From the NCBI GenBank assembly GCA_024405265.1, contig JAKSOZ010000001.1, positions 27,263 to 91,262 on the forward strand: a stretch of 64,000 nt of DNA, given 5' to 3'. This stretch comes from Kiritimatiellia bacterium (lineage in GTDB: Bacteria; Verrucomicrobiota; Kiritimatiellia; RFP12; UBA1067). Below are positions 1 to 64,000 of this stretch, one piece after another (within the stretch, counting starts at the first letter, position 1; the number at the start of each line of letters is the position of its first letter). The position numbers were made by a program, and so were the translations under genes. The notes under the pieces are model-generated. The model was not told the origin of the DNA and searched no databases. It was given only the letters and a program-made list of their open reading frames with translations.

Positions 1-120
1 GATTACGTCGCTGATGGCGACATCACCGTCGAGAAGTATCTCGAGGGCGTTTCGAAGGCCTGCGGCGGTGCGCCGATCACCATCAAGCGCTTCACGCGCC
101 TCCAGCTCGGAGCCTAAGAC

Positions 121-343
121 GATGGAAGCGACCATTCGCGCCAAACTCGAAGAACTCAGGATCGGCCTCCAGAATGATGGGGGCGATCTTGAGCTCGTTA
201 AAATCGAAGGCAAGGTCGTTTATTTGAAGCTGGTCGGTCATTGCGGAAGCTGTCCTTTCGCGATGATGACCTTGAAGCAGGGTATTGAGGTAGCTCTCAA
301 GGAAATCGACCCTGAAATCACCGTCGAAAGAGTCGTGGAATAA
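121..343 (+). CDS. NifU-like Fe-S cluster assembly domain protein (may start upstream at 14)
   Basis: C-terminal motif LVGHCGSCPFAMMTLKQGIE typical of NifU C-terminal domain; ORF 14..343. Confidence 0.55.
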
Positions 344-939
344 TGAAGACTTTCAACGTATCTCTCGTTGGTGTAGGTGGTCAGGGTATTATCCTGACTG
401 CCGATTTGCTCGCTGCTGCGGCTGCCATTGCCGGTAAGGACGTCAAGAAGTCCGAAATTCATGGTATGGCTCAGCGCGGCGGTTCGGTTATTTCTCAGGT
501 TCGCTTCGGCGAATCGGTCGCATCGCCGATCATTCAGGAAGGTACGAGCGATATTCTCGTTTCCTTCGATCGTCTTGAGGCGCTCCGTTGGGGCCATCTC
601 CTCGCCGAAGACGGCAAGGTTCTCCTCAACGACATGGATCTCGTCCCGATTACCGTTTCTTCCGGTCAGCAGCCGGCGGTAACCGATCTTGATGAGCGTA
701 TCGCGAAAGCTTATCCTAAGGCGATTATCATCGATGCGATGAAGATCGCGAAGGACGAAGTCGGCAATGAGCGCACGATGAACATGGTTATCGCGGGAGC
801 CTTGTCGACGCTCGTCGATATCGACGAAGCTTGCTTCATTAAGGCGATGGAAGAAAAGCTTACGGGAGCTAAGGCGAAGCTCCTCGAGGTCAACAAGAAG
901 GCCTTCGAACTCGGCCGCGCCGCTGCTATCGGGGAGTGA
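343..939 (+). CDS. iorB: indolepyruvate:ferredoxin oxidoreductase subunit beta
   Basis: 198-aa product with N-terminal GxGGQG fold typical of the IorB/PorG family; precedes a phenylacetate-CoA ligase as in ior-paaK clusters; stop overlaps next start region. Confidence 0.7.
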   Translation: MKTFNVSLVGVGGQGIILTADLLAAAAAIAGKDVKKSEIHGMAQRGGSVISQVRFGESVASPIIQEGTSDILVSFDRLEALRWGHLLAEDGKVLLNDMDLVPITVSSGQQPAVTDLDERIAKAYPKAIIIDAMKIAKDEVGNERTMNMVIAGALSTLVDIDEACFIKAMEEKLTGAKAKLLEVNKKAFELGRAAAIGE

Positions 940-947
940 GTTTCGAT

Positions 948-2225
948 ATGGGAATGTGGAATAGAGCTGCCGAAACGATGTCGAGAGACGAGCTGAATAA
1001 GGTTCAGCTCGAAGGACTTAAAAAGTCTCTTCGTCGTGTTTGGGGTAATGAGTTCTATCGTTCCCGTCTTCTTAAAAGTGGAATCACTTCCCCCGAGGAA
1101 GTGAAGTCGCTTGATGATTTGAAGAAGCTTCCGTTCTTCACGAAGGACGATTTCCGCGAAGCTTATCCCCTTAAAATGAATTGCGTCGACCGCAAGGAAC
1201 TCCTCGAGTTCCATATGTCGTCGGGTTCGACGGGTACGCCGGTAGTTATGGCGTACACGAAAAACGATTTGAATCAGTGGGCCGAGTGCATGGCGCGTTG
1301 CTATGCGATGGCTGGGCTCGAAAAGGGCGATGCGCTTCAGATCATGCCGACTTTCGGGCTTTTCAACGGTGGCTTCGGTTGCTATCACGGTTCGCGCAAG
1401 GCGGGGCTCTTTACTATTCCCGCGTCCTCCGGCAATACCGAGCGGCAGATTCGCTTGATGCGTGATTTCCATGCGAAGGGCTTCGTTTCGGTCGTCTCTT
1501 ATGTGCCGCGCATTATGGAAATGCTTGATGCTCAGGAAGATCATGATATTCCTTCCTTGCGCGTCGGTATCTTCGGTTCCGAGACTTTCTCCGATGAAAT
1601 GCGCCGCAAGATCGAAAAGCGCCTCCATATCGAGTGCTTCGATATCTACGGCATGACCGAAACCGGCGGTATCGGTACTACCGGCCAGGATTGCAAGGAA
1701 CATTGCGGTATCCATGTTTGGGAAGATCAGTACATTACCGAGATTATCGATCCTGTGACGGGCGAAGTTCTCCCCGATGGTGAGTATGGTGAGGCGGTCT
1801 TCACTTCGCTTACGCGCGAAGCGATGCCGATTATCCGCTATCGTACTCACGACATTACGCGTATTCTTTCCCGCGAAAAGTGTGCCTGCGGCCGCACTTC
1901 TCTTCGCATCGATCGCATCACGGGCCGCACTGACGATATGCTTATCGTCAAGGGCGTCAATTTCTATCCGCGTCAGGTCGAACAGGCGCTTATGGAAATC
2001 CCGGGCGTCAAAGATGAATTTCAGATTATCCTCGAAGAGCGTCACGGCATGACCGACGTTACGATTAACGTCGAAGCCGAAGAGGGGGTTACCGGCCACA
2101 TGGTCGCGAAGCACCTTCGTGAGCGCCTCGGCTTCCTTCCCAAGGGTGATGTGTTCCCGGTCGGTTCGCTTCCCCGCAATGAAGGCAAGGCCAAGCGCGT
2201 CATCCGTCGCAAAATCGAAGATTAA
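948..2225 (+). CDS. paaK: phenylacetate-CoA ligase
   Basis: about 425-aa AMP-forming enzyme; motif SSGSTGTP (AMP-binding) and overall PaaK-like length and organisation; GGGGAG Shine-Dalgarno 11 nt upstream; ORF caller used GTG at 936. Confidence 0.75.
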   Translation: MGMWNRAAETMSRDELNKVQLEGLKKSLRRVWGNEFYRSRLLKSGITSPEEVKSLDDLKKLPFFTKDDFREAYPLKMNCVDRKELLEFHMSSGSTGTPVVMAYTKNDLNQWAECMARCYAMAGLEKGDALQIMPTFGLFNGGFGCYHGSRKAGLFTIPASSGNTERQIRLMRDFHAKGFVSVVSYVPRIMEMLDAQEDHDIPSLRVGIFGSETFSDEMRRKIEKRLHIECFDIYGMTETGGIGTTGQDCKEHCGIHVWEDQYITEIIDPVTGEVLPDGEYGEAVFTSLTREAMPIIRYRTHDITRILSREKCACGRTSLRIDRITGRTDDMLIVKGVNFYPRQVEQALMEIPGVKDEFQIILEERHGMTDVTINVEAEEGVTGHMVAKHLRERLGFLPKGDVFPVGSLPRNEGKAKRVIRRKIED

Positions 2226-2231
2226 AAGTTT

Positions 2232-2307
2232 GGACGATTAGCTCAGTTGGTAGAGCGCTTCCTTTACACGGAAGATGTCGGGGGTCCGAGTCCCTCATCG
2301 TCCACCA
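2232..2307 (+). tRNA. tRNA-Val: tRNA-Val (anticodon UAC)
   Basis: cloverleaf folds by hand: acceptor GGACGAU/AUCGUCC, D-arm GCUC..GAGC, anticodon stem CUUCC/GGAAG with loop UUUACAC, T-arm GGGGG UCCGAGU CCCUC, 3' CCA encoded. Confidence 0.85.
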
Positions 2308-2311
2308 AGCA

Positions 2312-3238
2312 GTGAAAAGAATAAGTGATTTTGTTGTGAGAGAAACTCCGGCGGTTGTAATCGCCGCAGGAGTTATCGCCTACTTTTTCCCCGAAAGCTT
2401 CTGCTGGGTGCGGGGGCTTACTCAGACGCTCATCTTGGGGCTCATCATGCTTACGATGGGACTCACGCTCACGACGGAAGACTTCCGCGCACTAGCGAAA
2501 AGTCCGCTCGACTTGGCGATCGGCGCCGCGGCACAATTCACGATTATGCCGCTCGTAGCCCTCAAGCTCGTAAAACTCCTCGGCTTGAACGAAGGCATCG
2601 CCGTCGGCCTTATTCTTGTCGGTTGCAGCCCGGGCGGCGTTTCTTCGAATTTGATGAGCTTCTTGTGTAAAGGCGACGTCGCGTATTCGGTCGGCATGAC
2701 GACCGTTTCAACGCTTCTCTCTCCGATCATGACGCCGCTTTTGATGCTCTACCTCGCAGGGACGCGAGTCGACGTCGATGCGCTCGGCATGTTCCAATCG
2801 ATCATTTTCGTGACGATTTTGCCGATTATTCTCGGCGTCTCGCTGAATCGTTTCTTCGGCAAAAATCCCCGCTACCAGGCGACGAAGAGCATACTCCCGC
2901 TCATCGCTGTCCTCGCTCTCGCGGCGATTGTCGGGGGCGTCGTCTCCGCTCAAGGTTCGGCCATCGCTAAGTCTGGCCTGATGATTTTCGCCGCGGTTTT
3001 GATCCACAATGGCCTCGGATATCTCCTCGGCTTTTTTGCCGCGGTAGCTTGCCGCTTCCCCATGCCTAAAAGGCGTACGCTGTCGCTCGAAGTCGGCATG
3101 CAAAATGCCGGGCTCGCGACTGTCCTTGCGACGAAGCATTTTCCTTTGCTCCCGGAAGCCGCGATTGCGAGCGCCGTTTCCTGCATTTGGCATTCCGTCT
3201 CCGGTGCTTTGATGTCTCGCTTCTTCGCTCATCACTGA
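2312..3238 (+). CDS. bile acid:sodium symporter (BASS) family transporter
   Basis: multi-TM protein with conserved GLTLTTEDF...AKSP motif of BASS/ASBT family; start directly abuts the tRNA (GTG 2312), so the exact start is uncertain. Confidence 0.7.
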   Translation: MKRISDFVVRETPAVVIAAGVIAYFFPESFCWVRGLTQTLILGLIMLTMGLTLTTEDFRALAKSPLDLAIGAAAQFTIMPLVALKLVKLLGLNEGIAVGLILVGCSPGGVSSNLMSFLCKGDVAYSVGMTTVSTLLSPIMTPLLMLYLAGTRVDVDALGMFQSIIFVTILPIILGVSLNRFFGKNPRYQATKSILPLIAVLALAAIVGGVVSAQGSAIAKSGLMIFAAVLIHNGLGYLLGFFAAVACRFPMPKRRTLSLEVGMQNAGLATVLATKHFPLLPEAAIASAVSCIWHSVSGALMSRFFAHH

Positions 3239-3359
3239 AATATTCCTCTGTTTTTCGCGCGGCTATGCCGTCCTTCTGGTCGAGAATCCCCCTGATGACA
3301 TTGCTCGAATTTGCCTTGAACGCGGCACTTCGTGGCTTGCGTATGGAACTGCTGCGCTT

Positions 3360-3878
3360 TTGCCGCAGATCAGGGATATTCGACTCAGATTTCCGAACGG
3401 GATTCTCTGGAGCGGCTTTTCGCTCGGTACGGAACTTATGATGTCGACTGCGAATCTCGACAATGCGCCCGGCGACAAGTTTATCTACAATGATTTCCTC
3501 TGCCGCTCGAAAGAGCGTCTTATAGTAATGGATCAAGAGCCGAATGGACTTAGGAATATTACGCCCGGCTATTTTGTGTGCCGCGATTTCCCTGAGCGAA
3601 TGCTTGCGCTTTCCGATCATCCTGTTCTCTTTACCGAAGGAGGCCTTGATCGCGATTTTGCGATTGTAAAGTCGATCTTTCCTCAAAACATTACCGCTTA
3701 TCACCAACCTCGGTATGCGAATGTCGAACGATTCCTTGATGATAATTTGCCACGACATCTTTCTCTAATGGAGTACTTCACTCTTTGCAATGTTGATCCC
3801 ACAAATCACTATTACAAGCAGAATCTAGTCGCCGTTTGGCTCGATAAGTTGGAAGAAAAGCTGCAAAACATGGATTGA
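3360..3878 (+). CDS. hypothetical protein
   Basis: 172-aa ORF, no recognisable motif; alternative start MMSTANLD about 3438. Confidence 0.35.
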   Translation: MPQIRDIRLRFPNGILWSGFSLGTELMMSTANLDNAPGDKFIYNDFLCRSKERLIVMDQEPNGLRNITPGYFVCRDFPERMLALSDHPVLFTEGGLDRDFAIVKSIFPQNITAYHQPRYANVERFLDDNLPRHLSLMEYFTLCNVDPTNHYYKQNLVAVWLDKLEEKLQNMD

Positions 3879-3951
3879 CTGCCAAGTCTACACCGATTAA
3901 TAAATCCACGCCGAATCGACTGGGAATATGATTTTATAATAGGCTGCGGAT

Positions 3952-4115
3952 GAGGCGGGAATGATTCGTTGCTGGTGCTCGCTAAATTGCTGCGCAATTT
4001 CCAGGTAAGAAAGCCAGGTCGACATCGATTTTGCGCCTTTCATTTCAATCGGCGTCAAAATCGGGTCGCATGCAGTCTTTCTTACCTGTCGCTGTGCAGG
4101 CTAACGAATCATTCC
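3952..4115. repeat. nested inverted repeat: outer arms GAGGCGGGAATGATTCGTT / AACGAATCATTCCCGCC(CC)TC, inner arms CAGGTAAGAAAG / CTTTCTTACCTG
   Basis: read directly; arms 3952-3972 vs 4092-4115 and 3991-4002 vs 4076-4087. Confidence 0.6.
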
Positions 4116-4190
4116 CGCCCCTCCGTAGCATGAGAATACTATTAAATGCGAGGTTTGTCGCATTACGCGGCATTTGGTATAATACGAGAT

Positions 4191-5246
4191 ATGAATACTA
4201 TTGTTCGATTGTTCAATGAGTTCAAGCATGCAAAATGCTTGGAAGATATTCTTCATTCTTTTGATCCTTATGCGGAAATGTTATTCACGCGCGTTTGCCC
4301 TCCACATGTTAGTCTGACGAGGAAGTGCGATGATGCCGCAAGACTTTACGAACAAAAGTTGAGAATCGCAGCGGGAATTGCGGGTGATTTACCGGAAGAA
4401 TCACCTACCTACGGGACTATCTTTAAGGCAATTGTGGCCGCCGGTGATTTGAAGACCATTTATTATATGCGTGGTGATGCAGTTGAATTTATAAATGAAG
4501 CCAAGCATACGTTAAAACTAACGCCGGACCACTTTATTGATAATTTCTCTAAACCTGTTGTCGTATATGTAGACGATAATCGGCCTATCGTAGATGATAT
4601 AGTCGCCGTTTTAGTCTATTACAATGACGAAACAAAAATTCTATCGTGTATCTATTCATTTCGCACGCCTCAAGGATCGCGAGAGGTCGGGAAAGAGTTT
4701 TATCTAGAAGATTTGTGCGGGAAGCTGTCAAAAGAGATGGTAAGTATCGATGTGACATCAAGTAATACTGCACAGTTTTTATTGGAGGAAGGATATGTAA
4801 AAGAACTTGATGATGTCAATGATAAGATGTATAAGTCTATGGACTTCGTTTTGAAGTTCGTTCTTATGATGCAAGCTGACAAGCAGATCCTTGACATTCA
4901 TCGCACATACAAAGAGTTTAAAGATAAGAAAAAAGAGAGGGAGTCTCGTGGCCTTGTCAGTCACCAAACGGTGGCGTTAACCCAGCGCTACAGGATTCAT
5001 ATGGACAGGTGTCGTACAGATTCGCAGGTGGTCGTGCTCGATAAAGAGGGAAAGATTCTTAAAACCACTATGGTAACCGGATTCATCCGACAGCAACACT
5101 ATGGCCCAGGTAATACATTAGTCAAAACCATTTTTATTGAGCCCCACGAGACGCACGTTTGGATTAACGAAGGACTTAGAATCACAAAGGTGGTTGCGCA
5201 ATTAGGTGCAAATATTTCCCCAAAGCAAGCAGGGAAAATGGTATAA
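4191..5246 (+). CDS. hypothetical protein (AT-rich island gene)
   Basis: 352 aa; TGGTATAAT at 4176-4183 then 7 nt then ATG (leaderless arrangement); no recognisable domain. Confidence 0.5.
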   Translation: MNTIVRLFNEFKHAKCLEDILHSFDPYAEMLFTRVCPPHVSLTRKCDDAARLYEQKLRIAAGIAGDLPEESPTYGTIFKAIVAAGDLKTIYYMRGDAVEFINEAKHTLKLTPDHFIDNFSKPVVVYVDDNRPIVDDIVAVLVYYNDETKILSCIYSFRTPQGSREVGKEFYLEDLCGKLSKEMVSIDVTSSNTAQFLLEEGYVKELDDVNDKMYKSMDFVLKFVLMMQADKQILDIHRTYKEFKDKKKERESRGLVSHQTVALTQRYRIHMDRCRTDSQVVVLDKEGKILKTTMVTGFIRQQHYGPGNTLVKTIFIEPHETHVWINEGLRITKVVAQLGANISPKQAGKMV

Positions 5247-5389
5247 TATTAGCAGATAGACGATAGTAATATCGTTGCCGCGCGCTGGAACGCGAGTAGA
5301 GAATTTGTAAAGCGCACGGATCGTTTGTCAGAAACCTGGAAAGTTCGAACAAGCAAAGCTACCTCTGCGGAGAGAAATCAAGAGAAGAT

Positions 5390-7392
5390 ATGAGTGATTT
5401 AGGACTTGATTTATTTGGAGCGACAGAGGAAACAGCAAAGAGCGAAGGCCTTCGCAAGCTTGATGTTGTTAAGATGGACTATGTCGGCGCTGAAACGTTG
5501 ACATGGGAAGAGTTGTTTGATGGCTTTGACGATCTAAAGGCGATTACGTTTTCTTCAGGCATCGGGTTTGTCGAGAAGCTTCTTCGTCGGTTTAAGACAG
5601 CTGAGATCATCTTCGGATGCGAAGAGGTGATTTCCGGTACCATGCAAGATGCAATGGCATTTCAGACACTCCTTCTGGAGCGCATTCGTAAGGATGCCAC
5701 AAAGACGCTTCAGTCGATTATTGAGCGTATTGAGTCCGAATCATTGCATCTTTATGTGTCTCGAAATCGACTCTCTCATGAGAAGGTGTATCTTCTTTCT
5801 GCAGAGGATGGACGTAAGCGCGTCGTAATGGGCTCGGCGAATATGTCCTTCAATGCGTTTTCGGGGCGGCAACGCGAAAACATTTGCTATATTGATGGAG
5901 ATAGCGCGTACGATTGGTATCTTGAGAGTTTTAATGATCTCAAGCGCGAGAGTGTAGATGAGATTTCAAAGAAAGCGCTTGTCGCGGCAGATGCGGTTGA
6001 GAACATTGATTCATTGCCGATTGCTGAGACAGTAAAGGTTAAGAAGGCGATTTATATTGAACCGGTTCAAGAGGCAAAAGAGGATGTACGCTTTATACTT
6101 GATGTACATCAGCTCTCTGGGAAGTTGGCGCCAAGTATGCCTGTAATAACAAAGGCGGATAAGAAGACAGGGCGCACGCTGATCGTCCCCGATACAATTG
6201 TTAAAGTGCGCCGTCAACTCGTTCAAGAGGAAGAGAGGGAGAAGGTTCAGCGCGACGAATACCCGCAACTCGATGTTAATGTAGAGGAAGCTGTCGTTCG
6301 TTTGAATAATAAAGAACTTGATCTTAATCCAACACCTGAAGAGGTTAAAACTGATGTTGAACTGTATCTTAAGTACATGGACGGGTATTCGAAGTTCCAT
6401 GGTGCTTGGGAGGATATGCAACGGCGTTACTTTGAGTTCGCTAATTGGTTTTTCTGTACTCCGTTTATGGCAGTAATGCGTGATACTGCCGTGCGCTATG
6501 ATCGGGGTCTTCTTGCATATCCAGTCTTCGGGCTGTTATATGGGCAAAGTAAGGCTGGAAAGACGACATTCCTCGAGACGTTGCTCAAAATGATGATTGG
6601 ACAGAAACAAAGATTTCGGCGCCGGACTTCACAAGAAGCGTTATATTTGCGCTCAAGAAGAATGTGCATGGGGCGCCGATTATTGTTGACGATCTTACGC
6701 AGGCGCGCTTTAGTCAGCATGCGGTTGAGACAATAAAGTGGGATGATTATGGTGTTAATGAGCATAATTTGACTTATCCTGCTGTTGTCATAAGTGCAAA
6801 TGAAGACGTTAAAGCAATCGCCCATGAAGTTACGCGGCGCACTGTTGTTTGCAGAGTTCAGGCGGGGTTAACTAATACTGAGGTTATGAAAAGTAATATC
6901 ATTCGCTCTGTGCAAAAGAAGATGGGAACTGCGTTTTATCGAGAGTATCTTCGCCGAATGCTTGAGCAAGTGCCTGAACTTTTGGATGCGATTAAGAATG
7001 ATGAAGTCGAAGAGTCTCCGGATATTCTGAAGCTCTCGTCTGAGGTCATAGTATCGATAATCAAGGAGCATAGCGATAAGTCTCCTTCTTATGTTAGAGA
7101 ACTCTCGCTGGGAAGTTATTTTGATGAAGATGTGACAGGTAAATATGCCATTGAGGCGATTCAGCGTTCCTGGCGCACGAGCAGGGCTTCTTTTGAAATT
7201 AGTAAGAAATCGAATGAACTTCGGTACAACGCTGGAACAACTTATGATGTTGACAGGTTGCTAAAAGAGCTTCCTGAAACATTGGAGCCACGACGTTCAA
7301 GAGACTGGCTTATTGTTAATCTTGATGAGGCAAAGAAGTTCTTTAAAGTAGACTTTGAGCCAACGATTATGGAACGTTTGTTTGGGAGGTAA
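5390..7392 (+). pseudogene. PLD-family (single HKD) nuclease domain fused to P-loop NTPase; reading frame broken near 6600-6615
   Basis: HEKVYLLSAEDGRKRVVMGSANMS = HxK(x4)D(x6)GSxN motif; Walker A GQSKAGKTT; ORF 5390..6736 and ORF 6664..7392 are one protein shifted by one frame (frame-1 continues TETKISAPDF...NVHGAPIIVDD upstream of 6664). Confidence 0.55.
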
Positions 7393-7395
7393 TAT

Positions 7396-8025
7396 ATGCT
7401 TTATCTAGTGCTGATATTAATATTTGCTTTTCTTATAGCAATCAAGACGTTAGATTGCTATCTCAGATCTGCAAAAGGTAAAGGGGTGCTCGGAGAGAAG
7501 CTTGTATCCATGCGCTTGCGTGATGGGTTGGGGCCGGAATATGAGATTCTAAATGATATTTACTTGCCGACACAAGATGGTGCTACAACACAAATTGACC
7601 ATGTGGTGGTCAGCAAATACGGTATTTTCGTAGTTGAAACTAAGAATTATTCTGGCTGGATTTTTGGAGACGCGAAGGCTGCAAAATGGACGAAAAGCGA
7701 TTATGGGAAGAAGAGTCAGTTTCAAAATCCGATGCGGCAGAACTATCGTCATATATGTGCGCTCTCAGAGAACCTTGGGATCCCCAAAGACTACTTTATT
7801 GGGATTGTAGCCTTTTGTGGTACAGGGGAATTTAAGACGGAAATGCCTGAGGGCGTTGTTTATTCTAGGCGTGCGGCTAAATATATCAAGAGCTATTCGA
7901 GTCAGATTATTAAGGACGAACAGGTTCATGAAATCGCAGAGGTGATTTTGGAATGGCAGGCAACGCTTTCTAAGCAGCAAATAGCTGCGCACGTCCAGAA
8001 TCTTAATGTCAGGCATGCTAAGTAA
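7396..8025 (+). CDS. NERD (nuclease-related) domain protein
   Basis: N-terminal TM helix then NERD core (LNDIYLP...IDHVVVSKYGIFVVETKNYSGWIFG); 4 nt after previous gene. Confidence 0.65.
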   Translation: MLYLVLILIFAFLIAIKTLDCYLRSAKGKGVLGEKLVSMRLRDGLGPEYEILNDIYLPTQDGATTQIDHVVVSKYGIFVVETKNYSGWIFGDAKAAKWTKSDYGKKSQFQNPMRQNYRHICALSENLGIPKDYFIGIVAFCGTGEFKTEMPEGVVYSRRAAKYIKSYSSQIIKDEQVHEIAEVILEWQATLSKQQIAAHVQNLNVRHAK

Positions 8026-8043
8026 GGAGTTGCGAGGGAAAGG

Positions 8044-8892
8044 ATGCGATGTATGAAAAAAGGGGTTATTTATATTCTTACCAATCCGAGCTTCCCTAGC
8101 TATGTAAAGATTGGATATGCGGATGATGTAGATGCGCGGGTTAATCAACTTAACTCTAGTAGCGCAGTGCCTTTTTCGTTTCATACATATGCAACTCTTG
8201 AGGTGGAGAATCGTTGTAGCGATAAGTACGTCCACAATCTGATCGACATGATGAGGCCAGAACTTCGGAGCGTGGAGAAAAATAATATTGGTAAGATTAC
8301 TCGCCAGAGAGAATTCTTTCGTATGGAGCCGGATGAAGCATATGATGTCCTCGAGCAAATCGCTGGCTTGACCGGAGGGAAACTGACTCTTTCGGATGAG
8401 ACCAAGAATGAGACCGAAGAGAAGAAGGTTGCGGCTATCGAGATGGGTAAGTTTCAAGACACTTTGAATGCGCGTCGCAACTTCTGGTCTCAGCTTATTG
8501 ATTATGCAAATAAGAATAGCCGTTACGTAGAATTATTCTCTACCGAAAGGAAGGCCTCGCAAGATCATTGGCTTAACTTTGCATGCGGATCTAAGTATGC
8601 TCATATAGCACTGACCGTTAATACTCGTCATAATGGGATCGCAGTAGAATTTTATATACCGAAGCACAAAGCGTTGTATTCTAAGCTTGAGCAGAATCGT
8701 AAGGAAATCGAGAATGATTTAGGGTTTGAGTGTGAATGGCAACCGCTAGAAGACAAAAATGCGTCTAGGATCATTATACGTAATGAACTAGGTGATTTTA
8801 GAAAATTTGACGATAAAACTCGCAACATGGCTTTCGAGTGGCTTATTGATAAACTCGTTGTTATGCGGACGGTCTTCGCGAAGTATTATTGA
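8044..8892 (+). CDS. GIY-YIG / T5orf172-family nuclease domain fused to DUF4268-like C-terminal domain
   Basis: GVIYILTNPSFPSYVKIGYADD start typical of T5orf172/GIY-YIG; C-terminal region resembles DUF4268. Confidence 0.6.
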   Translation: MRCMKKGVIYILTNPSFPSYVKIGYADDVDARVNQLNSSSAVPFSFHTYATLEVENRCSDKYVHNLIDMMRPELRSVEKNNIGKITRQREFFRMEPDEAYDVLEQIAGLTGGKLTLSDETKNETEEKKVAAIEMGKFQDTLNARRNFWSQLIDYANKNSRYVELFSTERKASQDHWLNFACGSKYAHIALTVNTRHNGIAVEFYIPKHKALYSKLEQNRKEIENDLGFECEWQPLEDKNASRIIIRNELGDFRKFDDKTRNMAFEWLIDKLVVMRTVFAKYY

Positions 8893-8903
8893 TTGGCGGT
8901 GGT

Positions 8904-9119
8904 ATGGAAAGATATACTGAGTATAAGGTGATTCGTGTTAGCGAGAGCGGACTAGCGACGATTCTCTTGGGTGCGTCGGTTTTGCCGATGAAGAAGCTTG
9001 AGAAGGAGCTTAACAAGTATGCGCGAGATGGTTGGCAGGTCGTGTTCGAGACGATCGAGCGCCAGCGCTATCTCCTCTTCTGGACGCGTGAATCTATGAT
9101 CGTTACGCTAGGGCGATAA
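8904..9119 (+). CDS. DUF4177-like small protein
   Basis: ERYTEYKVIRV...ARDGWQVV pattern; overlaps end of previous gene (operon). Confidence 0.5.
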   Translation: MERYTEYKVIRVSESGLATILLGASVLPMKKLEKELNKYARDGWQVVFETIERQRYLLFWTRESMIVTLGR

Positions 9120-9183
9120 TATTTTTCCATAAATTATTGGAAAATTGGTCTGAACTCTTTTCTATATCACAAGAAATTCGACA

Positions 9184-9696
9184 ATGAACTATAATGACAA
9201 CAAAGTTTCGATGTCTAGTATTGTAGATGTGTTGAGAACTATCTTCCTGACAAATCATTTTGCTTCGCGGGCTTCGATCAATAAGTTGTTTGAGGGATGT
9301 AACTACGATTTGCTTGATGCAGCGTTTGAGTGCTTATGCGATAGCCTGGAAATTAATCTTGTGGATGCAGGACGTGCCAAAATTGCTCATATTAGGAATG
9401 ATGTGTATTATTTAAAACCTTGGTGTGATAAAAGAAAAGATGAATTAGGTGTTACTTCGGCAGAAGCAGTAATTATATTTACATTGTTAGATGAGGTGCG
9501 GTATGGGACACGGAGCACAATCGAAATTCGTCTTTGTGAGGCAATGCATCATGGCATTATAATAGATTGTGACAAATTCTTTAATTTTGCGAAAGGATTA
9601 TATCGACGACACCTTGCGAATATGATAGGAAATATTAACAATCAAGGTGAGTCTGCTAAGTTCGTTCAAGCGGTTAGATATTTGACGGGAAAATAG
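9184..9696 (+). CDS. hypothetical protein
   Basis: 170-aa ORF in AT-rich island, no motif. Confidence 0.4.
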   Translation: MNYNDNKVSMSSIVDVLRTIFLTNHFASRASINKLFEGCNYDLLDAAFECLCDSLEINLVDAGRAKIAHIRNDVYYLKPWCDKRKDELGVTSAEAVIIFTLLDEVRYGTRSTIEIRLCEAMHHGIIIDCDKFFNFAKGLYRRHLANMIGNINNQGESAKFVQAVRYLTGK

Positions 9697-9787
9697 AAAT
9701 TATTTTGTAACAGGGGATGGTGTTGTTATATAAAGGCGGATAGAATAAGGTAATTCGATCTGTGTCGAATTTGTGCCGCGTTATTAA

Positions 9788-10120
9788 TCAACCTTCGTAC
9801 GACAACACAATTCTATGTGGGACGCGGCGGATTAGGACTTTTGCCGCGGAAAAGGGGATGTAGGGTGAATGTTCGAAGAAGAGATGTCTTAGGCGAGTGG
9901 TTATGTATTTATCTGGTGTTGGGAAGAGTTCAGGTTTTGAAGTGTAAATCTCTTGCGGAATAGAATTGCCGCGGAGGGTGTCGCCGGGCTTCATGTATAG
10001 GTATAGGGCACGAGCCAAAAGCATCGTGCCAGTGTCCATCCATTCAAGGTGGTAGGCGTCTTTCATGCGGGCGAAGGTTTCGCCGTGGAAGGCAATCGAG
10101 TATTCTAGTTTGACTTTCAT
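9788..10120 (-). CDS. hypothetical protein
   Basis: 110-aa ORF; minus-strand GGTATAATATAGAT immediately followed by ATG (leaderless consensus promoter at 10121-10136). Confidence 0.4.
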   Translation of the reverse strand: MKVKLEYSIAFHGETFARMKDAYHLEWMDTGTMLLARALYLYMKPGDTLRGNSIPQEIYTSKPELFPTPDKYITTRLRHLFFEHSPYIPFSAAKVLIRRVPHRIVLSYEG

Positions 10121-10526
10121 ATCTATATTATACCGGATTTGCTTCCCTTTGTCCGGTTCCCAATTCTGCCGCGCGGTGTAATAAGATTCGGCTGGGACGG
10201 AGTGGGACCCATGCCGAATCTTCTCTTCTAAAGGCGGGTCGACTTGGCGTACGCGTAGCGTATCGCCGACAAAGACACGCAGTGTTTATTTTTTTTTGTG
10301 GATGGATATTATAAGCGCGGAGGGGTGGATGGCGAGAGGCGGCCTACATAGCGACGGCGAAGAAAGCATGCAGCGACCCGATTTCGACGCCGGTTGAAAT
10401 GAAAGGCGCGAAATCGATGTCGACCTTGCTTTCTTAGCCGGGAATCGCTTGCGATTCAGCGAGTATCGCCGCCCCTCGCCATCAACCCCGTAGCGCTGAA
10501 TGCTTGGATGTGGTATAATATAAGGT

Positions 10527-10784
10527 ATGAGTACAAAATGCAGATATTGTGGGTCGACGACCTATGGCACGGGGTGTTATCACAGCCCGACGGGAAAGCA
10601 CGAGCATCGCGATGATGAGAAGCACTGCGAATATTGCGGGTCGTCTTCTTATGGCACGGGGTGCTATCATTCGCCCACGAGAAAGCATCGGCATGGACCC
10701 GGCGCGAACAAGTGCATCTGGTGCGGCTCGACCTCCAACGGCTCCGGGTGTTACCACAGTCCGACGGGTAAGCACGAGAAATAA
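10527..10784 (+). CDS. small protein with three tandem CxxCG...GCYHSPTGKH zinc-ribbon-like repeats
   Basis: internal triple repeat KCRYCGSTTYGTGCYHSPTGKH / HCEYCGSSSYGTGCYHSPTRKH / KCIWCGSTSNGSGCYHSPTGKH; TATAAT 10514-10519 then 7 nt then ATG. Confidence 0.6.
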   Translation: MSTKCRYCGSTTYGTGCYHSPTGKHEHRDDEKHCEYCGSSSYGTGCYHSPTRKHRHGPGANKCIWCGSTSNGSGCYHSPTGKHEK

Positions 10785-10835
10785 GAAGACGCTATCGCTT
10801 TCCCTTTGTTCGGTGGATGTGGTATAATATTCGGT

Positions 10836-11207
10836 ATGAATCTTGTTGACATATTTGCCGCGGTGAAGAAGTGGTTTCGGAGGGCGCCGGAGACGCGCCT
10901 TAGGGGGACCACGGATGGGAATGCGTTAGCGCGGCAAAAATCGGAGATTGCGGAGCTTCTTAAGCGTGAGTGGAACCAGACAAGGAATGGAGCGCTTACT
11001 CCAAATGACATCGCGCGAGGATCGGGACGAAAAGCGTGGTGGAAGTGCGAGGCGTGCGGGCACGAGTGGGAAGCGCGAGTCTTCAGCAGATTTGATGGCT
11101 GTGGATGCCCCGAGTGTGCGAAAGTGAAGGCGGCCTGGACGCGGCGAAACAAAAAGGACAAGTTTCAACTGCAACTTTTCGAAGCTAACGGTAGCTTTCC
11201 GTTGTAA
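10836..11207 (+). CDS. treble-clef zinc-ribbon protein (DUF4379-like WxCxxGHEW...GCPxC)
   Basis: KAWWKCEACGHEWEARVFSRFDGCGCPECA; TGGTATAATAT at 10819-10829 then 7 nt then ATG (ORF caller started at upstream 10806). Confidence 0.55.
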   Translation: MNLVDIFAAVKKWFRRAPETRLRGTTDGNALARQKSEIAELLKREWNQTRNGALTPNDIARGSGRKAWWKCEACGHEWEARVFSRFDGCGCPECAKVKAAWTRRNKKDKFQLQLFEANGSFPL

Positions 11208-11227
11208 TTCTGCCGCGGAAGTTTCAT

Positions 11228-11998
11228 ATGGATGAATCCGCGGTAAAAATGGTAAAATGTAAAAGTATGGCGAATCGAGGATATGAGCCCAAATTTATGC
11301 TCGACAAGATCCTTCGTACGCTCAAAGCTAAAGGTCAAGCATACGAAAGTAACCGGAAAAGTAGCCGGAAAAGAAGGGAAGTAAAGATGATATCGTTTAG
11401 TGATATGAAACCATTCGGCTCGATGACATGGTTTAATGAGCCGGAGAAGTGGGCGGTAGAGAATGGAACGCTTACGATTGAGGTGACGGGTCAGAGCGAT
11501 TATTGGCGAGTCTCTCATTATGGCTTCACGGTCGATGACGGCCCGTTCCTTTACTCCGAGCGTGGCGGCGAGTTCGAAGTTTCCCTCAAAGTGAAGGGCA
11601 ATTACAAGAATCGCTTCGATCAGGCGGGGCTCATGCTTCGCATCGATCACGAAAACTGGATTAAGGCCGGTGTTGAGTTTGTTGAAGGCCATTACAATAT
11701 CAGCGCGGTCGTGACCCATGGGAAGAGTGACTGGAGCGTCATCAAACTTGAGAAGCCGATCGAGGCTCTCTGGATTAAAGCCGTTCGTAGGCGTGACGCT
11801 GTCGAGCTCTTTTATTCTTTAGACGGTAACGACTATACATTGATGCGCAACGCCTGGTTTCAGGATAATGTTCCTGTGAAGGTGGGTCCGGTGGCTGCCG
11901 CGCCGGATGGTAGTGGTTTTGAGGCCAGCTTCTCCGATTTCACGATAAAGCATCTCCCTGATGCCCGTCGTCTTGAATGGCTTGAGTCTCACAAGTGA
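11228..11998 (+). CDS. DUF1349-like (concanavalin-type beta-sandwich) protein
   Basis: WFNEP...W...G.L.I pattern; start could be Met at about 11381. Confidence 0.4.
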   Translation: MDESAVKMVKCKSMANRGYEPKFMLDKILRTLKAKGQAYESNRKSSRKRREVKMISFSDMKPFGSMTWFNEPEKWAVENGTLTIEVTGQSDYWRVSHYGFTVDDGPFLYSERGGEFEVSLKVKGNYKNRFDQAGLMLRIDHENWIKAGVEFVEGHYNISAVVTHGKSDWSVIKLEKPIEALWIKAVRRRDAVELFYSLDGNDYTLMRNAWFQDNVPVKVGPVAAAPDGSGFEASFSDFTIKHLPDARRLEWLESHK

Positions 11999-12143
11999 CC
12001 AAAAGCGAGGCGTTTGCGAAGCTGATATATCTTAATTTGGCTTTATGTCCGGCGATAGCCGATTCTATGGATGTCGGCATAGCCGACCTGCGGTTAAGTA
12101 GTTCATCCCTAACTCGTCCCTAATCCCCAGCCCCTAAATCTCA

Positions 12144-12193
12144 CTTTCTTCCTTTCCATTCTTGCCGCGGAAGCGGCAAATTTGGTATAATAT
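12144..12193 (+). promoter_or_regulatory. portable promoter module copy 1: CTTTCTTCCTTTCCATTC-TTGCCGCGGAAGCGGCAA-ATTTGGTATAATAT
   Basis: near-identical copies at 26547-26598 and 59300-59350; contains perfect hairpin TTGCCGC/GCGGCAA in -35 position and extended -10. Confidence 0.6.
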
Positions 12194-12204
12194 AAATCTA
12201 AAAA

Positions 12205-13136
12205 TGAAGATTTCGCTCATAACGGTTTGCTGGAATAGTGCCGCGGTGATTAGGACCGCGCTCGACTCCGTCTTCGCCCAGTCAACTCCCGCCGATCTTG
12301 AAATCGAATACATTGTCGTCGACGGCGGCTCGACGGACGGAACGGTGGAGATTTTGAAGGAATACGCTACTCGTCCTGTGCCCGAGCATCGTATGCTCGG
12401 GTCAACCCCTATCTCCTTCCGATACATCTCGGAACGTGATGCCGGGATGTATGACGCCCTGAATAAGGGCATTAGGATGTCCACGGGAGAGGTGATCGGG
12501 TGGCTCAATGCCGATGATGTTCTTGCCGCGGATGATGTGCTCGCGAAAGTGGCGGCCGCTTTCGAGGCGAATCCCGACATCGACGGCACCTACGCCGACA
12601 TCCGTTTTGTTAAGCCCCTAGTGAAGGGCAGTGATGAGCCCGAAACGAGCGGAAGTCCGAGCGAAGGGATACCCGGATTGGAGCGCAGCGGAAATAGGCG
12701 TAGCCCGCGGTATTCCGCCGAGGGGCTCCCTGAGGAGGAGCTTCCGGCGTTGAGGGCGTTGCCCACGCTTCGCTATTGCTCCGGCAAGCATTTCCGCCCC
12801 TGGATGTTCCGCTTCGGCACCCAGACGGCGCATCCCTCGACCTTCTTCCGCCGCTCCGCATTCGATCGCTGGGGCTTTTACTCGCTCGACTACGGCATGT
12901 TCGGCGACTTCGAGCTTCTCTGCCGCTTTATCTGGCGCCATCGCGCGAAAATGCGCTACCTCCCGTTCTGTACGACGGTCATGCGCTCCGGCGGCGCTTC
13001 AACGAACGGCTGGCGCACGACCTTAAAGATCAATCGCACGGACCTCCGCGCTCTTAACGCAAACGGCTGCTACTCGAATCTCCTCTTCCTCTACTCCCGC
13101 TACTTCTTCAAAATTTGGGGCTTCCTCTTTAAATAA
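12205..13136 (+). CDS. glycosyltransferase family 2
   Basis: ISLITVCWNSAAVIRTALDSVFAQ...VVDGGSTDGT...LNADD motifs. Confidence 0.7.
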
Positions 13137-13185
13137 CCTCTCTTCCGACTCCACCGAGCGGAAATTGTTGAAGTGATATTCTTGC

Positions 13186-13212
13186 CGCGGGAAGCCGCGG
13201 CGTTTTTTATAT
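13186..13212 (+). terminator. rho-independent terminator GCCGCGG-GAA-CCGCGGC followed by TTTTTT
   Basis: hairpin plus U-run read directly after GT2 stop. Confidence 0.65.
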
Positions 13213-13213
13213 C

Positions 13214-13258
13214 GGCGAAAAGTCAATTCTAGTGTTTTATAAAACGTTAGAATTGACT
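13214..13258. promoter_or_regulatory. 40-bp AT-rich palindrome AGTCAATTCTA-N-TTTTATAAAAC-N-TAGAATTGACT (copy 1 of 3)
   Basis: near-identical copies at 14093-14137 and 14163-14207 flank the two-wHTH regulator gene. Confidence 0.55.
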
Positions 13259-13275
13259 CGGATCTCGTTTAATGG

Positions 13276-14070
13276 TTATGCCTCTTCTTCGTCAGGGGAG
13301 GGTGGTTGAGTGTCCGGGGCGGGTTTGGGTTTGATGATGACAGGGCCGGTTTCTCGCCAATTTTGCCGCGGATTGCCTTCCGCGCGATTGACTTTTTTGA
13401 GGACGGCCTTCGTCTCTTTGTCGGTCGCGCGCCCCGTACCTTCGTTGTAGTAATACGCATGACTCGCCGCGTTGCCAAGCGTCAGATCGAGTAAAGTTGC
13501 GGCGATTTTGTCAGTGGGCCTCACGAGCTCGAAAGTTGAGGGGCCGTGATATGTGCGCGTTTCGTGGATGAGTCCCGCAGCTTGCAAAAAGCCGAGATGA
13601 TGATAAATCGACTTCACGCAAACTCCCATCGCAGCGTAAAGTTCGTTCAAATATGCCGGGCCTTGGGCGAGGCGAATCAGAATCGCCAGGCGGTTAAAGT
13701 GAGTGAAGGCGCGAAGGGTGGTCATGATCGACTCTTCCCACTTGGGCGGCAGCTCCGCGGCAAAATAGGTGGCGAAGGCTTTTTGGAGTTCGATCGAATC
13801 GGGAAGCGAGCGGTCCTGCTCGTCATTGTAGTAGACTTTGATGCGATCTCGCTTTACGCCGATGAGACCGCGTGCATTCAGTTGACGGAGAGAAATACTC
13901 GCGGTGGCATCGGAAATGCTGAGGATGCGGGCATAGTCTCGCACGCAAAGTGCGCCTTCATTTTGAATGGCGAGGCGAAGCACATTGAGTCTTGTCGCGT
14001 TCATCAACGCGCGGCAGGTGCGCCATAAAGTCGGCTTCAGTTTTTTCTCATCGTTCATGATGAAAATCAT
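13276..14070 (-). CDS. transcriptional regulator with two tandem ArsR/SmtB-like winged-HTH domains
   Basis: two repeats of the ArsR-type HTH pattern (RLNVLRLAIQNEGALCVRDYARILSIS... and FNRLAILIRLAQGPAYLNELYAAMGV...). Confidence 0.55.
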   Translation of the reverse strand: MIFIMNDEKKLKPTLWRTCRALMNATRLNVLRLAIQNEGALCVRDYARILSISDATASISLRQLNARGLIGVKRDRIKVYYNDEQDRSLPDSIELQKAFATYFAAELPPKWEESIMTTLRAFTHFNRLAILIRLAQGPAYLNELYAAMGVCVKSIYHHLGFLQAAGLIHETRTYHGPSTFELVRPTDKIAATLLDLTLGNAASHAYYYNEGTGRATDKETKAVLKKVNRAEGNPRQNWRETGPVIIKPKPAPDTQPPSPDEEEA

Positions 14071-14092
14071 TCTACCATATTACCGGTCGAGA

Positions 14093-14207
14093 AGTCAATT
14101 CTAAAGTTTTATAAAACATTAGAATCGACTTCGGGAAAGAGGAGATGGGCAAATACGGTTGACAGATTCTAAAGTTTTTAAAAACGTTAGAATCGACTTC
14201 GGAGGAG
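14093..14207. promoter_or_regulatory. two further copies of the 40-bp palindrome upstream of the regulator gene
   Basis: 14093-14137 and 14163-14207, read directly. Confidence 0.55.
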
Positions 14208-14552
14208 GGGGAAGCAGGGAGAGGTGTGGAGGGGTTTGGATGTTTAGAACGGGGAGGAAGGGAGGGTGGGGAGATTCCATTTTCCATGGATGTGCCTGGC
14301 AGAAGTGTGGAAAAGTGAAAGGGGGATGGTGCGCGCGGGGGCGACGAAGTTTGCGCTGGCGCTAACTGGACCACACTAGGCGAAACGTAGATATGCCGTC
14401 CGCGGTATTCCGCGGGGCGTAGGCATTCAAATTTCGCCTAATTTTGCGTATGGCCAAAGGCCATCTGCGTTCCAACTATGACCCATACAATCACGCAATC
14501 CATTATCGTTTACTATATACAGTTATGCGTCAAAATGGTATAATACCAGTAT

Positions 14553-15584
14553 ATGAATATGCGCTACATGATTTGGAATAATAAGGGTGGGGTCGGCAAG
14601 ACCTTTCTTACCTATGTGATTGCCACGGAGTATGCGATCAAGCACCCCGAGAAGCGTGTGGCGGTTGTAGATATGTGCCCCCAAGCTAATGTTTCCGAGA
14701 TGCTATTGGGTGGTAATGGCACGGGCGAGAAGAATCTGGCCGAATACGCGTCGAACGGCAAGACGATCGCCGGCTACATTAAGGAACGCTATGCGCGGAG
14801 TCGTAATTCTCGACTCGGAACGGAAAGCGGCTATTATTGCCATGTCGTGACGAAGAATCCCGAGATGCCGCGAAATCTCTATTTGCTCCCCGGCGATGTC
14901 GATCTTGATATTTGCTCGAGCTTGATTTCGTATATGGGGCAGGCGCCAGAAAAGCAGGCGTGGCGCAATAGCCGCATGTTGCTCGATGATGTGATCGGCG
15001 CCTTCGAAAACGAGCATCGCGATACGGTTGTCTTCATCGATTGCAATCCCAGCTTTGCCGTTTACACGGAGATGGCGGTTGTGGCCGCGCGTGAACTTAT
15101 CATTCCCTGCACGGCGGATACTGCGTCCATCCGCGGCATTCTCAACGTCTTCCGTCTGATTTACGGCATTAACGCCTATCATTTGCTCGGCATCAAGCAG
15201 GATGTCGACGACTCCTTCTTCACGTTCTCGGAAACGGCGTCAGCGCAGGGGCTTACTTCGCCGAAGGTGCGGATGATCGTTCTCAATAAGTCGCGCAGTC
15301 TCGATGCGAAGGCGACGCGTGCGTGGCAGGCGCACAGTCAGCAGATTCGCGAAATCATGGCGAAGATCCATACGGCCTATGAAGATTGCTTCCGCGATGT
15401 GGAGGAGCTCATCTACGATATCAAGGACGGCAATACGCTCGCCACCATCGCCAATCATTGTGGGCTTCCGATTTCCTCGATGAGCCAAGGCGAGTACGAC
15501 ATCTACGGTTGCAGTACGATGGCCAATCAGACGCAGATCGACGCGATTCAATCGCAACTCGACGTCCTCGTCGCGAGCTTATAA
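14553..15584 (+). CDS. ParA/MinD-family ATPase (stand-alone)
   Basis: deviant Walker A NNKGGVGKT at N-terminus; TGGTATAAT 14536-14544 then 8 nt then ATG. Confidence 0.7.
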   Translation: MNMRYMIWNNKGGVGKTFLTYVIATEYAIKHPEKRVAVVDMCPQANVSEMLLGGNGTGEKNLAEYASNGKTIAGYIKERYARSRNSRLGTESGYYCHVVTKNPEMPRNLYLLPGDVDLDICSSLISYMGQAPEKQAWRNSRMLLDDVIGAFENEHRDTVVFIDCNPSFAVYTEMAVVAARELIIPCTADTASIRGILNVFRLIYGINAYHLLGIKQDVDDSFFTFSETASAQGLTSPKVRMIVLNKSRSLDAKATRAWQAHSQQIREIMAKIHTAYEDCFRDVEELIYDIKDGNTLATIANHCGLPISSMSQGEYDIYGCSTMANQTQIDAIQSQLDVLVASL

Positions 15585-15732
15585 CTCGAGTCTAAATGAG
15601 AAAGACGATATACGTTTATCGCCAAAGCACGCGTTGTAGGACTATTCATGCGTGTCGGGAGCTTTTTCTTGTCTTTCGATGGGGTGATATCGATATCGAT
15701 GATTAAAAATAGGATTTTGCAAGGAAGTTGAT

Positions 15733-17790
15733 ATGAATAATATAGCTGAAATTCTTAAGAAATCGTCTTCCCACGGTTTGGAACTTTTTAGCGCGGAAGA
15801 AATAGCTTGGCTTGAAGACCGAATTGAAATCAAGAAAACCAAAACAGGCGAGGGCTATTATACTAATTGCTATGTGCGCAACAAGAGCATCAAGGTGACG
15901 CCGGAGGAGGTTGTGCGTCAGCTCTACGCGCATCGCTTGGTCGAAGAGTATGGATATGATATCGGAAGACTCGCCTTTGAGTTTCCGGTGTTCTTTGGAC
16001 GAGAGGCGAAGAGAGCCGATATAGTCGTTCGCGATAAAGAGGATTTGAATGTCCCGTACATTATCGTCGAGACGAAGAAGCCGAAAGCCAAAGACGGACG
16101 TGAGCAGCTGAAGAGTTACACGCATGCAACCGGCGCGAGTATGGCCGTCTGGACGAACGGCACGACTATAACCTATCATCAACGCAAGAACCCCAATTTC
16201 TTCGAGGATATCCCCGAGATTCCGACCGCCGACAAGACCTTGGGAGACATTCTTAGTAAGAAGTTCACGATTAAAGATCTTATCGAGCAAGACAAACTCA
16301 CGAAGACGGGTAAATCGCTTAAAGATCTGATTCTAGAAATGGAAGATGAAGTCTTGGCGAATGCCGGAGTGGACGTCTTTGAGGAAGTCTTTAAACTAGT
16401 CTTTGCAAAGCTCTACGATGAGAAGCGAGGCGCGAGATATCCGGAGAATGATCTGGAATTTCGCAACTCCGGGCAGAGTGATATTCAGCTTAAGGACAAG
16501 ATTGAGAAGTTGTTTAAAAAGGCGTGCAACGAGTGGCCGGGCGTCTTTCCGGAGGATGCCAAAATCAACTTGACTCCGCCGCATCTGTCGATCTGTATCG
16601 CTTCATTGGAAACCGTCAAGCTCTTTAATTCTAACCTCGACGTTGTTGATGAGGCTTTCGAGTATCTGATCAACAAGAGCAGTAAGGGTGAGAAGGGACA
16701 GTACTTTACGCCGCGTTATGTGATTGATATGTGCGTGCGGATGTTGAATCCCAAGCCGACCGAGAAGATGATTGATACAGCGGCGGGCAGTTCGGGATTC
16801 CCTGTGCATACGATCTTTCATGTTTGGAAGCAAATGCAATTGGCGGCACACAAGCCGATCAGCCATTTATTTACCGCTACTGATAAAGGTGAAGAGGAAA
16901 CGGATTATGTCCGCAATAATGTCTTCGCCATTGACTTTGACGAAAAAGCCGTGCGCGTTGCACGAACCTTGAATTTGATTGCCGGTGATGGACATACGAA
17001 TGTCTTGCATTTAAATACGCTTGACTTTGGTCGATGGAACTCGACGACCAAGGAAGAAGCTTGGGTAGATACCTATAATGAGGGTTGGAAGAAGCTTAAG
17101 AAGCTTGAACGAGATTCCTCTCACACCTATTTCGAGTTTGATATCGTCATGGCAAATCCGCCTTTTGCCGGAGAGGTCAAAGAAGGTCAGATTCTCTCTC
17201 GGTACGAGTTCGGACAGAAGAACGGTAAGCCGCAGCATAGCGTTAATAGAGACATCCTTTTTATCGAGCGGAATATCAAGTTTCTGGGAGCCGGCGGTCG
17301 AATGGCCATAGTCCTTCCGCAGGGACGATTTAATAATTCGACTGATAAGTATATTCGTGACTACATTGCTAAGCAATGTCGTATTTTGGCGGTAGTCGGC
17401 ATTCACGGAAATACGTTTAAGCCGCACACCGGCACAAAGACGAGTGTCTTGTTCGTTCAGAAGTGGCAACCCGATCCGAGGCAGCCGAACTATAACCCCG
17501 TGCGCGAAGATTATCCCATTTTCTTCGCGACTCAGCGATTGGAAGGTAAGAACTCTCGCGGCGACAAGTTGTATTGGAACAAGGATAAATCCGGCACGAC
17601 AACGGACCCCAAGCTGGCTCTGTGCGATATACATGGTCACCCAGTTATCTATCATGATCTTTTTGCAACTTATGACTATAAGTGGAATGAAGAGAAGAAT
17701 GATAATGAAGAAGTTAGGCTTACGCCTGATGGAATTGCAGAGGCGTTTGCACAATTTGCGGCAAAGGAGAAACTGAGTTTTTTTCGCTAA
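15733..17790 (+). CDS. restriction-modification enzyme: N-terminal HsdR_N-like PD-(D/E)xK nuclease domain fused to N6-adenine DNA methyltransferase (BcgI-A-like)
   Basis: DIVV...IIVETKKP (D...ExK) nuclease motif near N-terminus; MTase motif I-like region and catalytic NPPF (ANPPFAG); 685 aa. Confidence 0.65.
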   Translation: MNNIAEILKKSSSHGLELFSAEEIAWLEDRIEIKKTKTGEGYYTNCYVRNKSIKVTPEEVVRQLYAHRLVEEYGYDIGRLAFEFPVFFGREAKRADIVVRDKEDLNVPYIIVETKKPKAKDGREQLKSYTHATGASMAVWTNGTTITYHQRKNPNFFEDIPEIPTADKTLGDILSKKFTIKDLIEQDKLTKTGKSLKDLILEMEDEVLANAGVDVFEEVFKLVFAKLYDEKRGARYPENDLEFRNSGQSDIQLKDKIEKLFKKACNEWPGVFPEDAKINLTPPHLSICIASLETVKLFNSNLDVVDEAFEYLINKSSKGEKGQYFTPRYVIDMCVRMLNPKPTEKMIDTAAGSSGFPVHTIFHVWKQMQLAAHKPISHLFTATDKGEEETDYVRNNVFAIDFDEKAVRVARTLNLIAGDGHTNVLHLNTLDFGRWNSTTKEEAWVDTYNEGWKKLKKLERDSSHTYFEFDIVMANPPFAGEVKEGQILSRYEFGQKNGKPQHSVNRDILFIERNIKFLGAGGRMAIVLPQGRFNNSTDKYIRDYIAKQCRILAVVGIHGNTFKPHTGTKTSVLFVQKWQPDPRQPNYNPVREDYPIFFATQRLEGKNSRGDKLYWNKDKSGTTTDPKLALCDIHGHPVIYHDLFATYDYKWNEEKNDNEEVRLTPDGIAEAFAQFAAKEKLSFFR

Positions 17791-17822
17791 CCCCCTTTGA
17801 CGAGACGAAGTACGAGTCTCTG

Positions 17823-19232
17823 TTGGAGGGGTTGGAGATTTGCGAGGTGTTGCTCTCGGATGTTCGAGGCGAGGATGAGTCTTTTCGCTTTGACTCTGAA
17901 TTCTTTAGAAAGGATGACATTAATCGCCTTCGACAGCTCGGTTTGTTGTCACACTCTTCGTTGATTGAGCTAAGTCGTAGAATCGATGTGGGGTATGTTG
18001 GGGAGATGACAAGCGAATATACCACTGATGCAACAGCTCCGAAGTTGATTCAGACTCGAAATATTGATGAATTTATACCAAATGACACTGACATAATTCA
18101 TATCAGTCAAGAATTCCATGAACAGTTGCGGAAAAGCCAAATTCATACGAATGATATTCTGTTGGCGCGAAGCGGCTCTTTTGGAAATGCGGCAATCTGG
18201 CTTGACAAGGAGACGGTTAATTCGTCCGATATTATTATTATAGACGTTGATCCGAGTAAGATCGATCCGTGTTACCTGGTGGCCTTTTTGAATTCTCGGT
18301 ATGGTAGATTTCAGTTGGATCGTTATGCAAGTGGGGCGGTTCAAAGACATGTTAACTTGACTATACTTGAGCGGCTTAATATTGCGTTGTTGTCAGAAGA
18401 CGTCAGATCTTTTGTTGGGTCTTTGGTGCGTCAGGCTTTCAAAACGATAACTGACTCGCGCGCCTGTTATCGCGCTGCCGAGGATAAGTTGCTAAAGGAC
18501 CTTGGTTTCTTAAATTGGTCACCTGTAGACGGAGGAGTTTCTGTTAAACCGTTTTCGGAGGTGGCTAATGCATGCCGTATAGACGCGGAGTACTTTCAGC
18601 CGAAGTTTGATGAACTGAAGCAGTTGCTCGCGCAATGTGAGTTGCGTGACTTGGGTGGTAATGAAGGGTTGGTAAATATCTATAAATCGATAGATCCCCC
18701 GAGTGATTGCTATGGAAGCGAAGGTGTGCCATTTGTGCGTATTTCTGATTTCTCGAAGTTTGGCATAGAGATACCGGATATAAGAGTTTCGGAAGAAGTA
18801 TGTAGCGATTGCCGCCGCATAAAGAAGAATGCGATTCTTCTTACGAAAGACGGTAGTGTGGGCATTGCGTACAAAGCGGAGTGTGATCTTGAGATGGTAA
18901 CATCTGGAGCCATTCTTCATTTGGAAGTAAAAGACGATTCTGTTGATCCTGATTATCTCGCGTTAGTTCTTAATTCTCGCATTGTCAGAATGCAGGCGGA
19001 GCGCGATGCCGGCGGATCGATTATTCAGCATTGGAAACCTTCACAGATAGAGAAAGTTCAGATTCCGATCTTGCCGCGAGGTGTTCAACATGCTCTTGCG
19101 GATAAAGTGCGCGAGTCTTTTCGCCTTCGTCACGAAAGCAAGCGGCTTCTGAATCTTGCCAAATCTGCTGTCGAGAAGGCAATAGAAGATGGCGAAGAGG
19201 CTGCTGTAAAATTTATTGAGGAGGGTGTGTAA
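17823..19232 (+). CDS. restriction-modification specificity (S) subunit with two target-recognition domains
   Basis: two-TRD architecture with central and C-terminal conserved helices typical of HsdS; apparent TTG start, so the true start is uncertain. Confidence 0.6.
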   Translation: MEGLEICEVLLSDVRGEDESFRFDSEFFRKDDINRLRQLGLLSHSSLIELSRRIDVGYVGEMTSEYTTDATAPKLIQTRNIDEFIPNDTDIIHISQEFHEQLRKSQIHTNDILLARSGSFGNAAIWLDKETVNSSDIIIIDVDPSKIDPCYLVAFLNSRYGRFQLDRYASGAVQRHVNLTILERLNIALLSEDVRSFVGSLVRQAFKTITDSRACYRAAEDKLLKDLGFLNWSPVDGGVSVKPFSEVANACRIDAEYFQPKFDELKQLLAQCELRDLGGNEGLVNIYKSIDPPSDCYGSEGVPFVRISDFSKFGIEIPDIRVSEEVCSDCRRIKKNAILLTKDGSVGIAYKAECDLEMVTSGAILHLEVKDDSVDPDYLALVLNSRIVRMQAERDAGGSIIQHWKPSQIEKVQIPILPRGVQHALADKVRESFRLRHESKRLLNLAKSAVEKAIEDGEEAAVKFIEEGV

Positions 19233-20035
19233 TGGCAAAGGCAAAAGTCCCTGCGGCATATTATGTGCGCGAATGGTACGAGAAGTCTGAGATTGATTAT
19301 TTCAGCGCTTTTGTAAAGGCCTATATCCCGTTTAATGCTTGGATGAATGATCATTTTAAAGGTGAGGCAACAGATCGTGCCATGCTTGAGCGGGTAAAGA
19401 GCGATGCGAATACATTTCGACAAAAGATACTTACTCTGCTTGAACTTGAAGATACGGCTGGCTATGAGTTCCGTGGAGCGATAGGATCGTTGCACGGAGC
19501 ATTAGAAGAGTCTACTGTTGCAAATAGCGGAGAGAAGATATCGTTTCAGAATGTAGTTATCTGTAAGAATTCTATTACGAATGTTAATCAGTCGTATCAT
19601 GGGTTGCAATATAGCGCAAAATATGATCAGTCGACGGGTGCGACTACTGTTGAAGTTAAAGAAAATAAGTCCGGAAAGATCTTGGTGGCGTTGTCGGAAC
19701 CCGGGTATCCGACCGAAGATACCGTTATAAAAAATCCTAGTGTTAATGCCTTGAACCAGAGCCGACTGGATTACTTGTTGGGTGTTTATCGACAGGTAAA
19801 TCCTAGGAAGGAAGAATCGTTGCTATATCAAGGTCGGAAGAAGAAAGAAGGGATAGTTTGTGGTGCATATAAAATGATAAAAGAAGAAAAGAAGCTGGCA
19901 GCTGGTCTTATTGAAATTTTATACAGTCTGCGAAATGCTTTATTTCATGGCGTTATTGATCCGAACAAAGATGCGAATAAGGTCTACGGCGCGGCATATC
20001 GGATTATGCATACATTGGTCGGAGCATTGACATGA
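19232..20035 (+). CDS. hypothetical protein co-transcribed with the RM genes
   Basis: ATG overlaps S-subunit stop (TAATG); no motif. Confidence 0.45.
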   Translation: MAKAKVPAAYYVREWYEKSEIDYFSAFVKAYIPFNAWMNDHFKGEATDRAMLERVKSDANTFRQKILTLLELEDTAGYEFRGAIGSLHGALEESTVANSGEKISFQNVVICKNSITNVNQSYHGLQYSAKYDQSTGATTVEVKENKSGKILVALSEPGYPTEDTVIKNPSVNALNQSRLDYLLGVYRQVNPRKEESLLYQGRKKKEGIVCGAYKMIKEEKKLAAGLIEILYSLRNALFHGVIDPNKDANKVYGAAYRIMHTLVGALT

Positions 20036-20195
20036 ACGATTCGGGGTTTGATGAGTAAAAACAATAAGGGGTAATTAATGACTGCCAACCGTCGGATATT
20101 CCTGAACATATTGCCACATGCGGGTGTTCTCTGTATGCGTTGGCAAGTTGTTTTGGACGGCGATAGGTGCGGAATGTGCGGAATTTTGGTATAAT

Positions 20196-20345
20196 ATGAA
20201 GCGTAATTTGAGTGTGAGAATGAGACAGAATCGACTTGGGCGTGGTGTCCGGCGCGGACGCGACGGCGAAGGGTCTTTGCGTCGTTCGCGCGATACCTAT
20301 GCTCTCCGTCCTATGCACTGGGGCTTGTCTCTCCTGGGTTTATAA
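20196..20345 (+). promoter_or_regulatory. conserved ~150-nt transcribed leader following TGGTATAAT (copy 1)
   Basis: nucleotide homology to 24941-25075 that does not preserve a reading frame; shares GCACTGGGG(C/T) motif also at 27078-27098. Confidence 0.4.
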
Positions 20346-20360
20346 ACTTGACATAAGCAA

Positions 20361-21410
20361 ATGACAAAGCGGCAACATTACGTTCAGCAAGCATACCTAG
20401 AACAATGGTGTGTGGGAGGCCGATTTGCTGTTAGGATCAATGGACGTTTGTTGGAGAATCAGACTCCGTTGAATTATGCGAATGAAAGTTGGTTCTATGC
20501 TTTTGTCGATCTTTCGACTCGTGAGTTGGATTATCTCTTTCGATCATTGATGCAAGTGTTTGATTTTGACAGGCACGAACTTGCGCGGAAGATGTTTGGC
20601 GCGATTTGTTTGAATGTTCTAAGGTTTCGATGCGAGAAATCGGACTACAGTTCGGAATACGATGAGGTTTACAGCAAGATCGTTTCAGGCATCAAATTTG
20701 GCGATGAATGGGAAAAGATGTTTGCTTTTCTAAAGAAAGGCGCACAAAGAAGTGATCTCATAAGCCCGATTGAACTTGCACGATTGAAGGATCAGGCATC
20801 CGAAGGATTTGAGTCGTTTCAGTGTAACATTGAAGAAGTTGCGGCTCCGTATTTCAAGATGGCACGAGCTGGCAGCTTGTCGTTCATGAAGGACAAAGCT
20901 TCGGCGCATGCGTTGATTCTGTATTTGGTCAATCAGGCTTTTCGCGGTCCGGATTATTTGAAGGTGATAGACAAGAACCTGCCTGAAAGTATTCGAGAAG
21001 CAGGAGGGAGCGTGGAACTTGGCAAGTATATGCGGTATTTTCAGCCGATGCTTGTGGCTGCTAAGCTTGCGAGGGAGTCTGAAGAACGCAAAATGATGGT
21101 GATAAACAATGCCACTAATGTAGATTTTATTACCGGAGATGTTCCTTTGGTGATATATGGCGAACGACACTCGAATGTCCCCTGTATTATTTACTATCCT
21201 CTAACACCGCGCAAGGGATTACTTTACGGATTTAGGAGTGCGGTGAATGATTTCAACAAGAAATTTACTTCGACGCTACGTCGCGTTGACAAAGTTGATT
21301 GGTTTAATCGAGAGATCATAGCCTCGAGTATGCGAGCTGTTTTTGCGATGAAAAAAGAGACGCTACAGCATTACGGCACTGATAAGCCGCAGTGTCTGGA
21401 TCACCAATAA
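20361..21410 (+). CDS. DUF4238 domain protein
   Basis: N-terminal KRQHYVQQAYLEQW resembles the HxVPQxYLxxF signature of DUF4238. Confidence 0.55.
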   Translation: MTKRQHYVQQAYLEQWCVGGRFAVRINGRLLENQTPLNYANESWFYAFVDLSTRELDYLFRSLMQVFDFDRHELARKMFGAICLNVLRFRCEKSDYSSEYDEVYSKIVSGIKFGDEWEKMFAFLKKGAQRSDLISPIELARLKDQASEGFESFQCNIEEVAAPYFKMARAGSLSFMKDKASAHALILYLVNQAFRGPDYLKVIDKNLPESIREAGGSVELGKYMRYFQPMLVAAKLARESEERKMMVINNATNVDFITGDVPLVIYGERHSNVPCIIYYPLTPRKGLLYGFRSAVNDFNKKFTSTLRRVDKVDWFNREIIASSMRAVFAMKKETLQHYGTDKPQCLDHQ

Positions 21411-21844
21411 GAGGGATTGAATATGGAACGAAAGCATTATTACACTGACGAGCGGAATACGCAGATTGTTATTGCGTTGCTGAAGACGTATGGGATATTT
21501 CGGTTTGGTCGGAGAGAGGGGTATTCTAGGTGACCGCAAACAAGCGCATATTCTTTAACATCATTGCCACATACGGCCGATTGCGGCCTTCGGCTATTTC
21601 CGCTTCGCTCCAATCCGGGTATGCGTTGGTGATTTTTGCGGCAGGAATAAAAAGATTGCCGCATCTATTCAAATTTTGGCAAATCTGATATAATATTGCG
21701 TAGAAAATGAGTAAGACGATTACTATCGATCGCCATTGGACGCGGTGTAGATTTGCGCACCTCGTAGCGAGAGCTTTGCGCGCGGCGAACATCAACTCTA
21801 CACCTACGCCTTATTTCTACACCTAATTTACGGAGTAAATTCTT

Positions 21845-22600
21845 ATGATCAAAGTCGGTATTATCGGTTGTGGATTTGTCGGGGGCGCGCTGAAGGCGTG
21901 GCTCGAAGAGAATAACAAGGACGCGGTCATTCGCGTCAGCGATCCGCCGAAGGGGTTCAATGACGACCTCTCGGACATTGACATCGCGTTCTTGCAGATT
22001 CACGTGCCGACCGAGGACGACGGTACTCAGGATTTGACGCTCATGAAGGAACTGATTCGCAAGCTGCCGAACGTTCCGGTCTTCGTCCGTACGACGATTC
22101 TCCCGGGCACCTCGGACCTCCTCTCGCGCGAGACGGGTCATCAGGTCTGCTACATGCCGGAGTTCTTGACCGAGCGCACACACATCGAGGACTTCAAAAA
22201 GCAGACGATGGTCTTTACCGGCGCTGTCGATCTTCTGATCAAGGTCTTCCCGTCGAAGAAGTTTACGGTCATGTCCCCGCTTGAGGCCGAGATCACGAAG
22301 TATTCCCACAACGTCTTCGGCGCGTACAAGGTGACATACTTCAACGCCGTACGCGAGTACTGTGAGAAGATGGGCGCGGACTGGGCAAAGGTCCACACGG
22401 GCTGCCTCCTCTCCGGCTACATTAACGACACCCACACCTACGTCCCCGGTCCGGACGGCAAGTTCGGTTATGGCGGCAAGTGCTTCCCGAAGGACGTCAA
22501 CGCCTTTGCGAAGCTCACCGAAGACTGCTCGCTCGGTAAGCTCCTCGCTCCGCTCCATGACCTCAACGTCCACTTCCGTGGATTTGAAGAGCATATATAA
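21845..22600 (+). CDS. short UDP-glucose/GDP-mannose dehydrogenase-family protein
   Basis: N-terminal GIIGCGFVGG Rossmann motif and catalytic GGKCFPKD motif; only about 251 aa. Confidence 0.55.
   Translation: MIKVGIIGCGFVGGALKAWLEENNKDAVIRVSDPPKGFNDDLSDIDIAFLQIHVPTEDDGTQDLTLMKELIRKLPNVPVFVRTTILPGTSDLLSRETGHQVCYMPEFLTERTHIEDFKKQTMVFTGAVDLLIKVFPSKKFTVMSPLEAEITKYSHNVFGAYKVTYFNAVREYCEKMGADWAKVHTGCLLSGYINDTHTYVPGPDGKFGYGGKCFPKDVNAFAKLTEDCSLGKLLAPLHDLNVHFRGFEEHI
22541..22600 (+). repeat. direct repeat A (3' end of dehydrogenase gene), repeated at 25075-25133
   Basis: CTCCTCGC(T/C)CCGCT(C/T)CA(T/C)GA(C/A)CTCAACGTCCACTTCCGTGGATTTGA(A/G)GAGCATAT present twice. Confidence 0.8.
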
Positions 22601-22616
22601 AATTGGATTGAGAAGT

Positions 22617-24689
22617 ATGGGATCAAACGATAGCATTGTCTTAGATGGGATTCTCTCTGATCGACAAAATGCCGAAGGTTTGCCGACTGGTGAAGTTTTT
22701 GAAAAGTTCGCATTTGAGCAGATTCTTAAAGAATAGGCATTAACGGCAAATCAACTTGATCAAGGTTGGGTTGATGGCGGCGGTGATGGTGGAATTGATG
22801 GTTTTTATGTCATTATTAATGGTTATGTGTATGGGGGAGATGCTGGTTTTCAATGGCCGCGTGAGAATCCTCATATTTCAGTATGGATTTTGATATGTAA
22901 GCATAGAGAAGGTTTTATAGAGTCTCCTCTGGCGTCAATGTATATGACGCTAAGTGAGTTCTTTGATTGCACAAAATCGAATCAAGAGTTGCACGGCGAT
23001 TATTCAGAAGATTTATTAGAGGCAAGGACGATCTTTCTTCAAGCATATAATACGTTGGCTAGGCTAGATCCTTTGATTGATGTTCGCTTTGCCTATGCTA
23101 GCCGTGGTGATGCAACTAATGTCTCTGATGCCGTGGCTGGAAGAATGCAGCAACTCGAGTCTTTGGTGAGTGAGAAATTCAGCAAGGCTACTGTTTGTAG
23201 TAGTTTTGTCGGAGCGAAGGAATTACTACAGTTGTATCGGAAAGTTAGAGATGATGATTTTGTGTTGCCGTTTGTGTCGTCTTTGACGCATGATGAGAAT
23301 AATTACGTTGTAATTGCGACTCTTCGTGATTATTATAATTTTGTAAAAGATGACGAAGGCAAGTTAAGACGTTATCTATTTGACTCTAATGTTCGAGATT
23401 TCTTGGGATACAATAATGTAAATGGAGATATTGATTACACTCTAAAGAATCCCAGTGTAGCGAATTTTTGGTGGTTAAATAATGGAATCACAATTTTGGC
23501 AAATAATGCCCATGTCACAGGGCATAGCCTTCATTTGAGAACTGTTCAAATTGTCAATGGACTTCAGACAACAGAAACCTTATATCGGCACTTTGCGGGA
23601 GGAAATGTTGAGTCGTTAGACAAGAACATTCTCATAAAAATCCTTACATCGCAGGATGTTGATGTTAGGACAAATATCATTCAGGCGACTAATAACCAGA
23701 GTAACGTAATGAGTTATTCTTTGCATGCTACGGATGATGTTCAACGTAATATAGAAGATGTGTTGCGCCGCGAGAATTTCTATTATGAACGACGCGATCA
23801 TTATTATAAAAACGAGGGGATGCCTGAAGATCGCTCGATAACTCCTCTTGAATTGGCGAAGTGTTTCCTTGCTGTCGTATACTTAAATCCTGCAATAGCA
23901 TCGAAGCTGAAGAATAAATTTATGCGCAATTCGCTGTCGTACAATGCAGTCTTCAACTCTGATTTCCCTATTGATAAGTGGCCTTTTCTGGCGGCACTGT
24001 GGCTTGATGCGGGGAAAGTCTTTCGACAGGTCTACCTCAAAAAATTTGGTGATATATTGCATCCTTGGCGGCCTTTGGTGGCGTATTGTGTTGTAGCGAG
24101 AATGTTTGGTAAGCTTAATTTCTCGCTAAAAAATATTGTGACTCTCAAATTAAAGGATCTGCGCGCAGATTTGATTAGTGAGGTGTGGGAGTTTGTTGCG
24201 CCGTTTATGACAAAGTTCGAGGCATCGTCAAGGAATAAACTTAAGAAGCCACATCAAGTATATAACGTTGTCATTAAAGAGTTCGCTATGAAATATAACT
24301 TGAACGGTGTGGAGGCAGTAAATAGACGGATTCTCCAAAGGGTTGATCAATTGCCAACTCAAGGCGTTGAATTGACTGAAGATTTTATAGAGCGGGTTCG
24401 TTTGCTTTTGCCTGCTCAACCATGGAAACCTGGGATGTATCGGGATTTGTGTGCAAGATTGCAGGTTCGGCCGTCTTGCGTTTATGAAGCAATAGATGTG
24501 CTAATTGATCGCGGTATCGTACATGAGCAGAAGAATGGTGTCGTGTATGATGAAGCCGGGAATGTATTAATGGTGGATCCAACAAGGTGTAGGTTTACTG
24601 TCGCGGAGTTGAATGCGGATATTGCAAGAAGGGGGCGAGAGCATTCTTCGATTATGAAGCCTTTGCGTAAAGAGCCTCTTGTAAAATGA
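22617..24689 (+). pseudogene. AIPR (abortive-infection phage-resistance) family protein interrupted by in-frame TAG at 22734-22736
   Basis: N-terminal VDGGGDGGIDGFY and central NFWWLNNGITI...QIVNGLQTT AIPR signatures; the ORF before the TAG (FEKFAFEQILKE*) is in the same frame. Confidence 0.6.
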
Positions 24690-24928
24690 ACCAAAACAAG
24701 CGCATATTCCAAAGCGAGATAGCGACCTGTGCCAGACCGTTGTTTGCGGTTGTATACGGCGGTTAACATGAATATGACCCTTACACTTTACATTCGGTCG
24801 TGGAGGGACTTCGCTAAGGTTGTGAAGCTCCTTTCGGGCGAGGATTGGATGTTTCGGGGGCAGCGCGATAGTAATCGCCTCTTGCGGATAGGTTTAAACT
24901 AGACACTAATGTTGCTGAATTTGGTATA

Positions 24929-25133
24929 ATATATTGGGTGTAAGATGAATGTGAGAACGAGACAGAATCGACGTGGTTGTGGAGTATCGCGAGTACTCGA
25001 CGGAGAAAGGGCTTGGTTTCAATCGTCCAATCCTATGCACGCATCTTATGCATCGAGGCCTGTCCCCCTTGAACTCCTCGCCCCGCTTCACGAACTCAAC
25101 GTCCACTTCCGTGGATTTGAGGAGCATATTTGA
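24929..25133 (+). promoter_or_regulatory. leader copy 2 fused to duplicate of dehydrogenase 3' end (chimeric junction)
   Basis: 24914-25075 homologous to 20181-20330; 25075-25133 homologous to 22541-22600. Confidence 0.5.
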
Positions 25134-26465
25134 TGTCTGCAAAGTTCGTATCATTGGGGGATGTTGATGCGGCATCCAAACCGTCCTTATGGTCTCCAGA
25201 GGATGACGAGGTACGCGTTAAATTATCTAGCACGATGGTTAGCTTTGTGTCGGCTCAGACAATGCCGCTTACGATTGGCTTGGATGGAGTATGGGGTAGT
25301 GGCAAAACCTATTTCTTGCGTCGGTTTGAGACTGACTATGCGAATTCGGCTGGTTCTGGGGCATGCATTTATCTAAACGCGTGGGAGCGGGATTTTCTCC
25401 ACGATCCTTTACTATATCTTTTCTACGGGTTAGATGAATTCGTTACGCGAAATCCAGACTATGCCTCGATTGATGACTTTAGTTGGGATGTGTGCAAGAA
25501 GAATCTTGTGGCTATTGCGAAGGGTAGCTTATCGGCCGTATTGCACGTTGCAACTAATGGCGCATCAGACAAAGTTATGGAAGGGATTGATGCGTGCTCA
25601 AATTCGATAGACAAACATCCGCTTAGCTTGTATCGCGAACAAACGCATTCAGTCGATACAATTAAAGGGTACCTAACAAAACTTGGTAATAAGGTACGTG
25701 AATCAACTGAACATAGTCTTTGTTCTTGGCCTAGATTTTGTTCAACTTGGGAAATCAATTCAGTCATTGTACGGGGAGATTGATACCGGGAATTATCTTC
25801 ATCGAATGATACAGTATCGATTCTCTCTGAGTGCTCTTCCGATTGACATGTTTGTCAGGACGATAGCAGAGCGAGATGCGATAAACACGCTTGTTTGGAA
25901 GTCGAAACCTAGATATCCTAATGAGCCGACATCAAATGATACTTTGGCGTTCAAGGTGTTCTGCTGGTTTGCCAAATTCTACGGGATATCTCTTCGTCAG
26001 ATTGAGCGGGCTATCGGGTTTTATCGAATGTCTGTAGTGTCTCCTCATCAATCCTCTTTGGCGATGGCGGTTTTTGCTATGACAAGTGTTTTGAAGGTAC
26101 ATGGGAATGGACTTGATAAGTTGCTGGTCGATGTTTCTGCAGAGGAATCTATAGTAGCCGATATACTTGACGAAAAAGGTTCTTCGAATAAACAAGATAG
26201 CAGTTGCATAAGGGAATTCCTGACTTATCTGATTAAAGCCTCCCGATGCACCGGCAGTGAGTCGGCAGAAAGGTTATATGGGGAATATCGTTCGCGCTAT
26301 CAGTTGTCTAAAGCGCGGCAGCCTGTCGATGATGCCTTTGGTCCGATGACCGTAGAGCTTTTGCTTAGGGCGTTTTATGCAGAGTTTGATAATGAATACA
26401 TTGATTTTGGAGATTCTCTCGTTAATATTGCAACGAGATGCATAAATTTGCAATGTGTCGTGTGA
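25133..26465 (+). pseudogene. KAP-family P-loop NTPase with frameshift near 25690-25715
   Basis: Walker A GLDGVWGSGKTYFL; ORFs 25130..25783 and 25683..26465 overlap by 100 nt in different frames. Confidence 0.5.
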
Positions 26466-26546
26466 TTATATAGGCTTCTCGAATACAATGGAGAAACCTT
26501 GCTGCGCGGTGTGATCATCTCTCCGACCGTAAGAGCGGCGGAATCA

Positions 26547-26598
26547 AACTTTCTTCCTTTCCATTCTTGCCGCAGAAGCGGGAAATATGGTATAATAT
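26547..26598 (+). promoter_or_regulatory. portable promoter module copy 2 (palindrome variant TTGCCGCAGAAGCGGGAA)
   Basis: aligned by eye with 12144-12193. Confidence 0.55.
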
Positions 26599-26620
26599 CT
26601 ATGTAGAAACGAGGTGCGAA

Positions 26621-27025
26621 ATGGAAGAAAGAAAACTGTATAACGAATGCGCTAATTGCTGGTGCTTCAAGAATAAACGGTGTGATGGCCGCTACCATAA
26701 TGTCGAGGAAATCAAGGCTGAAGATGGCTCGATCATTGAGTCGAGTTCTTTCTCGCTTGGCGATATGAATTGTGAGTGGCCTGGTGACGGGGAATGCGCG
26801 AAGCGTCTTGTTACGGTTGAAGATGGGTGTATCTATCTCAACTATGCCGACCAATATCCGATTCGCATGCTTTCCACTTTCACTAAGAACGAGATGGCTG
26901 AGTTTATGGTTCATCTTACGGGGAAGACCTGGTACTCGATCTTTCTTCAGCGTGTGTTTGTGCGCCGTGTGTTTGAATTAAAGGGTTGGTCGCCAACGAT
27001 TGAGCTTGACATTTCGCGAATGTGA
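26621..27025 (+). CDS. Cys-rich hypothetical protein
   Basis: 134 aa, CxxC pairs near N-terminus; GAGG 9 nt upstream of ATG. Confidence 0.45.
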   Translation: MEERKLYNECANCWCFKNKRCDGRYHNVEEIKAEDGSIIESSSFSLGDMNCEWPGDGECAKRLVTVEDGCIYLNYADQYPIRMLSTFTKNEMAEFMVHLTGKTWYSIFLQRVFVRRVFELKGWSPTIELDISRM

Positions 27026-27134
27026 GCAGAAACGCATGGACGGAGACTAGGAGGATTTGTATCATTTGCGAGATCCCTCGCACTGGGGTCTATCGCTTAC
27101 GAATTCTATTTTTGATGCTGAGGTGTAGCAGTGG

Positions 27135-28844
27135 ATGAGCCGAAGAAAACTATCAAAGAATAAGCAGGCGGCTATTGATAAACGTTTGCTTAACGGGGCT
27201 CGGGGCAAGCTTGTGTCTTGCCTTGCACGCATTTTGCCGCAAGCAGAGAAGCTTCTGAAAAAGCCAATTAAGGAGACGCCTATTCATGACGTTTGGCTTG
27301 AACGAGAGGCGAACGAGAAGTCAACACTCGCAACGCTGCATGAAGCGTTAAGGCGTAAGCCCGTCATACAACCGCCGAAATGGGGCTTTAATCTTCAGAA
27401 GGTTGCATTGCCGGATAAAGGGGTTGTGAAGAGGTCGTATTTCTCAGGTTTGAAATGGCCGATTCTAGAACAGGCATCTGAACACGTTATTCACCTGAAA
27501 TCTGGATCGATTGGAGTGCTGGTGGTTGATCTTCGAGCAGAATCATCAGATTACCAGAGGTATACATTTGTGCGACTCACGGAAAAGAAGTCGACTTTGA
27601 TGTTGATACCAGAAGGTTGTGCATTTGCCTATTATGGACTTGCCCGATTCTCAAAGATTGAGCTCCGTGGTCGTAGTAAGGGAGAATTTCAGTTTCTAAA
27701 GGCTCTTGATGTCCTTGATCCTTCCCTAGGGATTGATCGAATAGACGGGGTGCCTACGAAAGTGTTGAATGATAATCGAAAGAGTTTCGCAAGATTCGAG
27801 ACGTTGACGCCTTGGGACTCGCGAATCAGCCATCGGGTGCTGACGCGCGGCGAACGAATGATTATTAACGCGATGGATGTCGCGAGTGATCGCGAGTATC
27901 AGATTAAACCCAAGGGGGTTGAATTTGTTTTTGATGAGTCTTGCGACCGTGGAGTGTTGCATGTTCGTGAGTATTCGGCTTTTATTCAAGTCCTCGGTAA
28001 GTTGAAATATTTATTTGCTGGCGCTGATAAGGCGCGCGGTGCAAGAATGGGAATCGCTTTCCGAGGGCAGGTTATGGGATATGGAGATCATATGATACCA
28101 TCTCTGTATCGGGGCGTTAAGACAGATAAAGAACGGAAGCGGCGTGAAAGCCATCTTTCGGAGAAGATCAAACGAGCGGTGGGGTATTTTGACCAGCTCA
28201 AGAAGTTGGATGATAGCGTTGTCGAGGCGTTGTTTCAGCAGTATGGGGTTGATACGAGTTGGATTGATGCTGTTGATAATGTGTGGATCGCTCTTTGGTT
28301 TGCTTGCCATCGAGCGGAATGTTGTCTTCAGGGGCGCTCGGTTCATTACGTGCGCCGCGATCCAAACAAAGAGTGTCCAAACGTTAGATATGCGTATATT
28401 GTGGTGTTTGGATACCCAGATTCGGTGTTGTCAGGAACCCGTAAATCTAGGCTCGGCCCTGGTCATGTTTTGAAAGACGGAGTTGAGTATATAGATCTCC
28501 GTCTGGCGGTGCCGTCTCAATTTGTACGTCCCCATGCGCAGCACGGGCTTATGCTAAGGCAATATTCGGATAAAAGGGAGCCGAAAACTGATTACCGAGA
28601 GTTGGTGCAGGCAATCATTCGTATTGATTTAGTGGATGCTCTTCGATGGTTGGGGTCCGGTGAGGCCGTTTCATTTGGGGCTTTGTTTCCACCGCCAGTA
28701 CACGACGCTGGTTTCCAAGGACTTCTTCGGATGGAGGATAGGACAAAGCTTAAGCACTCCGATATGTATTCCGAACTTAAGGTAAAAGAAGCTGGTGGGG
28801 AACATGAGTATAAGTCATTAAGTTTTCAGAGGTTTGATATATAG
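27135..28844 (+). CDS. FRG-domain protein
   Basis: FRGQ...IPSLYR signature about residue 300; 569 aa. Confidence 0.55.
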   Translation: MSRRKLSKNKQAAIDKRLLNGARGKLVSCLARILPQAEKLLKKPIKETPIHDVWLEREANEKSTLATLHEALRRKPVIQPPKWGFNLQKVALPDKGVVKRSYFSGLKWPILEQASEHVIHLKSGSIGVLVVDLRAESSDYQRYTFVRLTEKKSTLMLIPEGCAFAYYGLARFSKIELRGRSKGEFQFLKALDVLDPSLGIDRIDGVPTKVLNDNRKSFARFETLTPWDSRISHRVLTRGERMIINAMDVASDREYQIKPKGVEFVFDESCDRGVLHVREYSAFIQVLGKLKYLFAGADKARGARMGIAFRGQVMGYGDHMIPSLYRGVKTDKERKRRESHLSEKIKRAVGYFDQLKKLDDSVVEALFQQYGVDTSWIDAVDNVWIALWFACHRAECCLQGRSVHYVRRDPNKECPNVRYAYIVVFGYPDSVLSGTRKSRLGPGHVLKDGVEYIDLRLAVPSQFVRPHAQHGLMLRQYSDKREPKTDYRELVQAIIRIDLVDALRWLGSGEAVSFGALFPPPVHDAGFQGLLRMEDRTKLKHSDMYSELKVKEAGGEHEYKSLSFQRFDI

Positions 28845-28876
28845 GAGTAGCTTCGGCGCAGTTCAATGTATAGCTT

Positions 28877-30217
28877 ATGAGACGCAAAGATTTATTTTCA
28901 TTTGGCAATACGCCGGCGGAGCGCTCGGCGGCGCGGTTGTTGTTTTTGATAGGTCTAGGCTCGTCTACTCAGATTAACATCGGTGGGTATACGGCGATTT
29001 CGGAACTGCTGCTTGTTCTCTATATGCCGATTGCGATGGCGAAGAATTGGGGGCTGTTTAGGCGCGATCGGTGCACGGCAATTTTGTGGTTGCTTATCAT
29101 CTGGGGCTTAGGGCAGTTGGCAACGGATTTGTCGATTGGAAATTATTTTGCGTTCATGATTCGCGGATTGATCCCTCCTGTAGGCATCTTTGCTGCATTG
29201 ATTACAGTATATCCTTTGCTCAAGCGTAACCCAGATGGGCTCAAATGGATCCTTCTGGGGACGGCTATCTCAGGTGTTGTCTCTATCTTTGTCTTTCAGC
29301 ATGGTTCAGATATTGACACCGCAGAGGTGCGGTCAGGTGCGATGTCTGTATCAGAAGCTGTTATGGGGTATAAGTTATTCTGGGTTGGAAAGTTGAATGA
29401 GTGGCTCGCGCTACCAGTTAAAGGCTGGTATATGCATATGCCGCATGGGGGGAATGTTGTAATTGCAGCGTTTCTTGCAGTATTCGGTCTTGCTTCTGGA
29501 GGGCGATCCGCATTTCTTGTTTGTATGGTATCAACGTTGCTGTTGATGTTTGGAGGAAAGTCGAGTCGCAAAATGAGGTGGCTTAAGAAGAGTTGGCCGA
29601 TTCTGGTTGGACTTTTGATAGTATTAATTCCAATAGTTAAATTTACCTATCAATTTGCGGCTAGTAGTGGATGGATGGGGGAGGAAGAATTAGCAAAGTA
29701 TGAGGAACAATCAAAAGGTAAGAGTGGCTTAGAGACACTGATGGCAGGCAGGGCTGAGTTTTTTATCGCGCTTTCTGCTATTAAAGACAAACCATTGTTT
29801 GGACATGGGTCGCATGCTCTGGATACAGCTGGATATAAGCTAAATTTTTTCATTAAGTATGGCGCGGACGAAGAAACTTTGAAGAGAATTCAAGGAGTAG
29901 AAAAGATCTCAGGAGTTCGTACAATTCCAGCTCATTCGCATATTGCCGAGTTTTGGATGTGGGCGGGAATTCCTGGCCTTCTGCCATGGATATATATCCT
30001 CGTATTGCTGGGAAAGACTTTATTTAAAAGAATGCATATTTATCCGCCTTATTATGGATATTTCGCCCTAATCATCCCGTCGATGTTTTGGCATATCTTC
30101 TTCTCGCCGTTCGGTAGCCGCATTAATATGGCCGTGATGATTGCTGCTTGTTTGGTCGTGCAGACCATGGAGCGAGAGCAGAGACGGACGAACGGATTTA
30201 TAGCAAAGGCATGGTAA
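28877..30217 (+). CDS. O-antigen ligase/polymerase-like (Wzy/WaaL family) integral membrane protein
   Basis: about 10 TM helices with large periplasmic loop near C-terminus; context in a glycan cluster. Confidence 0.5.
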   Translation: MRRKDLFSFGNTPAERSAARLLFLIGLGSSTQINIGGYTAISELLLVLYMPIAMAKNWGLFRRDRCTAILWLLIIWGLGQLATDLSIGNYFAFMIRGLIPPVGIFAALITVYPLLKRNPDGLKWILLGTAISGVVSIFVFQHGSDIDTAEVRSGAMSVSEAVMGYKLFWVGKLNEWLALPVKGWYMHMPHGGNVVIAAFLAVFGLASGGRSAFLVCMVSTLLLMFGGKSSRKMRWLKKSWPILVGLLIVLIPIVKFTYQFAASSGWMGEEELAKYEEQSKGKSGLETLMAGRAEFFIALSAIKDKPLFGHGSHALDTAGYKLNFFIKYGADEETLKRIQGVEKISGVRTIPAHSHIAEFWMWAGIPGLLPWIYILVLLGKTLFKRMHIYPPYYGYFALIIPSMFWHIFFSPFGSRINMAVMIAACLVVQTMEREQRRTNGFIAKAW

Positions 30218-30221
30218 GATA

Positions 30222-31457
30222 ATGAAAGTCATTCTTTCAACAGGACATGGGCGACTTCATCTTGTGCAATCAGCAACTTGGTTGCGTAAGTTGGGGTTGA
30301 ATGTTAGAGTTTTAACGGGATGGATTCCGAAACATCCGGATGGATTACTAGTTAAGTTGGCCTCGAAAATTGTTCGTCGCGATTTAACTTCCGGGATGAA
30401 GAAGCGCCTTGTTCCCGAACTTGAAGGATGTGTTAGGACATGTCCTTTAGCGGAGTCTCTTGACACTCTTTTGCGAGTAGCATGTCGAATCTTAAAGATA
30501 TCTACCCATCGAGTGTCTTCGATAGGCTGGACAATCTTCGGCCTTGCGAGTCGCAAGTATCTAAAGGATGCAGACATCTTTCATTGCCGTTCAGGTGCAG
30601 GACAGGGTGGTGCGATTAAACTCGCACGGAACCGTGGGATGAAGATTTTGGTTGATCACAGTTGCCTTCATCCGGCTAAATGCGAGGAGAATCTCAAGGA
30701 TGACTACGCGCGTTGGGGGCAGGAGATTGTCATTGCTCCCGGTCGAGGCGTTTGGAAGAACGTACTTAAAGATTGCGAAGATGCTGATATGATTATGGTC
30801 AATGCGAATCATATTCGTGATTCGTTTGTTGAGCAGGGGTACGCGCCGGAGAAGGTTAGAGTTGTTTATTTGGGTGTACGGGAAGATTTTCAGGGCGTGA
30901 AGAAGAACTACGCGAGCCATGGAACTTTTAGGGTTCTTTTTACAGGTGGATTTATTATTCTTAAAGGCGCGGAGTATCTTCTCGAGTCGCTTAAGATATT
31001 GAAAGAACGTGGGGTTGATGTTGCGTATGATGTGATCGGCTCGGTCGGTGCTCCAAAAGCATTGCTCGAAAAGTATAGCAATCTTCCGTTTAAATTTTAT
31101 GGTGTTTTACCGCAAGATAATTTGAAGTCTCATCTCGCAAATGCGGATGCGTATCTCTTCCCTTCACTTGCCGATGGTTGCGCACAAAGCGGAATGGAAG
31201 CATTAACGGCGGGTCTTCCGGTTGTGGCGACTTATCAAAGCGGGCTTCCGATAACGGATGGTGAGAATGGATGTGTGGTGCCGATGAAGGATGCCATGGC
31301 AATTGCCGATAAAATCGAGTGGTTGATTGCACATCCAGAAGAGCGAGAGAGGTTGGGTAAGTCTGCTGCAAAGATGATGAGAGAAAAATATACATGGCGG
31401 CATTATGCGGAGAATGTTCGAGACCTCTACGAGGAACTTGTAGAGAGTGGGAGTTGA
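30222..31457 (+). CDS. glycosyltransferase family 4 (GT-B, group 1)
   Basis: C-terminal pattern FPSLADGCAQSGMEALTAGLPVV typical of GT4 (ExxxxxxE variant). Confidence 0.65.
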   Translation: MKVILSTGHGRLHLVQSATWLRKLGLNVRVLTGWIPKHPDGLLVKLASKIVRRDLTSGMKKRLVPELEGCVRTCPLAESLDTLLRVACRILKISTHRVSSIGWTIFGLASRKYLKDADIFHCRSGAGQGGAIKLARNRGMKILVDHSCLHPAKCEENLKDDYARWGQEIVIAPGRGVWKNVLKDCEDADMIMVNANHIRDSFVEQGYAPEKVRVVYLGVREDFQGVKKNYASHGTFRVLFTGGFIILKGAEYLLESLKILKERGVDVAYDVIGSVGAPKALLEKYSNLPFKFYGVLPQDNLKSHLANADAYLFPSLADGCAQSGMEALTAGLPVVATYQSGLPITDGENGCVVPMKDAMAIADKIEWLIAHPEERERLGKSAAKMMREKYTWRHYAENVRDLYEELVESGS

Positions 31458-31479
31458 AAGTTGGAGTGGGAGAATGGTG

Positions 31480-32547
31480 AAGAAACATTATTATTTGTTA
31501 GACGTGCTAAGAGCACTGGAAATGCTCGCAGTGGTAAGGGGCCATTATCGTAATGTGCTTTTCCCTTCATGGAGCGAGGTTGCGCATTCCTCAAGAGGGG
31601 GGGGGGTACAGCTCCTCTATGCCCTTACGAGGTGGGGGCACAGCGCTGTTATCGTCTTCTTTGTGTTGAGTGGATTTTTGGTCGGAGGTAAATCAATCGA
31701 GAGGGCCATGCGAAATCAGTTTGACATAATCGGATACGCAAAGAATCGATGCGAGCGGATTTTCCCTCCGCTTGCATTGATGTGCTTTCTTGTGCCGGTT
31801 ACGTTTCTTAGCCTTGGCGTTCCTGTACCGTGGGGTTCGGTTTTGGGTAATCTTTTTTCTTTGCAAGGACTTTGCTGCCAGTCGTTGCTCGGCCCTTGGT
31901 GGGCGCTTTCGGTTGAAGTCTGGTTCTATGTTTGGTGTGGCGCGGCGTTAGGTGCATGGCGTGCGAAGGGGGGGCTCCGATTCCTATGCGCTGGGATCCT
32001 GGCGCTAATGAGCTTCATCTTCATTCGTGGATCGATTTGGTTCTTGCTAATATGGCTACTCGGCGCGGCAACTTATTTCGTTTTGCCGCGGACGAAGAAT
32101 ATCTGGCGATTGCTGGGATCGTTTGTCGCCTGCGCGGCGCTTGCAGTCGTTGGCTCGCGAACAACAACAAACGCTCAAATTGCTGATTTCTTTTTAGGGG
32201 TTGGCTTGTGCTTGATTGTTCGCGAGGTCGTGATGTGGGAGCCGAGCGGCTTAATTTCCAGGACGGCAAATAAGCTCGGAACGTGGTTGTCTGCTCCGTC
32301 GTATTCGATTTATCTTTCTCATATGCTGGTTATGATTGTCTTTGCGAACCTGTTCTTAACTCCAGCGGCAAGTGCGACTGTGGATCGTGAGTATATGGTT
32401 CAAGAAGGAATCCTTGCTGCATTTACGAAGGTCGGTGCACTTGAAATCGGTGCATTGATTGGTTCGTTGGTGCTTGCAATTGTTTTCGGTTATCTCGTGT
32501 ATCTTGTTGCGGAAAAGCCTTGGTGGAAAAGGCGAGTGGAAGTCTGA
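31480..32547 (+). CDS. acyltransferase family 3 (O-acyltransferase) membrane protein; contains G11 tract at 31593-31603
   Basis: N-terminal LDVLRALEMLAVV and multi-TM architecture of the OafA/acyltransferase_3 family; homopolymer read directly. Confidence 0.6.
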   Translation, partial: KKHYYLLDVLRALEMLAVVRGHYRNVLFPSWSEVAHSSRGGGVQLLYALTRWGHSAVIVFFVLSGFLVGGKSIERAMRNQFDIIGYAKNRCERIFPPLALMCFLVPVTFLSLGVPVPWGSVLGNLFSLQGLCCQSLLGPWWALSVEVWFYVWCGAALGAWRAKGGLRFLCAGILALMSFIFIRGSIWFLLIWLLGAATYFVLPRTKNIWRLLGSFVACAALAVVGSRTTTNAQIADFFLGVGLCLIVREVVMWEPSGLISRTANKLGTWLSAPSYSIYLSHMLVMIVFANLFLTPAASATVDREYMVQEGILAAFTKVGALEIGALIGSLVLAIVFGYLVYLVAEKPWWKRRVEV

Positions 32548-32566
32548 AGTTGGAGTGGGAGAATAT

Positions 32567-33439
32567 ATGAATCCGATACTGTCAATTGCTATTGTCAACT
32601 TTAACTACGGCCGCTATCTGGAGGCGGCGGTTCGCTCTGTTCTTGATCAGCAGGTCGAGGGCGTGGAGTTGGTCGTTGTCGACGGCGGTTCGAAGGATAA
32701 CTCAGTAGAGGTCATCAAAAAGTACGCGGATAAGCTTGGCTGGTGGGTGAGTGAACCTGATAAGGGGCAGAGCGATGCCTTTAACAAGGCGTTTGCGCAT
32801 TGTCGCGGCAAGTATCTCACATGGCTCAATGCCGATGATATCATGCCGAAGGGGTGCCTCAAGAAGATTGTGAAAGAGTTGGTTCGTCACCCGAAGTGCG
32901 AATGGTTTACGGGGAACCTCTTTCGGTTTGTAGACAAGCTGAAAGAGGAGGTGGAGAAAATAGGTGGAGGTGGAGAGCGGACGGTTTATCCTGTTGTTGA
33001 ATGCGCATGGGGACCGAATTATTTGCCGGGGTTCTTGCAGGGCAAAGGAATGCCGATTGCGGTGTACGGCCCTGCGACGATTTTCACGAAGCGAATCTTT
33101 GATGCGGCGGGTGGCATGAAGCTTCACCAGAACTTCATGATGGACACGGATTTATGGATGCGGTTCGTGATGATGGGCGTGAAGCAGCGGCGCATCAATT
33201 GTTTCTGCTGGGCGTTTCGTATGCACGTCGATTCGAAGACGGCGGAGTTCGGCGATCACAAGCTCTCGCCCGAGCAGCGCACGAAGTTCGAAGCCGAGCG
33301 AAAGGCGTCGCATGAGGCGACGGGGTATAAGCCGAGCAAGGTGTTGGGGCGGCTGTGGCAGCTGTGGCGAATTCTCGATGGTTCGTTTGTTAAGGGGCTG
33401 TGGCTGAAGAAGATGTTTAAGCACGTGGAGGTTGTATAA
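32567..33439 (+). CDS. glycosyltransferase family 2
   Basis: LSIAIVNFNYGRYLEAAVRSVLDQ...VVDGGSKDNS...LNADD. Confidence 0.7.
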   Translation: MNPILSIAIVNFNYGRYLEAAVRSVLDQQVEGVELVVVDGGSKDNSVEVIKKYADKLGWWVSEPDKGQSDAFNKAFAHCRGKYLTWLNADDIMPKGCLKKIVKELVRHPKCEWFTGNLFRFVDKLKEEVEKIGGGGERTVYPVVECAWGPNYLPGFLQGKGMPIAVYGPATIFTKRIFDAAGGMKLHQNFMMDTDLWMRFVMMGVKQRRINCFCWAFRMHVDSKTAEFGDHKLSPEQRTKFEAERKASHEATGYKPSKVLGRLWQLWRILDGSFVKGLWLKKMFKHVEVV

Positions 33440-34821
33440 TGAGCTTTGAGGTACGCCGAGTTTCAAACGGACCAAAGCACCACCTCTTTGGATTCCACGA
33501 TCTTCCGATAACAAACGCCAGGGGGGATTTAGCGTTATCGTTGGAAGTCGACGATATATCCCACCCTCCATTGCCCGGAGAGTCTTGCGCTGCGGGAGTT
33601 ATTGATCTGGCGACTGGTGCGTTCAAGAAGCTTCACGAGACGCATACTTGGAACTATCCGCAGGGGGCGCGGCAGCAGTGGATCGGCGATACGGATCTTT
33701 GCGTGTGCAACGATCGTGCGGAGGATGGGACGCTGATCTCGCGTATCTACAACGCGCGGACGGGTGAGAAGGTTGATACGCTGCCTTTCCCCGTACAATG
33801 TGTCCAAGCGGAGAAGCAACTTGCCTTCTATCAGAACTTTGACCGTTTGCATGGAGTCGGTGGGTATGGTTATGTCGGCGGTGAATTACCAAAGAAGCTC
33901 GTTGATTTGCCGGAGGATGATGGACTTTGGGTTGGCGATCTAGAGACCAAAGAGAAGAAGCTCCTTCTTTCGATGGTTGAGATAGTGGCTTGCGGGGAGA
34001 CGAAACCGGTTAAGACCGGATATCCTCATTACATTACGCATGGCATGCTTAACCCCAGCGGTACGCGACTCGCTTTCTTGCATCAATATCGTGTTCCGGA
34101 TGGCGGTGACATCGCGCGAATCCTGGCGTGTGATTTGGACGGTAAGAATCTTCGGTGTCTCGGGAAGGGATTCTTGAGCCACTACACTTGGATTGACGAC
34201 GAAACCATCTTCACATGGGGAGAGGATCAACACGCACTATCGGCTTTTCGTGAGGCGGCATGGCTTCGCATCCCGGGCGTCCTCCAACTTGCGCTTCTCG
34301 CGAAGAAATGCATGCGCTGTGCTCGCTCACTTAAGTCACTTCTTAAACATCAAACCTCAAACATCAAGCCTCAAACTAAACCGCAAGGTAAAGCGTTCCT
34401 CCTGTTGAAGGATTGTGATCCGGTCATTCAAACGAAAGTCGCCATTGGAATTCTGACAGAAGACGGGCATCCGATGTCTAATCCGAAGAATCCGCATCTT
34501 GTTGTGAACGATACGTATCCGAATAAGGAAGGGGATCGTTGGCTCATGTTTTATGATGTAGATAAAAACGAGCGCACCAATGTCGGACAATTCCGTCGCC
34601 TTTTCAAGGAGCCGGATGTTAAGACATTCGACTGGCGAAAGTCGATGGAGGGTGTCGATCCTCGGGTTTGTGCGAAATTTCCTCGCGACCTTTATCTCTT
34701 TACGCGTTCCGGTTACCATACAGACCTCCACCCCCGCTGGTCGTACGACGGCAAGACGGCCTTTTTTGACTCTATTCACGAAGGGACTCGACAGATTTAT
34801 GCGGTTGACTATTCATGCTGA
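33439..34821 (+). CDS. hypothetical protein (possibly beta-propeller); contains in-frame short tandem repeat block 34337-34385
   Basis: 460-aa ORF; no confident motif. Confidence 0.4.
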   Translation: MSFEVRRVSNGPKHHLFGFHDLPITNARGDLALSLEVDDISHPPLPGESCAAGVIDLATGAFKKLHETHTWNYPQGARQQWIGDTDLCVCNDRAEDGTLISRIYNARTGEKVDTLPFPVQCVQAEKQLAFYQNFDRLHGVGGYGYVGGELPKKLVDLPEDDGLWVGDLETKEKKLLLSMVEIVACGETKPVKTGYPHYITHGMLNPSGTRLAFLHQYRVPDGGDIARILACDLDGKNLRCLGKGFLSHYTWIDDETIFTWGEDQHALSAFREAAWLRIPGVLQLALLAKKCMRCARSLKSLLKHQTSNIKPQTKPQGKAFLLLKDCDPVIQTKVAIGILTEDGHPMSNPKNPHLVVNDTYPNKEGDRWLMFYDVDKNERTNVGQFRRLFKEPDVKTFDWRKSMEGVDPRVCAKFPRDLYLFTRSGYHTDLHPRWSYDGKTAFFDSIHEGTRQIYAVDYSC

Positions 34822-35515
34822 TGATTTCGGTATCAGCGAAAGTGTAAGTCGCTGCATCGCCGAATGCTTTGCCAAGGGCTGGGTCAATGAGACCAGTCTG
34901 ATGGTGAATATGCCGTACGCGGATAAAGCCGTTGAGCTTGCGCGGCAGAACGGCTTTGTCGGGAAGGTCGGACTTCATCTTAACCTCTCGCAAGGTATGC
35001 CGCTTACCGAGAAGATCAAATCGTGTCCTCGCTTCTGCAATGAGGATGGAACTTTCAACAAGAAGTTTCATCATATGACGAAGACGCGTTTCGTAATTAC
35101 TAAAGCGGAACAGGATGCGGTGCGCGAGGAAGTCGAAGCGCAACTTGCGAAGTTCGTGAAGTATGATGGAGTTCTTAAGAAACTCGACTCGCATCATCAT
35201 GTGCATACGGATTGGTCGGTCTATCGCTTGCTTGAACCGCTCGCACTTAAGTATGGTATTCGTGCGATGCGAATCAGTGCAACCTTGCACAAGGTAGGAC
35301 TCGTGAAAGAGCTGTACAAGCGCTATCTGAATCGACGCATTCGTAAGCACTTCGTGACGACGGCCGAGTTTGATGGATTCAATGCGAATCTTGTTGCAGC
35401 TACCAAACACGGCCAAGATGTTGAACTGATGGTACATCCGATGTATGCGGAATCCGGAGAGATTGTTGATGCCAAGCGTCCGTACAATGAATTGATGGAG
35501 GCGATCAATGGCTAA
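34799..35515 (+). CDS. YdjC/ChbG-family carbohydrate deacetylase
   Basis: start MRLTIHADDFGIS matches the YdjC N-terminal motif (hADDFG); 239 aa. Confidence 0.55.
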   Translation: MRLTIHADDFGISESVSRCIAECFAKGWVNETSLMVNMPYADKAVELARQNGFVGKVGLHLNLSQGMPLTEKIKSCPRFCNEDGTFNKKFHHMTKTRFVITKAEQDAVREEVEAQLAKFVKYDGVLKKLDSHHHVHTDWSVYRLLEPLALKYGIRAMRISATLHKVGLVKELYKRYLNRRIRKHFVTTAEFDGFNANLVAATKHGQDVELMVHPMYAESGEIVDAKRPYNELMEAING

Positions 35516-36629
35516 GATCCGAATTTTTCAGCCGATTGTCCCGGAGTATCGCGTCGCGCTTTTTGAAGGCGTGGGGAAGCGGTATGGCGCTGATGTCGAG
35601 ATCTGGGCTTCGGAGGGCGCCGGGCAGGACAAGTCGTATACGCTAAAATCGATGCGTTACGATTATAACCATCCCTTTAAGAACTTTGGGCCGATTCGTT
35701 GGCAGAAGAGACTGTCTTTGAAGGGCCTCAATAAGGGCGATGTGATTGTCATTTGTGGCGATGTGCATCAGCTCTCGTCGCTTTGGATTGCCGCGCTTGC
35801 GAAACTGCGCGGAATCGGCGTCGTATGGTGGGGCCATCACGTTTCGGTTGGCTCGAAAGAACTCGGCGTTCGTATTCGCCTATTCTTGACGCGGCTTTTG
35901 TCGAATGTCGTGCTTTGCTACACCAAGCAGGGCATCGAATGGTTTAAGGCTCGCGGATGGAAATCACCTGTCTTTGCAACCGGCAATACGATTGATATGG
36001 AGGCAGTTAAGGCGGCGCTTGCCGCATGGACTCCGGAGAAGCTCACGGCGTTTCAGCGCGAGCGGGGGCTCGAGAATCAAGAGGCGATTGTCTTCTGCTC
36101 GGTGCTGCGCTGGAAGACACGTCTTGATCAACTCCTCAAGGCCATGGCGTCTGATGCGCTCAATAAGCGCGGCACGAAGCTTATCGTGATTGGCGATGGC
36201 GAGGGACGCGCGACATGGGAGCAACAAGCAAAAGATCTCGGAATCTCTGATCGCATCATTTGGGTTGGCGCATTGCGCGAGCAGATGAAGATCGCGCCGT
36301 GGTTCTTGAGCGCGAAGGCCTATGTTTATCCAGGGCCGATTGGGCTCAGTATCATTCACGCATTCTCTTACGGGCTTCCGGTTGTCTGCCACGACACCGC
36401 CGCGCATCATGGCCCCGAGTTCGAGGCGATGACTGATGGAGAGACTGGATTGGTTTTCAAGGAGAATGATGCCGACGACTTGGCGCGGCAAATCGTACGG
36501 TTGCTTGAGAACGAATCCGAACGACGCACGATGTCAACGCGTGTTCAAGAATTGGCCTATTCCAAGTACGGCATCGAATCGATGGTGAATAACTACTGTG
36601 AAGCGCTGGAGGCGGCGAAAGACGCATGA
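35508..36629 (+). CDS. glycosyltransferase family 4
   Basis: GT-B architecture; C-terminal motif region (YVYPGPIGLSIIHAFSYGLPVV). Confidence 0.6.
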   Translation: MAKIRIFQPIVPEYRVALFEGVGKRYGADVEIWASEGAGQDKSYTLKSMRYDYNHPFKNFGPIRWQKRLSLKGLNKGDVIVICGDVHQLSSLWIAALAKLRGIGVVWWGHHVSVGSKELGVRIRLFLTRLLSNVVLCYTKQGIEWFKARGWKSPVFATGNTIDMEAVKAALAAWTPEKLTAFQRERGLENQEAIVFCSVLRWKTRLDQLLKAMASDALNKRGTKLIVIGDGEGRATWEQQAKDLGISDRIIWVGALREQMKIAPWFLSAKAYVYPGPIGLSIIHAFSYGLPVVCHDTAAHHGPEFEAMTDGETGLVFKENDADDLARQIVRLLENESERRTMSTRVQELAYSKYGIESMVNNYCEALEAAKDA

Positions 36630-37573
36630 TTACGCTTTTTCAATATTATCGCATTGCGGCGGCGTTTCTGATTGTGATGATTCATCAGCAATTCTGGAAG
36701 CCGTGCGCTTTCATCAACGGACTTGAGGGCTGTGCTGTGCCGCTCTTTGCTTGCATGGCCGGTTACCTCTACAAGGGAGGCCTCCTCAAGAAAGTGCCGC
36801 GGGTCATCATCCCGTACCTTATCTGGGCGGTCATTTACTTCGTAGCGAACAATGTTGTTCTTGATGTGTTCGTTCGCCACGAGTCCTTTGAGTTCCCAGG
36901 CCTGAAGTCTTGGCTACTCGGTGGTACGGCGTGTCACCTTTGGTTCCTACCGAGTCTGTTCGCGGCGTTTGCCGCGGCAGAGGGTTTGATGCGTGTGAGA
37001 TGTTTGAGGGGTTCCGAACCCACTAACCCACTAACCTCAATAACCCCTAACCTCATCCTTCTTGCTTTAGGAATTGCGTCACAGTGGCTCCCCGGCGAGA
37101 CTTCGGAAACTTTCCTCGGTTACTGCCGCATCTACTTCGGTCGACTCCTCCTCTTCTTCTCCCTTGGCGGTTTGATTCGAACACTAACATCAAACATCAA
37201 ACATCAAACCTCAAACTTGCCACGCATAACTATCAAAATAATGGGGGGGGGCGCAATTATGCTCGGTTTGGCTAATCTTGCGCTTCGTTTCATCCCCGGC
37301 CTTGCATTTCAGCCGCTTCTTCTCATAATCGGCTTGATGCTTTTGGCGGTCGGCTTCGGCGAGTTTACTCTCCCGAAGTTTGTCGGAAATCTCGCCAATG
37401 CGACGATGGGTATCTACCTTGTTCATGTTCTCTTTACCTCCGCTGCAAATGTGGTCCTGGCGAAGCTTGGACACGCGGCATTACCGGCATTTGCCGCCTT
37501 GCCTATTATCGCAGGTATTTTCCTTTGTTGCTATTTCGTCGTACGATTCATGCCGAAGAGGATGAAAGGATAA
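36626..37573 (+). CDS. acyltransferase-3-like membrane protein carrying two repeat blocks and a G9 tract (37243-37251)
   Basis: multi-TM; repeats 37019-37055 and 37186-37222 and the homopolymer are read directly. Confidence 0.5.
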   Translation: MITLFQYYRIAAAFLIVMIHQQFWKPCAFINGLEGCAVPLFACMAGYLYKGGLLKKVPRVIIPYLIWAVIYFVANNVVLDVFVRHESFEFPGLKSWLLGGTACHLWFLPSLFAAFAAAEGLMRVRCLRGSEPTNPLTSITPNLILLALGIASQWLPGETSETFLGYCRIYFGRLLLFFSLGGLIRTLTSNIKHQTSNLPRITIKIMGGGAIMLGLANLALRFIPGLAFQPLLLIIGLMLLAVGFGEFTLPKFVGNLANATMGIYLVHVLFTSAANVVLAKLGHAALPAFAALPIIAGIFLCCYFVVRFMPKRMKG

Positions 37574-37578
37574 TACAT

Positions 37579-38655
37579 ATGTCCGATCGTAATCAATCGT
37601 TAGACGCAGCTCGTTGCGTGATGAACTATATGATTGTCATTCTTCATGCATGGGCGGTGTTTCAGTATGTGAAGTGGGATACGATTGAATTCATATCTTG
37701 GACTGTTATTTGCTCGCACCTGATGTGGCTTGCGATACCGGCGTTCTTTATGATCAGCGGGTATTTGCTCTTTCAAAAGTTCTCGCTTGCGAGTTGGCCG
37801 AACAAAATGGTGCGCCGCGTGAAGCGATTGGCGGTTCCGTATTTTGCGTGGAATATCTTCTTCGTCGCCTTTTACTTGGCGCTCGCGCATTTTGTGCCGC
37901 GGCTTGGGACGCGCGTCGCTTCGTTCGGGCTCGACACGATTGGTGGAGCAATTTCGAAGATCGCAAGTCTCACGGTTGCGCCGATTGACGGACCGCTTTG
38001 GTTCTTGCGCGTGTTGTTTCTCTTCGCGCTCGTTTCGCCGATTCTGTGGTGGTTGATGTGCTTTGCGAGGGGATGGGCGCTTTTCGGAGCTACGGTTGTT
38101 TGGTGCGTCGTAGAAGGAATGTTAGGTATTGCCGAGCCTCTTCATCTAACGGCTCCTGCGTATGCGCTTTCGTGTTTCGTCTTAGGTGGCGTTTTGGCAC
38201 GCAATGAAAAGGATTTGGTCTCGACTTTCAAGCATTGGGGGTGGTTTGCCATTGGACTCGCCGCATGCTTGATTCGTGCCGCAATTTCCATACCTCGCCT
38301 TGGCGTACATTCAGATACAAACGCGGCGATCAGTATCATTCTCTCGCTTCTGGCGATTCTTGAGGCGCCGGCGCTTATTTCGCTCGTGAGTCACATTCGT
38401 ACGGAAGGCGTTGTGAAGAGCCGCGTCTACGGATTTCTGAAGGAGATGTCTTTCTTCGCGTATGCTGGGCACTTTCTCTTTTGTTCGATGTGGCTTCATA
38501 CCGCGGCACCTTTGCTTTCCGGAATGGGGGGGGGTAAGATGACGCTTTTGATTTTGATCTTTGTCGGTTGTGGTATTCCGACAATGGCACTAGTGTATTG
38601 GCTCGGCAAGCGGATATGTCCTCGAGCGATGAAAATCTTTGATGGGACTTTGTGA
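37579..38655 (+). CDS. acyltransferase family 3 membrane protein; G9 tract at 38526-38534
   Basis: multi-TM, acyltransferase_3-like N-terminus (LDAARCVMNYMIVILH). Confidence 0.6.
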   Translation: MSDRNQSLDAARCVMNYMIVILHAWAVFQYVKWDTIEFISWTVICSHLMWLAIPAFFMISGYLLFQKFSLASWPNKMVRRVKRLAVPYFAWNIFFVAFYLALAHFVPRLGTRVASFGLDTIGGAISKIASLTVAPIDGPLWFLRVLFLFALVSPILWWLMCFARGWALFGATVVWCVVEGMLGIAEPLHLTAPAYALSCFVLGGVLARNEKDLVSTFKHWGWFAIGLAACLIRAAISIPRLGVHSDTNAAISIILSLLAILEAPALISLVSHIRTEGVVKSRVYGFLKEMSFFAYAGHFLFCSMWLHTAAPLLSGMGGGKMTLLILIFVGCGIPTMALVYWLGKRICPRAMKIFDGTL

Positions 38656-38657
38656 TC

Positions 38658-39788
38658 ATGAAGATACTTCACGTCATAACCGGTATGAAGAAAGCGGCGG
38701 GGACGAGCGTTTTCGCCGGAGAGGTGACGAATGAACTCGTCGCGCAAGGGCATGAGGTTGCAATTGCCGTTGCAGATCCCAAGTGCGACGATTGCTACAA
38801 GCTCGATCCGCGCGTGAGGCTAATTGGTTTTGGCGAGGTCGTAGTTGCTGATTATGACATCGTTCATATTCATGCGCTCTGGTCGCCGATTCTTTCGAGG
38901 ATTGCAAGGACAGCGCGTAAGGCAGGCGTGAAAGTTGTGTGGTCACCTCACGGAATGCTCACCCCGTGGGCGCTCAAGAACAAGTGGTGGAAGAAACTTC
39001 TTGGACTTGTTCTCTATCAATATTGGGCGCTTCGGAATGCCGACCTAATTCATGTCACCGCGCAGAGCGAAGTCGAAGATGTAAGGAGACTCGGGCTGAA
39101 GAACGAGGTGGTGGTAGCGCCGTTGGGAGTAAGGGTTAGCCGTGTAGAACGTATAGAACGTGTAGAAAAGAAAGAGAAGACGCTTCTGTTCGTGTCGAGA
39201 GTTCAGCGGAAGAAGGGGTTGCCGAATCTATTGGACGCGTGGGCGAGATTGCCGGAGGAGTTGAAGAACGATTGGACGATTAGAATCGTCGGTCCGGATC
39301 AGGATAATCATACCGCAGAGCTTAAGGAGCTCTGCGAGAAGTTGAAGATCAAAGTCGAAGTCGAAGTGCAGTTCGTCGGGCCTAAGTATGATGAGGAACT
39401 GGATTGGGAGTACAGGAACTCTGATCTTTTCGTATTGCCTACGCATTCCGAGAACTTCGGTTCTGTGGTTATTGAGGCGCTCGCGCGCGGCGTGCCGGTT
39501 ATCTGCACGAAGGAGGCCCCTTGGGAAGAACTCGAGACGCATAAGTGCGGTTGGTGGATTGATGATAACGTCGATGCTTTAGAAGCGGCATTGCGAGATG
39601 GATTAAGCCGTGTAGAACGTGGAGAACATGTAGAAATGGGGAAGAAAGGATTGGAGCTTGTAAAGTCCAAATACGATTGGAAGGTTATCGGTAAGACTAT
39701 CGCCGATGCCTATTGGAAGATTTCGCACGGATGCGAAAAGGGTCGTTGCGTTAATTGCGCTGAGTTGTACGACACGTGTAGTCCGTAA
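38658..39788 (+). CDS. glycosyltransferase family 4
   Basis: MKILHVITGMKKAAGTSVFAGEV...; C-terminal GT4 motif region; internal 9-nt repeats (SRVERIERVE / SRVERGEHVE). Confidence 0.65.
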   Translation: MKILHVITGMKKAAGTSVFAGEVTNELVAQGHEVAIAVADPKCDDCYKLDPRVRLIGFGEVVVADYDIVHIHALWSPILSRIARTARKAGVKVVWSPHGMLTPWALKNKWWKKLLGLVLYQYWALRNADLIHVTAQSEVEDVRRLGLKNEVVVAPLGVRVSRVERIERVEKKEKTLLFVSRVQRKKGLPNLLDAWARLPEELKNDWTIRIVGPDQDNHTAELKELCEKLKIKVEVEVQFVGPKYDEELDWEYRNSDLFVLPTHSENFGSVVIEALARGVPVICTKEAPWEELETHKCGWWIDDNVDALEAALRDGLSRVERGEHVEMGKKGLELVKSKYDWKVIGKTIADAYWKISHGCEKGRCVNCAELYDTCSP

Positions 39789-39847
39789 GGGCAGCTTAAT
39801 AAAGAAAACGCCGAGGAAGGGGATTAGCCCAACCGCGGCGAATTTTT

Positions 39848-39949
39848 TTATAGGTCGCCGAAGATTAGTTTGAGCGTGGCGTGCTTGATGACCTCGAGCA
39901 AGACCTGAAAGATGATGGCCTTGATTGCGGATTGAAGGTTCTTCTTCAT
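39848..39949 (-). CDS. candidate 33-aa amphipathic peptide MKKNLQSAIKAIIFQVLLEVIKHATLKLIFGDL
   Basis: GGAG 9 nt upstream of ATG on minus strand; lies between convergent genes next to a GC hairpin/T-run; below ORF-table size cutoff. Confidence 0.25.
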   Translation of the reverse strand: MKKNLQSAIKAIIFQVLLEVIKHATLKLIFGDL

Positions 39950-40109
39950 AGTTAGATTCTCCTTTCGTATGCGGCTTCATTACCGCTGCATATTGCCGAA
40001 GCGACAAATCTAACTATGGCCGGTCATTCAAACGGCAAGAAAATCTGCCGCGTTTTTGTGTAAGGGGGTTGGAGATACAACGCGAAAAATGGTATAATAT
40101 TGTTAAATT

Positions 40110-41495
40110 ATGATTGGCGGATTGACCCAAATGATTCAGCTGGTAACTTCTGAAGAGCTCCTTGTCGAGCTCTTCGAAGCTTATGCCCCCGCGTTGAAGA
40201 TTAAAGAGCTCGGTTTGACCGCCGATCCGGAAGAACGAGCGCAATGTATTTTTAAGGCGATGGAACAACTCGTCTTGGTTAATCCGGCCGAACATAGCGC
40301 AATTTTCAAAGTCCTCAACACTATTGCAGTCGTCAATAGCGATCCGGCGAATCATAAGGTTATAGTCGATTATTTGAAATATAATTTTGCGTTGAAGAAG
40401 GTTTACGATTCGCTTCATTATGCCGCGACCTTCAGCAAACGTCGCCCGATTGCCGCAATGGCAGCCTTTATCGCCATACAGTGCAAGAGCGGAAACGATG
40501 TTGTTCGCGGCGAGGCTCTCAAACTTTGGGATGCCTTTATAGTCGAATGTTCGAAGGTTGCGCAAGGGAACTTCCTCCGTAAAAACATTACCCCGCCAAG
40601 CAAAGGAGCGGTTGAGCGCGCACGAGGGCTTAAGGACTTCCAAAGTGAACTCGAAAACTATGTCCGCCTTCAGAGTCAACAAAAGGACTACATCGCATTT
40701 GTCGTTCCGAATCAAACAACTAGCGGTTATACGCGCTATTACGTCAACACTTCTCCGCCGGAGCGTGACGTCCTTCAAGTGAAGAAGGGCAAAAGCGGTA
40801 TGGGTAAGGACATCAATATGACCGGGTTTGAAATCCGTCATTATTATGTCACCGACCGCGTTTGGATATCCGAGACGAAAACCGGAGACCAAGCCTACAT
40901 TCTCGATCTGTTCTTAAAGAATGTTCTCGGTTCCACGATTGATCGTCGCCATCGGGTTCACTGTGAGCACCGTCTACCTGTTTTTCGCTCAAAGGATCGT
41001 TTCTTGCGCGAGATTACACTGCCGATAGAGCTTTCTCGGAATCATGAAAAGGTTTATCTTTCTCAATTAAAGATTGTCGTCGCCGAACGGCATTCCGATT
41101 TGGTACTGGAAGGGGATGGTGAAGGCGTTTATATGCCCGTAACATACGAAGGCACGGAGTATGTATCGATTCACGATCAAATCGCCAAGATTCAGCAGCG
41201 AAAATTTCCGAGTGAACTTTGGACGATTTCCTATGCCGAGGTCGTCGCACTTCTTCATCCGTACATCTACGATAAAGAGACGAATGAGCCGGTCGGGCGT
41301 TCTTCTGAATTTACGAAGGTGACGTTTCCGGTCAAACCAGGCGGATGTACACCTCGTTTTGAGGCACGTCATAAGCTCGACCAAAAGCTACGAGAGGATG
41401 CGCTGATGTTGCGTGCGCGATGGGAGTTGGATGGCGTTAATGACGAGACATTCTACTTGGGTATGACCGAGGCCCAACGCAATGGTGGAATCTAA
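40110..41495 (+). CDS. hypothetical protein (461 aa)
   Basis: TGGTATAATAT 40092-40102 then 8 nt then ATG; no motif; antisense ORF 40014..40892 judged spurious. Confidence 0.5.
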   Translation: MIGGLTQMIQLVTSEELLVELFEAYAPALKIKELGLTADPEERAQCIFKAMEQLVLVNPAEHSAIFKVLNTIAVVNSDPANHKVIVDYLKYNFALKKVYDSLHYAATFSKRRPIAAMAAFIAIQCKSGNDVVRGEALKLWDAFIVECSKVAQGNFLRKNITPPSKGAVERARGLKDFQSELENYVRLQSQQKDYIAFVVPNQTTSGYTRYYVNTSPPERDVLQVKKGKSGMGKDINMTGFEIRHYYVTDRVWISETKTGDQAYILDLFLKNVLGSTIDRRHRVHCEHRLPVFRSKDRFLREITLPIELSRNHEKVYLSQLKIVVAERHSDLVLEGDGEGVYMPVTYEGTEYVSIHDQIAKIQQRKFPSELWTISYAEVVALLHPYIYDKETNEPVGRSSEFTKVTFPVKPGGCTPRFEARHKLDQKLREDALMLRARWELDGVNDETFYLGMTEAQRNGGI

Positions 41496-42036
41496 TTATA
41501 ATGTCGAGTGCCCGAGATATCGGCTTGAATGTGATATCGAGTCTTGCCCTCGTTATCTGACGCGTTGTGTCATTGATATAGATGAGGAGTCAGGCGAACT
41601 TGTGGCATCGGGATTTTGTCATGAACGAGGGATTAAATTCTTTCCTTCTATCCCAAATAACAAGATATCGATTAAGACGATTTCGGAGCAACACGCCGAG
41701 CAACGAACTAAAGGTTTTTGCGAGTTCTCAGGTACAGAAGTTAATTCGAAGATAGATATTGATCCGGGTGTAAGCGTAACCGTCAATTTTCATAAACATT
41801 CTTTTACGGCCGGAAAGCCGTGGGAAATCTTCAATCGATTCTTTCGCTCAATTAAAGCGGGCGATGACCATTCTGATAAACATTATCCCGTTCCATTTAC
41901 GACTTCGGATTACAACCAATTGAAGGACGATGCGTTGGCGCTTTTCGACAAATATTGCGAGCGGCAGCCGGCGATTGAGCGTAAGGGCAATAAGCAATTT
42001 GAGCCGTATGCTAGGTTCAAATTAGAACTGCTTTAG
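41482..42036 (+). CDS. Cys-rich hypothetical protein (CPRY x2 near N-terminus)
   Basis: overlaps previous stop by 14 nt (operon); followed by terminator. Confidence 0.5.
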   Translation: MVESNYNVECPRYRLECDIESCPRYLTRCVIDIDEESGELVASGFCHERGIKFFPSIPNNKISIKTISEQHAEQRTKGFCEFSGTEVNSKIDIDPGVSVTVNFHKHSFTAGKPWEIFNRFFRSIKAGDDHSDKHYPVPFTTSDYNQLKDDALALFDKYCERQPAIERKGNKQFEPYARFKLELL

Positions 42037-42072
42037 GTAGAAATTTAGTTTAGATTAGAAATTTATTTTAAG

Positions 42073-42108
42073 CCGTAGAAGTGCAAACTTCTGCGGCTTT
42101 TTCTTTTA
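42073..42108 (+). terminator. rho-independent terminator GCCGTAGAAGT-GCAA-ACTTCTGCGGC + TTTTTCTTTT
   Basis: read directly. Confidence 0.65.
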
Positions 42109-42290
42109 TTCTGCGCATTTTTGCCGCACAAATCCCACGTTTAGTTTACTTTGGGATTTGAATTAATTACTTTACTTGGGAAAAATGATTTAATAATCGC
42201 GCACAAAGGGCTAATTAGCTCGGTTCGGCGCGAAGATAAGTCATCTTTCGGAATGCGGCTATTCCTTTGTGCTAAACAAAGGAAAGAGCC

Positions 42291-42494
42291 ATGACTAAAA
42301 AGTTCATTGCGGCGCATGTCGCCGAGTTCAAGGGTAAGAAGGAAGTTGTCGATTTCATTTGGAATCGACTTTGTTGGGGTGCGAGCATCTCGTCCGCTGT
42401 AGTGGAGGCGATGGAAGAGTTCGAGCTCATCAAGGTGGGTGAGATTCTTCGGCCTATTCGTCCCTCGTTTTCCGATGGTCGGATCGCCGGTTAA
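42291..42494 (+). CDS. small hypothetical protein (67 aa)
   Basis: AAAGGAAAGAG upstream of ATG; begins the GC-richer block. Confidence 0.35.
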   Translation: MTKKFIAAHVAEFKGKKEVVDFIWNRLCWGASISSAVVEAMEEFELIKVGEILRPIRPSFSDGRIAG

Positions 42495-42510
42495 GAAAGG
42501 AGGTTCGACC

Positions 42511-43119
42511 ATGGAAAACACGAATCTCCCGGAGGTGAATCTCGATGCGCTCGCGGCGGAATTGCCTGCGGCGTTTCAGGGACATTGGATCGCCGATGTC
42601 GTAAGGGCTTTTGGCGGCGCGCGCGCCATGGTGAGCGACGAGGAATTGCTCGATTATTGGCAGGAGGCGGTCGTGAGAGCCATGAGGGCTCTCACGGAGT
42701 TGGAGGGACAAGTGGAAGTTGGAGATGGAATGCGGGTCGCGTATGTGAAACGGGCGGTGAGGAGCTTACTGACAGACTTGAATCGAAAATACGATGTCAG
42801 GTCGGAAGTGGTTAGTGGGCAGTGTGGAGTGGTTAGTGAGGAGGAAGACGAGGTTGATCTCGTTGAGAAGGCGGAGAGTTCGGCGTTCGAGCTAAAGAAT
42901 CGCAAGCGAATCGACGACTTTCATGTTGCGCTGAAGTTGGTGGAGGACGATCCGAAGTGCCGCGCGTATTGGGAGGCGTATGTGCGAACGGATGGGTCGG
43001 ATCGTGCGGTCGGGAAGCGGCTCGGGCTTTCGCATACGGCGGTCAGGAAGTATTATCGGCTCCCGTTCTTTAAGGCGTTCAAGGAAGCGTGGGAATTGGT
43101 AAAGGTTGTTAGGGGGTGA
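42511..43119 (+). CDS. sigma-70 region-4-like HTH protein (possible alternative sigma/antiterminator-type regulator)
   Basis: C-terminal GKRLGLSHTAVRKYYRL helix-turn-helix; strong GAAAGGAGG RBS. Confidence 0.4.
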   Translation: MENTNLPEVNLDALAAELPAAFQGHWIADVVRAFGGARAMVSDEELLDYWQEAVVRAMRALTELEGQVEVGDGMRVAYVKRAVRSLLTDLNRKYDVRSEVVSGQCGVVSEEEDEVDLVEKAESSAFELKNRKRIDDFHVALKLVEDDPKCRAYWEAYVRTDGSDRAVGKRLGLSHTAVRKYYRLPFFKAFKEAWELVKVVRG

Positions 43120-43122
43120 GTT

Positions 43123-43395
43123 ATGAAGAAAAGAAGTAGCAGATCGGAGAGGACACGGCTTTGGCAGATGATGAACGCGGCGCTTGACGATGCTGAGCGG
43201 CTATTCTCCGGGACGAAAGTCGACCGCGCCATTTGGGCGCGGATCGCCTGGCGAGTCGGACTTGAGAACTTTCTCGACGCGATCTTTCAGGCCGAGGCGG
43301 AGGCGAGAGATAGGAATAAGCGCATCCCGAGCTCCCAACTCCCGCGCTTCTTTCAGTCAGTTCTCAACCGGAGATTTCCGAAACGTGAGAGTTGA
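43123..43395 (+). CDS. small basic hypothetical protein
   Basis: overlaps previous stop (GTGAGTTATG). Confidence 0.35.
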   Translation: MKKRSSRSERTRLWQMMNAALDDAERLFSGTKVDRAIWARIAWRVGLENFLDAIFQAEAEARDRNKRIPSSQLPRFFQSVLNRRFPKRES

Positions 43396-43609
43396 AGAAA
43401 GCGGAAGGAAAGAGAAGGTTTCCCCTCTTGACTCCCCTATAAGAGAAATGAAGGGTAAAGAATTAAGCCAGAGCAAGTAATTGCTCATGTCTTTCGCGCG
43501 CGTGACGCGCACGCAGGACGCATGTGCGAGGCAAGATTTGTGAAAATTCCCGTTTCCAAATCGCAAAGCTGAAACGAATAGTATAGGCAGCTGGACGAAG
43601 CGCTCGCGC

Positions 43610-43650
43610 TAAGTGATTAGTGCTTAGTGGTTAGTGCTTAGTCTTCGAAT
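43610..43650 (+). repeat. tandem TTAGTG(C/G) repeats GTGATTAGTGCTTAGTGGTTAGTGCTTAGT
   Basis: read directly; related GTGATAAGTG palindrome at 46226-46330. Confidence 0.6.
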
Positions 43651-43674
43651 ACCAAACGAAAGGATACGAAAATT

Positions 43675-44247
43675 ATGACTAAGAAGAAAACGAACAGCAA
43701 TAAGCCCGAGGAGATTCGCCTCAAGGTCGCCAACTGGGACGAAGAAGTCCCGATGATGGTTAACCGCGACCATGGCTCCAGCGGCTCAAGGAAAGTGATA
43801 ACTCGCGGTGTTGTCCGCTCGAATGACGAGGATGTCCTCATCGGCTCGACCGATCTCGGAGCCGAAATACTCGACATTGCGCTCAACTATCTACGAAAAG
43901 GTTTCGAGTTCCGTTTCACGGATCTCGACGGCGAAGACGCGCTTCGCCTCATTCCCGTCGTCGATAAGGACATGAAAACGGTCTCTGTCGTCGCTCAGAC
44001 GATGGGGAGCTTTCGGGAGTCGCTCGAGGACAAAATCGTTACACCTTTTTATCGCGGCAAAGCGATTGATCCTGAAGAAGCGCTCAAGCTCCGCGAAGAA
44101 GTCCTCAACGCCGACAAAGATAAAAAGCGCCGCGCCGCGGCACCTCAGAAAGGCGGCGTTACGCCGGATATTATGGTTACGTGCCCTAATTGCGGCGAGG
44201 CCGTCCGAGTAGGAAGGTGTGCGCACACGGCGGATAAAGACGCCTAA
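43675..44247 (+). CDS. hypothetical protein with C-terminal CxxC pair
   Basis: AAAGGATACGAAAATT-ATG RBS; 190 aa. Confidence 0.45.
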   Translation: MTKKKTNSNKPEEIRLKVANWDEEVPMMVNRDHGSSGSRKVITRGVVRSNDEDVLIGSTDLGAEILDIALNYLRKGFEFRFTDLDGEDALRLIPVVDKDMKTVSVVAQTMGSFRESLEDKIVTPFYRGKAIDPEEALKLREEVLNADKDKKRRAAAPQKGGVTPDIMVTCPNCGEAVRVGRCAHTADKDA

Positions 44248-44351
44248 GAAGAATTGAAATGTCCTTACTGACGTTTTCTTGACCGTCGCCTGATGGAAAC
44301 GTTTCCGTCAGGTGATGGTGAGGCGGGGTCTTGGGTGAGACTCCGCAGGGG

Positions 44352-44397
44352 TATCAGGCGATGCAATGCGAGGCCATCGCCTGATGCTTTTTATTCT
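44352..44397 (+). terminator. rho-independent terminator ATCAGGCGATG...CATCGCCTGAT + TTTTTATT
   Basis: read directly; a second palindrome CCTGATGGAAACGTTTCCGTCAGG lies at 44289-44312. Confidence 0.55.
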
Positions 44398-44421
44398 ATT
44401 GCCTCGTGAAAGGAGTGCCAT

Positions 44422-45129
44422 ATGGCAAAGATCAAGGGGAGCGCGGTGCTCTCCAATTTCAAGCGCAAGGGTGACATCACGTGTTACTTCCTGCGCCTTC
44501 AGTCCAACGGCAAGGTCGACACCGCGTCGATCGCCGAAAACACCAAGGCCGACACGCGACTCTCCACGGAGTTTGCGACGGCCGCCATGCAGACGCTCAC
44601 CAACGAAATGGTGAACGCGCTGATGGAAGGCAAGCGCATCGAAACGCAGTACTTCTCGATGTACTTGAAGTGCCTCGGTCGCTTCAACGGTCCGACCGAC
44701 AAGTTCGATCCCGCGCGCCATCAACTCGGCATCGTCTTCGCTCCGAAGCCGGCGATGAAGAAGCTCCTCGAGACGCTCGAAGTCGAAAACATGACGGCGC
44801 ACGTCAAGGTCGCGCTTTCGTTCGTGCGCTCCGACGGCGTCGACGAGAAGAACGTCGTCAAGCTCGGCGCGAACGTCTTCGGTGAAGGCGAGGGACTCAC
44901 GCTCGTTGAGGGCCGTGAGGACGAATACGTCGCGCTCCTCGACAAGACTTCGCGCGCCATCGTCGCCAAGGCGGACGTGCTCGAAAGCTCCGTCGGTACC
45001 TTGAAGGCGAAGTTCGCCGCGGGTGCCGTCGAGCCGGGCGAGTACCTCTTCGTCGTGAGCTCCCGTAACGGCGGCGAGGAATCGCTCACGCCGTTCCAGA
45101 CCGAGAAGCTCGTCAAGGTCATCGCGTAA
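44422..45129 (+). CDS. HU-like (Bacteroidetes-type HU-family fold) DNA-binding domain protein with C-terminal extension
   Basis: N-terminal pattern KGDITCYFLRLQSNGKVDTASIAENTKADTRLS resembles the N-terminus of these HU-like proteins; GGAG RBS; GC visibly higher than flanks. Confidence 0.35.
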   Translation: MAKIKGSAVLSNFKRKGDITCYFLRLQSNGKVDTASIAENTKADTRLSTEFATAAMQTLTNEMVNALMEGKRIETQYFSMYLKCLGRFNGPTDKFDPARHQLGIVFAPKPAMKKLLETLEVENMTAHVKVALSFVRSDGVDEKNVVKLGANVFGEGEGLTLVEGREDEYVALLDKTSRAIVAKADVLESSVGTLKAKFAAGAVEPGEYLFVVSSRNGGEESLTPFQTEKLVKVIA

Positions 45130-45146
45130 GGAAAGGAGGCGATACT

Positions 45147-46208
45147 ATGGCTAACAAGATTCAGCTCAAGCTCGTCAAGAGTTCCTTGGAAACCGTGCGC
45201 GACGACTTCACGGCGATTGTCGTCAACTCGGGGACGGTCGGTCTCGATGAACTCCTTGCGCGTGCCGCGGAGAAGGAACCGAACTTCTCGGTGACATCGA
45301 TCGGCCTCGCCTTCGCCTCGTGGATGCGCTACGCGGCGACGCAGATCGGCGAGGGCATGTTCGTCAACTTCGGCGGCATCGGGCTTATGGCGTATGTGCC
45401 GGGCTCGCTCCTCCACATGGACGAAGCGGTCTCGTCCGATCGTCTCGGCGTGCAGGTCACGATGTATGAAAACGCGTTCACCGAAGCGATCGCCAAGCTC
45501 GAGGCGACGACGTCCGTCGATGAGGACGCGCTCTCGTTCGTCTTCAAGAAGGTCGAGGACGAAACGACCAATACGCTCGGCGTCATCACTCCCGGCGGCA
45601 CGATCAAGGTCCTCGGCGATCGTCTCTCCACGGGACTCGACGGCGAGAAGATTACAATCACCGACTCGACCGGCGCTACGATGGAGGCGGCGAATGTCGT
45701 CGGCGATGCGGAGGGCTGCTGGCTCAAGGGCGACGCGGCGCGCAAGCTCAAGCCCGGCAAGGGCGAGGTTGCGGTTTACTGCCGCGGACTCAAGACGCCC
45801 GAAGCCGATGTCGTCCGACAGACGCGCAAGGTCACGATTCTCTCGCCGAACATCGAGCCCGGTCCGCATATCGAATCGCTCAAGTCGCGTGCGACGCGTG
45901 GCGAGGGCGAGTGGCGTGTGTTCGCAGACGTCTTCGACATCGAGGGCTATGGCTTCGATCCCGACACGACTGCGACGCTTCGCCTCGTGAAGCGCGCGAC
46001 GGGACAGGAGGCGGCGAAGGTCAACTCGCAGACGAGCGGCTACAACGTGCTCAAGCGCGAGAGCGACGAAAAGCTCGTCTTCACGCTCGACCGCAACAGC
46101 TCGGCCGAACCCGACGGCTCGTGGCTCGATGACGTGACGTACGACGCCGAACTCGTCCTCACTAACGCCAAGGGCACGACGACCCTCCCGCTCCAGCGCG
46201 AGTGGTAA
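45147..46208 (+). CDS. HU-like N-terminal domain protein, paralog of the previous gene, with long C-terminal beta-rich region
   Basis: KIQLKLVKSSLETVRDDFTAIVVNSGTVGLDELLARAAEKEPNFSVTSIGLAFAS... ; AAGGAAAGGAGG RBS. Confidence 0.4.
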   Translation: MANKIQLKLVKSSLETVRDDFTAIVVNSGTVGLDELLARAAEKEPNFSVTSIGLAFASWMRYAATQIGEGMFVNFGGIGLMAYVPGSLLHMDEAVSSDRLGVQVTMYENAFTEAIAKLEATTSVDEDALSFVFKKVEDETTNTLGVITPGGTIKVLGDRLSTGLDGEKITITDSTGATMEAANVVGDAEGCWLKGDAARKLKPGKGEVAVYCRGLKTPEADVVRQTRKVTILSPNIEPGPHIESLKSRATRGEGEWRVFADVFDIEGYGFDPDTTATLRLVKRATGQEAAKVNSQTSGYNVLKRESDEKLVFTLDRNSSAEPDGSWLDDVTYDAELVLTNAKGTTTLPLQREW

Positions 46209-46225
46209 CGCGCTAAAGCGAGCGA

Positions 46226-46330
46226 TAAAGTATAAGTGATAAGTGTTAAGTGGTGGTGTTTAAGCTCTTCTTGTAAAAGGGGACAAAATTCCATCACTTA
46301 TCATTTATCACTTATCGGTTATCACTAACA
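46226..46330. repeat. long imperfect palindrome built from GTGATAAGTG units
   Basis: 46231-46260 pairs with 46296-46325. Confidence 0.55.
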
Positions 46331-46346
46331 AAGGAAAGGTCCTATT

Positions 46347-46481
46347 ATGAAGCTAAATATCGATTGGAAGGGAATGGCGAAGGCCGTAGTGAAGGCCATT
46401 CTCCCGTTCTTCTCCGGCGCGCTGGGCGGCCTCCTCTTCGGTTGCTCCGTCTATGGCACCGGCGCAGGCGTTACGTTCTGA
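46347..46481 (+). CDS. candidate 44-aa hydrophobic Gly-rich peptide MKLNIDWKGMAKAVVKAILPFFSGALGGLLFGCSVYGTGAGVTF
   Basis: AAAGGAAAGG RBS 8 nt upstream; followed by perfect hairpin GTGGGCGGGG-TAAC-TCCCCGCCCAC (46498-46522). Confidence 0.4.
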   Translation: MKLNIDWKGMAKAVVKAILPFFSGALGGLLFGCSVYGTGAGVTF

Positions 46482-46578
46482 CGCGCGAACGCCTAAGGTG
46501 GGCGGGGTAACTCCCCGCCCACTCAATACTATCACCCTCTTTACATTTGATGCGTAAAAATGGTATAATAGTATCCAA

Positions 46579-47274
46579 ATGTTGGAGATAAGGGAGATAA
46601 TTCGTGCATCCAGTCAGGGTGTTACCGTGCCTGTGCTATGCAAAGGCGATGATGGAGCACTGTACTGGTGCAAGGGCGATCAGGCTGGATTGGCATCTTG
46701 TCGAAACGAATGGGTTTGCGGATGCTTGGCTAAGGCTTTGAATTTGTCGATTCCAAAGTTTGATATTGCTAAAGTCCCTTGGGAGCTGTTTGTCGCATGG
46801 AGGAATCTTGCCGTTGATGTACCGCCATTGATTAAGGAATCAAATCCATATGTCTTTGCTTCTCGTCATGTGGAAGATGCGAAGGACATTGTTTCCGTTA
46901 GGGAAATCAAGGATGTTGATGAAAGTGACCAAGTGAAGATTTTTCTTTTCGACGAGTTTATCCGCAATGTGGATCGGACAGATTCGAACAGTAACCTCTT
47001 GGTAACTGCAGCAAAACGATGGTATGTCATTGACCATAATTCGTCATATGCCGAGAATTTTGACAGACCGAGTTTTGTGTCGGATCATTTGTTTAAGAAC
47101 TCGATTCATGGAGAAGCATACCGAGGGAAGGATGCGTTTCTAAAACAAATCAAAGAGGTGTTCACGGTTGATTTCTTAGAGTCTGTGTGGAGTGAAATGC
47201 CGAATTCGTGGGTATCTGACGATGCGGCTGAAGCTCACAAGGAAAGAATTCTGAAAACTATACATGGAGAATGA
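46579..47274 (+). CDS. HipA-C-like Ser/Thr kinase domain protein
   Basis: IRNVDRTDSNSNLLV aligns with HipA catalytic loop IGNTDDHLKNFSLL, and VIDHN with the HipA metal-binding D; TGGTATAATAG then 6 nt then ATG. Confidence 0.45.
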   Translation: MLEIREIIRASSQGVTVPVLCKGDDGALYWCKGDQAGLASCRNEWVCGCLAKALNLSIPKFDIAKVPWELFVAWRNLAVDVPPLIKESNPYVFASRHVEDAKDIVSVREIKDVDESDQVKIFLFDEFIRNVDRTDSNSNLLVTAAKRWYVIDHNSSYAENFDRPSFVSDHLFKNSIHGEAYRGKDAFLKQIKEVFTVDFLESVWSEMPNSWVSDDAAEAHKERILKTIHGE

Positions 47275-48125
47275 ATATGACTACAATGCATGTGTGCACA
47301 GTTGTGCCGGTTGTATTCTGCCCGTTCCCTGAGACCGGGGAGTTCGCTTGTATTGGTGTCATTATGTGTTGCCCTGCTATAGGTTGGTATGGGTATAAGC
47401 TTATTAAGGCCAACGAGCGTCCATTCAAGCGGGCGGCTAAGTTTTTTGATCAGATAGATGACTCGATTATTCGTACTGCCATTAGATGTGCTAAGCAGGA
47501 TATTGAGTACACTATAGATATGGCCACAGAAGAGCTTGACCCTGTTGTCCGTAATGCCGCTTTTCAAAACTTAATTAGACCGCGGGAGGGTTTTATTAGG
47601 TATGGCAATGCTAAGGCTATAATGGTTGAAGATTATCGGGCAGCATTGGAGGAGCAGTTCAAGAGTATTGTTCATCGGAACTTCATTGATAGAGAAGGCT
47701 ATTACGAGAATAAAATGCGTGAACGCGTTCAAGACTACCTGACATCGCGTAAGATAAGCTTCCATTCTAAGAAAAGGTATGAGTTCGAGAATGGTTATTT
47801 TAGCTTTAATATTCCGTTTGTTCTCGGCGAAAAAGATTCTGCAAAGCTAATTAAGCCGTTAAACTTCGTTACAAAGAGCAACAACGAGACAATGGAGCAT
47901 TGGTTTAAGTGGCGGACGCGTTTTGACTATCTTCACAGTGTCGGTTTTGATAAGGAGCGTATCCTTGTGCCGGTGCGTTTGCCGGAGCCTGGTCACGCTT
48001 CTTACGATGCGGCGTATCGTGTATTTGATCTTTTGCAGAAGCACACCATGACGGTTAACGAAGATGATAAAAAGCAGGAAGAGGCATCGGTTGTGAATTT
48101 TGCAACTAGCGGAGCCTCAGTATGA
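47271..48125 (+). CDS. DUF3037-like protein
   Basis: ATGA overlap with kinase gene; N-terminal HVCTVVPVVFCPFPETGEFACIGVIM pattern. Confidence 0.45.
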   Translation: MNMTTMHVCTVVPVVFCPFPETGEFACIGVIMCCPAIGWYGYKLIKANERPFKRAAKFFDQIDDSIIRTAIRCAKQDIEYTIDMATEELDPVVRNAAFQNLIRPREGFIRYGNAKAIMVEDYRAALEEQFKSIVHRNFIDREGYYENKMRERVQDYLTSRKISFHSKKRYEFENGYFSFNIPFVLGEKDSAKLIKPLNFVTKSNNETMEHWFKWRTRFDYLHSVGFDKERILVPVRLPEPGHASYDAAYRVFDLLQKHTMTVNEDDKKQEEASVVNFATSGASV

Positions 48126-48169
48126 TGCTAATATTGGTTAGAAGAACTTGTGATTAATGGGTGTGAACA

Positions 48170-48547
48170 ATGTCCCGAAAGAAGTCTTCAGAAGAGATTC
48201 ATGCGAGTGAAACGAAGTTTGTTGCGATTTGCGATTTGTTAAAGACCGCAATGGTGATATCTGTTGTAGGCTTTTTGGGTTATCGCGTTATAGAGATGAT
48301 GACTGTGGCACTCTCGGCAAAGCCTGAGACATTGGATTCGTTTGCAAAGTGTCTCTCGGAATGGAAAGTCGCCGATATCATTTTTGCTATTGTATCGATT
48401 ATTACTGGCGGAGGATGGTATATAGAACACCAACGCAATAACAATCTCGTACAAAGCAATGGCGATCTTAGGCATGAGAAAGAATCTCGTGATGTTGTCT
48501 CTACAAGAAGCGGACTTGACAAAGTCGGAAGAACACCTAAGGAGTAA
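48170..48547 (+). CDS. small membrane protein (2 TM)
   Basis: hydrophobic segments; no motif. Confidence 0.4.
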   Translation: MSRKKSSEEIHASETKFVAICDLLKTAMVISVVGFLGYRVIEMMTVALSAKPETLDSFAKCLSEWKVADIIFAIVSIITGGGWYIEHQRNNNLVQSNGDLRHEKESRDVVSTRSGLDKVGRTPKE

Positions 48548-48551
48548 GAAA

Positions 48552-49079
48552 ATGTGTGAAGCCTTACTATCTATTGTTGGATTCGTTGCATTAGTGTTCG
48601 CTTGGAGGGCATGGAAAAAGACCGCTCGTGGTGCAGTAAGAGATTGCTTGTTCTCATTGCGTGATGAGTGGCGCAATCACTATGTAGACTGCAAGCTGGA
48701 TATGCAAGATGGGGCTTATGCAGATATTAGGAATCTACTTAATGGGATGCTAAGATACACCAAGAGAATGCGTATGATGGGTTTCTTATATTTCGCTGCG
48801 CACGCATCCTCGGAGGAAGTGGCTTCGACATCATCTCGGATAGACGAGACAATAGATAGATGTGATAGCGATACTAGGGAGCTGGCAAAAAGGATTCGGA
48901 GAAAAGCATGTGAAGCAATTTTGATATATATGGCTGCCACATCGCTAGGGTTTATTTCTGCGGCAGTGTTTATGTTTGTTTATTTCCTTCCTAATAGGAT
49001 TTTCTCCGCAATAAAGACTAGTATACGCTCGGTGTTTGATGTCAAGCCTGCTATGCTTGAGTATGCTGTCCTATATTAG
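48552..49079 (+). CDS. membrane protein (N- and C-terminal TM helices)
   Basis: TAAGGAGTAAGAAA-ATG RBS. Confidence 0.4.
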   Translation: MCEALLSIVGFVALVFAWRAWKKTARGAVRDCLFSLRDEWRNHYVDCKLDMQDGAYADIRNLLNGMLRYTKRMRMMGFLYFAAHASSEEVASTSSRIDETIDRCDSDTRELAKRIRRKACEAILIYMAATSLGFISAAVFMFVYFLPNRIFSAIKTSIRSVFDVKPAMLEYAVLY

Positions 49080-49353
49080 ATCCGTCCGCTACGATGATCT
49101 CTCCTAGCTCGTGACAACGCCGATACATCGTCGCGCGGTCGAGCTTGGCGGCTTGCGCGGGCCAGAGCGAGAGAAAGAGCGCGCGGCCATCGGCGCAAAG
49201 CGCTTCGTACTCGCGCGGCGGATGGCCTCGCTCGGCGTAGGTCTGGGGCTCCAAGACAATCAAGTTGCCGCCAGCCTCGATGATCTCGCGCCGCGCCTCT
49301 TTCTCGAGCGGGCTCATGAAGGTGCCGATGCCTGCTCCGTCTTCGCCGATGCG

Positions 49354-50001
49354 CTAGGCGCGCTCCTTAACCGCAAGCCACTCGCTCGAGCCCTCGACGA
49401 TTGAGCGCGAGCAGCGGAAGGGCTCGATGAACGGCGCTTCGAGAAGCTCGAGGTTCCCGTAGGCGAACCACTCGCGCCCGAGGAAGCGAACGCCCGGAAC
49501 GACGCGAAAGAAGTCGCGCTTCGCCTGGCGGCGATAATGGCGCGCGGGGTTTTCGCGAATGTACTTGATGAAGGCATCGAGTTGTCCGCGGCGCTTAATG
49601 ATCCAATCGTGCCATTCGCGCTCGAAGATCGGCCGGACGGAACCGGCCTCAAGCCCGACAGACGTATGTTTCGCAACTGGCGGTTCCGTCCGCCAGTAGG
49701 CGCTCGACAGCGCCTTCATCAACTGGTAAACGACTCGCCCGAGGTTGCCGCGCTTCTCGATATCGGCGAGTTTGATCAGGAGATGAATATGATCGGGCAT
49801 CACGACGAAAGGGCGGATCGGCTCGATTACGAACCAGGTCTTATGGAAGTCGAGAATCGTCTTGATCAGAGCCTTCGTAATCGGCGTTTCGACTATTACG
49901 CCTTCTTGGTTGACCGAAAACGGCGCGAGGCCTTCGCGCTTTTTCAAGGTCACCATATAGTAATACGGCGCCGAATAGTCAAATCCGTTTAATCGATACA
50001 T
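49354..50001 (-). mobile_element. Y1 HUH transposase of the IS200/IS605 / REP-associated (RAYT) type
   Basis: HUH motif MPDHIHLLI; about 215 aa; consensus GGTATAATC promoter on minus strand at 50019-50030; gene is GC-rich relative to surroundings. Confidence 0.6.
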
Positions 50002-50821
50002 AAGGTTTTATGTTTTATATTGATTATACCATATTCTCTTTAAGGCATAAAGCGCAATTTGTGTTATCGATAAGATTGTGCAGTCAAGCTCCACGCGGGG
50101 CTTCGTCCCCGTGAATCCCAGATAATGCTTCATACTGCGCATGCGCCTTGATGACTGCTCTGACGTTATATCGGGTGGGGATTGGGGAGTGATTTGGGGT
50201 TGACGATGGATTGGGCGGCGAAAGGCGGCGTGCCGCTTTGTGGCTTTATCTCGCCCGGAGAGCGAGAGGTTGAACGCCGCCTTAAGGCGCTGCCGCGCGC
50301 TCGTTGGATCAAGGCGGTTCCTTATGGGCTCCCGCCGCGCTACGATCCGTCGGTCGAAGATTTGAGCCATCTCGCCGCTCATCGCGAGCTGATACTCTCG
50401 GCGTTCGACCCCGCCGAATTCGCGCCCTTTAAGGTAACTCGCGCCGGGTGCCTCGCGATGAACGACCGCCTCGTCGAGATAGCCAATGAAAGCACGGGGC
50501 TTCGCCCCGAATCACAAGTGTAATAACTGTATCCGGGAAGGGGGTTTGGTTTTGCCGCGCGAGGGGGTCGAGGGCCGCGCTAGCGTGGGTGCGAGTTGCT
50601 ATGCGCGCAGTGATTTCGGTGCCTACGATGTATGTGTTATTGGCAAAATGTGATTAGAGGGATTGGATATTATAGCGCATGATATGCCAATTGTTACAAG
50701 AGATTCCCGTAGGGTTGTCGGTGAACCATTGAGTTGACTGCGGTAATTCACAATTGACATGAGTCGGAATTATATGATATAATTTAATTAATCTTGTAGC
50801 ATAAATAGAAAGAAGGTGTAA

Positions 50822-50914
50822 ATGAAATTACAGTGGAAAGTCGTAGCAAAGCCGACAACCTCGGTTTGCTCGTTCGGTTGCTTTAAGCATTGTGATGCCA
50901 TGCGTAATGGCTGA
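50822..50914 (+). CDS. candidate precursor peptide A (30 aa) MKLQWKVVAKPTTSVCSFGCFKHCDAMRNG
   Basis: GAAGGTG 5 nt upstream; shares KL(Q/S)W(K/T)V with peptide B; 3 Cys in C-terminal half; TATAAT at 50777-50782. Confidence 0.45.
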   Translation: MKLQWKVVAKPTTSVCSFGCFKHCDAMRNG

Positions 50915-50928
50915 GGAGGTTTTGGTCA

Positions 50929-51030
50929 ATGCGAGAAATTAAGTTATCTTGGACGGTTTCTACAGAGAAGCCGAGACATATTGCGGCATCAAGTCACTAT
51001 ACTTTTGCCAATTGCAAGTCTTCTTGCTGA
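50929..51030 (+). CDS. candidate precursor peptide B (33 aa) MREIKLSWTVSTEKPRHIAASSHYTFANCKSSC
   Basis: GGAGG 9 nt upstream of ATG; followed by imperfect hairpin + T6 (51055-51088). Confidence 0.45.
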   Translation: MREIKLSWTVSTEKPRHIAASSHYTFANCKSSC

Positions 51031-51107
51031 AATAACAAGTACTTGTTCGCAAATAAACCGTCACGAGCGTCGTGTACGGTTTTTTGTTTAAGTATGGGGG
51101 TAAGAGT

Positions 51108-52445
51108 ATGAACGAGCAACGTGAGTCCGATGTTCCAATTGACAAGTCCTATAGCATGCCGTCGTTCAAACTAGTCAAATATAACGGTTGTGGCTTAGCG
51201 GTTTTTGTTGATATCGCACGATGGGTGGTTCTTAGGAACGATCGTCAGCAGGTAATCTTTAACGAGTTAACAAACGGCCGTTCGATTGGAAATGTATTGG
51301 AGGGACATTCGGACTCTATAAACGATGTTCGTGAGGTTCTTGTGCAATTAGAGGCTTTGCAGGTGGAGAAAATCAAAGCCAAATCGATTTTTTCAAACAC
51401 AAGATTGCATCTGCATCTTACTAATCGATGCAACATGCATTGCCCTCATTGTTATGTATGTTCGAGTGTTGCTTACGATAACGAACTCACCACCGAGGAG
51501 ATACAAAGTTTATGCAAGCATTTCAGAGATATCGGCGGAACCGATGTTTCTCTGACGGGAGGAGAACCGACATTAAGGGATGACTTTTTCGAAATTGTCA
51601 AATACATATCGGACATAGGAATGCGAGTTTCCGTTTACACCAACGGGTTGAATTGGGATGAAGAAAAGATAAAAAGACTCGCAACTTATTCTATCGAAGG
51701 TGTTCAGGTTAGTATTGACGGTTATGACGAACAAACCAACGCTGTTTTCAGAAATAAGGGAGCCTTTGAAAGGGCCTTGAACACAGTTGATTTGATGTTG
51801 AAGCATAAACTCCACTTGAAGATTGCAATAACGCCGCCATACGAAGTTCTTATGGAGAATCGGCAAAAGTATATTGATTTTGCGAAGTCTCTTCTTGATA
51901 AGTACGGGACGGATTCTTTGGAATTGAACTTTTCGTATGCACTTATGCCAGGGCGGGAACTGACGGTTGCGTTTGTTGATAGCGTCCGCGATAAATACCA
52001 AGATTATATAGATAAAATTGTGAGCTCGGTATGGCCGAATGCAAAGATGGACTCTTTCGTCGCAAATATCTCGGACGGCATATATGATAGTTGTGGTTAT
52101 GGTGGTTTGAATGTTTTGTCCAATGGCGATCTTTATTTTTGTGATAGACTTAGTGATGTAGCTAAAAACGGCAATATTAGAGATATGCCGTTCGAAGAAA
52201 TACATCGTCTTATGCAGCTAGCGGAAGAGACCGGAAAGATAGATCACTTCAGGCCTTGTAAAGACTGCGAACTTAAGTATATTTGCGGTGGTGGTTGCAG
52301 AGCTGAATGGTTCCGTCAATTTACGCAGATAGATAACGTTGAAGAAGTCGATTATACTTCGATAGCTCCGCGCAAGTGTACTTACTCCGATAAAGAGCGA
52401 ATTTATGATCTCATGTTAAGGACGACGGAGATGTTCTATCGTTAA
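51108..52445 (+). CDS. radical SAM enzyme with C-terminal SPASM domain and N-terminal PqqD/RRE-like extension
   Basis: CNMHCPHC (CxxxCxxC) about residue 105; C-terminal CKDCELKYICGGGCRA; first about 95 aa resemble a RiPP recognition element. Confidence 0.7.
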   Translation: MNEQRESDVPIDKSYSMPSFKLVKYNGCGLAVFVDIARWVVLRNDRQQVIFNELTNGRSIGNVLEGHSDSINDVREVLVQLEALQVEKIKAKSIFSNTRLHLHLTNRCNMHCPHCYVCSSVAYDNELTTEEIQSLCKHFRDIGGTDVSLTGGEPTLRDDFFEIVKYISDIGMRVSVYTNGLNWDEEKIKRLATYSIEGVQVSIDGYDEQTNAVFRNKGAFERALNTVDLMLKHKLHLKIAITPPYEVLMENRQKYIDFAKSLLDKYGTDSLELNFSYALMPGRELTVAFVDSVRDKYQDYIDKIVSSVWPNAKMDSFVANISDGIYDSCGYGGLNVLSNGDLYFCDRLSDVAKNGNIRDMPFEEIHRLMQLAEETGKIDHFRPCKDCELKYICGGGCRAEWFRQFTQIDNVEEVDYTSIAPRKCTYSDKERIYDLMLRTTEMFYR

Positions 52446-52446
52446 T

Positions 52447-54873
52447 ATGGGGGATTTGCTTATAGCGATTAATGCTTCTGCATCAAGACGAAATGACTTC
52501 TTGGTATTGCAAACTTATTGCGCAAAAGAAGTTGTTGTCAATAAGAACGGAAAATACAAGGGCGGTAGTATCTCGGAACTTGATGCTCTGAATTGCCCTC
52601 GTCTCTCAAACGTAAATAGTGCGTTAACACGGGATATATTTTCTAGATATTGCTTTCGTCTTTCATATAATTCATTTTACTTGCCGCTTTATGATGTTGC
52701 TGACTTCCAAAAAGCGTTTGGAGGAAGCTGCCCACTGTTCTTAGATAATACGGATAGGTCGATATTTGCAATTTCCGATGTTAAATATGATAGCTCCCCA
52801 CGAAGCAAATACAAGTATAAGATTGGCGCTGGCGAAATAACTCGCACGAATGATGGTATTCTTTGGATAAGCGACAAGGAAGTCGATCGGAAAGTTCGCC
52901 AAATTGTTCCGACAGCAAGGTTGGTATACAATCCGGAGATTCAGGCTCATACACTTTTTTTCGATTATGAAAACACCTCGATTCCATATAGTGCACAACA
53001 ACTTTCGATTTGCGAAAAGGACCGTATTTACTTGAGAAATTACCAAGCTGAGGACGTTGTTGTTAATCGATTGTCTCTTAATTTCAAAAGTCTTACAAAG
53101 GGCCGTTTCCTTTATAGCGGACATGGGCATCTTGCGGATTTGAAAGACACTTTACGGCAACAGGATATTTTTTTGGAAGAAGATCGGGAGTTTTTAGTTC
53201 CACAAGTTAATGTAAGACGAGGAGACTCCGGGTGGTTTGAGATTGATTTGTTCTGCCGTAAAGATGGTGAAATTGTGAATCTTGCGGAAAGAATCGATTT
53301 GTTCGCCTCTAAGAATGCTATTGAGATCGACGGCAAGAAGGTAGTGCTTCCGGAATCAATCGTAAGCGTTAAAGATAGGCTGGTGTTTGAAAATGGTAGA
53401 TTGAAGTTGTCGGAAGGGAATACGCTCGGCTTATTGCGTCTTATTTCTGATAGTGGTGCCAAGGTGGAGGAGTTCTTTCCGTATCCAAACATTCAGTTGA
53501 AGTTGTTGGAGAAGATGCAATCGGTTGCATATCCATATCAAGTCGAGGGAATCAAATGGCTGAAGTTTCTTTTCCTCAATCAAATAGGTGGATGCCTTGC
53601 GGATGATATGGGATTAGGAAAGACATTTCAGGTGATTTCATTTCTTTGTGATCGAGAGGTCAGAAAGAAAGTTAAGAAAGTTTTGGTTGTTGTTCCAAAG
53701 TCGCTCTTGACCAATTGGGTTAGGGAGTTTAACAAATTTGGCTCTGATTACAAGGTGCAGATATACCACGGCGCCGCACGAAAGGATTTCGATTTAGAGG
53801 CATGTGATGTGTTGATAACAACGTATAATACGGCAACCATCGATGAAGAAGTGTTAAGCAAGTGTAACTTCTCGGTTGCGATATTTGATGAGATTCAAAC
53901 TATCAAGAATCGCAATTCAACAACATCCGCGTCGATGAAGAAGCTGAATGCGAAGGTTAAGTTCGGATTGTCAGGAACTCCGATGGAAAATAATATCTCG
54001 GAGTTGTGGAATGTTATGGATGTAGTTAATCCTGGCGTTTTCTCCGATTGCGATACTTTTTGTCGGCGGTATGGTAATTCGAATTATGAAGAGCTAAGAA
54101 CGATCTTGACTCTATTCGTTATGCGTCGCACCAAAGAGCTGGTCTTGAAAGAATTGCCACCGAAAATCGAGCGAATTGTGTATTGTGATATGGATCCCGC
54201 GCAGCGAAAGCTTTACGATGGAATAAAAATGTCCGTCAGACGAGCTATTGAGAGATTGAAGGTGTTTGCAGCACCAGTTATCTTGAAAGGACTTACATTA
54301 CTAAGGGAATGTTGTTGTCATCCTCAACTCTTGGGCCATGAAGTTAATGTCGAAAACATTTCTGATTCTTGTAAACTAGACGCACTACGTATTCTTGTCG
54401 AGGACCTCTATAAAAATGGCCATAAGATATTAATCTTCAGTAGTTGGACATCGATGTTGGAAATTGTCAAGCATGAACTTGGGTCAGATGACGCGTATCG
54501 AAATCACATTTATTATCTGGATGGAAAAACATGCCACAGGCAAGAATTGATAGAACGGTTTGAATCAGCTGATAAGGGGGTGTTTCTCATCAGCATCAAA
54601 GCAGGTGGCGTTGGCCTTAATTTAACCTCGGCGCAGGATGTGATTATTTATGACCCGTGGTGGAACCCATTCGTTGAGCAGCAAGCGGTTGATCGCGCTC
54701 ATCGTATAGGACAAGATAAGCCCGTTTGTGTTTATAAGTTAGTGACGGCAGGTACTTTGGAGGAAAAGATTGTGGATATCGAAAACGATAAACGAAAGAG
54801 TTTCGATGCAATCATAAATGGTATATCCTCGGATAAGAATATGAAGTTAGAGGATATTTTGCGACTCCTTTAA
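52447..54873 (+). CDS. SNF2-family helicase/ATPase with unknown 350-aa N-terminal region
   Basis: YPYQVEGIKWL, DDMGLGKT (motif I), DEIQTIKN (motif II), helicase-C motifs (QAVDRAHRIGQ); ATG 2 nt after rSAM stop. Confidence 0.7.
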   Translation: MGDLLIAINASASRRNDFLVLQTYCAKEVVVNKNGKYKGGSISELDALNCPRLSNVNSALTRDIFSRYCFRLSYNSFYLPLYDVADFQKAFGGSCPLFLDNTDRSIFAISDVKYDSSPRSKYKYKIGAGEITRTNDGILWISDKEVDRKVRQIVPTARLVYNPEIQAHTLFFDYENTSIPYSAQQLSICEKDRIYLRNYQAEDVVVNRLSLNFKSLTKGRFLYSGHGHLADLKDTLRQQDIFLEEDREFLVPQVNVRRGDSGWFEIDLFCRKDGEIVNLAERIDLFASKNAIEIDGKKVVLPESIVSVKDRLVFENGRLKLSEGNTLGLLRLISDSGAKVEEFFPYPNIQLKLLEKMQSVAYPYQVEGIKWLKFLFLNQIGGCLADDMGLGKTFQVISFLCDREVRKKVKKVLVVVPKSLLTNWVREFNKFGSDYKVQIYHGAARKDFDLEACDVLITTYNTATIDEEVLSKCNFSVAIFDEIQTIKNRNSTTSASMKKLNAKVKFGLSGTPMENNISELWNVMDVVNPGVFSDCDTFCRRYGNSNYEELRTILTLFVMRRTKELVLKELPPKIERIVYCDMDPAQRKLYDGIKMSVRRAIERLKVFAAPVILKGLTLLRECCCHPQLLGHEVNVENISDSCKLDALRILVEDLYKNGHKILIFSSWTSMLEIVKHELGSDDAYRNHIYYLDGKTCHRQELIERFESADKGVFLISIKAGGVGLNLTSAQDVIIYDPWWNPFVEQQAVDRAHRIGQDKPVCVYKLVTAGTLEEKIVDIENDKRKSFDAIINGISSDKNMKLEDILRLL

Positions 54874-54877
54874 TGTT

Positions 54878-55477
54878 ATGGAAGTGACTGATATAGAAAT
54901 GTATGTGAGATATTTCAAGAAAGTTGTTTTCTTGAATATCTTGAGAATCTTTAAATCGATAGATTTCACCGGTAGGATCGAGTCAGACAATGAGGAATTG
55001 CGAGGATACGAAGGGTGCTATCCCGTGAGCCGAATGCTCGACTCATTGCAAATTTCAGAGCAAGATTCAGTTCTGGACATTGGATGCGGGAAGGGGATGT
55101 TCCTGTATTATGCCAAAAGGTATCCATTCAGACTCATTAGCGGTATTGATCTGAACGCTCAACTTGTTTCTGTTGCGCGGCGAAATATGTCTAAATTATC
55201 TGATACTCGAATTGATGTGTGGCATTGTGATGCACGTACATTTGGAGCGTATGACAAATACAATATATTCTTTATTAACAATCCTTTTTGTAAGGAAGTC
55301 TTGTGTGAAGTTGTTAATAGAATAATTGATAGCCAGCGACAGAATATGAGACGGATAACTGTCATTTATCAATTCCCGTATCATTTAGATGTGTTTGCAG
55401 GGCTTGGATTTATGATTAAAGCCGACGATGGCGTGAATGTTATTCTTGAGCGGAGTGTAGTTTTCGATGACGTGTGA
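54878..55477 (+). CDS. small class-I SAM-dependent methyltransferase (RsmD-like architecture)
   Basis: motif I VLDIGCGKG and downstream FFINNPF (degenerate D/NPPF). Confidence 0.45.
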   Translation: MEVTDIEMYVRYFKKVVFLNILRIFKSIDFTGRIESDNEELRGYEGCYPVSRMLDSLQISEQDSVLDIGCGKGMFLYYAKRYPFRLISGIDLNAQLVSVARRNMSKLSDTRIDVWHCDARTFGAYDKYNIFFINNPFCKEVLCEVVNRIIDSQRQNMRRITVIYQFPYHLDVFAGLGFMIKADDGVNVILERSVVFDDV

Positions 55478-55699
55478 GTTCTCGCAGATTTCTTATTCTA
55501 CGGCTTATGTGTTATGTGGTCGTCGATGCCTCCGCGCGCGTGTCTCGAACGCCGCGCTAGATGATAAAATGGATTGATGTTTTAAGTAACGAGATTGTGG
55601 TTTTATGCGTACTTATTAGCATAGAACGCTTTGCCCGCCGGCAATCTCCAATAGAGGTGTGCACACCTCGCGGAAAATATGATATAATATAAGCATACA

Positions 55700-55780
55700 A
55701 TGAAGAGCCCTAAGTTCTCCATAATCATCCCGGTCTACAATGTAACGCCGTATTTGCGCGAGCGTTTTTGTTTGGTGTAG
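55700..55780 (+). pseudogene. 26-codon remnant of a GT2 glycosyltransferase N-terminus (MKSPKFSIIIPVYNVTPYLRERF...stop)
   Basis: canonical GT2 start FSIIIPVYN directly after a consensus TATAAT promoter, terminated after 26 codons. Confidence 0.45.
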
Positions 55781-55796
55781 CGCGTTGATTTTTCTT

Positions 55797-56615
55797 ATGA
55801 CCGACATAACCGTTATCATTTTAACCGGGAAGGAAGAGCTGCATATCGGGCGGTGCTTGGAGAAGCTTGCGCCGCTTGAACCGCGGCAGATTATTGTCGT
55901 CGAATCGCAGAAGGGCGATCGGACGCATGAGATTGCGTTAGCGCATGGCGCGACTTGCGTTTGGCACGATTGGCCGGGGCTTTATGCGAAGCAATTCAAT
56001 TGGATTATTGATCAGCTTGCGCGAACTAATGTATCAAATACATTAGTTCACACGAAGTGGATTCTGAGACTTGATGCAGACGAGTATTTGACGTCTGAGA
56101 CGATTGAAAAGTTGAAGGCGGAACTGCCACGGATGCCGGAGGATGTGGCAGGAATTAACCTCGAACTCAAGCGGCGGTTTTGCGGGTGTGAGATTCGGCA
56201 CGCGACGAATGGCATTCGGCTTCTGCGCATTTGGCGCGCGGGGCGCGGCAGAAGTGAAGAGCGGGCGATGGACGAACACATTGAGGTTGACGGCAAGGTC
56301 ATCGACTTCGACGGCGCGTTCTACGACGATAATCTCAACGACATGGATTGGTGGCGCGAGAAGCACCGCGGATATGCGAAGCGCGAGGCGGCGGATGCGC
56401 TCGCGTTTGCGCGCGGCGAGATTCACTTCAAGCCCGCCAAAGAGGCCTACTATCGCATGCCGCGCTACCTGCGCGCGTTCATCTACTTCGCCATCCGCTA
56501 CTTCCTCAAAGGCGGGATCCTCGATGGCTACGGCGGCTGGATGTGGAACTTCTGGCAAGGCCTTTGGTATCGCTGCCTCGTCGATTACGAGATTGGAAAG
56601 TTGAAGAGGACTTGA
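55797..56615 (+). CDS. glycosyltransferase family 2-like protein
   Basis: TVIILTGKEELHIGRCLEKL...RLDADEY (DxD-like). Confidence 0.5.
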   Translation: MTDITVIILTGKEELHIGRCLEKLAPLEPRQIIVVESQKGDRTHEIALAHGATCVWHDWPGLYAKQFNWIIDQLARTNVSNTLVHTKWILRLDADEYLTSETIEKLKAELPRMPEDVAGINLELKRRFCGCEIRHATNGIRLLRIWRAGRGRSEERAMDEHIEVDGKVIDFDGAFYDDNLNDMDWWREKHRGYAKREAADALAFARGEIHFKPAKEAYYRMPRYLRAFIYFAIRYFLKGGILDGYGGWMWNFWQGLWYRCLVDYEIGKLKRT

Positions 56616-56616
56616 A

Positions 56617-58731
56617 ATGAAAATCGGCATTATTACCATTCAAAAGTGTAATAACTTTGGAGCGGATCTGCAAGCATATGCGCTAGGTGCGAAGTTGCGC
56701 AATCTCGGCTATGACGCGGAGAATATCGATTATCTCTTTTACAAGCATCCGCGGCACTTGAAAGGCAAGGGCGAAAAACCGATTTTCAAACTCTCGCTGG
56801 TTAATCGTGCGAAGGAAATTCTCTTTCCGATTGTTGCGGGGCTAAAGAATCTAAAGCGCCGCGCAGCAATCCATGCTCGTCATGAACGTTTTGCCGCGTG
56901 GACGGACGAGTATCTCAAATGCGGCCCGGAATACCGTTCTGTCGCATCGCTTTACGCGAATCCGCCGCGCTACGATGTCTACGTGGTCGGATCGGATCAA
57001 GTTTGGAATCCTCGCATGGGTTCGAATATCCTCCCATACTTCCTCGACTTTGCGCCTAAAGATGCCCGCCTAGTAAGCTATGCCTCATCGATGGGAGTTG
57101 CCGAACTCCCGGCCGGAGCGTTTTACAAATTCAAGCAACTCCTGCGTCGATTCTCGGCAATCTCCACTCGCGAGAAAAGTGCAGCGGACATTGTAAACGC
57201 AATGGCGCTAGGAGTAGAAGTCAAGCATGTTGTCGATCCGACCTTGCTATTGAGCGCGGCAGAATGGATGAAAGTGTCGAAGGTGCCAGCTGACATCCCC
57301 GCCAAGCCCTATCTCTTGTTGTATGATTTGATTGCTAGTGAAGAGACCGTAAAACTCGCCCGCAAGATTGCCGCGGAGAAGGGTTTATCGATTGTGCGCA
57401 TTGGAGATGGCGCATATGGCCCCGGCGAATTCATTTGGCTCTTTAACAACGCCGATTTCGTAGTTACGAATTCCTTCCATGGCACCGCTTTCTCAATCAT
57501 CAATAACAAGGACTTCTTCTCCGTCATACCTCGCGGCATGACGAATGCCGCGCGAATCGAAAGTCTACTTAAGGTTGTCGCTTCCGAAGATCGTCTCGTT
57601 CGAGCCGAGCATATCGATAATGTTGATTCTTCCGATTCGATAGATTGGACTAAGGTCAATTCGCTCCTCGAAGCGACGAAGACGGAATCACTCGGCTTTT
57701 TGACTCGCGCAGTAGAAAGCAAATCGAACCGAATCGAACCGAAGTTGCCAATTGGTTGCTACGCTGTCTGGAATGCTGATGATGATGTTCGTGCGGCTTC
57801 CACGAGTGGCGGACTTTTCCGTGTCCTTGCCGAGCGCACGATTGCGCGCGGGGGTGTCGTTTATGGCGCGGCGTTTTCTCAAGACTTCCATCACGTCTCG
57901 CATCAGGCCGCCGAAACAATCGATGAACTTGAGCCGCTGATGAAGTCGAAGTATGTTTGGAGCGATCCGACCGCGGCATACAAACAAGCCCTCGAACATC
58001 TCAAGTCCGGGCGCGAGGTCCTTTTCACCGGTACGCCTTGCCAAATTGCCGCGATAAAGTCGTTGGCGAAGGGTTATGACGAGAAACTGCTGACGATGGA
58101 CATCGTTTGCCATGGCACGCCTCGCCCTGAAATCTTCGAGTCCTACATTTCCGAACTTGAAAACCGTTTTGGCGGAAAGGTCACGCACTATGAATTTCGC
58201 AACAAGGATGCCGGTTGGAATTTCTCGCATGTGCGCGGCGTGTTCGAAAGCAGCGCTGTGTATGATAAAGTACTTCGCAATGATCTGTATTACCTGGCTT
58301 TTGGAATTGGAGATTCTCTTCGTCCCGGCTGTTTCAATTGCCCATTCATCGGACTTGAACGAGTCGCCGATTTTACGATTGCTGACTGCTGGCGCGTTGC
58401 TGCATCCAATCCGGAATTTGACGATGGAAAGGGGACGAGTCTCGTGCTTGTTAACTCGCCTAAGGCCGCGGCAATTTGGAAGGAGGTGCTTGCGTCAGGA
58501 AAAATCAAAGGCGGCGCATACGATCTTGACCTCGCGCAAATGCGTAACATGCCGCTAATGCAAAAGGCGCATAAGCCGCGCTCTTACGAAAGTTTCCAAC
58601 GCGTGTTTAACGAGACAAAGTCCTTTAATGAAGCAGCGAAAGTTTTTCTTACACGTAAGTTGCTCCTCAAAGCGACAATCGTCTACTGGGTTAAGAAACT
58701 CGGTTGGTTCTACTTCAAACATCATCAATAA
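56617..58731 (+). CDS. polysaccharide pyruvyl transferase domain fused to F420-hydrogenase/dehydrogenase beta-subunit-like (FrhB/FdhB) domain
   Basis: N-terminal MKIGIITIQKCNNFGADLQAYAL (PS_pyruv_trans-like); C-terminal half with Cys-rich FrhB-like region (CHGTP, CFNCP). Confidence 0.55.
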   Translation: MKIGIITIQKCNNFGADLQAYALGAKLRNLGYDAENIDYLFYKHPRHLKGKGEKPIFKLSLVNRAKEILFPIVAGLKNLKRRAAIHARHERFAAWTDEYLKCGPEYRSVASLYANPPRYDVYVVGSDQVWNPRMGSNILPYFLDFAPKDARLVSYASSMGVAELPAGAFYKFKQLLRRFSAISTREKSAADIVNAMALGVEVKHVVDPTLLLSAAEWMKVSKVPADIPAKPYLLLYDLIASEETVKLARKIAAEKGLSIVRIGDGAYGPGEFIWLFNNADFVVTNSFHGTAFSIINNKDFFSVIPRGMTNAARIESLLKVVASEDRLVRAEHIDNVDSSDSIDWTKVNSLLEATKTESLGFLTRAVESKSNRIEPKLPIGCYAVWNADDDVRAASTSGGLFRVLAERTIARGGVVYGAAFSQDFHHVSHQAAETIDELEPLMKSKYVWSDPTAAYKQALEHLKSGREVLFTGTPCQIAAIKSLAKGYDEKLLTMDIVCHGTPRPEIFESYISELENRFGGKVTHYEFRNKDAGWNFSHVRGVFESSAVYDKVLRNDLYYLAFGIGDSLRPGCFNCPFIGLERVADFTIADCWRVAASNPEFDDGKGTSLVLVNSPKAAAIWKEVLASGKIKGGAYDLDLAQMRNMPLMQKAHKPRSYESFQRVFNETKSFNEAAKVFLTRKLLLKATIVYWVKKLGWFYFKHHQ

Positions 58732-58742
58732 GGATTTCTGTT

Positions 58743-59291
58743 ATGGCAACCGACATTGAAAAGTATGTTGATGCTTTGAGTCTTAAGAACAAGCTTGCGC
58801 GTGCGGCTTGGATGGCGTTTTCGTGTGTACTCTTCCGCCCCTTTGCCGGGCCGCTCTTTCGATACTATCGTTCGCTCGTCCTTCGTCTTTGGGGTGCAAA
58901 AGTCGGGAAGCGTTGCGCAATTGCTGCCGGAGCGAAGATTTGGGCTCCTTGGAATCTGGTAATCGGAGATTATGTTGCGGTTGCGAATGGCGCCGAGCTT
59001 TATGATGTCGCACTGATAACGCTTGGAGATCATGTAACGATTTCGCAAGACTCCTACCTCTGTACGGCGAGCCACGATATCAGTAAGAAATTGAAGCCGC
59101 TTACATTCAATCCGATTCATATTGAAGCATATGCTTGGGTCTGTGCGCGTGCAACGATTCTCCCCGGAGTAACGATTGGAGAAGGTTCCGTCGCAGGTTG
59201 TGCATCAGTCGTCGCTAAAGATGTCGAACCCTGGACAGTGGTTGGAGGCAACCCGGCGAAGTTTATCAAGAAGCGGGAGCTTAAGGCTTAG
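58743..59291 (+). CDS. hexapeptide-repeat (LbH) acetyltransferase, WcaF-like
   Basis: isoleucine-patch repeats IGDYVAVANGAELYDVALITLGDHVTISQ. Confidence 0.6.
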   Translation: MATDIEKYVDALSLKNKLARAAWMAFSCVLFRPFAGPLFRYYRSLVLRLWGAKVGKRCAIAAGAKIWAPWNLVIGDYVAVANGAELYDVALITLGDHVTISQDSYLCTASHDISKKLKPLTFNPIHIEAYAWVCARATILPGVTIGEGSVAGCASVVAKDVEPWTVVGGNPAKFIKKRELKA

Positions 59292-59299
59292 GGCATAAG

Positions 59300-59350
59300 A
59301 CTTTCTTTTGACCCATTCTTGCCGCGGAAGCGGCAAATATGTTATAATAT
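59300..59350 (+). promoter_or_regulatory. portable promoter module copy 3
   Basis: GACTTTCTTTTGACCCATTC-TTGCCGCGGAAGCGGCAA-ATATGTTATAATAT. Confidence 0.55.
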
Positions 59351-59446
59351 CTAACTATGAAGATGAGTGCGAATTTGCGAATTCGGCGGATGTGTGGGGT
59401 GCTGTTGGTACACCACTGGCAAGAGCTTTGTAGCGTATGGTAATTA

Positions 59447-59779
59447 ATGAAGGAACTTAAAATGATTTCACGTGGTTTGATTTTAATGATGTGTGGCGCG
59501 TTGATGATGTTGTCTGCGTGTACAACACAGGCAACTATTAGCGGACGTGAGATATCAGATGAAGTCCTTGAGAAACCATCCGACATGGCATTGTACAATG
59601 GGTGCTTTTGGAATGACCGCTTATGGGAAGATGCTTGGGTGAGCAAGAAAAGTAGACAACACACCTTAAAACAAGTGCGCATGCGAATCTCCCCGTGGCA
59701 ACCATTGGCTGCTATCGGCACGTTGGGACTGTGGGTGCCATTTTATGTGGAATGGGAGCTAAATGGAGATGCGTTATGA
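59447..59779 (+). CDS. small secreted/lipoprotein-like protein
   Basis: signal peptide LILMMCGALMMLSAC (lipobox-like); SD AAGGAA upstream; a 28-codon uORF (59357-59443) lies between promoter and this gene. Confidence 0.45.
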   Translation: MKELKMISRGLILMMCGALMMLSACTTQATISGREISDEVLEKPSDMALYNGCFWNDRLWEDAWVSKKSRQHTLKQVRMRISPWQPLAAIGTLGLWVPFYVEWELNGDAL

Positions 59780-60813
59780 AGATCCATAATATCGCGATTT
59801 TCTTTGACGGCACCGGACAAAGCAAGAGTCAACAAAAGCCGACAGATTACACAAATGTCGTGTTGTTGCATGATGCGCTTGATATGGCGAAGACGTCGAG
59901 TGTGTCACAAGTTCGCAAATATATTGAAGGCGTTGGCACACGGAAAGAAGAGTCTCTCAAGGGTGGAGCCTGGGGAATTGGACTTGATGAGCGTATCGAA
60001 GAGGCTTATGCATATCTTTGGCAAGAGTATAATAATGCCAAAGAAGCATCCGTCGAGCCCCATATATTCCTCTTTGGCTTTAGCCGCGGCGCATACGCCG
60101 CTAGATGGCTTGCTTCTTTGATTGTTAATGCGGGTATTCCAAAGAATGAAGACGATGTGCGTACGCTATTTATGAAGCACCGTTCTGAGAATCGGAAGTA
60201 TTTGGAAAAGATCAAGGCGGATAATCGTGTATGGTGCGACGCGACGATTGATTACATTGGAGTTTGGGATACGGTTGAGGCATCGGTTAACAAGAGCTTT
60301 GATATCGAGAATGCGCATCCGATGATAAAATCGGTTCGTCATGCATTAGCGATGGATGAGTGGAGATTCAAGTTCTTGCCGACAAGATACAATCCTCGGA
60401 ATGGTGTCGAAGAGCTATGGTTCCCCGGCTGCCATACGGATGTCGGCGGTGGATATCCTGAGCGAGGTCTGGCGCGTTGTCCACTCGAGTGGATCGCGGA
60501 AGGTGCAATTAATGCGGGACTGAAAGTGGATTCTGATAGGCTGAATCAATCCATTGATGATAGATCGTCCAAAATCAAATATCACGATGAGCTTGTAGAT
60601 GGAGGCTTGGGAATGGGTCTCTTGTGGTGGTTTACGAATATCTGTGGTGGTTTAAGGAGTAAGACATATCGTCAAATGCGTGTAGATGATTTTTACGATC
60701 AAACATATGTGACATACAAAGATCAAGCACCTTCTGATGACGAGCGACTCAATATTCCGGCCACATGTTTGGCTTACAATAATCACCATTCTGATGCGTT
60801 TGAGCGCGCGTAA
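59776..60813 (+). CDS. DUF2235 (Tle1-like alpha/beta-hydrolase) protein
   Basis: N-terminal IAIFFDGTGQS signature; GFSRGA nucleophile-elbow-like; ATGA overlap with previous gene. Confidence 0.55.
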   Translation: MKIHNIAIFFDGTGQSKSQQKPTDYTNVVLLHDALDMAKTSSVSQVRKYIEGVGTRKEESLKGGAWGIGLDERIEEAYAYLWQEYNNAKEASVEPHIFLFGFSRGAYAARWLASLIVNAGIPKNEDDVRTLFMKHRSENRKYLEKIKADNRVWCDATIDYIGVWDTVEASVNKSFDIENAHPMIKSVRHALAMDEWRFKFLPTRYNPRNGVEELWFPGCHTDVGGGYPERGLARCPLEWIAEGAINAGLKVDSDRLNQSIDDRSSKIKYHDELVDGGLGMGLLWWFTNICGGLRSKTYRQMRVDDFYDQTYVTYKDQAPSDDERLNIPATCLAYNNHHSDAFERA

Positions 60814-60824
60814 AGGCACAATTT

Positions 60825-61226
60825 ATGGCTAAAAAGGCAAAAATATCCAGAAATAAACAGAGGGTAGTTCCAAGAAAAGAAAAGGAAACGCTTCAAATGT
60901 GCAAAAAAGTCAGCCCGATAATGGCTTTGGGATTTGCTTTGCAAAAAAGAGACAGAATCTCTTACGATCAGTTGTTGTTGAAAAGCCAGAAATTGTTGAG
61001 TACCGATGATGGATATCTGCTTGATGTGTCTTTTCGAGAAATTGCAAAAACAGTAGAGGCGTATCCCGGGGCTTTTGAGATTGTTGTTGATAGGGAATGT
61101 TATTCTGTTATCAAAAAGCGTACAGATGTTCGAATGTTCAAGGAATCGCACTTGAAGATGTGTTATCACGAGGCCTTTTCCGAAGCGGAGTTCAAAGAAT
61201 TGGTCAGTATTCTGATCGAGGCCTGA
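60825..61226 (+). CDS. hypothetical protein
   Basis: 133 aa; stop 1 nt before HD gene ATG. Confidence 0.4.
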   Translation: MAKKAKISRNKQRVVPRKEKETLQMCKKVSPIMALGFALQKRDRISYDQLLLKSQKLLSTDDGYLLDVSFREIAKTVEAYPGAFEIVVDRECYSVIKKRTDVRMFKESHLKMCYHEAFSEAEFKELVSILIEA

Positions 61227-61227
61227 A

Positions 61228-62697
61228 ATGTCGCTAAAATATAAACTCTTCCGAGATCCTGTACACGGGGATATAGAAGTTGAACGTTGGATATGTTCTG
61301 CTTTTGTTGACTCTGATGTTTTTCAGCGATTGCGTTTCGTTGAGCAATCGTCCATGAGAATGTTGTTCCCCGGTGCTCGACATGACAGATTCATACACAG
61401 CCTCGGTACGTTTTTAATGGCTAAAAGAATCTTTGATGCTCTACAAGATTCTATACGTGTCTGCTTTGAGGAGGAGCAGGTTCATGAGTTCCGTAACACA
61501 TTCCTAATAGCAGCTCTTTTGCATGATTGTGCCCATTCGCCATTCTCTCATACCGGAGAATCGCTAGCTAAGTACTATTGCGGATCGGAGATAGATAAGC
61601 TTCTTGCAGGCGCAGTTAATGATATCTCGTTCAAGAATGAATTATCTCGATCACGAAGTGCAACACACGAAAAAGCAAGCGCATATGTTGCATGTGTTCG
61701 ATTTGAAGCCGAATTCTCAAAACATTCAATTAATCGTGTTCAGTTAGCGAGAATGATAATAGGATTGAAAAACGAGGGGGCGTTAAACGATCCTGTTATG
61801 CGCGTATATAATTGCTTGATATCTCTTGTTAATGGCTTTATTATAGATGTCGATAGGTTGGATTATTTAGAGCGTGATACGTGGGCGACAGGTATTCGTA
61901 ATGCTTCTGTTGATTTGGAGAGGTTGATCTCGGGGCTTGAAATTGATTTTGATTTGGGCGAGGTGATAATTAATAATAGCGCAACATCTAGCGTAATCAA
62001 TGCTGTTGCAGCGAGGGATTACATCTATAAATGGGTAATACCACACCATAAAGTCGCTTACGCGAACGAGGTTCTAGAGCGGGCGATGCACGCATTGATT
62101 CACGCGTTAGTTAAAAAATCTAGGAAAACACGAGGCGAGGTCGGCAAGATATTGTTTTCTCCGGATCGATTACTGCTGAATGGGCAGGCAAAACTAGCCG
62201 GTGAGACTATTAGACTTCCAACTGATGGGGATCTTGTTTATCTCATGAAGAAGTATGTGCCTAAAGATGAGTTCTTTATGGCGTATTCTGAACGTCGCGT
62301 CATTCATAAGTCGTTATGGAAGACACATGCAGAGTTTATGCATATCTTCAATCCTCCTAAGAAGGGAGAGAGATTAAATCAAGATTTCTGGGATATGTTT
62401 GCAGGTAAGGCAAATGCCATTTGCAATAAGTACGGAGGATTTGCAACTGAAGCGAATCCAGTTAAGGTGTCGATGGAGAAGGTTGCTGATGTCAAGTTTG
62501 TCCTTAAAGACAATAAGCAAAAGCTTGACCTAACATACTTATTAGGGCCTCAAAGACAGGACGAAGGCGTCTATTACCTAAATGCATATATAGGGAATTC
62601 TTATGCAGATAGTACTGACGAAGTTATGATACAGCTAAGGGGAGCCTTTGATGATTGCATCAAGTTGTTTAAGGCGTCAACTAAGACTAACCAATGA
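61228..62697 (+). CDS. HD-domain phosphohydrolase of the dGTPase/SAMHD1-like (COG1078-type) family
   Basis: DPVHG...FQRLRFVEQ...RHDRFIHSLG...LLHDCAHSPFSH motifs. Confidence 0.6.
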   Translation: MSLKYKLFRDPVHGDIEVERWICSAFVDSDVFQRLRFVEQSSMRMLFPGARHDRFIHSLGTFLMAKRIFDALQDSIRVCFEEEQVHEFRNTFLIAALLHDCAHSPFSHTGESLAKYYCGSEIDKLLAGAVNDISFKNELSRSRSATHEKASAYVACVRFEAEFSKHSINRVQLARMIIGLKNEGALNDPVMRVYNCLISLVNGFIIDVDRLDYLERDTWATGIRNASVDLERLISGLEIDFDLGEVIINNSATSSVINAVAARDYIYKWVIPHHKVAYANEVLERAMHALIHALVKKSRKTRGEVGKILFSPDRLLLNGQAKLAGETIRLPTDGDLVYLMKKYVPKDEFFMAYSERRVIHKSLWKTHAEFMHIFNPPKKGERLNQDFWDMFAGKANAICNKYGGFATEANPVKVSMEKVADVKFVLKDNKQKLDLTYLLGPQRQDEGVYYLNAYIGNSYADSTDEVMIQLRGAFDDCIKLFKASTKTNQ

Positions 62698-62785
62698 GAG
62701 GTTTCTATGAAAAAGATTGCGGTAATTTTTGGTATGCGTCAGGAGGCGATTAGGTTTTGTGAGATGAATGCTTTTAAGGCGTAAT

Positions 62786-63727
62786 ATGTTGTTCTCTATC
62801 GTCATACCTCTCTACAATAAAGCCGATACGATTGAGCGGACGCTTCGGGCTGTCGAGGCGCAGGTGTTTCGTGATTTCGAAGTGGTGGTCGTTGACGACG
62901 GGAGTGCTGACGATAGCGCGGCAGTGGTTGCGCGGACAAAAAGGACGTTCCCGCTGCGGATTATTACTCAAGCCAATGCCGGAGTCTCGGTCGCTAGGAA
63001 TCGAGGCGTGGCGGAGTCGCATGGTAAGTACATCGCTTTCCTTGACGCGGATGATGTTTGGCATAAGGAGTATTTGCAGGAGCTGGCGAAGATTATTGAG
63101 CTGAATCCCGAGTCGGAATATATCGGGTGCTCGAGCGAGATCGTTTATGCCGATTATGTGATGCGGATGAAAGAGACGGGAAAGATAGAGAAAATTTCTT
63201 TCTATGACGAGTGGCCGTTTTATAGCGCCATCCACACGTCCTCATTTGCCGTCACTAAAAAGGCATTTGATCGAGTCGGAGGATTTACGCCCGGATGCAA
63301 GTTTTACGAAGATGCGGAGCTTTACTATAAGCTTGCCAAGCATTATCCGCTGTATGTAAGTCGCCGTAATCTTGAGTATTATTATCGTGATGCGGAAGTC
63401 AAGGCGTGTAGCACTTCTTCAAAGACGTGTCTCGACTGGCCGCATTGGAAGTGGGCGGAGTCCGAATTGGCGAATGGCTCTCGGGATAAAGCGCTTAAGA
63501 GATGTATTCGCATCGAGCTTCTGCGGCAGTTGAATAATTACGCTCGTAGCGGTAACGTGGAGATGATCGGGAGGATAGTAGAGACGTATCCTAATTTAAC
63601 CACGCTATTGCCGGTTGGATTCTTCAAGAGTAAATTAACCCGAACGTTGGGGCTCCCGATTCTGTTGGCCATTGCCGCATGGTTCAGAATGAAACACAAT
63701 ATGCGAGTGAAAGTGGAGGCGAAATAA
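62786..63727 (+). CDS. glycosyltransferase family 2
   Basis: MLFSIVIPLYNKADTIERTL...VVVDDGSADDS...LDADD. Confidence 0.7.
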   Translation: MLFSIVIPLYNKADTIERTLRAVEAQVFRDFEVVVVDDGSADDSAAVVARTKRTFPLRIITQANAGVSVARNRGVAESHGKYIAFLDADDVWHKEYLQELAKIIELNPESEYIGCSSEIVYADYVMRMKETGKIEKISFYDEWPFYSAIHTSSFAVTKKAFDRVGGFTPGCKFYEDAELYYKLAKHYPLYVSRRNLEYYYRDAEVKACSTSSKTCLDWPHWKWAESELANGSRDKALKRCIRIELLRQLNNYARSGNVEMIGRIVETYPNLTTLLPVGFFKSKLTRTLGLPILLAIAAWFRMKHNMRVKVEAK

Positions 63728-63728
63728 G

Positions 63729-64000
63729 ATGCTTAAAGCTCGTAGTTCATTTTGGGATATTGTGAAGTTCGTCGCCATTGCGCTGGTTGTTTTCGGGCAT
63801 GTGCAAGGGTCGGCGGGGATAATGGTCGGACAGCCGTTTGTCGGGAACTTCATTGTCAATATGAATATGCCGCTGTTCTTCTTGATCAGCGGGTATTTCT
63901 CGTACGGGCTGGTATCGGGAGGGGATTGGAAGAAGTTCGGTTGGCGGTTGCTCGGATATTTCTGGCCGCTCATGATTACGGCGATTATCTTCAATTTCTG
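63729..64000 (+). CDS. acyltransferase family 3 membrane protein (5' part; runs off window)
   Basis: DIVKFVAIALVVFGHV...MPLFFLISGYF. Confidence 0.55.
   Translation, partial: MLKARSSFWDIVKFVAIALVVFGHVQGSAGIMVGQPFVGNFIVNMNMPLFFLISGYFSYGLVSGGDWKKFGWRLLGYFWPLMITAIIFNF

Follow-up and report, generated by a model that had tools for sequence, protein, structure and literature searches.

A classical leader peptide belongs to a single operon, where it serves to sense an amino acid or antibiotic. Chromosomal integron arrays store defence cassettes, and polysaccharide loci carry leaders such as JUMPstart/ops with RfaH, UpxY-dependent leaders, LoaP leaders, and the EAR RNA. Small intergenic repeats have also been described, among them the Neisseria Correia repeat enclosed elements (CREE), which can bear promoters (PMC2649163; reviewed in PMC2229807), and the pneumococcal BOX elements, in which conserved end modules flank a variable middle (PMC3049150).

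In this study, we describe a module of about 145 bases, usually with a promoter and a short ORF of its own, that occurs in a group of uncultured Kiritimatiellia upstream of ten or more anti-phage defence systems unrelated to one another. As in coupled uORFs and leader ORFs with leaderless initiation, its start codon lies where the leaderless genes of this genome have theirs, the short ORF has a sequence that appears unimportant and a stop codon overlapping or near the next start (TGATG, ATGA, GTGA), and the downstream genes are mostly without a Shine-Dalgarno sequence. Unlike coupled uORFs, the putative uORF sits in a repeated portable module before many unrelated genes, and this module has conserved nucleotide blocks and a hairpin.

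The module resembles CREE and BOX as a repeated, lineage-specific intergenic unit of 100-170 nt, and CREE in particular in that a promoter and a transcribed hairpin can be supplied to the adjacent gene. However, it lacks terminal inverted repeats and target duplications, is always co-oriented with the downstream gene, has so far been found only before defence cassettes, and contains a start codon with a maintained open frame. As in integron arrays with their attC sites, a conserved element of ~150 bp alternates with single genes or small operons, including many defence systems, and the downstream cassette varies between strains at the same junction. In contrast to integrons, no integrase was found among the window ORFs scanned, the element stands 5' of the cassette with its own promoter, and it forms no end-to-end hairpin. 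With the polysaccharide-locus leader RNAs it shares a conserved promoter-proximal transcribed sequence, a hairpin, and a location within a polysaccharide-biosynthesis region, but it precedes inserted defence genes and not glycosyltransferase operons; the scanned ORFs of the window included no NusG-like gene, and no sequence or Rfam similarity to JUMPstart/ops-type leaders was observed.

A family of elements upstream of defence genes

The window, the whole 64-kb stretch of DNA that was analysed, contains two full-length copies of the element on the plus strand, copy A (20203-20347; covariance model R1, 138 bits, E 4e-33) and copy B (24940-25082; 144.6 bits, E 1e-34). Blastn aligned the two at 72% identity over 167 nt (20173-20336 and 24908-25071, E 1.6e-21). 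The similarity reported in an earlier note on this DNA is thus genuine, but its start lies about 25 nt upstream of 20196 and 24941, where the note had placed it, and it takes in the TTTGGTATAATAT promoter. A repeat search of the window gave 73% identity across 95 ungapped nt (20194-20288 and 24931-25025), and the window holds exactly two occurrences of the 22-mer GTGAGAAYGAGACAGAATCGAC, with zero expected.

A degenerate copy C (27011-27112, plus strand) was the third-best window match of R1 built without C (19.2 bits, E 0.0015), and an nhmmer profile of the family from other contigs found it with an E value of 3.9e-4. It has neither the hairpin H1 nor its own promoter, and its 5' block is shortened. 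The earlier note had pointed to a third occurrence near the FRG gene on the basis of a short core. This core, a 9-mer with a few additional bases, is not significant alone, as about 68 chance 9-mer matches are expected in the window by our own arithmetic; the copy becomes significant because family members were gathered from other contigs.

Homologs do occur elsewhere. A search seeded with the short ORF of B led to 10 further copies, spread over five other metagenomic contigs; six of these copies crowd one 13.6-kb defence island. The family consists of 12 strong copies and C. Each copy lies 0-105 nt upstream of a defence gene or operon, a different one in every case, and points in the same direction. 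The downstream genes are DUF4238, KAP/PDC-S20, FRG/PDC-S15 (twice), PDC-M48, DRT UG5-nitrilase, PDC-S73 followed by an Old-family gene, a Schlafen-AlbA2/HTH protein, PRTase with an ORC/CDC6-like gene, and a 457-aa gene with DUF4325; the suggestion that conserved leader elements stand before DUF4238, KAP, and FRG is supported. Element and cassette alternate in an array-like layout in contigs L025 and L024 and in the window. Tandem copies occur in L025, and a partial copy is also present (L025:5251).

In the window, copy A is followed by the DUF4238 gene (20361-21410, plus strand; Pfam PF14022, E 6e-12), copy B by a PDC-S20-like KAP NTPase gene (25133-26465, plus strand), and copy C by a PDC-S15-like FRG-domain gene (27135-28844, plus strand). 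The KAP gene is decayed: its frame is shifted, and 31 aa are deleted, among them the region of the DELD motif, which we take to be Walker B. The module was absent upstream of DUF4238 in all five relatives examined, in three of which a partner gene of ~165 aa stands there instead, and it was also absent from the loci of KAP homologs in relatives.

Promoter, bridging ORF, and conserved blocks

Five parts recur in most copies, namely an extended -10 promoter, a start codon, a 5' block, a covarying hairpin with a variable GC-rich middle, and a 3' block. The promoters of A (TGGTATAAT, 20187-20195) and B (24922-24930), both on the plus strand, are of the TGnTATAAT type, which was found in 8/8 promoter-bearing members; TATAAT itself is unchanged in all eight and the flanking bases vary. 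TTTGGTATAATAT-like sites number 16 in the window versus 1.4 expected. Among 15 TGnTATAAT sites on its plus strand, seven have the ATG of an 85-461-codon gene 7-12 nt downstream, and at another five, short ORFs begin 8-14 nt downstream. For A, B, and the leader of ugd, a short UDP-glucose dehydrogenase gene, the short ORF demonstrably stops shortly ahead of a long gene; we read those at 55700 and 59357 likewise. The start codon of the module lies 12-15 nt past the -10 element, matching the spacing of leaderless or near-leaderless genes in this genome. Copies with a type-2 5' block, copy C, and the partial copy have no promoter and are kept between cistrons.

The ORF bridging copy A (20208-20345, plus strand, 45 codons) starts with TTG instead of ATG, 12 nt after TATAAT, and stops 15 nt before the DUF4238 ATG. 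That of B (24945-25133, plus strand, 62 codons) has its ATG 14 nt after TATAAT, and its TGA overlaps the KAP ATG (TGATG). Across C, frame 1 is open at 27010-27138, and the ORF (27022-27138, plus strand) begins with a GTG overlapping the stop codon of a 152-aa ORF (GTGA) and ends with a TGA overlapping the FRG ATG (ATGA). Across the modules, the ORFs range from 42 to 120 codons, with stop-to-next-start distances of -4, -1, 5, 7, 15, 35, and 39 nt, and 1 nt in the partial copy. The tandem copies in L025 are joined by an ATGA overlap, and with ATG 1159 as the start of the next gene, the ORF of L025:1010 would overlap that gene by ~65 nt.

The start-codon frame has no stop codon in 11/11 complete copies, versus 25 and 8 stops in the other two frames, counts that are biased by the finding of five of the copies via ORF calls in the same frame and are not independent, the copies being related by descent. 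Five complete copies were not found in this way (A, L025:1010, L025:6412, L025:10864, and L024:831). Compared with dinucleotide shuffles, stop triplets are depleted 2.5-fold on the plus strand (10 versus 25.7 expected), and on the minus strand the values are 22 and 27.3. The elements have a GC content of 52-68% and few stops in any frame; hence, that the ORF runs on as far as the AT-rich stretch ahead of the following gene could partly be a by-product of composition.

The 5' block of A, GTGAGAATGAGACAGAATCGAC (20214-20235, plus strand), is purine-rich, shares 21/22 specified bases with B, and is conserved in all type-1 copies. H1 of A (20241-20265, plus strand) comprises 9 bp, a G/G mismatch within the stem, and the loop GGCGC, and is followed by a near-invariant GACGG. 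In B (24978-25002, plus strand), it takes the form GAGUAU/GUACUC, with compensatory changes relative to A. Family-wide, 88.7% of cells were paired versus 39-59% in slid controls, and the covariation score of 0.344 versus 0.21 was reached by 0/500 shuffles, although the covariation stems from essentially two haplotypes, that is, few independent events. H1 was read as plus-strand RNA because of its many G.U pairs. Family alignments delimited the 3' block at 20310-20337 in A (CCTATGCACTGGGGCTTGTCTCTCCTGG) and 25045-25073 in B, both on the plus strand; the family consensus is TATGCACTGGGGTCTGTCCCTCTTGG, given for the full module as TATGCACTGGGGTCTGTCCC.

These features partly support the cis-regulatory RNA leader that the earlier note had proposed, in that the family is conserved and H1 covaries, but a globally structured or riboswitch-like RNA is not supported. 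The RNAalifold consensus of the family retained only H1 and a 3-bp mini-hairpin (12 pairs, -6.9 kcal/mol), and no conserved multi-helix structure was found in the family. The consensus fold of A and B was no better than column shuffles (65/500 attained its energy, and 77/500 its number of compensatory changes), single-sequence z-scores were unremarkable (-1.5 to +1.3), no Rfam family matched, and the element is not followed by a terminator. Translation of the ORF leaves the conservation of both blocks and the covariation of H1 unexplained; they suggest an additional RNA- or DNA-level function, and H1 and the two blocks could tune the expression rate.

Junctions with displaced genes and mosaic copies

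The ORF is fused in frame to the tails of displaced genes at three independent junctions. At the first, the ORFs of copies B and D read in frame into a ugd tail; the 3'-end remnant fused to B (25051-25133, plus strand) is 81% identical over 81 nt to 22516-22596 (E 1.4e-14), and a 12-nt indel between B and D keeps the frame. The second involves a UDP-glucuronate decarboxylase tail (L025:10874-11236; PDB phmmer, E 3.6e-11), and the third, in L024, the tail of the DUF4238 partner gene. In the relative L018, an intact ugd directly adjoins the KAP gene.

The copies are mosaics of one another. The 5' blocks of B and D are 100% identical, whereas H1 of B is 64% identical to that of D and 89-93% identical to those of type-2 copies. 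The left junctions (a wzx 5' remnant and the end of the FRG cassette) are common to the window and contigs L023/L025, and the downstream genes differ. Homology extends past the putative element ends into shared flanking gene stumps. Boundaries consisting of ordinary gene stumps indicate homologous or illegitimate rather than site-specific recombination.

Candidate functions of the module

A promoter and an open frame that ends at the start of the next gene point to transcription and translational coupling. With moderate confidence, we regard the family as lineage-specific portable expression modules, each a promoter with a bridging uORF, in the defence islands of uncultured Kiritimatiellia. 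Most likely, the module works as a portable adaptor that would "switch on" genes after their acquisition, and not as a riboswitch-like RNA. RNA polymerase would initiate at the module, and ribosomes would begin at the promoter-proximal start codon, translating the ORF of 42-120 codons irrespective of its amino acid sequence and stopping at the defence gene's own start codon or no more than ~40 nt from it. Because the defence gene usually has no Shine-Dalgarno sequence, its translation would then proceed by termination-reinitiation. The promoter-less copies would play the same role between two cistrons, and ongoing translation would shield the leader from premature termination. As a conserved sequence, the module would also offer homology for recombination, by which the downstream cassette could be swapped and the copies become mosaics. 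We show here the family, its promoter, its placement and direction with respect to defence genes, the open frame with its end point, the covariation of H1, and the mosaic nature of the copies; we infer ORF translation, coupling as its purpose, and cassette exchange by recombination at the module.

A structured leader RNA, in which H1 and the blocks bind a protein or small ligand or switch between alternative pairings, appears unlikely. Such an RNA would control transcription elongation, transcript stability, or translation jointly for the whole set of defence cassettes, for instance upon phage infection. The changes in H1 (AU with UG/CG; AU with CG) and its many G.U pairs argue for it, as do the 5' core GAGACA and the 3' block, whose nucleotides are retained although they are read in different frames. 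Moreover, the 5' GACAGA can pair with the 3' UCUGUC. This pairing involves 12-13/13 positions in the L025:6412/10864 subtype, with changes improving it at two positions, but falls to 7/13 for copies B and D and to 3-5/13 for the type-2 copies in the alignment. As read from the alignment, L024:831 has a C-G to U-A change, and GGGG of the 3' block is pairable with an upstream CCUA/CCCC repeat or a downstream UCCC. Against such an RNA stand the sparse consensus fold described above, the replacement of the middle by unrelated hairpins in two copies, and the lack of H1 in C. That the ORF is instead a small gene with an Arg-rich peptide (MNVRTRQNR...) as its functional product is very improbable, even though every complete copy keeps it open, several assemblies list it as a called gene (P0023-P0029), and its N-terminus, MxVRxRxNR, is similar among type-1 copies. 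This N-terminal conservation is at the nucleotide level, because synonymous variation is absent, and type-2 copies encode a different N-terminus. As the earlier note had recognized, the frame shifts between copies: two 1-nt indels part A from B in the 3' half, and the C-terminal two thirds, including the 3' block, are read in all three frames among family members. Substitutions at codon positions 1/2/3 numbered 10/17/15 (8/10/7 in a second count), with no third-position excess. Pfam gave no match, and among 1.84 billion representative proteins there were two, both ORF calls over the same DNA element. The note would have abandoned the leader if the small ORFs were both translated and conserved as proteins; they are probably translated, but the peptide is not conserved as a protein.

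It is distinctly improbable that the module is mobile or a site-specific recombination element, whether as a promoter-bearing repeat of the MITE kind, comparable to Correia, or as an attC-like boundary of integron-type cassettes. The array-like alternation with cassettes, the conserved ends around a variable middle as in BOX (PMC3049150), a carried promoter as CREE can have (PMC2649163), and the imperfect inverted motifs GAGACAGA and TCTGTCCC near its two ends would agree with such an element. However, the terminal inverted repeats span at most 8-14 imperfect bases and are inconsistent between copies, no target-site duplication was seen, and homology continues into the flanking stumps, which form the cassette boundaries in place of precise sites. 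Furthermore, 13/13 copies share their orientation to the downstream gene, and no integrase, recombinase, or transposase domain was found among ~58 window ORFs searched against Pfam. A further reading is a functionless relic, namely a promoter with the decayed 5' end of an ancestral gene, copied passively around the island by the illegitimate and homologous recombination to which the other gene stumps are also due. The region is indeed a patchwork with three wzx 5' remnants (20078, 21530, and 24686), an FRG stump, the duplicated ugd tail, and an inverted glycosyltransferase fragment; other window promoters lead into stumps acting as short ORFs (for example, a GT2 5' end at 55700-55780), codon-position bias is absent, degenerate or partial copies are known (C and L025:5251), and decay is also seen in two of the window's downstream genes. 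We nevertheless consider a relic doubtful, since the blocks and H1 are conserved while the rest drifts to ~60% identity or is replaced, promoter-less copies are retained between cistrons, and stop triplets are depleted on the plus strand and not on the minus strand. On the 13.6-kb island, each of the six copies stands exactly before a cassette, an arrangement too ordered for passive debris.

Copies of the module in the window and on other contigs

Two leaders in the window, which the earlier note had aligned with each other, were confirmed to be genuine repeats. Copies A (20203-20347) and B (24940-25082) of this promoter-leader element of about 145 bases, hereafter the module, shared 73% identity across 95 ungapped nucleotides in a repeat search, and blastn aligned 20173-20336 with 24908-25071 at 72% over 167 nt (E = 1.6e-21). 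The 22-mer GTGAGAAYGAGACAGAATCGAC occurred in the window only in these two copies, and both start slightly 5' of the extended -10 promoter TTTGGTATAATAT, a motif strongly enriched across the window, which has 16 such sites where 1.4 would be expected. The change of reading frame between A and B, which had also been noticed, was traced to two 1-nt indels. A third occurrence had been proposed from a shorter core. For this copy C (27011-27112), which carries neither the hairpin H1 described below nor a promoter of its own, the evidence in the window alone was a 9-mer and a few further bases, not significant for 64 kb. Because a covariance model built without C ranked it third in the window (E = 0.0015), C is regarded as a genuine, yet degenerate, copy.

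The window, from a Kiritimatiellia MAG (NCBI proteins MCQ2367410 and MCQ2367427), is a polysaccharide-biosynthesis region (glycosyltransferases, Wzy, acyltransferases, and a pyruvyl transferase) within which defence genes are inserted. From the left, the order is a type I methylase with its specificity subunit, a 267-aa protein, copy A, and DUF4238, followed by a short UDP-glucose-dehydrogenase gene (ugd), AbiU/AIPR, copy B, a KAP NTPase, a 152-aa ORF, copy C, an FRG protein, and Wzy. Gene stumps abound around the three copies: the 5' end of a wzx-like gene is present three times (20078-20172, 21530-21580, and 24686-24766), an FRG stump lies at 24729-24902, the ugd 3' end recurs inside the leader of B (25051-25129; 81% against 22516-22596), and an inverted glycosyltransferase gene fragment (I2) was detected by the repeat search. 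The wzx-like stump, a 5' segment of about 35 codons (MTxNxRIFLNIxATYGR...) read as a flippase gene, trails several defence cassettes and was also seen on contigs L014, L015, L017, L019, L020, and L023; the preceding stop is often overlapped by ATGA, and its extent is equal in several contigs. This stump may be the right-hand homology arm of a cassette exchange.

Both AbiU/AIPR (22618-24689) and the KAP NTPase (25133-26465) look inactivated from their sequences: in the former a typical AIPR N-terminus is followed by an in-frame TAG (22735-22737), and the latter has a frameshift and is missing 31 residues of a homolog 86% identical to it, among them a DELD motif taken here to be Walker B. In the FRG protein (27135-28844, 569 aa), residues 103-201 also matched a dTDP-4-dehydrorhamnose epimerase segment; the protein is a fusion with the remnant of a sugar-nucleotide gene or else a readthrough of one.

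Exact-core scans with GAGAANGAGACAGAATCGAC gave only chance matches with unrelated flanks in the GTDB representative genomes and the JGI metagenome contigs. IMG/VR gave nothing with this core or with the conserved end segments of the module (5' block and 3' block), and no relevant match to plasmids or phages was obtained by blastn. The element was absent upstream of the DUF4238 homologs of five relatives (67-85% identity) and upstream of KAP homologs (86% identity); DUF4238 follows a partner gene of about 165 aa in three of the five relatives examined, and KAP lies directly behind an intact ugd. These results show that the module is not tied to DUF4238 or KAP and that its placement before them is recent. 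The plus-frame ORF of B was compared by phmmer with 1.84 billion representative proteins and a profile search was then added; together these gave seven small "proteins" (P0023-P0029), which are gene calls over homologous DNA. When their contigs were scanned with an nhmmer profile and the covariance model, ten further copies were obtained: one variant on L021/L022/L023, two on L024, six on L025 (13.6 kb), and one on L026. Homologs of the leader accordingly exist beyond the window.

The leaders after the promoters at 21684 (ugd), 5237, and 59338 and the pre-KAP spacer of L017 had appeared by eye to be family members. This impression was statistically unsupported when examined by shuffle-tested local alignments, nhmmer, and the covariance model: the sole marginal candidate was the leader at 59358-59485 (E = 0.15-0.26), the ugd leader matched the family model at E = 4.4, and the leader after promoter 5237 showed no similarity to the family. 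In the literature on Kiritimatiellae and defence systems, nothing relevant and no description of the module was found.

Anatomy and folding of the module

In the alignments, the promoter was present in eight copies, and a start codon (ATG or TTG) follows 12-15 nt past TATAAT. The 5' block exists in two versions, type 1 (GTGAGAACGAGACAGAATCGA) and type 2 (ATGAAGCAGACGGTTGAGACAAYGCGC), the latter being carried by promoter-less copies. Next come H1 and a near-invariant GACGG, then a variable GC-rich middle, which is swapped for another hairpin set in two copies, then one or two repeats of CCTATGCAC (or AACCCCACCA), and finally the 3' block, CACTGGGGTCTGTCCCTCTTGG.

Every copy was found in the same orientation as a downstream defence gene or operon, 0-105 nt 5' of it, and the sequences 3' of the copies are mutually unrelated. 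The downstream genes encode DUF4238, KAP/PDC-S20, FRG/PDC-S15 (twice), PDC-M48, a DRT UG5-nitrilase reverse transcriptase, PDC-S73 followed by an Old-family gene, a Schlafen-AlbA2/HTH protein, a PRTase with an ORC/CDC6-like ATPase, and a 457-aa product with DUF4325. The reverse transcriptase (L024, 831-4152; PADLOC, E = 4e-133) has a leader copy on each side, and the ORF of the upstream copy overlaps its start via ATGA. The constant company of a reverse transcriptase that marks a retron- or DRT-associated ncRNA was not seen: such a gene is found at this locus only, and the other copies precede unrelated systems.

The earlier note had interpreted the leaders as possible cis-regulatory RNAs and had proposed a covariation analysis of collected homologs. 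In this analysis, H1 covaried: pairing was observed in 88.7% of cells, against 39-59% with the partners slid, and the covariation score was 0.344 against 0.21, reached by none of 500 shuffles, with essentially two haplotypes and few independent lineages behind it. Many G.U pairs point to H1 being read as plus-strand RNA. Beyond H1, no conserved structure was found in the family. The consensus fold of 13 sequences had 12 pairs (-6.9 kcal/mol), the A and B consensus structure was no better than column shuffles, and the minimum free energy folds vary from copy to copy. A long-range helix between the 5' and 3' ends, P1 (GACAGA/UCUGUC), was good in one subtype and poor in B, in D (a copy on another contig), and in the type-2 copies, with 3-13 of 13 positions pairing depending on the copy. 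A second hairpin, H2, is present in most copies but was rejected as a conserved feature; its registers differ between copies, so that it cannot be aligned. As for an expression platform, no terminator-like site was found after the elements, and there was one weak terminator match inside copy A. In Rfam searches, tRNA alone passed the gathering threshold in the whole window, nothing relevant was obtained for 19900-27300 at E<=5, and nothing for L021, L024, L025, and L026 at E<=1. The idea of a regulatory RNA leader keeps H1 and the two conserved blocks in its favour; no conserved multi-helix fold emerged among the few lineages, and no Rfam family matched.

The bridging ORF and the proposed function

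In seven long genes of the window, ATG lies 7-12 nt after an extended -10 box (TGnTATAAT at 4175, 10511, 10820, 12183, 14536, 40090, and 46561), and leaderless or near-leaderless mRNAs accordingly appear, from this spacing, to be the rule in this Kiritimatiellia genome. Because the spacing in the module resembles that of these genes, its start codon is in an initiation-competent position. From this codon, a short ORF runs toward the next gene (bridging ORF). Its frame was open in all 11 complete copies, against 25 and 8 stops in the other two frames, counts to be read with the GC-richness of the element, the common descent of the copies, and the recovery of five of them through ORF calls in that very frame. 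On the plus strand, 10 stop triplets were counted where 25.7 were expected, a depletion that the minus strand did not show (22 against 27.3).

In seven of the eight copies with a called downstream start, the stop of the ORF lies between -4 and +39 nt from that start, and in a partial copy (L025:5251) the ORF stops 1 nt before the next start. The stop in B shares TGATG with the KAP start, the ORF of C spans from a GTGA overlap with the stop of the preceding gene to an ATGA overlap with the FRG start, and two tandem copies on L025 are linked by ATGA. At three independent junctions the ORF crosses without a change of frame into the 3' end of a displaced gene, whose stop codon then terminates it: this gene is ugd in B and D, one for UDP-glucuronate decarboxylase on L025 (PDB match, E = 3.6e-11), and the DUF4238 partner gene on L024. 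The ORF thus seems to be maintained open.

The best-supported reading of these sequence features is that the module is a portable expression unit, in which the promoter and the near-leaderless bridging ORF would pass ribosomes to a newly placed defence gene, and which would double as homology for exchanging cassettes. Segment identities were incongruent: B equals D in the 5' block, the H1 of B fits type-2 copies (89-93%), and the H1 of D fits A (86%). The left junctions wzx stump to promoter and end of FRG cassette to promoter are common to the window and other contigs, with differing downstream genes. The module is flanked by shared gene stumps, and partial and tandem copies also occur.

The expression-unit reading leaves H1 and the two conserved blocks unexplained, which gives room for a regulatory role; that regulation by RNA or DNA is the primary function nevertheless seems unlikely. 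A passive relic, left behind among the gene stumps, is considered about equally improbable. A mobile or attC-like element is much less probable. Array-like alternation with defence cassettes recalls integrons. The module lacks the defining features of MITEs, of attC sites, and of all Rfam families. The repeat search found no consistent terminal inverted repeats in four copies; about 58 ORFs of the 64-kb window yielded no recombinase domain, including Phage_integrase, nor was any listed in the precomputed Pfam hits for the called genes of L021-L026. On these grounds the MITE and attC readings were rejected; the end-to-end pairing was moreover inconsistent, and the folds differed between copies. 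Least probable of all, and rejected, is a conserved small protein. The frame is open, but substitutions by codon position (10/17/15 in the family; 8/10/7 between A and B) gave no sign of purifying selection on amino acids, and the conserved blocks fall in different frames across copies, which bears out the earlier view that no peptide is conserved. An Arg-rich peptide binding its own hairpin in the manner of lambda N/boxB was also dropped, because the Arg-rich N-terminus is missing from type-2 copies and what is conserved there is the nucleotide sequence.

Among known systems, the module would work like a uORF with translational coupling, as judged by its open ORF and the stop near the next start. 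It resembles Correia elements as a promoter-bearing modular intergenic repeat (PMC2649163, PMC2229807) and BOX elements as a modular intergenic repeat (PMC3049150). A broader joint reading, which we regard as doubtful, would make the module the active component of an integron-like system that captures and expresses genes without a recombinase. In that reading the organism would initiate translation mainly at mRNA 5' ends, a conserved stop-free adaptor would lend incoming genes a promoter and a ribosome hand-off and supply the homology through which defence cassettes are gained, lost, and shuffled, and H1 with the blocks would offer a dozen unrelated defence systems a shared control point, possibly one that responds to phage.

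These observations touch on the expression of horizontally acquired defence genes in new hosts and on the assembly of defence islands. One small module stands before at least ten unrelated systems in a phylum that has received little study. This suggests that a combination of promoter, near-leaderless start, and translational coupling may solve the problem simply and generally, and that cassettes may be exchanged by homology without an integrase. If H1 and the blocks prove to be a shared regulatory site, co-regulation of a whole defence island via a cis element would be indicated. New defence genes in Kiritimatiellia metagenomes could be sought with the covariance model as a marker, and the promoter/uORF design is a candidate expression tool for PVC-group bacteria.

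Short ORFs and other repeats in the window

Promoter-proximal short ORFs were also observed 5' of long genes at 21707-21826, 55700-55780, and 59357-59443 (39, 26, and 28 codons), preceding ugd, a GT2 gene, and a lipoprotein gene, respectively. The gap from the first to ugd is about 18 nt, checked against the called start, and the ORF at 55700 was read as what is left of the 5' end of a glycosyltransferase gene.

D1, another intergenic module that occurs repeatedly, was found at 12137-12207, 26542-26612, and 59294-59364 and also on L018 (about 1860-1925). It consists of ACTTTCTTCCTTTCCATTC, then a hairpin, TTGCCGCGGAAGCGGCAA, directly followed by a TATAAT promoter, and for this reason looks like a terminator-plus-promoter unit; it is conserved in a relative, 3' of that relative's KAP gene. 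A 76-nt inverted repeat, 89% complementary (3994-4069 and 10373-10448), flanks a 6.3-kb low-GC segment that encodes a PLD/NgoFVII-like nuclease, a NERD protein, and a T5orf172/DUF4268 protein. This segment is possibly a defence islet of an invertible or transposon-like kind. Further short repeats (GAGTGGGAGTTGAAAGTTGGAGTGGGAGAAT, CATCAAAC-type runs, and GTGTAGAACGT-type runs) were seen at the ends of the polysaccharide genes or in the gaps separating them, in the pairs 31445-31475 and 32534-32564, 34323-34376 and 37177-37216, and 39116-39168 and 39584-39636. Finally, a 43-nt palindromic sequence (AAGTCAATTCTA...TAGAATTGACT) occurs in three copies (13216-13258, 14088-14130, and 14156-14198) flanking an ArsR-type HTH gene on the minus strand (13276-14070), and these palindromes are probably the operators of that gene.

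Follow-up and report, generated by a model that had tools for sequence, protein, structure and literature searches.

Nearly all documented cases of phase variation by homopolymer slippage come from cultured pathogens, and the switches studied in gut commensals are mainly invertible promoters and methylation. The Neisseria gene pglI, for the O-acetyltransferase of the pilin glycan, is phase-variable and contains an intragenic poly-G tract of G9-15 (PMC5953494; PMC9558356). The poly-G phasome of Campylobacter jejuni covers capsule, LOS and flagellar-glycan loci (PMC6321876), and in Akkermansia muciniphila the acyltransferase gene Amuc_2098, with (C)10, and the capsule gene Amuc_1413, with (G)8, were proposed from the genome to be phase-variable (PMC3048395). 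Haemophilus influenzae oafA is a phase-variable LOS O-acetylase and Salmonella oafB is subject to epigenetic phase variation (PMC9558356). Here we describe a 64,000-nt stretch of a Kiritimatiellia metagenome-assembled genome (MAG; the stretch is called the window) in which three acyltransferase-3 (AT3) genes carry long intragenic G tracts, which are likely to be slipped-strand contingency loci for surface-glycan O-acylation.

All coordinates are window positions, and every feature lies on the + strand. By direct count, two of the three tracts listed in an earlier note, G9 at 37243-37251 and G9 at 38526-38534, are exactly as given, while the first, listed as G11 at 31593-31603, is G10 at 31597-31606 with AGA directly 5´ (off by one in length and by 3-4 nt in position). 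No other G or C run in the 64 kb reaches 8 nt. The lengths of the longer G runs are bimodal (G5 31 times, G6 twice, G7 once, G8 never, G9 twice and G10 once), with the G7 at 31968-31974 also inside AT3-1, and no C run of at least 6 nt was counted in the window. For G runs of at least 9 nt, an i.i.d. model predicts 0.41 and Markov models of orders 1-4 predict 0.05-0.16; three are observed, all of them in the three AT3 genes, ~5% of the window. Each tract is currently in frame, as had been claimed, and encodes Gly-Gly-Gly (GGG). As in contingency loci generally, these are G/C repeats of at least 8 nt (G10, G9 and G9) at a frame-altering position inside an ORF, and the computed effect of a ±1 length change is a premature stop in all three genes. 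Such runs might instead be mutational hot spots without adaptive switching, by-products of a conserved Gly-Gly-Gly in a G-rich strand, the OFF alleles being one-way pseudogenes of dispensable glycan genes. The + strand is G-rich (G 27.4% vs C 20.7%), but GGG makes up only 20% of Gly codons, and we consider this explanation unlikely in view of this and of the allele comparisons below.

The surface-glycan cluster (27135-39788, defined by gene content and profile search) consists of an FRG/RmlC-like gene (27135-28844), a Wzy_C gene (28877-30217), a GT4 gene (30222-31457), AT3-1 (31474-32547, with an alternative ORF start at GTG 31447), a GT2 gene (32567-33439), a beta-propeller-like gene of unknown role (33439-34821), a YdjC gene (34799-35515), a second GT4 gene (35508-36629), AT3-2 (36626-37573), AT3-3 (37579-38655) and a third GT4 gene (38652-39788). 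The Wzy, GT2, GT4 and YdjC neighbours named in the earlier note are therefore present; Pfam profile search and gene content revealed neither a flippase nor an initiating transferase there. The gene order recurs, with varying content, in related loci (L001, L003, L004, L087, L092, L093 and L094). Glycan loci are highly mosaic in the Kiritimatiellia lineage, which makes gene loss common, as the hot-spot explanation would have it.

The assignment of the three ORFs to O-acyltransferase-type proteins held: all exceed the 31-bit gathering threshold of Pfam PF01757 (Acyl_transf_3), with matches over profile positions of about 2-324 of 326 (AT3-1, 357 aa, 68.5 bits, E 6.9e-19; AT3-2, 315 aa, 63.4 bits, E 2.4e-17; AT3-3, 358 aa, 85.2 bits, E 5.6e-24). 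AT3-1 and AT3-3 are identical to NCBI proteins MCQ2367439.1 and MCQ2367445.1, respectively. An R/K-X10-H motif in TMH1, with essential Arg and His, is an AT3 hallmark, and O-antigen acetyltransferases of the unfused type have FFXISG and RXXR motifs in loop 2-3 that are not absolutely conserved (PMC7448272). The first motif is present in all three proteins (R13-X10-H24, R9-X10-H20 and R12-X10-H23 in AT3-1, AT3-2 and AT3-3). For the second pair, AT3-1 has FFVLSG and RCER and AT3-3 has FFMISG and RVKR, while in AT3-2 the first is degenerate (LFACMAG) and RXXR is absent from the expected place. The AF2 model of AT3-2 (pLDDT 91.6, pTM 0.90) has ten long helices, and its top PDB fold matches are two acyltransferases of the TmAT group, HGSNAT (prob 0.97-0.99, TM 0.44-0.51) and GWT1. 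The ten-helix, TmAT-type, AT3-only fold is thus taken from this model for AT3-2 and from hydropathy only for AT3-1 and AT3-3; at 315-358 aa, all three proteins are too short to include an SGNH domain. Family membership and the Wzy/GT4/GT2/YdjC context suggest that the AT3 genes O-acylate a polysaccharide, and family and context likewise point to the acyl group, the substrate and the surface location.

The G10 of AT3-1 covers codons 42-45, downstream of the catalytic His24, and the predicted product is 64 aa at G9 and 72 aa at G11. Orthologous alleles are in frame with AGA+G7 (L001), G10 (L004) and G13 (L003), which corresponds to spacings of 10 or 13 nt in these loci and the window, and frameshifted with 9 nt in L002 (G9) and L005 (1 nt short). 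Tract lengths across relatives thus include 7, 9, 10 and 13, both ON and OFF. In addition, a 90% protein cluster of AT3-1 (n = 7; JGI, Logan and SRC) contains N-termini translated from each of the two wrong frames (MCFSLRGAMFRIPQGGV... and M/VGRCFAFLRGGV...). A separate feature of the gene is a 17-nt direct repeat, AGTTGGAGTGGGAGAAT, with one copy in the SD region (31459-31475) and an exact match upstream of the GT2 gene (32548-32564), where 0.01 rather than two copies would be expected by chance; the pair flanks AT3-1 in a cassette-like arrangement.

For AT3-2, the G9 covers codons 206-209, within a helix predicted at residues 197-220, and the product is 216 aa at G10 (ending GGGRNYARFG*) and 233 aa at G8. 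The tract is G9 in L004, L087, L088, L089, L093 and L094 and intact in seven independent loci, while three loci (L090, L091 and L092) have G10 with the ORF truncated at GGGRNYAR.G*, the same truncation at which protein P0193 ends. Resetting G10 to G9 in silico restored stop-free full-length ORFs, and two OFF/ON pairs (P0193/P0259 and P0194/P0260) each fall within one 90% protein cluster. Lengths of 9 and 10, ON and OFF, therefore occur among relatives without a second lesion. The hot-spot explanation accounts for the glycines themselves, Gly207/208 being conserved across the wider family, but OFF alleles with no further lesion are not what one-way decay predicts, and ON and OFF states recur in several separate allele lineages as well as inside single 90% clusters. 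It is also at odds with the codons used: the tract is synonymously uninterrupted at 59-86% nt identity, where selection against mutability would favour GGA, GGC or GGT. Around the tract, orthologue comparison revealed a nucleotide-invariant 42-nt block (37235-37276) with seven consecutive four-fold sites invariant among genes 59-86% identical, compared with 3/55 elsewhere and 16% of four-fold sites overall. The block contains an in-frame ATG (37259-37261) and extends as far as the TAA (37273-37275) that stops the OFF frame. AT3-2 also carries an octanucleotide repeat, (AACCCACT) x 4.5, found by repeat scan at 37017-37052 and encoding a loop, with a different copy number in L004, and a heptanucleotide repeat, (AACATCA) x 4.4, at 37186-37216 (loop 189-196, SNIKHQTS, by sequence and AF2 model), which in orthologues has other heptamers or copy numbers, e.g. 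at least seven copies of (AAACCTC) in L091.

The third tract differs. The G9 of AT3-3 covers codons 316-319, where the last hydrophobic helix begins; at G10 a TAA follows at once (319 aa) and at G8 the product has 320 aa, both without the conserved C-terminal helix and FDGTL end. G9 was seen in the window strain only. The run is interrupted in L087, L088, L089, L093 and L094, and orthologues of at least 88% identity have ATGGGAGGGGGT, ATGGGGGCGGGT or ATAGTGGCGGGA at this site. No OFF allele or length variant was found among the orthologues compared, and a pattern scan of JGI metagenomes gave no match. Because the G9 arose recently, by a single substitution in an interrupted G-rich stretch of Gly codons, we regard the AT3-3 tract as only potentially mutable. 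An origin of this kind, with the tract not conserved, is as expected of a hot spot. The earlier reading of all three tracts as slipped-strand switches is thus supported for AT3-1 and AT3-2, for which lengths differ between strains and frameshifted (-1 and +1) and intact alleles recur in nature in independent metagenomes, with the tract as the sole lesion of the OFF alleles, but not for the strain-specific AT3-3 tract.

Near-identical strains have indels almost confined to G tracts. Between the window and L001 (7224 nt, 64 substitutions) the G10/G7 difference is the sole coding indel, L087 and L088 differ over 10050 nt by no substitution and at a single place, a G tract that adjoins a contig break, and in L087 and L092 both G tracts differ. 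Given that homopolymers are error-prone, it might be argued that these lengths, and the ±1 differences in particular, are short-read or consensus-calling errors; two contigs break at or beside a G tract (the end of L005 and the start of L088), and clear artefacts do occur elsewhere, such as the C27/C28 runs next to a gap of Ns in L038. Nevertheless, the same tract is found at the same codon in at least 12 contigs from differing samples, assemblers and archives, G9 is common to seven independent AT3-2 loci, and an independent assembly of the window strain has identical tract lengths; the assembly of run SRR17543907 matches the window exactly. Moreover, the tract encodes conserved glycines, and the in-frame 3-nt steps (G7, G10 and G13) are an unexpected type of error, which makes artefact an extremely improbable explanation. 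As an observation in its own right, the contig breaks at the tracts in L005 and L088 are suggestive, at most, of length variation within populations.

Related glycan loci contain 21 G runs of at least 9 nt in 129 kb (~16 per 100 kb), 21/21 on the coding strand, in other AT3 genes and in genes for a hexapeptide acetyltransferase, a deacetylase and a Wzy-like protein. As a control we took the regions around PaaK in 80 related genomes and counted four in 494 kb (<1 per 100 kb); two of these are artefacts and one real hit is a frameshifted AT3 gene with G13. Tracts are therefore about 20-fold enriched in glycan-modifying genes, partly by ascertainment since the related loci were found via homology to tract-bearing genes, and this concentration is a further argument against an indiscriminate hot spot.

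At 8 or 9 of 12-13 tract sites, TA follows directly, and an original-frame ATG lies 2-7 nt past several tracts (G9-CGCAATT-ATG in AT3-2, G9-TAAG-ATG in AT3-3 and G10-TA-ATG in AT3-x). The shifted state might accordingly not be null: the G run could serve as an SD-like element for the nearby ATG, giving a split or truncated AT3 with residual or altered activity, or the frame could be rescued by transcriptional or ribosomal slippage. This would fit the TAATG stop/start overlap in the AT3-x OFF allele of L092, the downstream pieces predicted by gene callers, and the synonymous invariance of the 42-nt AT3-2 block up to the OFF-frame stop, as dual-frame constraint would give, though gene conversion may account for the block instead. 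However, AT3-2 would be split inside predicted helix 7, an unlikely spot for a functional break, the 64-72-aa OFF products of AT3-1 have no suitable restart site, and slippage rescue is documented chiefly for A/T runs, and we hold a non-null shifted state to be very unlikely. A broader form, for which we see only a slim chance, is that gut Kiritimatiellia have a lineage-wide, AT3-centred phasome with a grammar of its own: G tracts invariably on the coding strand, usually with TA after them and often with their first G inside an in-frame ATG, an invariant block that runs as far as the stop of the shifted frame, and repeats of heptamers or octamers in adjacent loops. The tract would then toggle two enzyme forms, the shifted one split or truncated, and re-initiation by the SD-like G run may yield the second form.

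In the model we favour, slipped-strand switching, the G run would gain or lose a base by mispairing during replication, shifting the AT3 reading frame and truncating the protein. AT3-1 would shrink to about 64-72 aa, AT3-2 would lose half of helix 7 and helices 8-10, and AT3-3 its last helix and conserved C-terminus, until a second slip restored the frame; this reversibility, the rate of switching and the selective agent we infer, and the OFF alleles may have become fixed as pseudogenes in the strains that carry them. Each AT3 would move acyl groups, probably acetyl, through the membrane to one position of the polysaccharide made by the Wzy, GT4 and GT2 gene products. With three independent switches, up to eight O-acylation patterns would therefore be possible per clonal population, with escape from glycan-receptor phages and from host antibody as plausible benefits.

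The data indicate pathogen-style slippage switching in abundant uncultured gut Kiritimatiellia of humans and herbivores, with putative targets concentrated on surface-polysaccharide O-acylation. This bears on phage-host and antibody-microbe interactions in the gut. In MAG annotation, an AT3 gene that looks split, or like a 'pseudogene', at a G tract is likely to be a switch state, not an error, and in strain-level metagenomics G tracts are fast-evolving markers. It is a known mechanism in a little-studied gut lineage, a catalogue entry and not a new principle, and to call three switches in one block striking, as the note did, was an overstatement: several poly-G genes per glycan locus are the norm in Campylobacter and Neisseria, and the Akkermansia (C)10 is a precedent.

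As in pglI, an AT3-family O-acyltransferase of a surface glycan has an intragenic G tract in the same length range, turned ON or OFF by frameshift, and, as in the pgl system, neighbouring glycan genes have other repeats (the pglE heptamer CAAACAC vs CAAACAT-type heptamers in the AT3-2 loop). PglI differs in that its AT3 part is fused to SGNH and that its target, in a pathogen of the beta-proteobacteria, is a glycan linked to protein; the Kiritimatiellia genes encode stand-alone AT3 proteins (315-358 aa) of a Wzy-type polysaccharide cluster in an uncultured gut bacterium. C. jejuni likewise concentrates many G tracts of at least 8 nt in surface-glycan modification genes, with several switches per locus, lengths that vary between strains and combinatorial surface variation, but belongs to another phylum (about 30% GC vs 48% here) and switches MeOPN or methyl transferases where the targets here are mostly AT3 acyltransferases. 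Switching of pglI has been shown experimentally and the C. jejuni tracts were validated by colony and read-level assays, whereas switching of the Kiritimatiellia AT3 genes is proposed from sequence comparison. Similar to these genes, oafA and oafB encode stochastically expressed AT3 O-acetyltransferases of LPS/LOS, whose acetylation changes phage and immune recognition; the H. influenzae oafA switch is a tetranucleotide repeat and oafB uses Dam/OxyR-type promoter methylation, and the intragenic G homopolymer found here occurs in neither. With A. muciniphila, also a gut member of the PVC superphylum, the locus shares a G/C homopolymer in a capsule-linked acyltransferase gene and an inference made in silico. 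In contrast to that single genome, considered without allele comparison, the Kiritimatiellia loci provide ON and OFF alleles from many samples and far denser tracts in glycan loci.

By homopolymer count, the three acyltransferase-3 genes of the surface-glycan cluster each carry one long G tract: G10 at 31597-31606 in AT3-1 (31474-32547), G9 at 37243-37251 in AT3-2 (36626-37573) and G9 at 38526-38534 in AT3-3 (37579-38655), with genes and tracts all on the + strand. The two G9 tracts are exactly as the earlier note reported them, while the first, which it gave as G11 at 31593-31603, does exist but is 1 nt shorter and lies 3-4 nt away. As had also been claimed, all three tracts fall inside acyltransferase ORFs, within Pfam Acyl_transf_3 matches above the gathering score, and all are in frame, each reading Gly-Gly-Gly; GGG accounts for just 20% of glycine codons among the genes of the window. 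The same count gave no other G/C run of at least 8 nt and no C run of at least 6 nt in the 64 kb. G-run lengths in the window are bimodal (31 G5, two G6, one G7 at 31968-31974 on the + strand, no G8, two G9 and one G10), and an analytic calculation predicts 0.41 runs of G of at least 9 nt for independent bases and 0.05-0.16 for Markov orders 1-4.

The neighbouring genes named by the earlier note (Wzy_C, one GT2, three GT4 and YdjC) were verified. NCBIfam models assigned none of the AT3 genes to a specific equivalog and identified neither a flippase nor an initiating transferase in the glycan cluster. AT3-2 and AT3-3 are 100% identical to MCQ2367444.1 and MCQ2367445.1, respectively, both annotated at NCBI as 'MAG: acyltransferase [Kiritimatiellae bacterium]' (assembly GCA_024500545.1). 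The R/K-X10-H motif of TMH1 is present in all three proteins. Forms of two motifs known from O-antigen acetyltransferases, FFXISG and RXXR (PMC7448272), occur in AT3-1 (FFVLSG, RCER) and AT3-3 (FFMISG, RVKR), and AT3-2 has a degenerate LFACMAG. Searches of IMG/VR with all three recovered no viral relatives (0/3), and a phage-borne serotype-converting origin was rejected.

Five other contigs contain homologues of AT3-1 (82-99% identity), and the spacing at the tract was measured between two conserved flanks, CATTCCTCA and TACAGC. The spacing is 13 nt in the window (AGA+G10) and in L003 (G13), and 10 nt in L001 (AGA+G7) and L004 (G10), all of which are in frame. It is 9 nt in L002 (G9) and L005 (G10, with one flank base absent, TTCTC instead of CCTCA), and both are frameshifted; the predicted L002 protein has a foreign N-terminus, and the first residue of the predicted L005 protein is only Met78. 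Seven AT3-1 proteins from three archives form a 90% identity cluster in which each of the two wrong frames is represented among the N-termini (MCFSLRGAMFRIPQGGV... and M/VGRCFAFLRGGV...), indicating that +1 and -1 states both exist in that lineage. The window and L001, which is from a 98.9% identical strain, align over 7,224 nt with 64 substitutions and just two indels, one of 15 nt at window position 26550 and the other of 3 nt at the AT3-1 tract.

An intact AT3-2 gene with a G9 tract is present in L004, L087, L088, L089, L093 and L094 (L086 is also G9, but comes from the window strain itself and was not counted as independent). A contig from run SRR17543907 matches window 32949-43513 at 100% identity, and strains are shared between samples such as SRR21576147, SRR21576082 and SRR21576100. 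In L090, L091 and L092, the tract is G10 and the protein stops at GGGRNYAR.G*, immediately past the tract. Editing G10 to G9 in these three contigs restored stop-free ORFs of 310-324 aa, and the tract is therefore their only lesion. Truncated and full-length forms occur within the same 90% clusters (proteins P0193/P0259 and P0194/P0260), and 4/19 close protein homologues are cut short exactly at the tract. L087 and L092, whose AT3-2 genes are 98% identical, differ at the AT3-2 tract, at a heptamer array and at the tract of the neighbouring AT3 paralogue (G10 and intact vs G9 and split). L087 and L088 have 10,050 nt in common without a substitution, and their sole difference is at a G tract adjoining the L088 contig end. 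A DNA-pattern scan of JGI metagenome contigs with the conserved AT3-2 block gave no match and added no alleles.

These alleles bear on two other explanations. That a mutational hot spot merely yields one-way pseudogenes is unlikely, since ON/OFF pairs recur, second lesions are absent from the OFF alleles and the uninterrupted tract is preserved over 59-86% nt identity. It is extremely improbable that the tract lengths are a sequencing or assembly artefact, as the tracts are reproducible among samples and assemblers. From these sequence comparisons, the AT3-1 and AT3-2 tracts are firmly predicted to be hypermutable, with ON and OFF states.

The AlphaFold model of AT3-2 (61 homologues) is confident (pLDDT 91.6, pTM 0.90) and has ten long helices. 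Its top matches among solved structures are HGSNAT and GWT1, which are united with AT3 proteins in the TmAT superfamily (PMC12423673). In the model, the Gly-Gly-Gly residues lie inside helix 197-220, preceded by the heptamer-encoded loop SNIKHQTS, and half of helix 7 together with helices 8-10 is lost at G10. A block of ~42 nt round the tract (37235-37276) is identical across genes that are elsewhere 59-86% identical, with 7 consecutive four-fold sites invariant compared with 3/55 elsewhere, and it stops at the +1-frame stop codon. The block may reflect dual-frame constraint or gene conversion. A role as a recombination junction shuffling AT3-2 halves was without clear support, as pairwise identities of the N- and C-terminal halves correlate (r = 0.83) with few discordant pairs. 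The invariant four-fold sites, the ATG codons shortly 3´ of several tracts and a TAATG stop/start overlap in one OFF allele would fit a shifted state that is not null, through a split enzyme or slippage rescue, though we judge this to be very unlikely.

AT3-2 also contains an octamer array, AACCCACT x 4.5 (37017-37052), in one hydrophilic loop and a heptamer array, AACATCA x 4.4 (37186-37216), in a second, where three heptamers read through all three frames give NIKHQTS. Orthologues (the equivalents in L004, L087, L091 and L092) have different heptamers (AAACCTC x 7 or more; TTATCAT-type) or copy numbers. A one-unit change in either array would likewise shift the frame.

The G9 tract of AT3-3 was found solely in the window strain. 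Orthologues of at least 88% identity have ATGGGAGGGGGT (L087-L089), ATGGGGGCGGGT (L093) or ATAGTGGCGGGA (L094) at the site and farther homologues have xG-K, suggesting that a single substitution made the run, or broke it in the others. No length variants were seen among the compared orthologues, a DNA-pattern scan of JGI metagenome contigs with the tract flanks gave no match, and a protein-pattern scan of GTDB species genomes gave no relative. The G9 is of sufficient length to be mutable, and a +1 or -1 shift would bring a stop within two codons, so that the protein would lack its last helix as well as the conserved FDGTL end. The proposal that the tracts are phase-variable switches is supported for AT3-1 and AT3-2 by ON and OFF alleles in orthologues, but is weak for AT3-3, whose strain-specific tract shows no sign of being maintained as a switch.

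In 12 related glycan loci (129 kb), we counted 21 G runs of at least 9 nt, compared with four G/C runs of this length, two of them artefacts, in 494 kb of control DNA around the PaaK gene in 80 related genomes, an enrichment that is partly inflated because the loci were retrieved via tract-bearing genes. All 21 runs have G on the coding strand and, besides AT3-1, AT3-2 and AT3-3, they occur in two more AT3 paralogues, a hexapeptide acetyltransferase, a polysaccharide deacetylase, an unknown ORF and a Wzy-like gene. The two control artefacts, C28 (4527-4554) and C27 (4610-4636) of contig L038, flank an N gap and are due to assembly or scaffolding rather than biology. A real control run, G13 at 1534-1546 of contig L009, is in an AT3 gene that is frameshifted and is flanked by purN and the PaaK-like gene of another gut Kiritimatiellia genome, indicating that AT3 genes beyond glycan clusters are targeted too.

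All long G tracts of the window and of L002-L092 have G on the coding strand, and an in-frame ATG overlaps the start of five of them. In the same DNA, TA (TAA, TAC or TAT) directly follows G runs of at least 8 nt in 10/15 distinct downstream contexts (8-9 of 12-13 when only non-orthologous sites are taken), compared with 3-5% for G4-G7 runs. Two Logan contigs end in or beside a G tract of an AT3 paralogue (L005 at its end, 11470-11479; L088 at its start, 1-38), as would be expected if reads of differing tract length had broken the assembly graph; low coverage fits equally.

Proteins 82-89% identical to the PaaK-like ligase of the window (936-2225) occur in dozens of Kiritimatiellia MAGs from the gut of humans (Hadza, Nepal), yak, sheep, goat, roe deer and horse. 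Contigs L007, L008, L009, L012, L040, L048, L054 and L057, with PaaK-like genes 84-89% identical, were deposited under labels that include Barnesiella intestinihominis, Gemmiger, Faecalibacterium sp. CAG:74, Clostridium sp. and Lachnospiraceae (H07xxx-L1_cleanbin series), and are probably mislabelled or contaminated bins.

The glycan cluster is enclosed by a defence island (7396-24689 and 51072-54873) with MADS-like genes (MAD6-like kinase, MAD2 methyltransferase and MAD5 specificity subunit), DUF4238, an AIPR abortive-infection protein, a KAP NTPase and a radical-SAM/SPASM gene adjoining an SNF2 helicase. The KAP-family P-loop NTPase gene (25130-26465) is two ORFs in the window, joined at 25709; in L001 it is intact (476 aa) with ~97 more bases at this junction, so that the window copy has a frameshifting deletion. 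A 17-nt exact direct repeat that includes the SD, AGTTGGAGTGGGAGAAT, lies at 31459-31475 ahead of AT3-1 and at 32548-32564 ahead of the following GT2 gene, and AT3-1 is thus bracketed like an insertable or excisable cassette. Heptamers are also arrayed between genes: AAGTGAT x 3.7 is paired in inverted orientation with its reverse complement, ATCACTT x 4.9 (46228-46326), directly upstream of a small ORF for a 44-aa hydrophobic peptide (46348-46482), and GCTTAGT x 5 (43608-43642) lies upstream of ORF 43675. L004 and L087 have the ATCACTT unit in their AT3-2 loop as well. A heptamer-like stretch in ORF 33439-34821 showed no copy-number variation among orthologues, which vary by substitution and not length, and was rejected as a switch.

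Collectively, classical slipped-strand phase variation of glycan O-acylation is the best-supported reading of these data, and a likely one. With three switches, the window strain could adopt up to eight combinatorial O-acylation states. Phase-variable G tracts would account for the split AT3 genes in MAGs and would extend SSR-type phase variation to an uncultured gut lineage. No paper linking Kiritimatiell* to phase variation was recovered in a literature search. For Akkermansia muciniphila, also of the PVC superphylum, (C)10 in an acyltransferase and (G)8 in a capsule gene were named as potential switches when its genome was described (PMC3048395). The overall layout of the window cluster is similar to the Campylobacter poly-G phasome (PMC6321876), and the AT3-2 heptamer resembles the Neisseria pglE repeat CAAACAC. 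The nearest experimentally established case to the AT3 tracts is Neisseria pglI, an AT3-SGNH O-acetyltransferase gene with a genic G(9-15) tract (PMC5953494; PMC9558356).

What the first reader, a model, noticed from the sequence alone, without database searches (positions are those of the whole stretch)
46579..49079. HipA-C-like kinase + DUF3037 pair followed by two small membrane proteins
The short kinase retains the HipA catalytic-loop pattern and overlaps (ATGA) a DUF3037-like gene. Two membrane proteins follow. A kinase with a partner of unknown function and membrane components resembles toxin-antitoxin or abortive-infection modules.
Basis: partly seen in the sequence, partly recalled or inferred. 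Interest (0 to 1): 0.55.

Follow-up and report, generated by a model that had tools for sequence, protein, structure and literature searches.

The report
Known HipAD kinase defence plus separate membrane pair
The four genes are two unrelated anti-phage-type cassettes side by side: a distant copy of the already validated HipA-like kinase/DUF3037 ("HipAD") toxin-antitoxin defence system, and a pair of small membrane proteins that elsewhere travels alone in prophages. The finding is real but largely ordinary.

Summary
ORF A (46579-47274) is a HipA_2 kinase (Pfam E=4e-47) with its catalytic residues intact. ORF B (47271-48125) overlaps it by ATGA and is a DUF3037 protein. Two membrane proteins follow: C (48170-48547) and D, whose real start is 48552 (end 49079).

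The "kinase plus unknown partner = TA/abortive infection" reading is right, but this pair is already known. It is PADLOC candidate PDC-M66, and it has been validated experimentally as DS-6/HipAD and in the Retron-Sda1 operon. A and B align to phage PhiR5_1 HipA and HipD at 29% and 26% identity.

The membrane genes are not part of that system:
- The closest A-B cassettes (B proteins 79-85% identical) share DNA only from the promoter to the 3' end of B, and are followed by other genes.
- C-D always occur together without A-B, mostly in prophage-like contexts. The exceptions are L001 and L029, which are the window's own lineage.
- D matches the PADLOC model "1TM-TIR" in all 27 family members tested. 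Relatives of C weakly match "2TM-TIR". These are the membrane components of the TIR + two-TM system of P2-like phage AC1. No TIR gene is present here.

The host is a Kiritimatiellae MAG. The genes sit in a low-GC islet inside a polysaccharide locus that carries other defence genes. I rate this a new member of a known kind, of modest interest.

The parts
46540..46569 (+). Promoter-like site (TTTACA-18 nt-TATAAT, TG-extended -10) directly upstream of the kinase gene. It lies inside the DNA block shared with related A-B cassettes.
   Evidence: Matches 11 of 12 consensus positions. DNA homology to L005 starts at 46539. The same 'TGGTATAATA' motif occurs in a repeated intergenic element elsewhere in the window. 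Function is inferred, not shown.
46579..47274 (+). A: short HipA-like Ser/Thr kinase (HipA_2 family, 231 aa), the predicted toxin/effector of the HipAD (DS-6, PDC-M66) system.
   Evidence: Pfam PF20613 E=4.2e-47. PADLOC PDC-M66A 2.7e-16. phrog_3162 7e-42. 29% identity, E=2e-22, to the annotated HipA toxin of phage PhiR5_1. Catalytic loop aligned to E. coli HipA. K32/D132/N137/D152 invariant.
47271..48125 (+). B: HipD-like partner (284 aa), the predicted antitoxin/sensor. It has an N-terminal DUF3037 domain (about residues 7-136) and a C-terminal alpha/beta domain (about 141-279) with a weak restriction-endonuclease-like fold resemblance and no conserved acidic catalytic residues.
   Evidence: Pfam PF11236 E=3.8e-11. 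PDC-M66B 1.7e-6. phrog_5137 2e-25 over residues 16-269. 26% identity, E=1e-16, over residues 3-217 to PhiR5_1 HipD. AF2 model pLDDT 87.7. Foldseek top hits are all weak (best E=0.04); several are PD-(D/E)xK-type nucleases. Invariant columns.
48170..48547 (+). C: 125-aa membrane protein with 2 TM segments and a conserved cytoplasmic tail (E..D....RSGLD..G.TP). It is the first gene of an independent two-gene membrane cassette.
   Evidence: Hydrophobic segments at about 18-42 and 67-85. A homologue lies immediately upstream of every D homologue examined. The family is small: 43 representatives at E<=1e-3 among 1.84 billion proteins. 6 of 37 relatives weakly hit PADLOC '2TM-TIR' (best 9e-4). C itself has no PADLOC, Pfam, NCBIfam or PHROG hit.
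48552..49079 (+). D: 175-aa all-helical membrane protein with an N-terminal TM, a roughly 100-residue helical bundle and a second TM. It is homologous to the '1TM' component of the TIR + 2 TM system of P2-like phage AC1.
   Evidence: PADLOC PDLC02977 '1TM-TIR' 5.5e-8; all 27 family members hit it, best 4.5e-13. phrog_13156 4e-11. Family members are 175-177 aa. AF2 pLDDT 80.6, all helices. No informative fold match.
46539..48107 (+). Extent of the mobile A-B cassette: the only DNA shared with the closest related loci.
   Evidence: blastn against L005 covers 46539-48083 at 88%. Against L006 it covers 46455-48107 at 87%. Nothing beyond these blocks matches.
46498..46522 (+). Perfect 10-bp G+C-rich hairpin after the small upstream ORF. 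It probably marks the end of the upstream transcription unit.
   Evidence: Inverted repeat I6. Sequence read. It has no T-tract, so a terminator role is inferred only.

Best explanation
The region holds two adjacent but separable cassettes inside a low-GC islet of a Kiritimatiellae chromosome.

(1) A-B is a distant member of the HipAD (= DS-6 = PADLOC PDC-M66) system. A is a minimal HipA-type Ser/Thr kinase that acts as a growth-arresting toxin. B binds and neutralises it, probably through its DUF3037 N-terminal domain. Phage infection relieves that inhibition, and the kinase then phosphorylates an essential host factor and aborts the infection. The homology, the catalytic residues and the cassette boundaries are shown here. 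The toxin/antitoxin behaviour and the defence role are taken from experiments on homologues. The trigger and the kinase substrate are unknown.

(2) C-D is an independent two-gene membrane cassette. It is homologous to the two transmembrane components of the TIR + 2 TM system of phage AC1 (DefenseFinder Rst_2TM_1TM_TIR) but lacks the TIR gene. It is usually carried by prophages near their regulatory region. Its most likely role is a membrane-acting superinfection-exclusion or abortive-infection module. That role is inferred.

In the window C-D may be co-transcribed with A-B, but this juxtaposition is an accident of cassette accretion in a defence hotspot.
For: A-B identity:
- Pfam HipA_2 4e-47 and DUF3037 4e-11; PADLOC PDC-M66A/B.
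- Full-length alignments to the annotated HipA and HipD of phage PhiR5_1, which have the same 4-nt overlap and similar sizes.
- Catalytic residues conserved.
- Experiments on homologues: a kinase catalytic mutant loses defence (PMC13092281); kinase deletion abolishes defence and DUF3037 deletion is toxic (PMC12548924).

Modularity:
- L005 and L006 carry the kinase at 93.5% and 99.6% identity and B at 85% and 79%. They are followed by N6_Mtase/AAA_15-SMC genes and by AAA_15 genes, not by TM genes.
- The shared DNA ends at about 48083-48107.
- L007, L008 and L002-L004 also carry A-B without TM genes.
- C and D co-occur at all 23 further D-containing loci examined (about 11 lineages). Only L001 and L029, which are the window's own lineage (identical and 97% nt identity), also have A-B.
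- Those loci carry phage genes: Portal_Mu, Terminase_6N and HTH_3 repressor-like neighbours.

C-D identity:
- D matches '1TM-TIR' in 27 of 27 family members.
- L011 carries a TIR gene ('TIR-TM' 1.2e-5), a C homologue ('2TM-TIR' 0.0034) and a D homologue ('1TM-TIR' 2e-9) together.
- The AC1 three-gene locus was shown to defend against lambda, LF82_P8 and P2 (PMC9122126).

Context:
- Other defence-type genes lie in the window: AbiU 1e-118, and a radical-SAM + SNF2 + MTase cassette.
Against: - No experiment exists for this locus or for any Kiritimatiellae homologue.
- Identity to the validated HipA and HipD is only 26-29%.
- Pfam does not detect the DUF1829 domain reported for DS-6B in B.
- C itself has no significant hit to the '2TM-TIR' model.
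- The defence role of a TIR-less C-D pair has never been tested. In AC1 the three genes were cloned together and not dissected.
- B and C are only 44 nt apart with no convincing terminator between them, so co-expression, and therefore some functional interplay, cannot be excluded.
- My sample of C-D contexts is small and comes from short metagenome contigs.
Confidence: 0.8

Rival explanations
1. The four genes form one integrated system. The kinase/DUF3037 pair would sense infection and regulate the two membrane proteins as the killing effector, with HipAD taking the place of the TIR sensor found next to C-D in L011 and AC1.
For: - All four genes are on the same strand, with 44-nt and 4-nt gaps, in one low-GC islet whose boundary falls exactly at the stop of D.
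- No convincing terminator lies between B and C, and only a weak 9/12 promoter-like site lies before C.
- The four-gene order is retained in a 97%-identical variant contig, L029.
- C-D relatives can sit next to a different sensor-type gene (TIR) in L011.
Against: - The arrangement is seen only in one near-identical lineage (window, L001, L029).
- The nearest A-B cassettes have different downstream genes, and DNA homology stops at the 3' end of B.
- Every other C-D pair lacks A-B.
- HipA/DUF3037 pairs defend on their own in E. coli.
Confidence: 0.08
2. A-B is a plain addiction or persistence-type toxin-antitoxin module that stabilises the genomic islet or promotes dormancy, with no role in phage defence in this organism.
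For: - TA-like genetics in homologues: loss of the DUF3037 gene is toxic.
- Canonical HipA is a persistence kinase, as summarised in PMC13092281.
- The cassette behaves as a mobile unit.
Against: - Homologous pairs protect against phages in two independent studies.
- The neighbours of A-B are defence-type genes at several loci: Peptidase_C14 + Methylase_S, AAA_15, RT + HD, and AbiU in the window.
- A HipA/HipD pair sits right after cI in phage PhiR5_1, a position expected to be expressed during lysogeny.
Confidence: 0.1
3. C-D is a phage lysis-timing (holin/antiholin-like) or other phage membrane function that was carried into the islet as a prophage remnant. It would not be a defence module.
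For: - C has a size, two TM segments and a charged C-terminal tail that resemble class II holins (the holin features come from general knowledge).
- Most C-D pairs lie in phage genomes, sometimes shortly upstream of terminase genes.
Against: - No endolysin-type Pfam domain was reported among the neighbours.
- In several loci the pair sits next to repressor-type HTH genes, a position typical of lysogeny-expressed accessory genes.
- All D relatives match the HMM built from a component of a validated defence locus.
- In the window the pair lies in a chromosomal defence islet with no phage structural genes.
Confidence: 0.15

Closest known systems
HipAD / DS-6 / PADLOC PDC-M66 (HipA-like kinase + DUF3037 protein). 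Validated in E. coli by DeWeirdt et al. 2026 (PMC13092281), who cite Brenes & Laub 2025 (pmid 40409266, not readable here), and in the Retron-Sda1 operon (PMC12548924).
   Same: - Two overlapping genes in the same order.
- A kinase of about 230-250 aa from Pfam HipA_2, with the catalytic residues conserved.
- A partner of about 275-285 aa with an N-terminal DUF3037 domain and homology extending into the second domain.
- Located in mobile or defence contexts.
   Different: - Only 26-29% identical to the phage PhiR5_1 proteins.
- The host phylum is Kiritimatiellota, and the cassette is chromosomal, inside a polysaccharide locus, rather than in a prophage.
- Pfam DUF1829, reported for DS-6B, is not detected.
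- Function has not been tested here.
Canonical HipBA toxin-antitoxin (E. coli HipA kinase + HipB Xre-type antitoxin)
   Same: The kinase catalytic core is the same. The catalytic loop and the preceding helix align colinearly with HipA structures. The logic of a toxic kinase held in check by a neighbouring gene product is also shared.
   Different: - A is half the size (231 aa against about 440 aa) and lacks the HipA N-terminal domains.
- The partner lies downstream rather than upstream, is not an HTH protein, and belongs to DUF3037.
- Sequence similarity to solved HipA chains is not significant (E about 0.4).
Rst_2TM_1TM_TIR: the TIR + two transmembrane proteins of P2-like phage AC1 (Rousset et al. 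2022, PMC9122126). PADLOC models '1TM-TIR', '2TM-TIR' and 'TIR-TM'.
   Same: - D and all 26 relatives tested match the '1TM-TIR' model.
- C relatives weakly match '2TM-TIR'.
- The two genes are an obligate pair and are phage-borne.
- One relative, L011, has the TIR gene next to them.
   Different: - There is no TIR gene in the window, nor next to C-D at the other loci with enough flanking sequence, including L013, which has the same C-D proteins as L011.
- The hit of C itself is below threshold.
- D has two hydrophobic segments, not one.
- The predicted fold of D is all-helical, so the 'TIR' in the model name refers to the system and not to this protein.

Membership tests
HipAD / DS-6 / PDC-M66 | Short HipA-like kinase of Pfam family HipA_2 | tested here: met
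   PF20613 E=4.2e-47, 160.9 bits against a cut-off of 27. PDC-M66A 2.7e-16. 29% identity, E=2e-22, to PhiR5_1 HipA.
HipAD / DS-6 / PDC-M66 | Intact kinase catalytic residues (required for defence in DS-6A) | tested here: met
   D132 and N137 align with the HipA catalytic-loop D and N in 'TDGHAKN'. K32, D132, N137 and D152 are invariant in alignment A1. This rests on alignment only; no activity assay was done.
HipAD / DS-6 / PDC-M66 | DUF3037 protein encoded immediately downstream of, and translationally coupled to, the kinase | tested here: met
   ATGA overlap at 47271-47274. PF11236 E=3.8e-11. PDC-M66B 1.7e-6. 26% identity, E=1e-16, to HipD across residues 3-217.
HipAD / DS-6 / PDC-M66 | Second domain of the partner (DUF1829 in DS-6B) | tested here: inconclusive
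   No DUF1829 hit at E<=1. PhiR5_1 HipD also shows only DUF3037 at E<=0.01. The C-terminal domain is homologous to that of HipD. Its model gives only weak restriction-endonuclease-like fold matches (best E=0.04).
HipAD / DS-6 / PDC-M66 | Kinase toxic alone, neutralised by the partner, and the pair protects against phage | not testable with these tools
   Known only for homologues.
Canonical HipBA | Full-length HipA (about 440 aa with N-terminal domains) plus an upstream HipB HTH antitoxin | tested here: not met
   A is 231 aa with only the HipA_2 core. No HTH gene lies immediately upstream: there is only a 44-aa hydrophobic ORF and a hairpin. The partner is a DUF3037 protein.
Rst_2TM_1TM_TIR (AC1 system) | '1TM' component | tested here: met
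   D matches PDLC02977 at 5.5e-8, and 27 of 27 family members match it.
Rst_2TM_1TM_TIR (AC1 system) | '2TM' component | tested here: inconclusive
   C has no PADLOC hit at E<=0.1. Six of 37 relatives hit PDLC02978 (best 9e-4), and the L011 homologue hits it at 0.0034. The model length (124) matches the size of C.
Rst_2TM_1TM_TIR (AC1 system) | TIR-domain protein in the same operon | tested here: not met
   tblastn of the L011 TIR protein against the whole window gives no hit. No TIR Pfam hit in any neighbour scanned. The window therefore should not be filed as a complete member.

The most novel reading that the evidence does not exclude
The TIR-less C-D pair may be the autonomous core of what was described as a three-gene TIR + 2 TM system. 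It would be a two-protein membrane module that different sensors can be plugged into: TIR in AC1 and L011, and HipAD in this Kiritimatiellae lineage. The kinase pair here would then gate a membrane effector instead of, or in addition to, arresting translation.
Probability: 0.08. Interest if true: 0.6.

Novelty: new member of a known kind. Interest (0 to 1): 0.3.

Why it matters
The finding extends the recently validated HipAD/DS-6 kinase defence family to Kiritimatiellota, a phylum of gut and rumen bacteria.

It also gives natural variants that are useful for dissecting the system:
- Partners that consist of the DUF3037 domain alone (L002-L004).
- A recombinant in which the kinase and the first ~55 residues of the partner are essentially identical while the rest of the partner is swapped.

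It shows that the two membrane proteins of the rare "2TM-1TM-TIR" system usually travel without the TIR gene in the gut and rumen prophage contigs sampled here. This makes a concrete prediction: the pair should work on its own.

None of this changes current concepts. It mainly prevents the four genes from being over-interpreted as one new system.

Tried and rejected
- blastn of the region against the phage collection gave no match. tblastn of D against phages gave no match.
- NCBIfam had no hit for any of the four proteins.
- The genome-contig scan with the kinase alignment returned only 3 loci. The IMG/VR scan with the D alignment returned none. The metagenome scan returned 4 loci, one of them a duplicate. 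The context statistics therefore rest on about 30 mostly short contigs.
- Fold searches for D against PDB and BFVD returned only generic helical bundles. The PDB sequence search for D gave nothing significant. The same search for B gave nothing.
- A prophage origin for the window was rejected. The flanks are glycosyltransferases, Wzy, acyltransferases and a pyruvyl transferase, with no phage structural genes.
- A TIR fold for D was rejected despite the model name '1TM-TIR'. The model of D is entirely helical.
- An active nuclease in the C-terminal domain of B was considered unlikely. No conserved acidic residues sit at the PD-(D/E)xK positions; the invariant residues there are P182 and K195.
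- General hypervariability of the C-terminus of B was rejected. In distant homologues divergence is uniform along the protein, so the mosaic seen against L006 is a recent recombination.
- Brenes & Laub 2025 could not be read because the paper is not held.
Full report
**Observation**

The + strand between 46579 and 49079 carries four consecutive ORFs.
- A (46579-47274, 231 aa) matches Pfam HipA_2 (PF20613) at E=4.2e-47.
- B (47271-48125, 284 aa) starts inside the stop of A (ATGA) and matches DUF3037 (PF11236) at E=3.8e-11 over residues 16-134.
- The kinase motif 'FIRNVDRTDSNSNLL' aligns colinearly with the E. coli HipA catalytic loop 'LIGATDGHAKNFSV', although overall similarity to solved HipA chains is not significant (E about 0.4).
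- K32, D132, N137 and D152 are invariant in the five-sequence alignment A1.
- C (48170-48547, 125 aa) and D each have two hydrophobic segments.
- The longest ORF for D begins at 48459. All 36 relatives are 174-201 aa and most are 175-177 aa, so the real start is 48552, 4 nt after the stop of C.

**What A-B is**

Both proteins hit the two models of the PADLOC candidate system PDC-M66 (A 2.7e-16, B 1.7e-6) and phage protein families of unknown function (phrog_3162, phrog_5137). The literature shows the pair is no longer of unknown function.
- DeWeirdt et al. validated DS-6, a HipA-family kinase plus a DUF3037/DUF1829 protein, as an anti-phage system. A kinase catalytic mutant lost defence. They state that the system was found independently and renamed HipAD (PMC13092281).
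- In the Retron-Sda1 operon, deleting the HipA-like gene abolished defence and deleting the DUF3037 gene was toxic, while the retron parts were dispensable (PMC12548924).
- Phage PhiR5_1 (PV340545.1) annotates 'HipA toxin' (249 aa) and 'HipD antitoxin' (275 aa) with a 4-nt overlap directly after cI.
- Window A aligns to that HipA at 29% identity (E=2e-22, full length). Window B aligns to HipD at 26% identity over residues 3-217 (E=1e-16), which runs beyond the DUF3037 domain.

A-B is therefore a distant but full-length member of the HipAD family.

**Anatomy of B**

- An AlphaFold2 model built on 16 homologues (pLDDT 87.7) shows two alpha/beta domains, at about residues 7-136 and 141-279.
- The best PDB fold matches are all weak (best E=0.04). 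Several are restriction-endonuclease-like nucleases: AF1548, the R2 retrotransposon endonuclease, OkrAI, LmuA, Cdn1/Can2 and XPF.
- The invariant residues of this domain (P182, K195, W214, E270) do not supply the acidic residues of a PD-(D/E)xK site. I read it as an inactive nuclease-like domain that binds DNA or a trigger. This is an inference.
- More distant Kiritimatiellae and Verrucomicrobia loci (L002-L004) pair the kinase with a DUF3037-only protein of about 129-150 aa. This suggests the DUF3037 domain is the part that deals with the kinase.

**Are C and D part of it? No.**

- The closest cassettes are L005 (kinase 93.5%, B 85% identical) and L006 (kinase 99.6%, B 79%). They are followed by N6_Mtase + AAA_15/SMC genes and by AAA_15 genes respectively.
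- DNA similarity to the window runs only from 46539 (L005) or 46455 (L006, at the contig end) to 48083-48107. That block is the promoter, A and B, and nothing beyond.
- L007 and L008 have A-B after Peptidase_C14 and Methylase_S genes. L010 has it near an RT and an HD protein.
- D belongs to a tight family (50-69% identity). At all 23 further D-containing loci examined, about 11 lineages, a C homologue lies immediately upstream.
- A and B are absent from those loci except L001 and L029, which are the same lineage as the window (identical and 97% nucleotide identity).
- The C-D loci are phage-like. Neighbours include Portal_Mu, Terminase_6N and repressor-type HTH_3 genes.

**What C-D is**

- D, and all 27 aligned family members, match the PADLOC model PDLC02977 '1TM-TIR' (best 4.5e-13).
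- Locus L011 carries three adjacent genes that hit 'TIR-TM' (1.2e-5), '2TM-TIR' (0.0034) and '1TM-TIR' (2e-9).
- I take these model names to correspond to the three-gene locus of P2-like phage AC1: a TIR protein with 'associated transmembrane proteins'. That locus was cloned as a unit and protects against lambda, LF82_P8 and P2 (PMC9122126). It is listed as Rst_2TM_1TM_TIR and reported as very rare (10.1101/2024.10.26.620412). The link between model names and system comes from the names and my own knowledge; the PADLOC metadata were not visible.
- C itself is below threshold, but 6 of 37 relatives hit '2TM-TIR' (best 9e-4).
- The most conserved part of C is its cytoplasmic tail: E105, D108, S114, L116 and G120.
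- D is predicted to be all-helical (pLDDT 80.6) and has no informative structural neighbour. It is not a TIR domain.
- The TIR gene is missing from the window and from L014, L017 and L020. It is also missing from L013, whose C and D proteins are identical to those of L011.
- The TIR-less pair is therefore the common form in this sample. The window cannot be filed as a complete Rst_2TM_1TM_TIR system.

**Context**

- The window is from a Kiritimatiellae MAG. The source name for the identical B protein says so, and the identical kinase is recorded in assembly GCA_024500545.1.
- It is a long, mostly + strand polysaccharide locus: glycosyltransferases, Wzy, acyltransferases and a pyruvyl transferase.
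- Low-GC islets carrying defence-type genes are interspersed in it:
  - AbiU/AIPR at 22827-24689 and a KAP NTPase at 25130.
  - The A-D islet, with 43% GC against 58-63% in the flanks.
  - A radical-SAM/SPASM + SNF2 + methyltransferase trio at 51072-55477.
  - A Tle1-like phospholipase + HD pair at 59695-62697.
- The right boundary of the A-D islet falls exactly at the stop of D and is followed by a weak Y1-transposase-like gene.
- A strong promoter-like site (11 of 12) lies at 46540-46569. Only a weak one (9 of 12) precedes C, and no convincing terminator separates B from C. C-D may be co-transcribed here, but transcriptional adjacency in one lineage is weak evidence for shared function.

**Mechanism**

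For A-B, stated with the inferred steps marked:
- B binds and inhibits the kinase. This is inferred from the toxicity of DUF3037 deletion and from AF3 predictions in homologues.
- Infection relieves the inhibition. The trigger is unknown.
- The kinase phosphorylates an essential factor and stops growth before the phage completes its cycle. The requirement for the catalytic residue is shown in a homologue. The substrate is unknown; aminoacyl-tRNA synthetases are the precedent from HipA.

For C-D, I infer a membrane-acting exclusion or abortive module expressed from prophages. A lysis-related role is the main alternative.

**Verdict**

The kinase pair is a new, distant member of a known and validated system. 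The membrane pair is a separate cassette, a TIR-less variant of another described system. Interest is modest, at 0.3.

Noticed in passing
window 46622-48150 compared with L006 and L005: Sharp mosaic inside the A-B cassette. Window and L006 are 99-100% identical in DNA from 46622 to about 47340 (the kinase and the first ~25 codons of B) and still 96% to 47431. Identity then falls to 57-81% from about 47520 (B residue ~85) to the end. B protein identity is 92% for residues 1-84 and 71% for residues 137-284. In distant homologues divergence is uniform, so this looks like a recent recombination that swapped the distal part of the partner protein.
   Followed up: partly
window 12137-12207, 26542-26612, 59294-59364; also L006 2044-2106: A 71-nt intergenic element in three copies (73-86% identical). 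It contains the hairpin TTGCCGCGGAAGCGGCAA followed by TGGTATAATAT and is also present after the A-B cassette of L006. It looks like a portable promoter or regulatory element at cassette boundaries within the polysaccharide locus.
   Followed up: no
window 51072-55477: A low-GC three-gene cassette: radical SAM/SPASM protein (PADLOC pVip models 9e-23), SNF2 helicase (DpdE/ZorD models down to 3e-113) and a small methyltransferase (mad2 7.5e-14). Gaps between the genes are only 1-4 nt. It is also present downstream in L001. It is a possible defence system that I did not identify.
   Followed up: no
window 22827-24689 and 25130-25783: An AIPR/AbiU protein (PADLOC AbiU 1e-118; Pfam AIPR 4e-37) and a KAP-family P-loop protein lie in another low-GC stretch. 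They are flanked by 56-nt and 95-nt direct repeats at 22541/25074 and 20194/24931.
   Followed up: no
window 59695-62697: A T6SS Tle1-like phospholipase domain protein (7e-52) is followed by a 133-aa ORF and an HD-domain protein. This lies just downstream of the third copy of the 71-nt element.
   Followed up: no
window 46221-46326 and 46347-46522: An imperfect 41-nt inverted repeat rich in TTATCAC/GTGATAA units lies at the left edge of the low-GC islet. It is followed by a 44-aa hydrophobic ORF (46347-46481) and a perfect 10-bp GC hairpin. Their role is unknown; they could be an operator, the end of the upstream HU-like operon, or an insertion scar.
   Followed up: partly
window 44422-45129 and 45147-46208: Two tandem HU-HIG/HU-DNA_bdg domain proteins lie in the highest-GC part of the window (58-63%), directly upstream of the islet.
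   Followed up: no
L002 3377-3766, L003 about 1498-1917, L004 5714-6103: Kiritimatiellae and Verrucomicrobia relatives pair the HipA_2 kinase with a short, DUF3037-only partner of about 129-150 aa that lacks the C-terminal domain. This is a natural minimal form of the system.
   Followed up: partly
L011 922-2800 compared with L013 1-1970: The same C and D proteins (100% identical) occur with a TIR gene upstream in L011, a contig that carries a Mu-type portal gene, and without it in L013. This is recent gain or loss of the TIR component.
   Followed up: partly
window 49354-50001 (- strand): A 215-aa ORF with a weak Y1 (IS200-like) transposase match (E=0.009, below the Pfam cut-off) lies immediately to the right of the islet, in high-GC DNA.
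   Followed up: no
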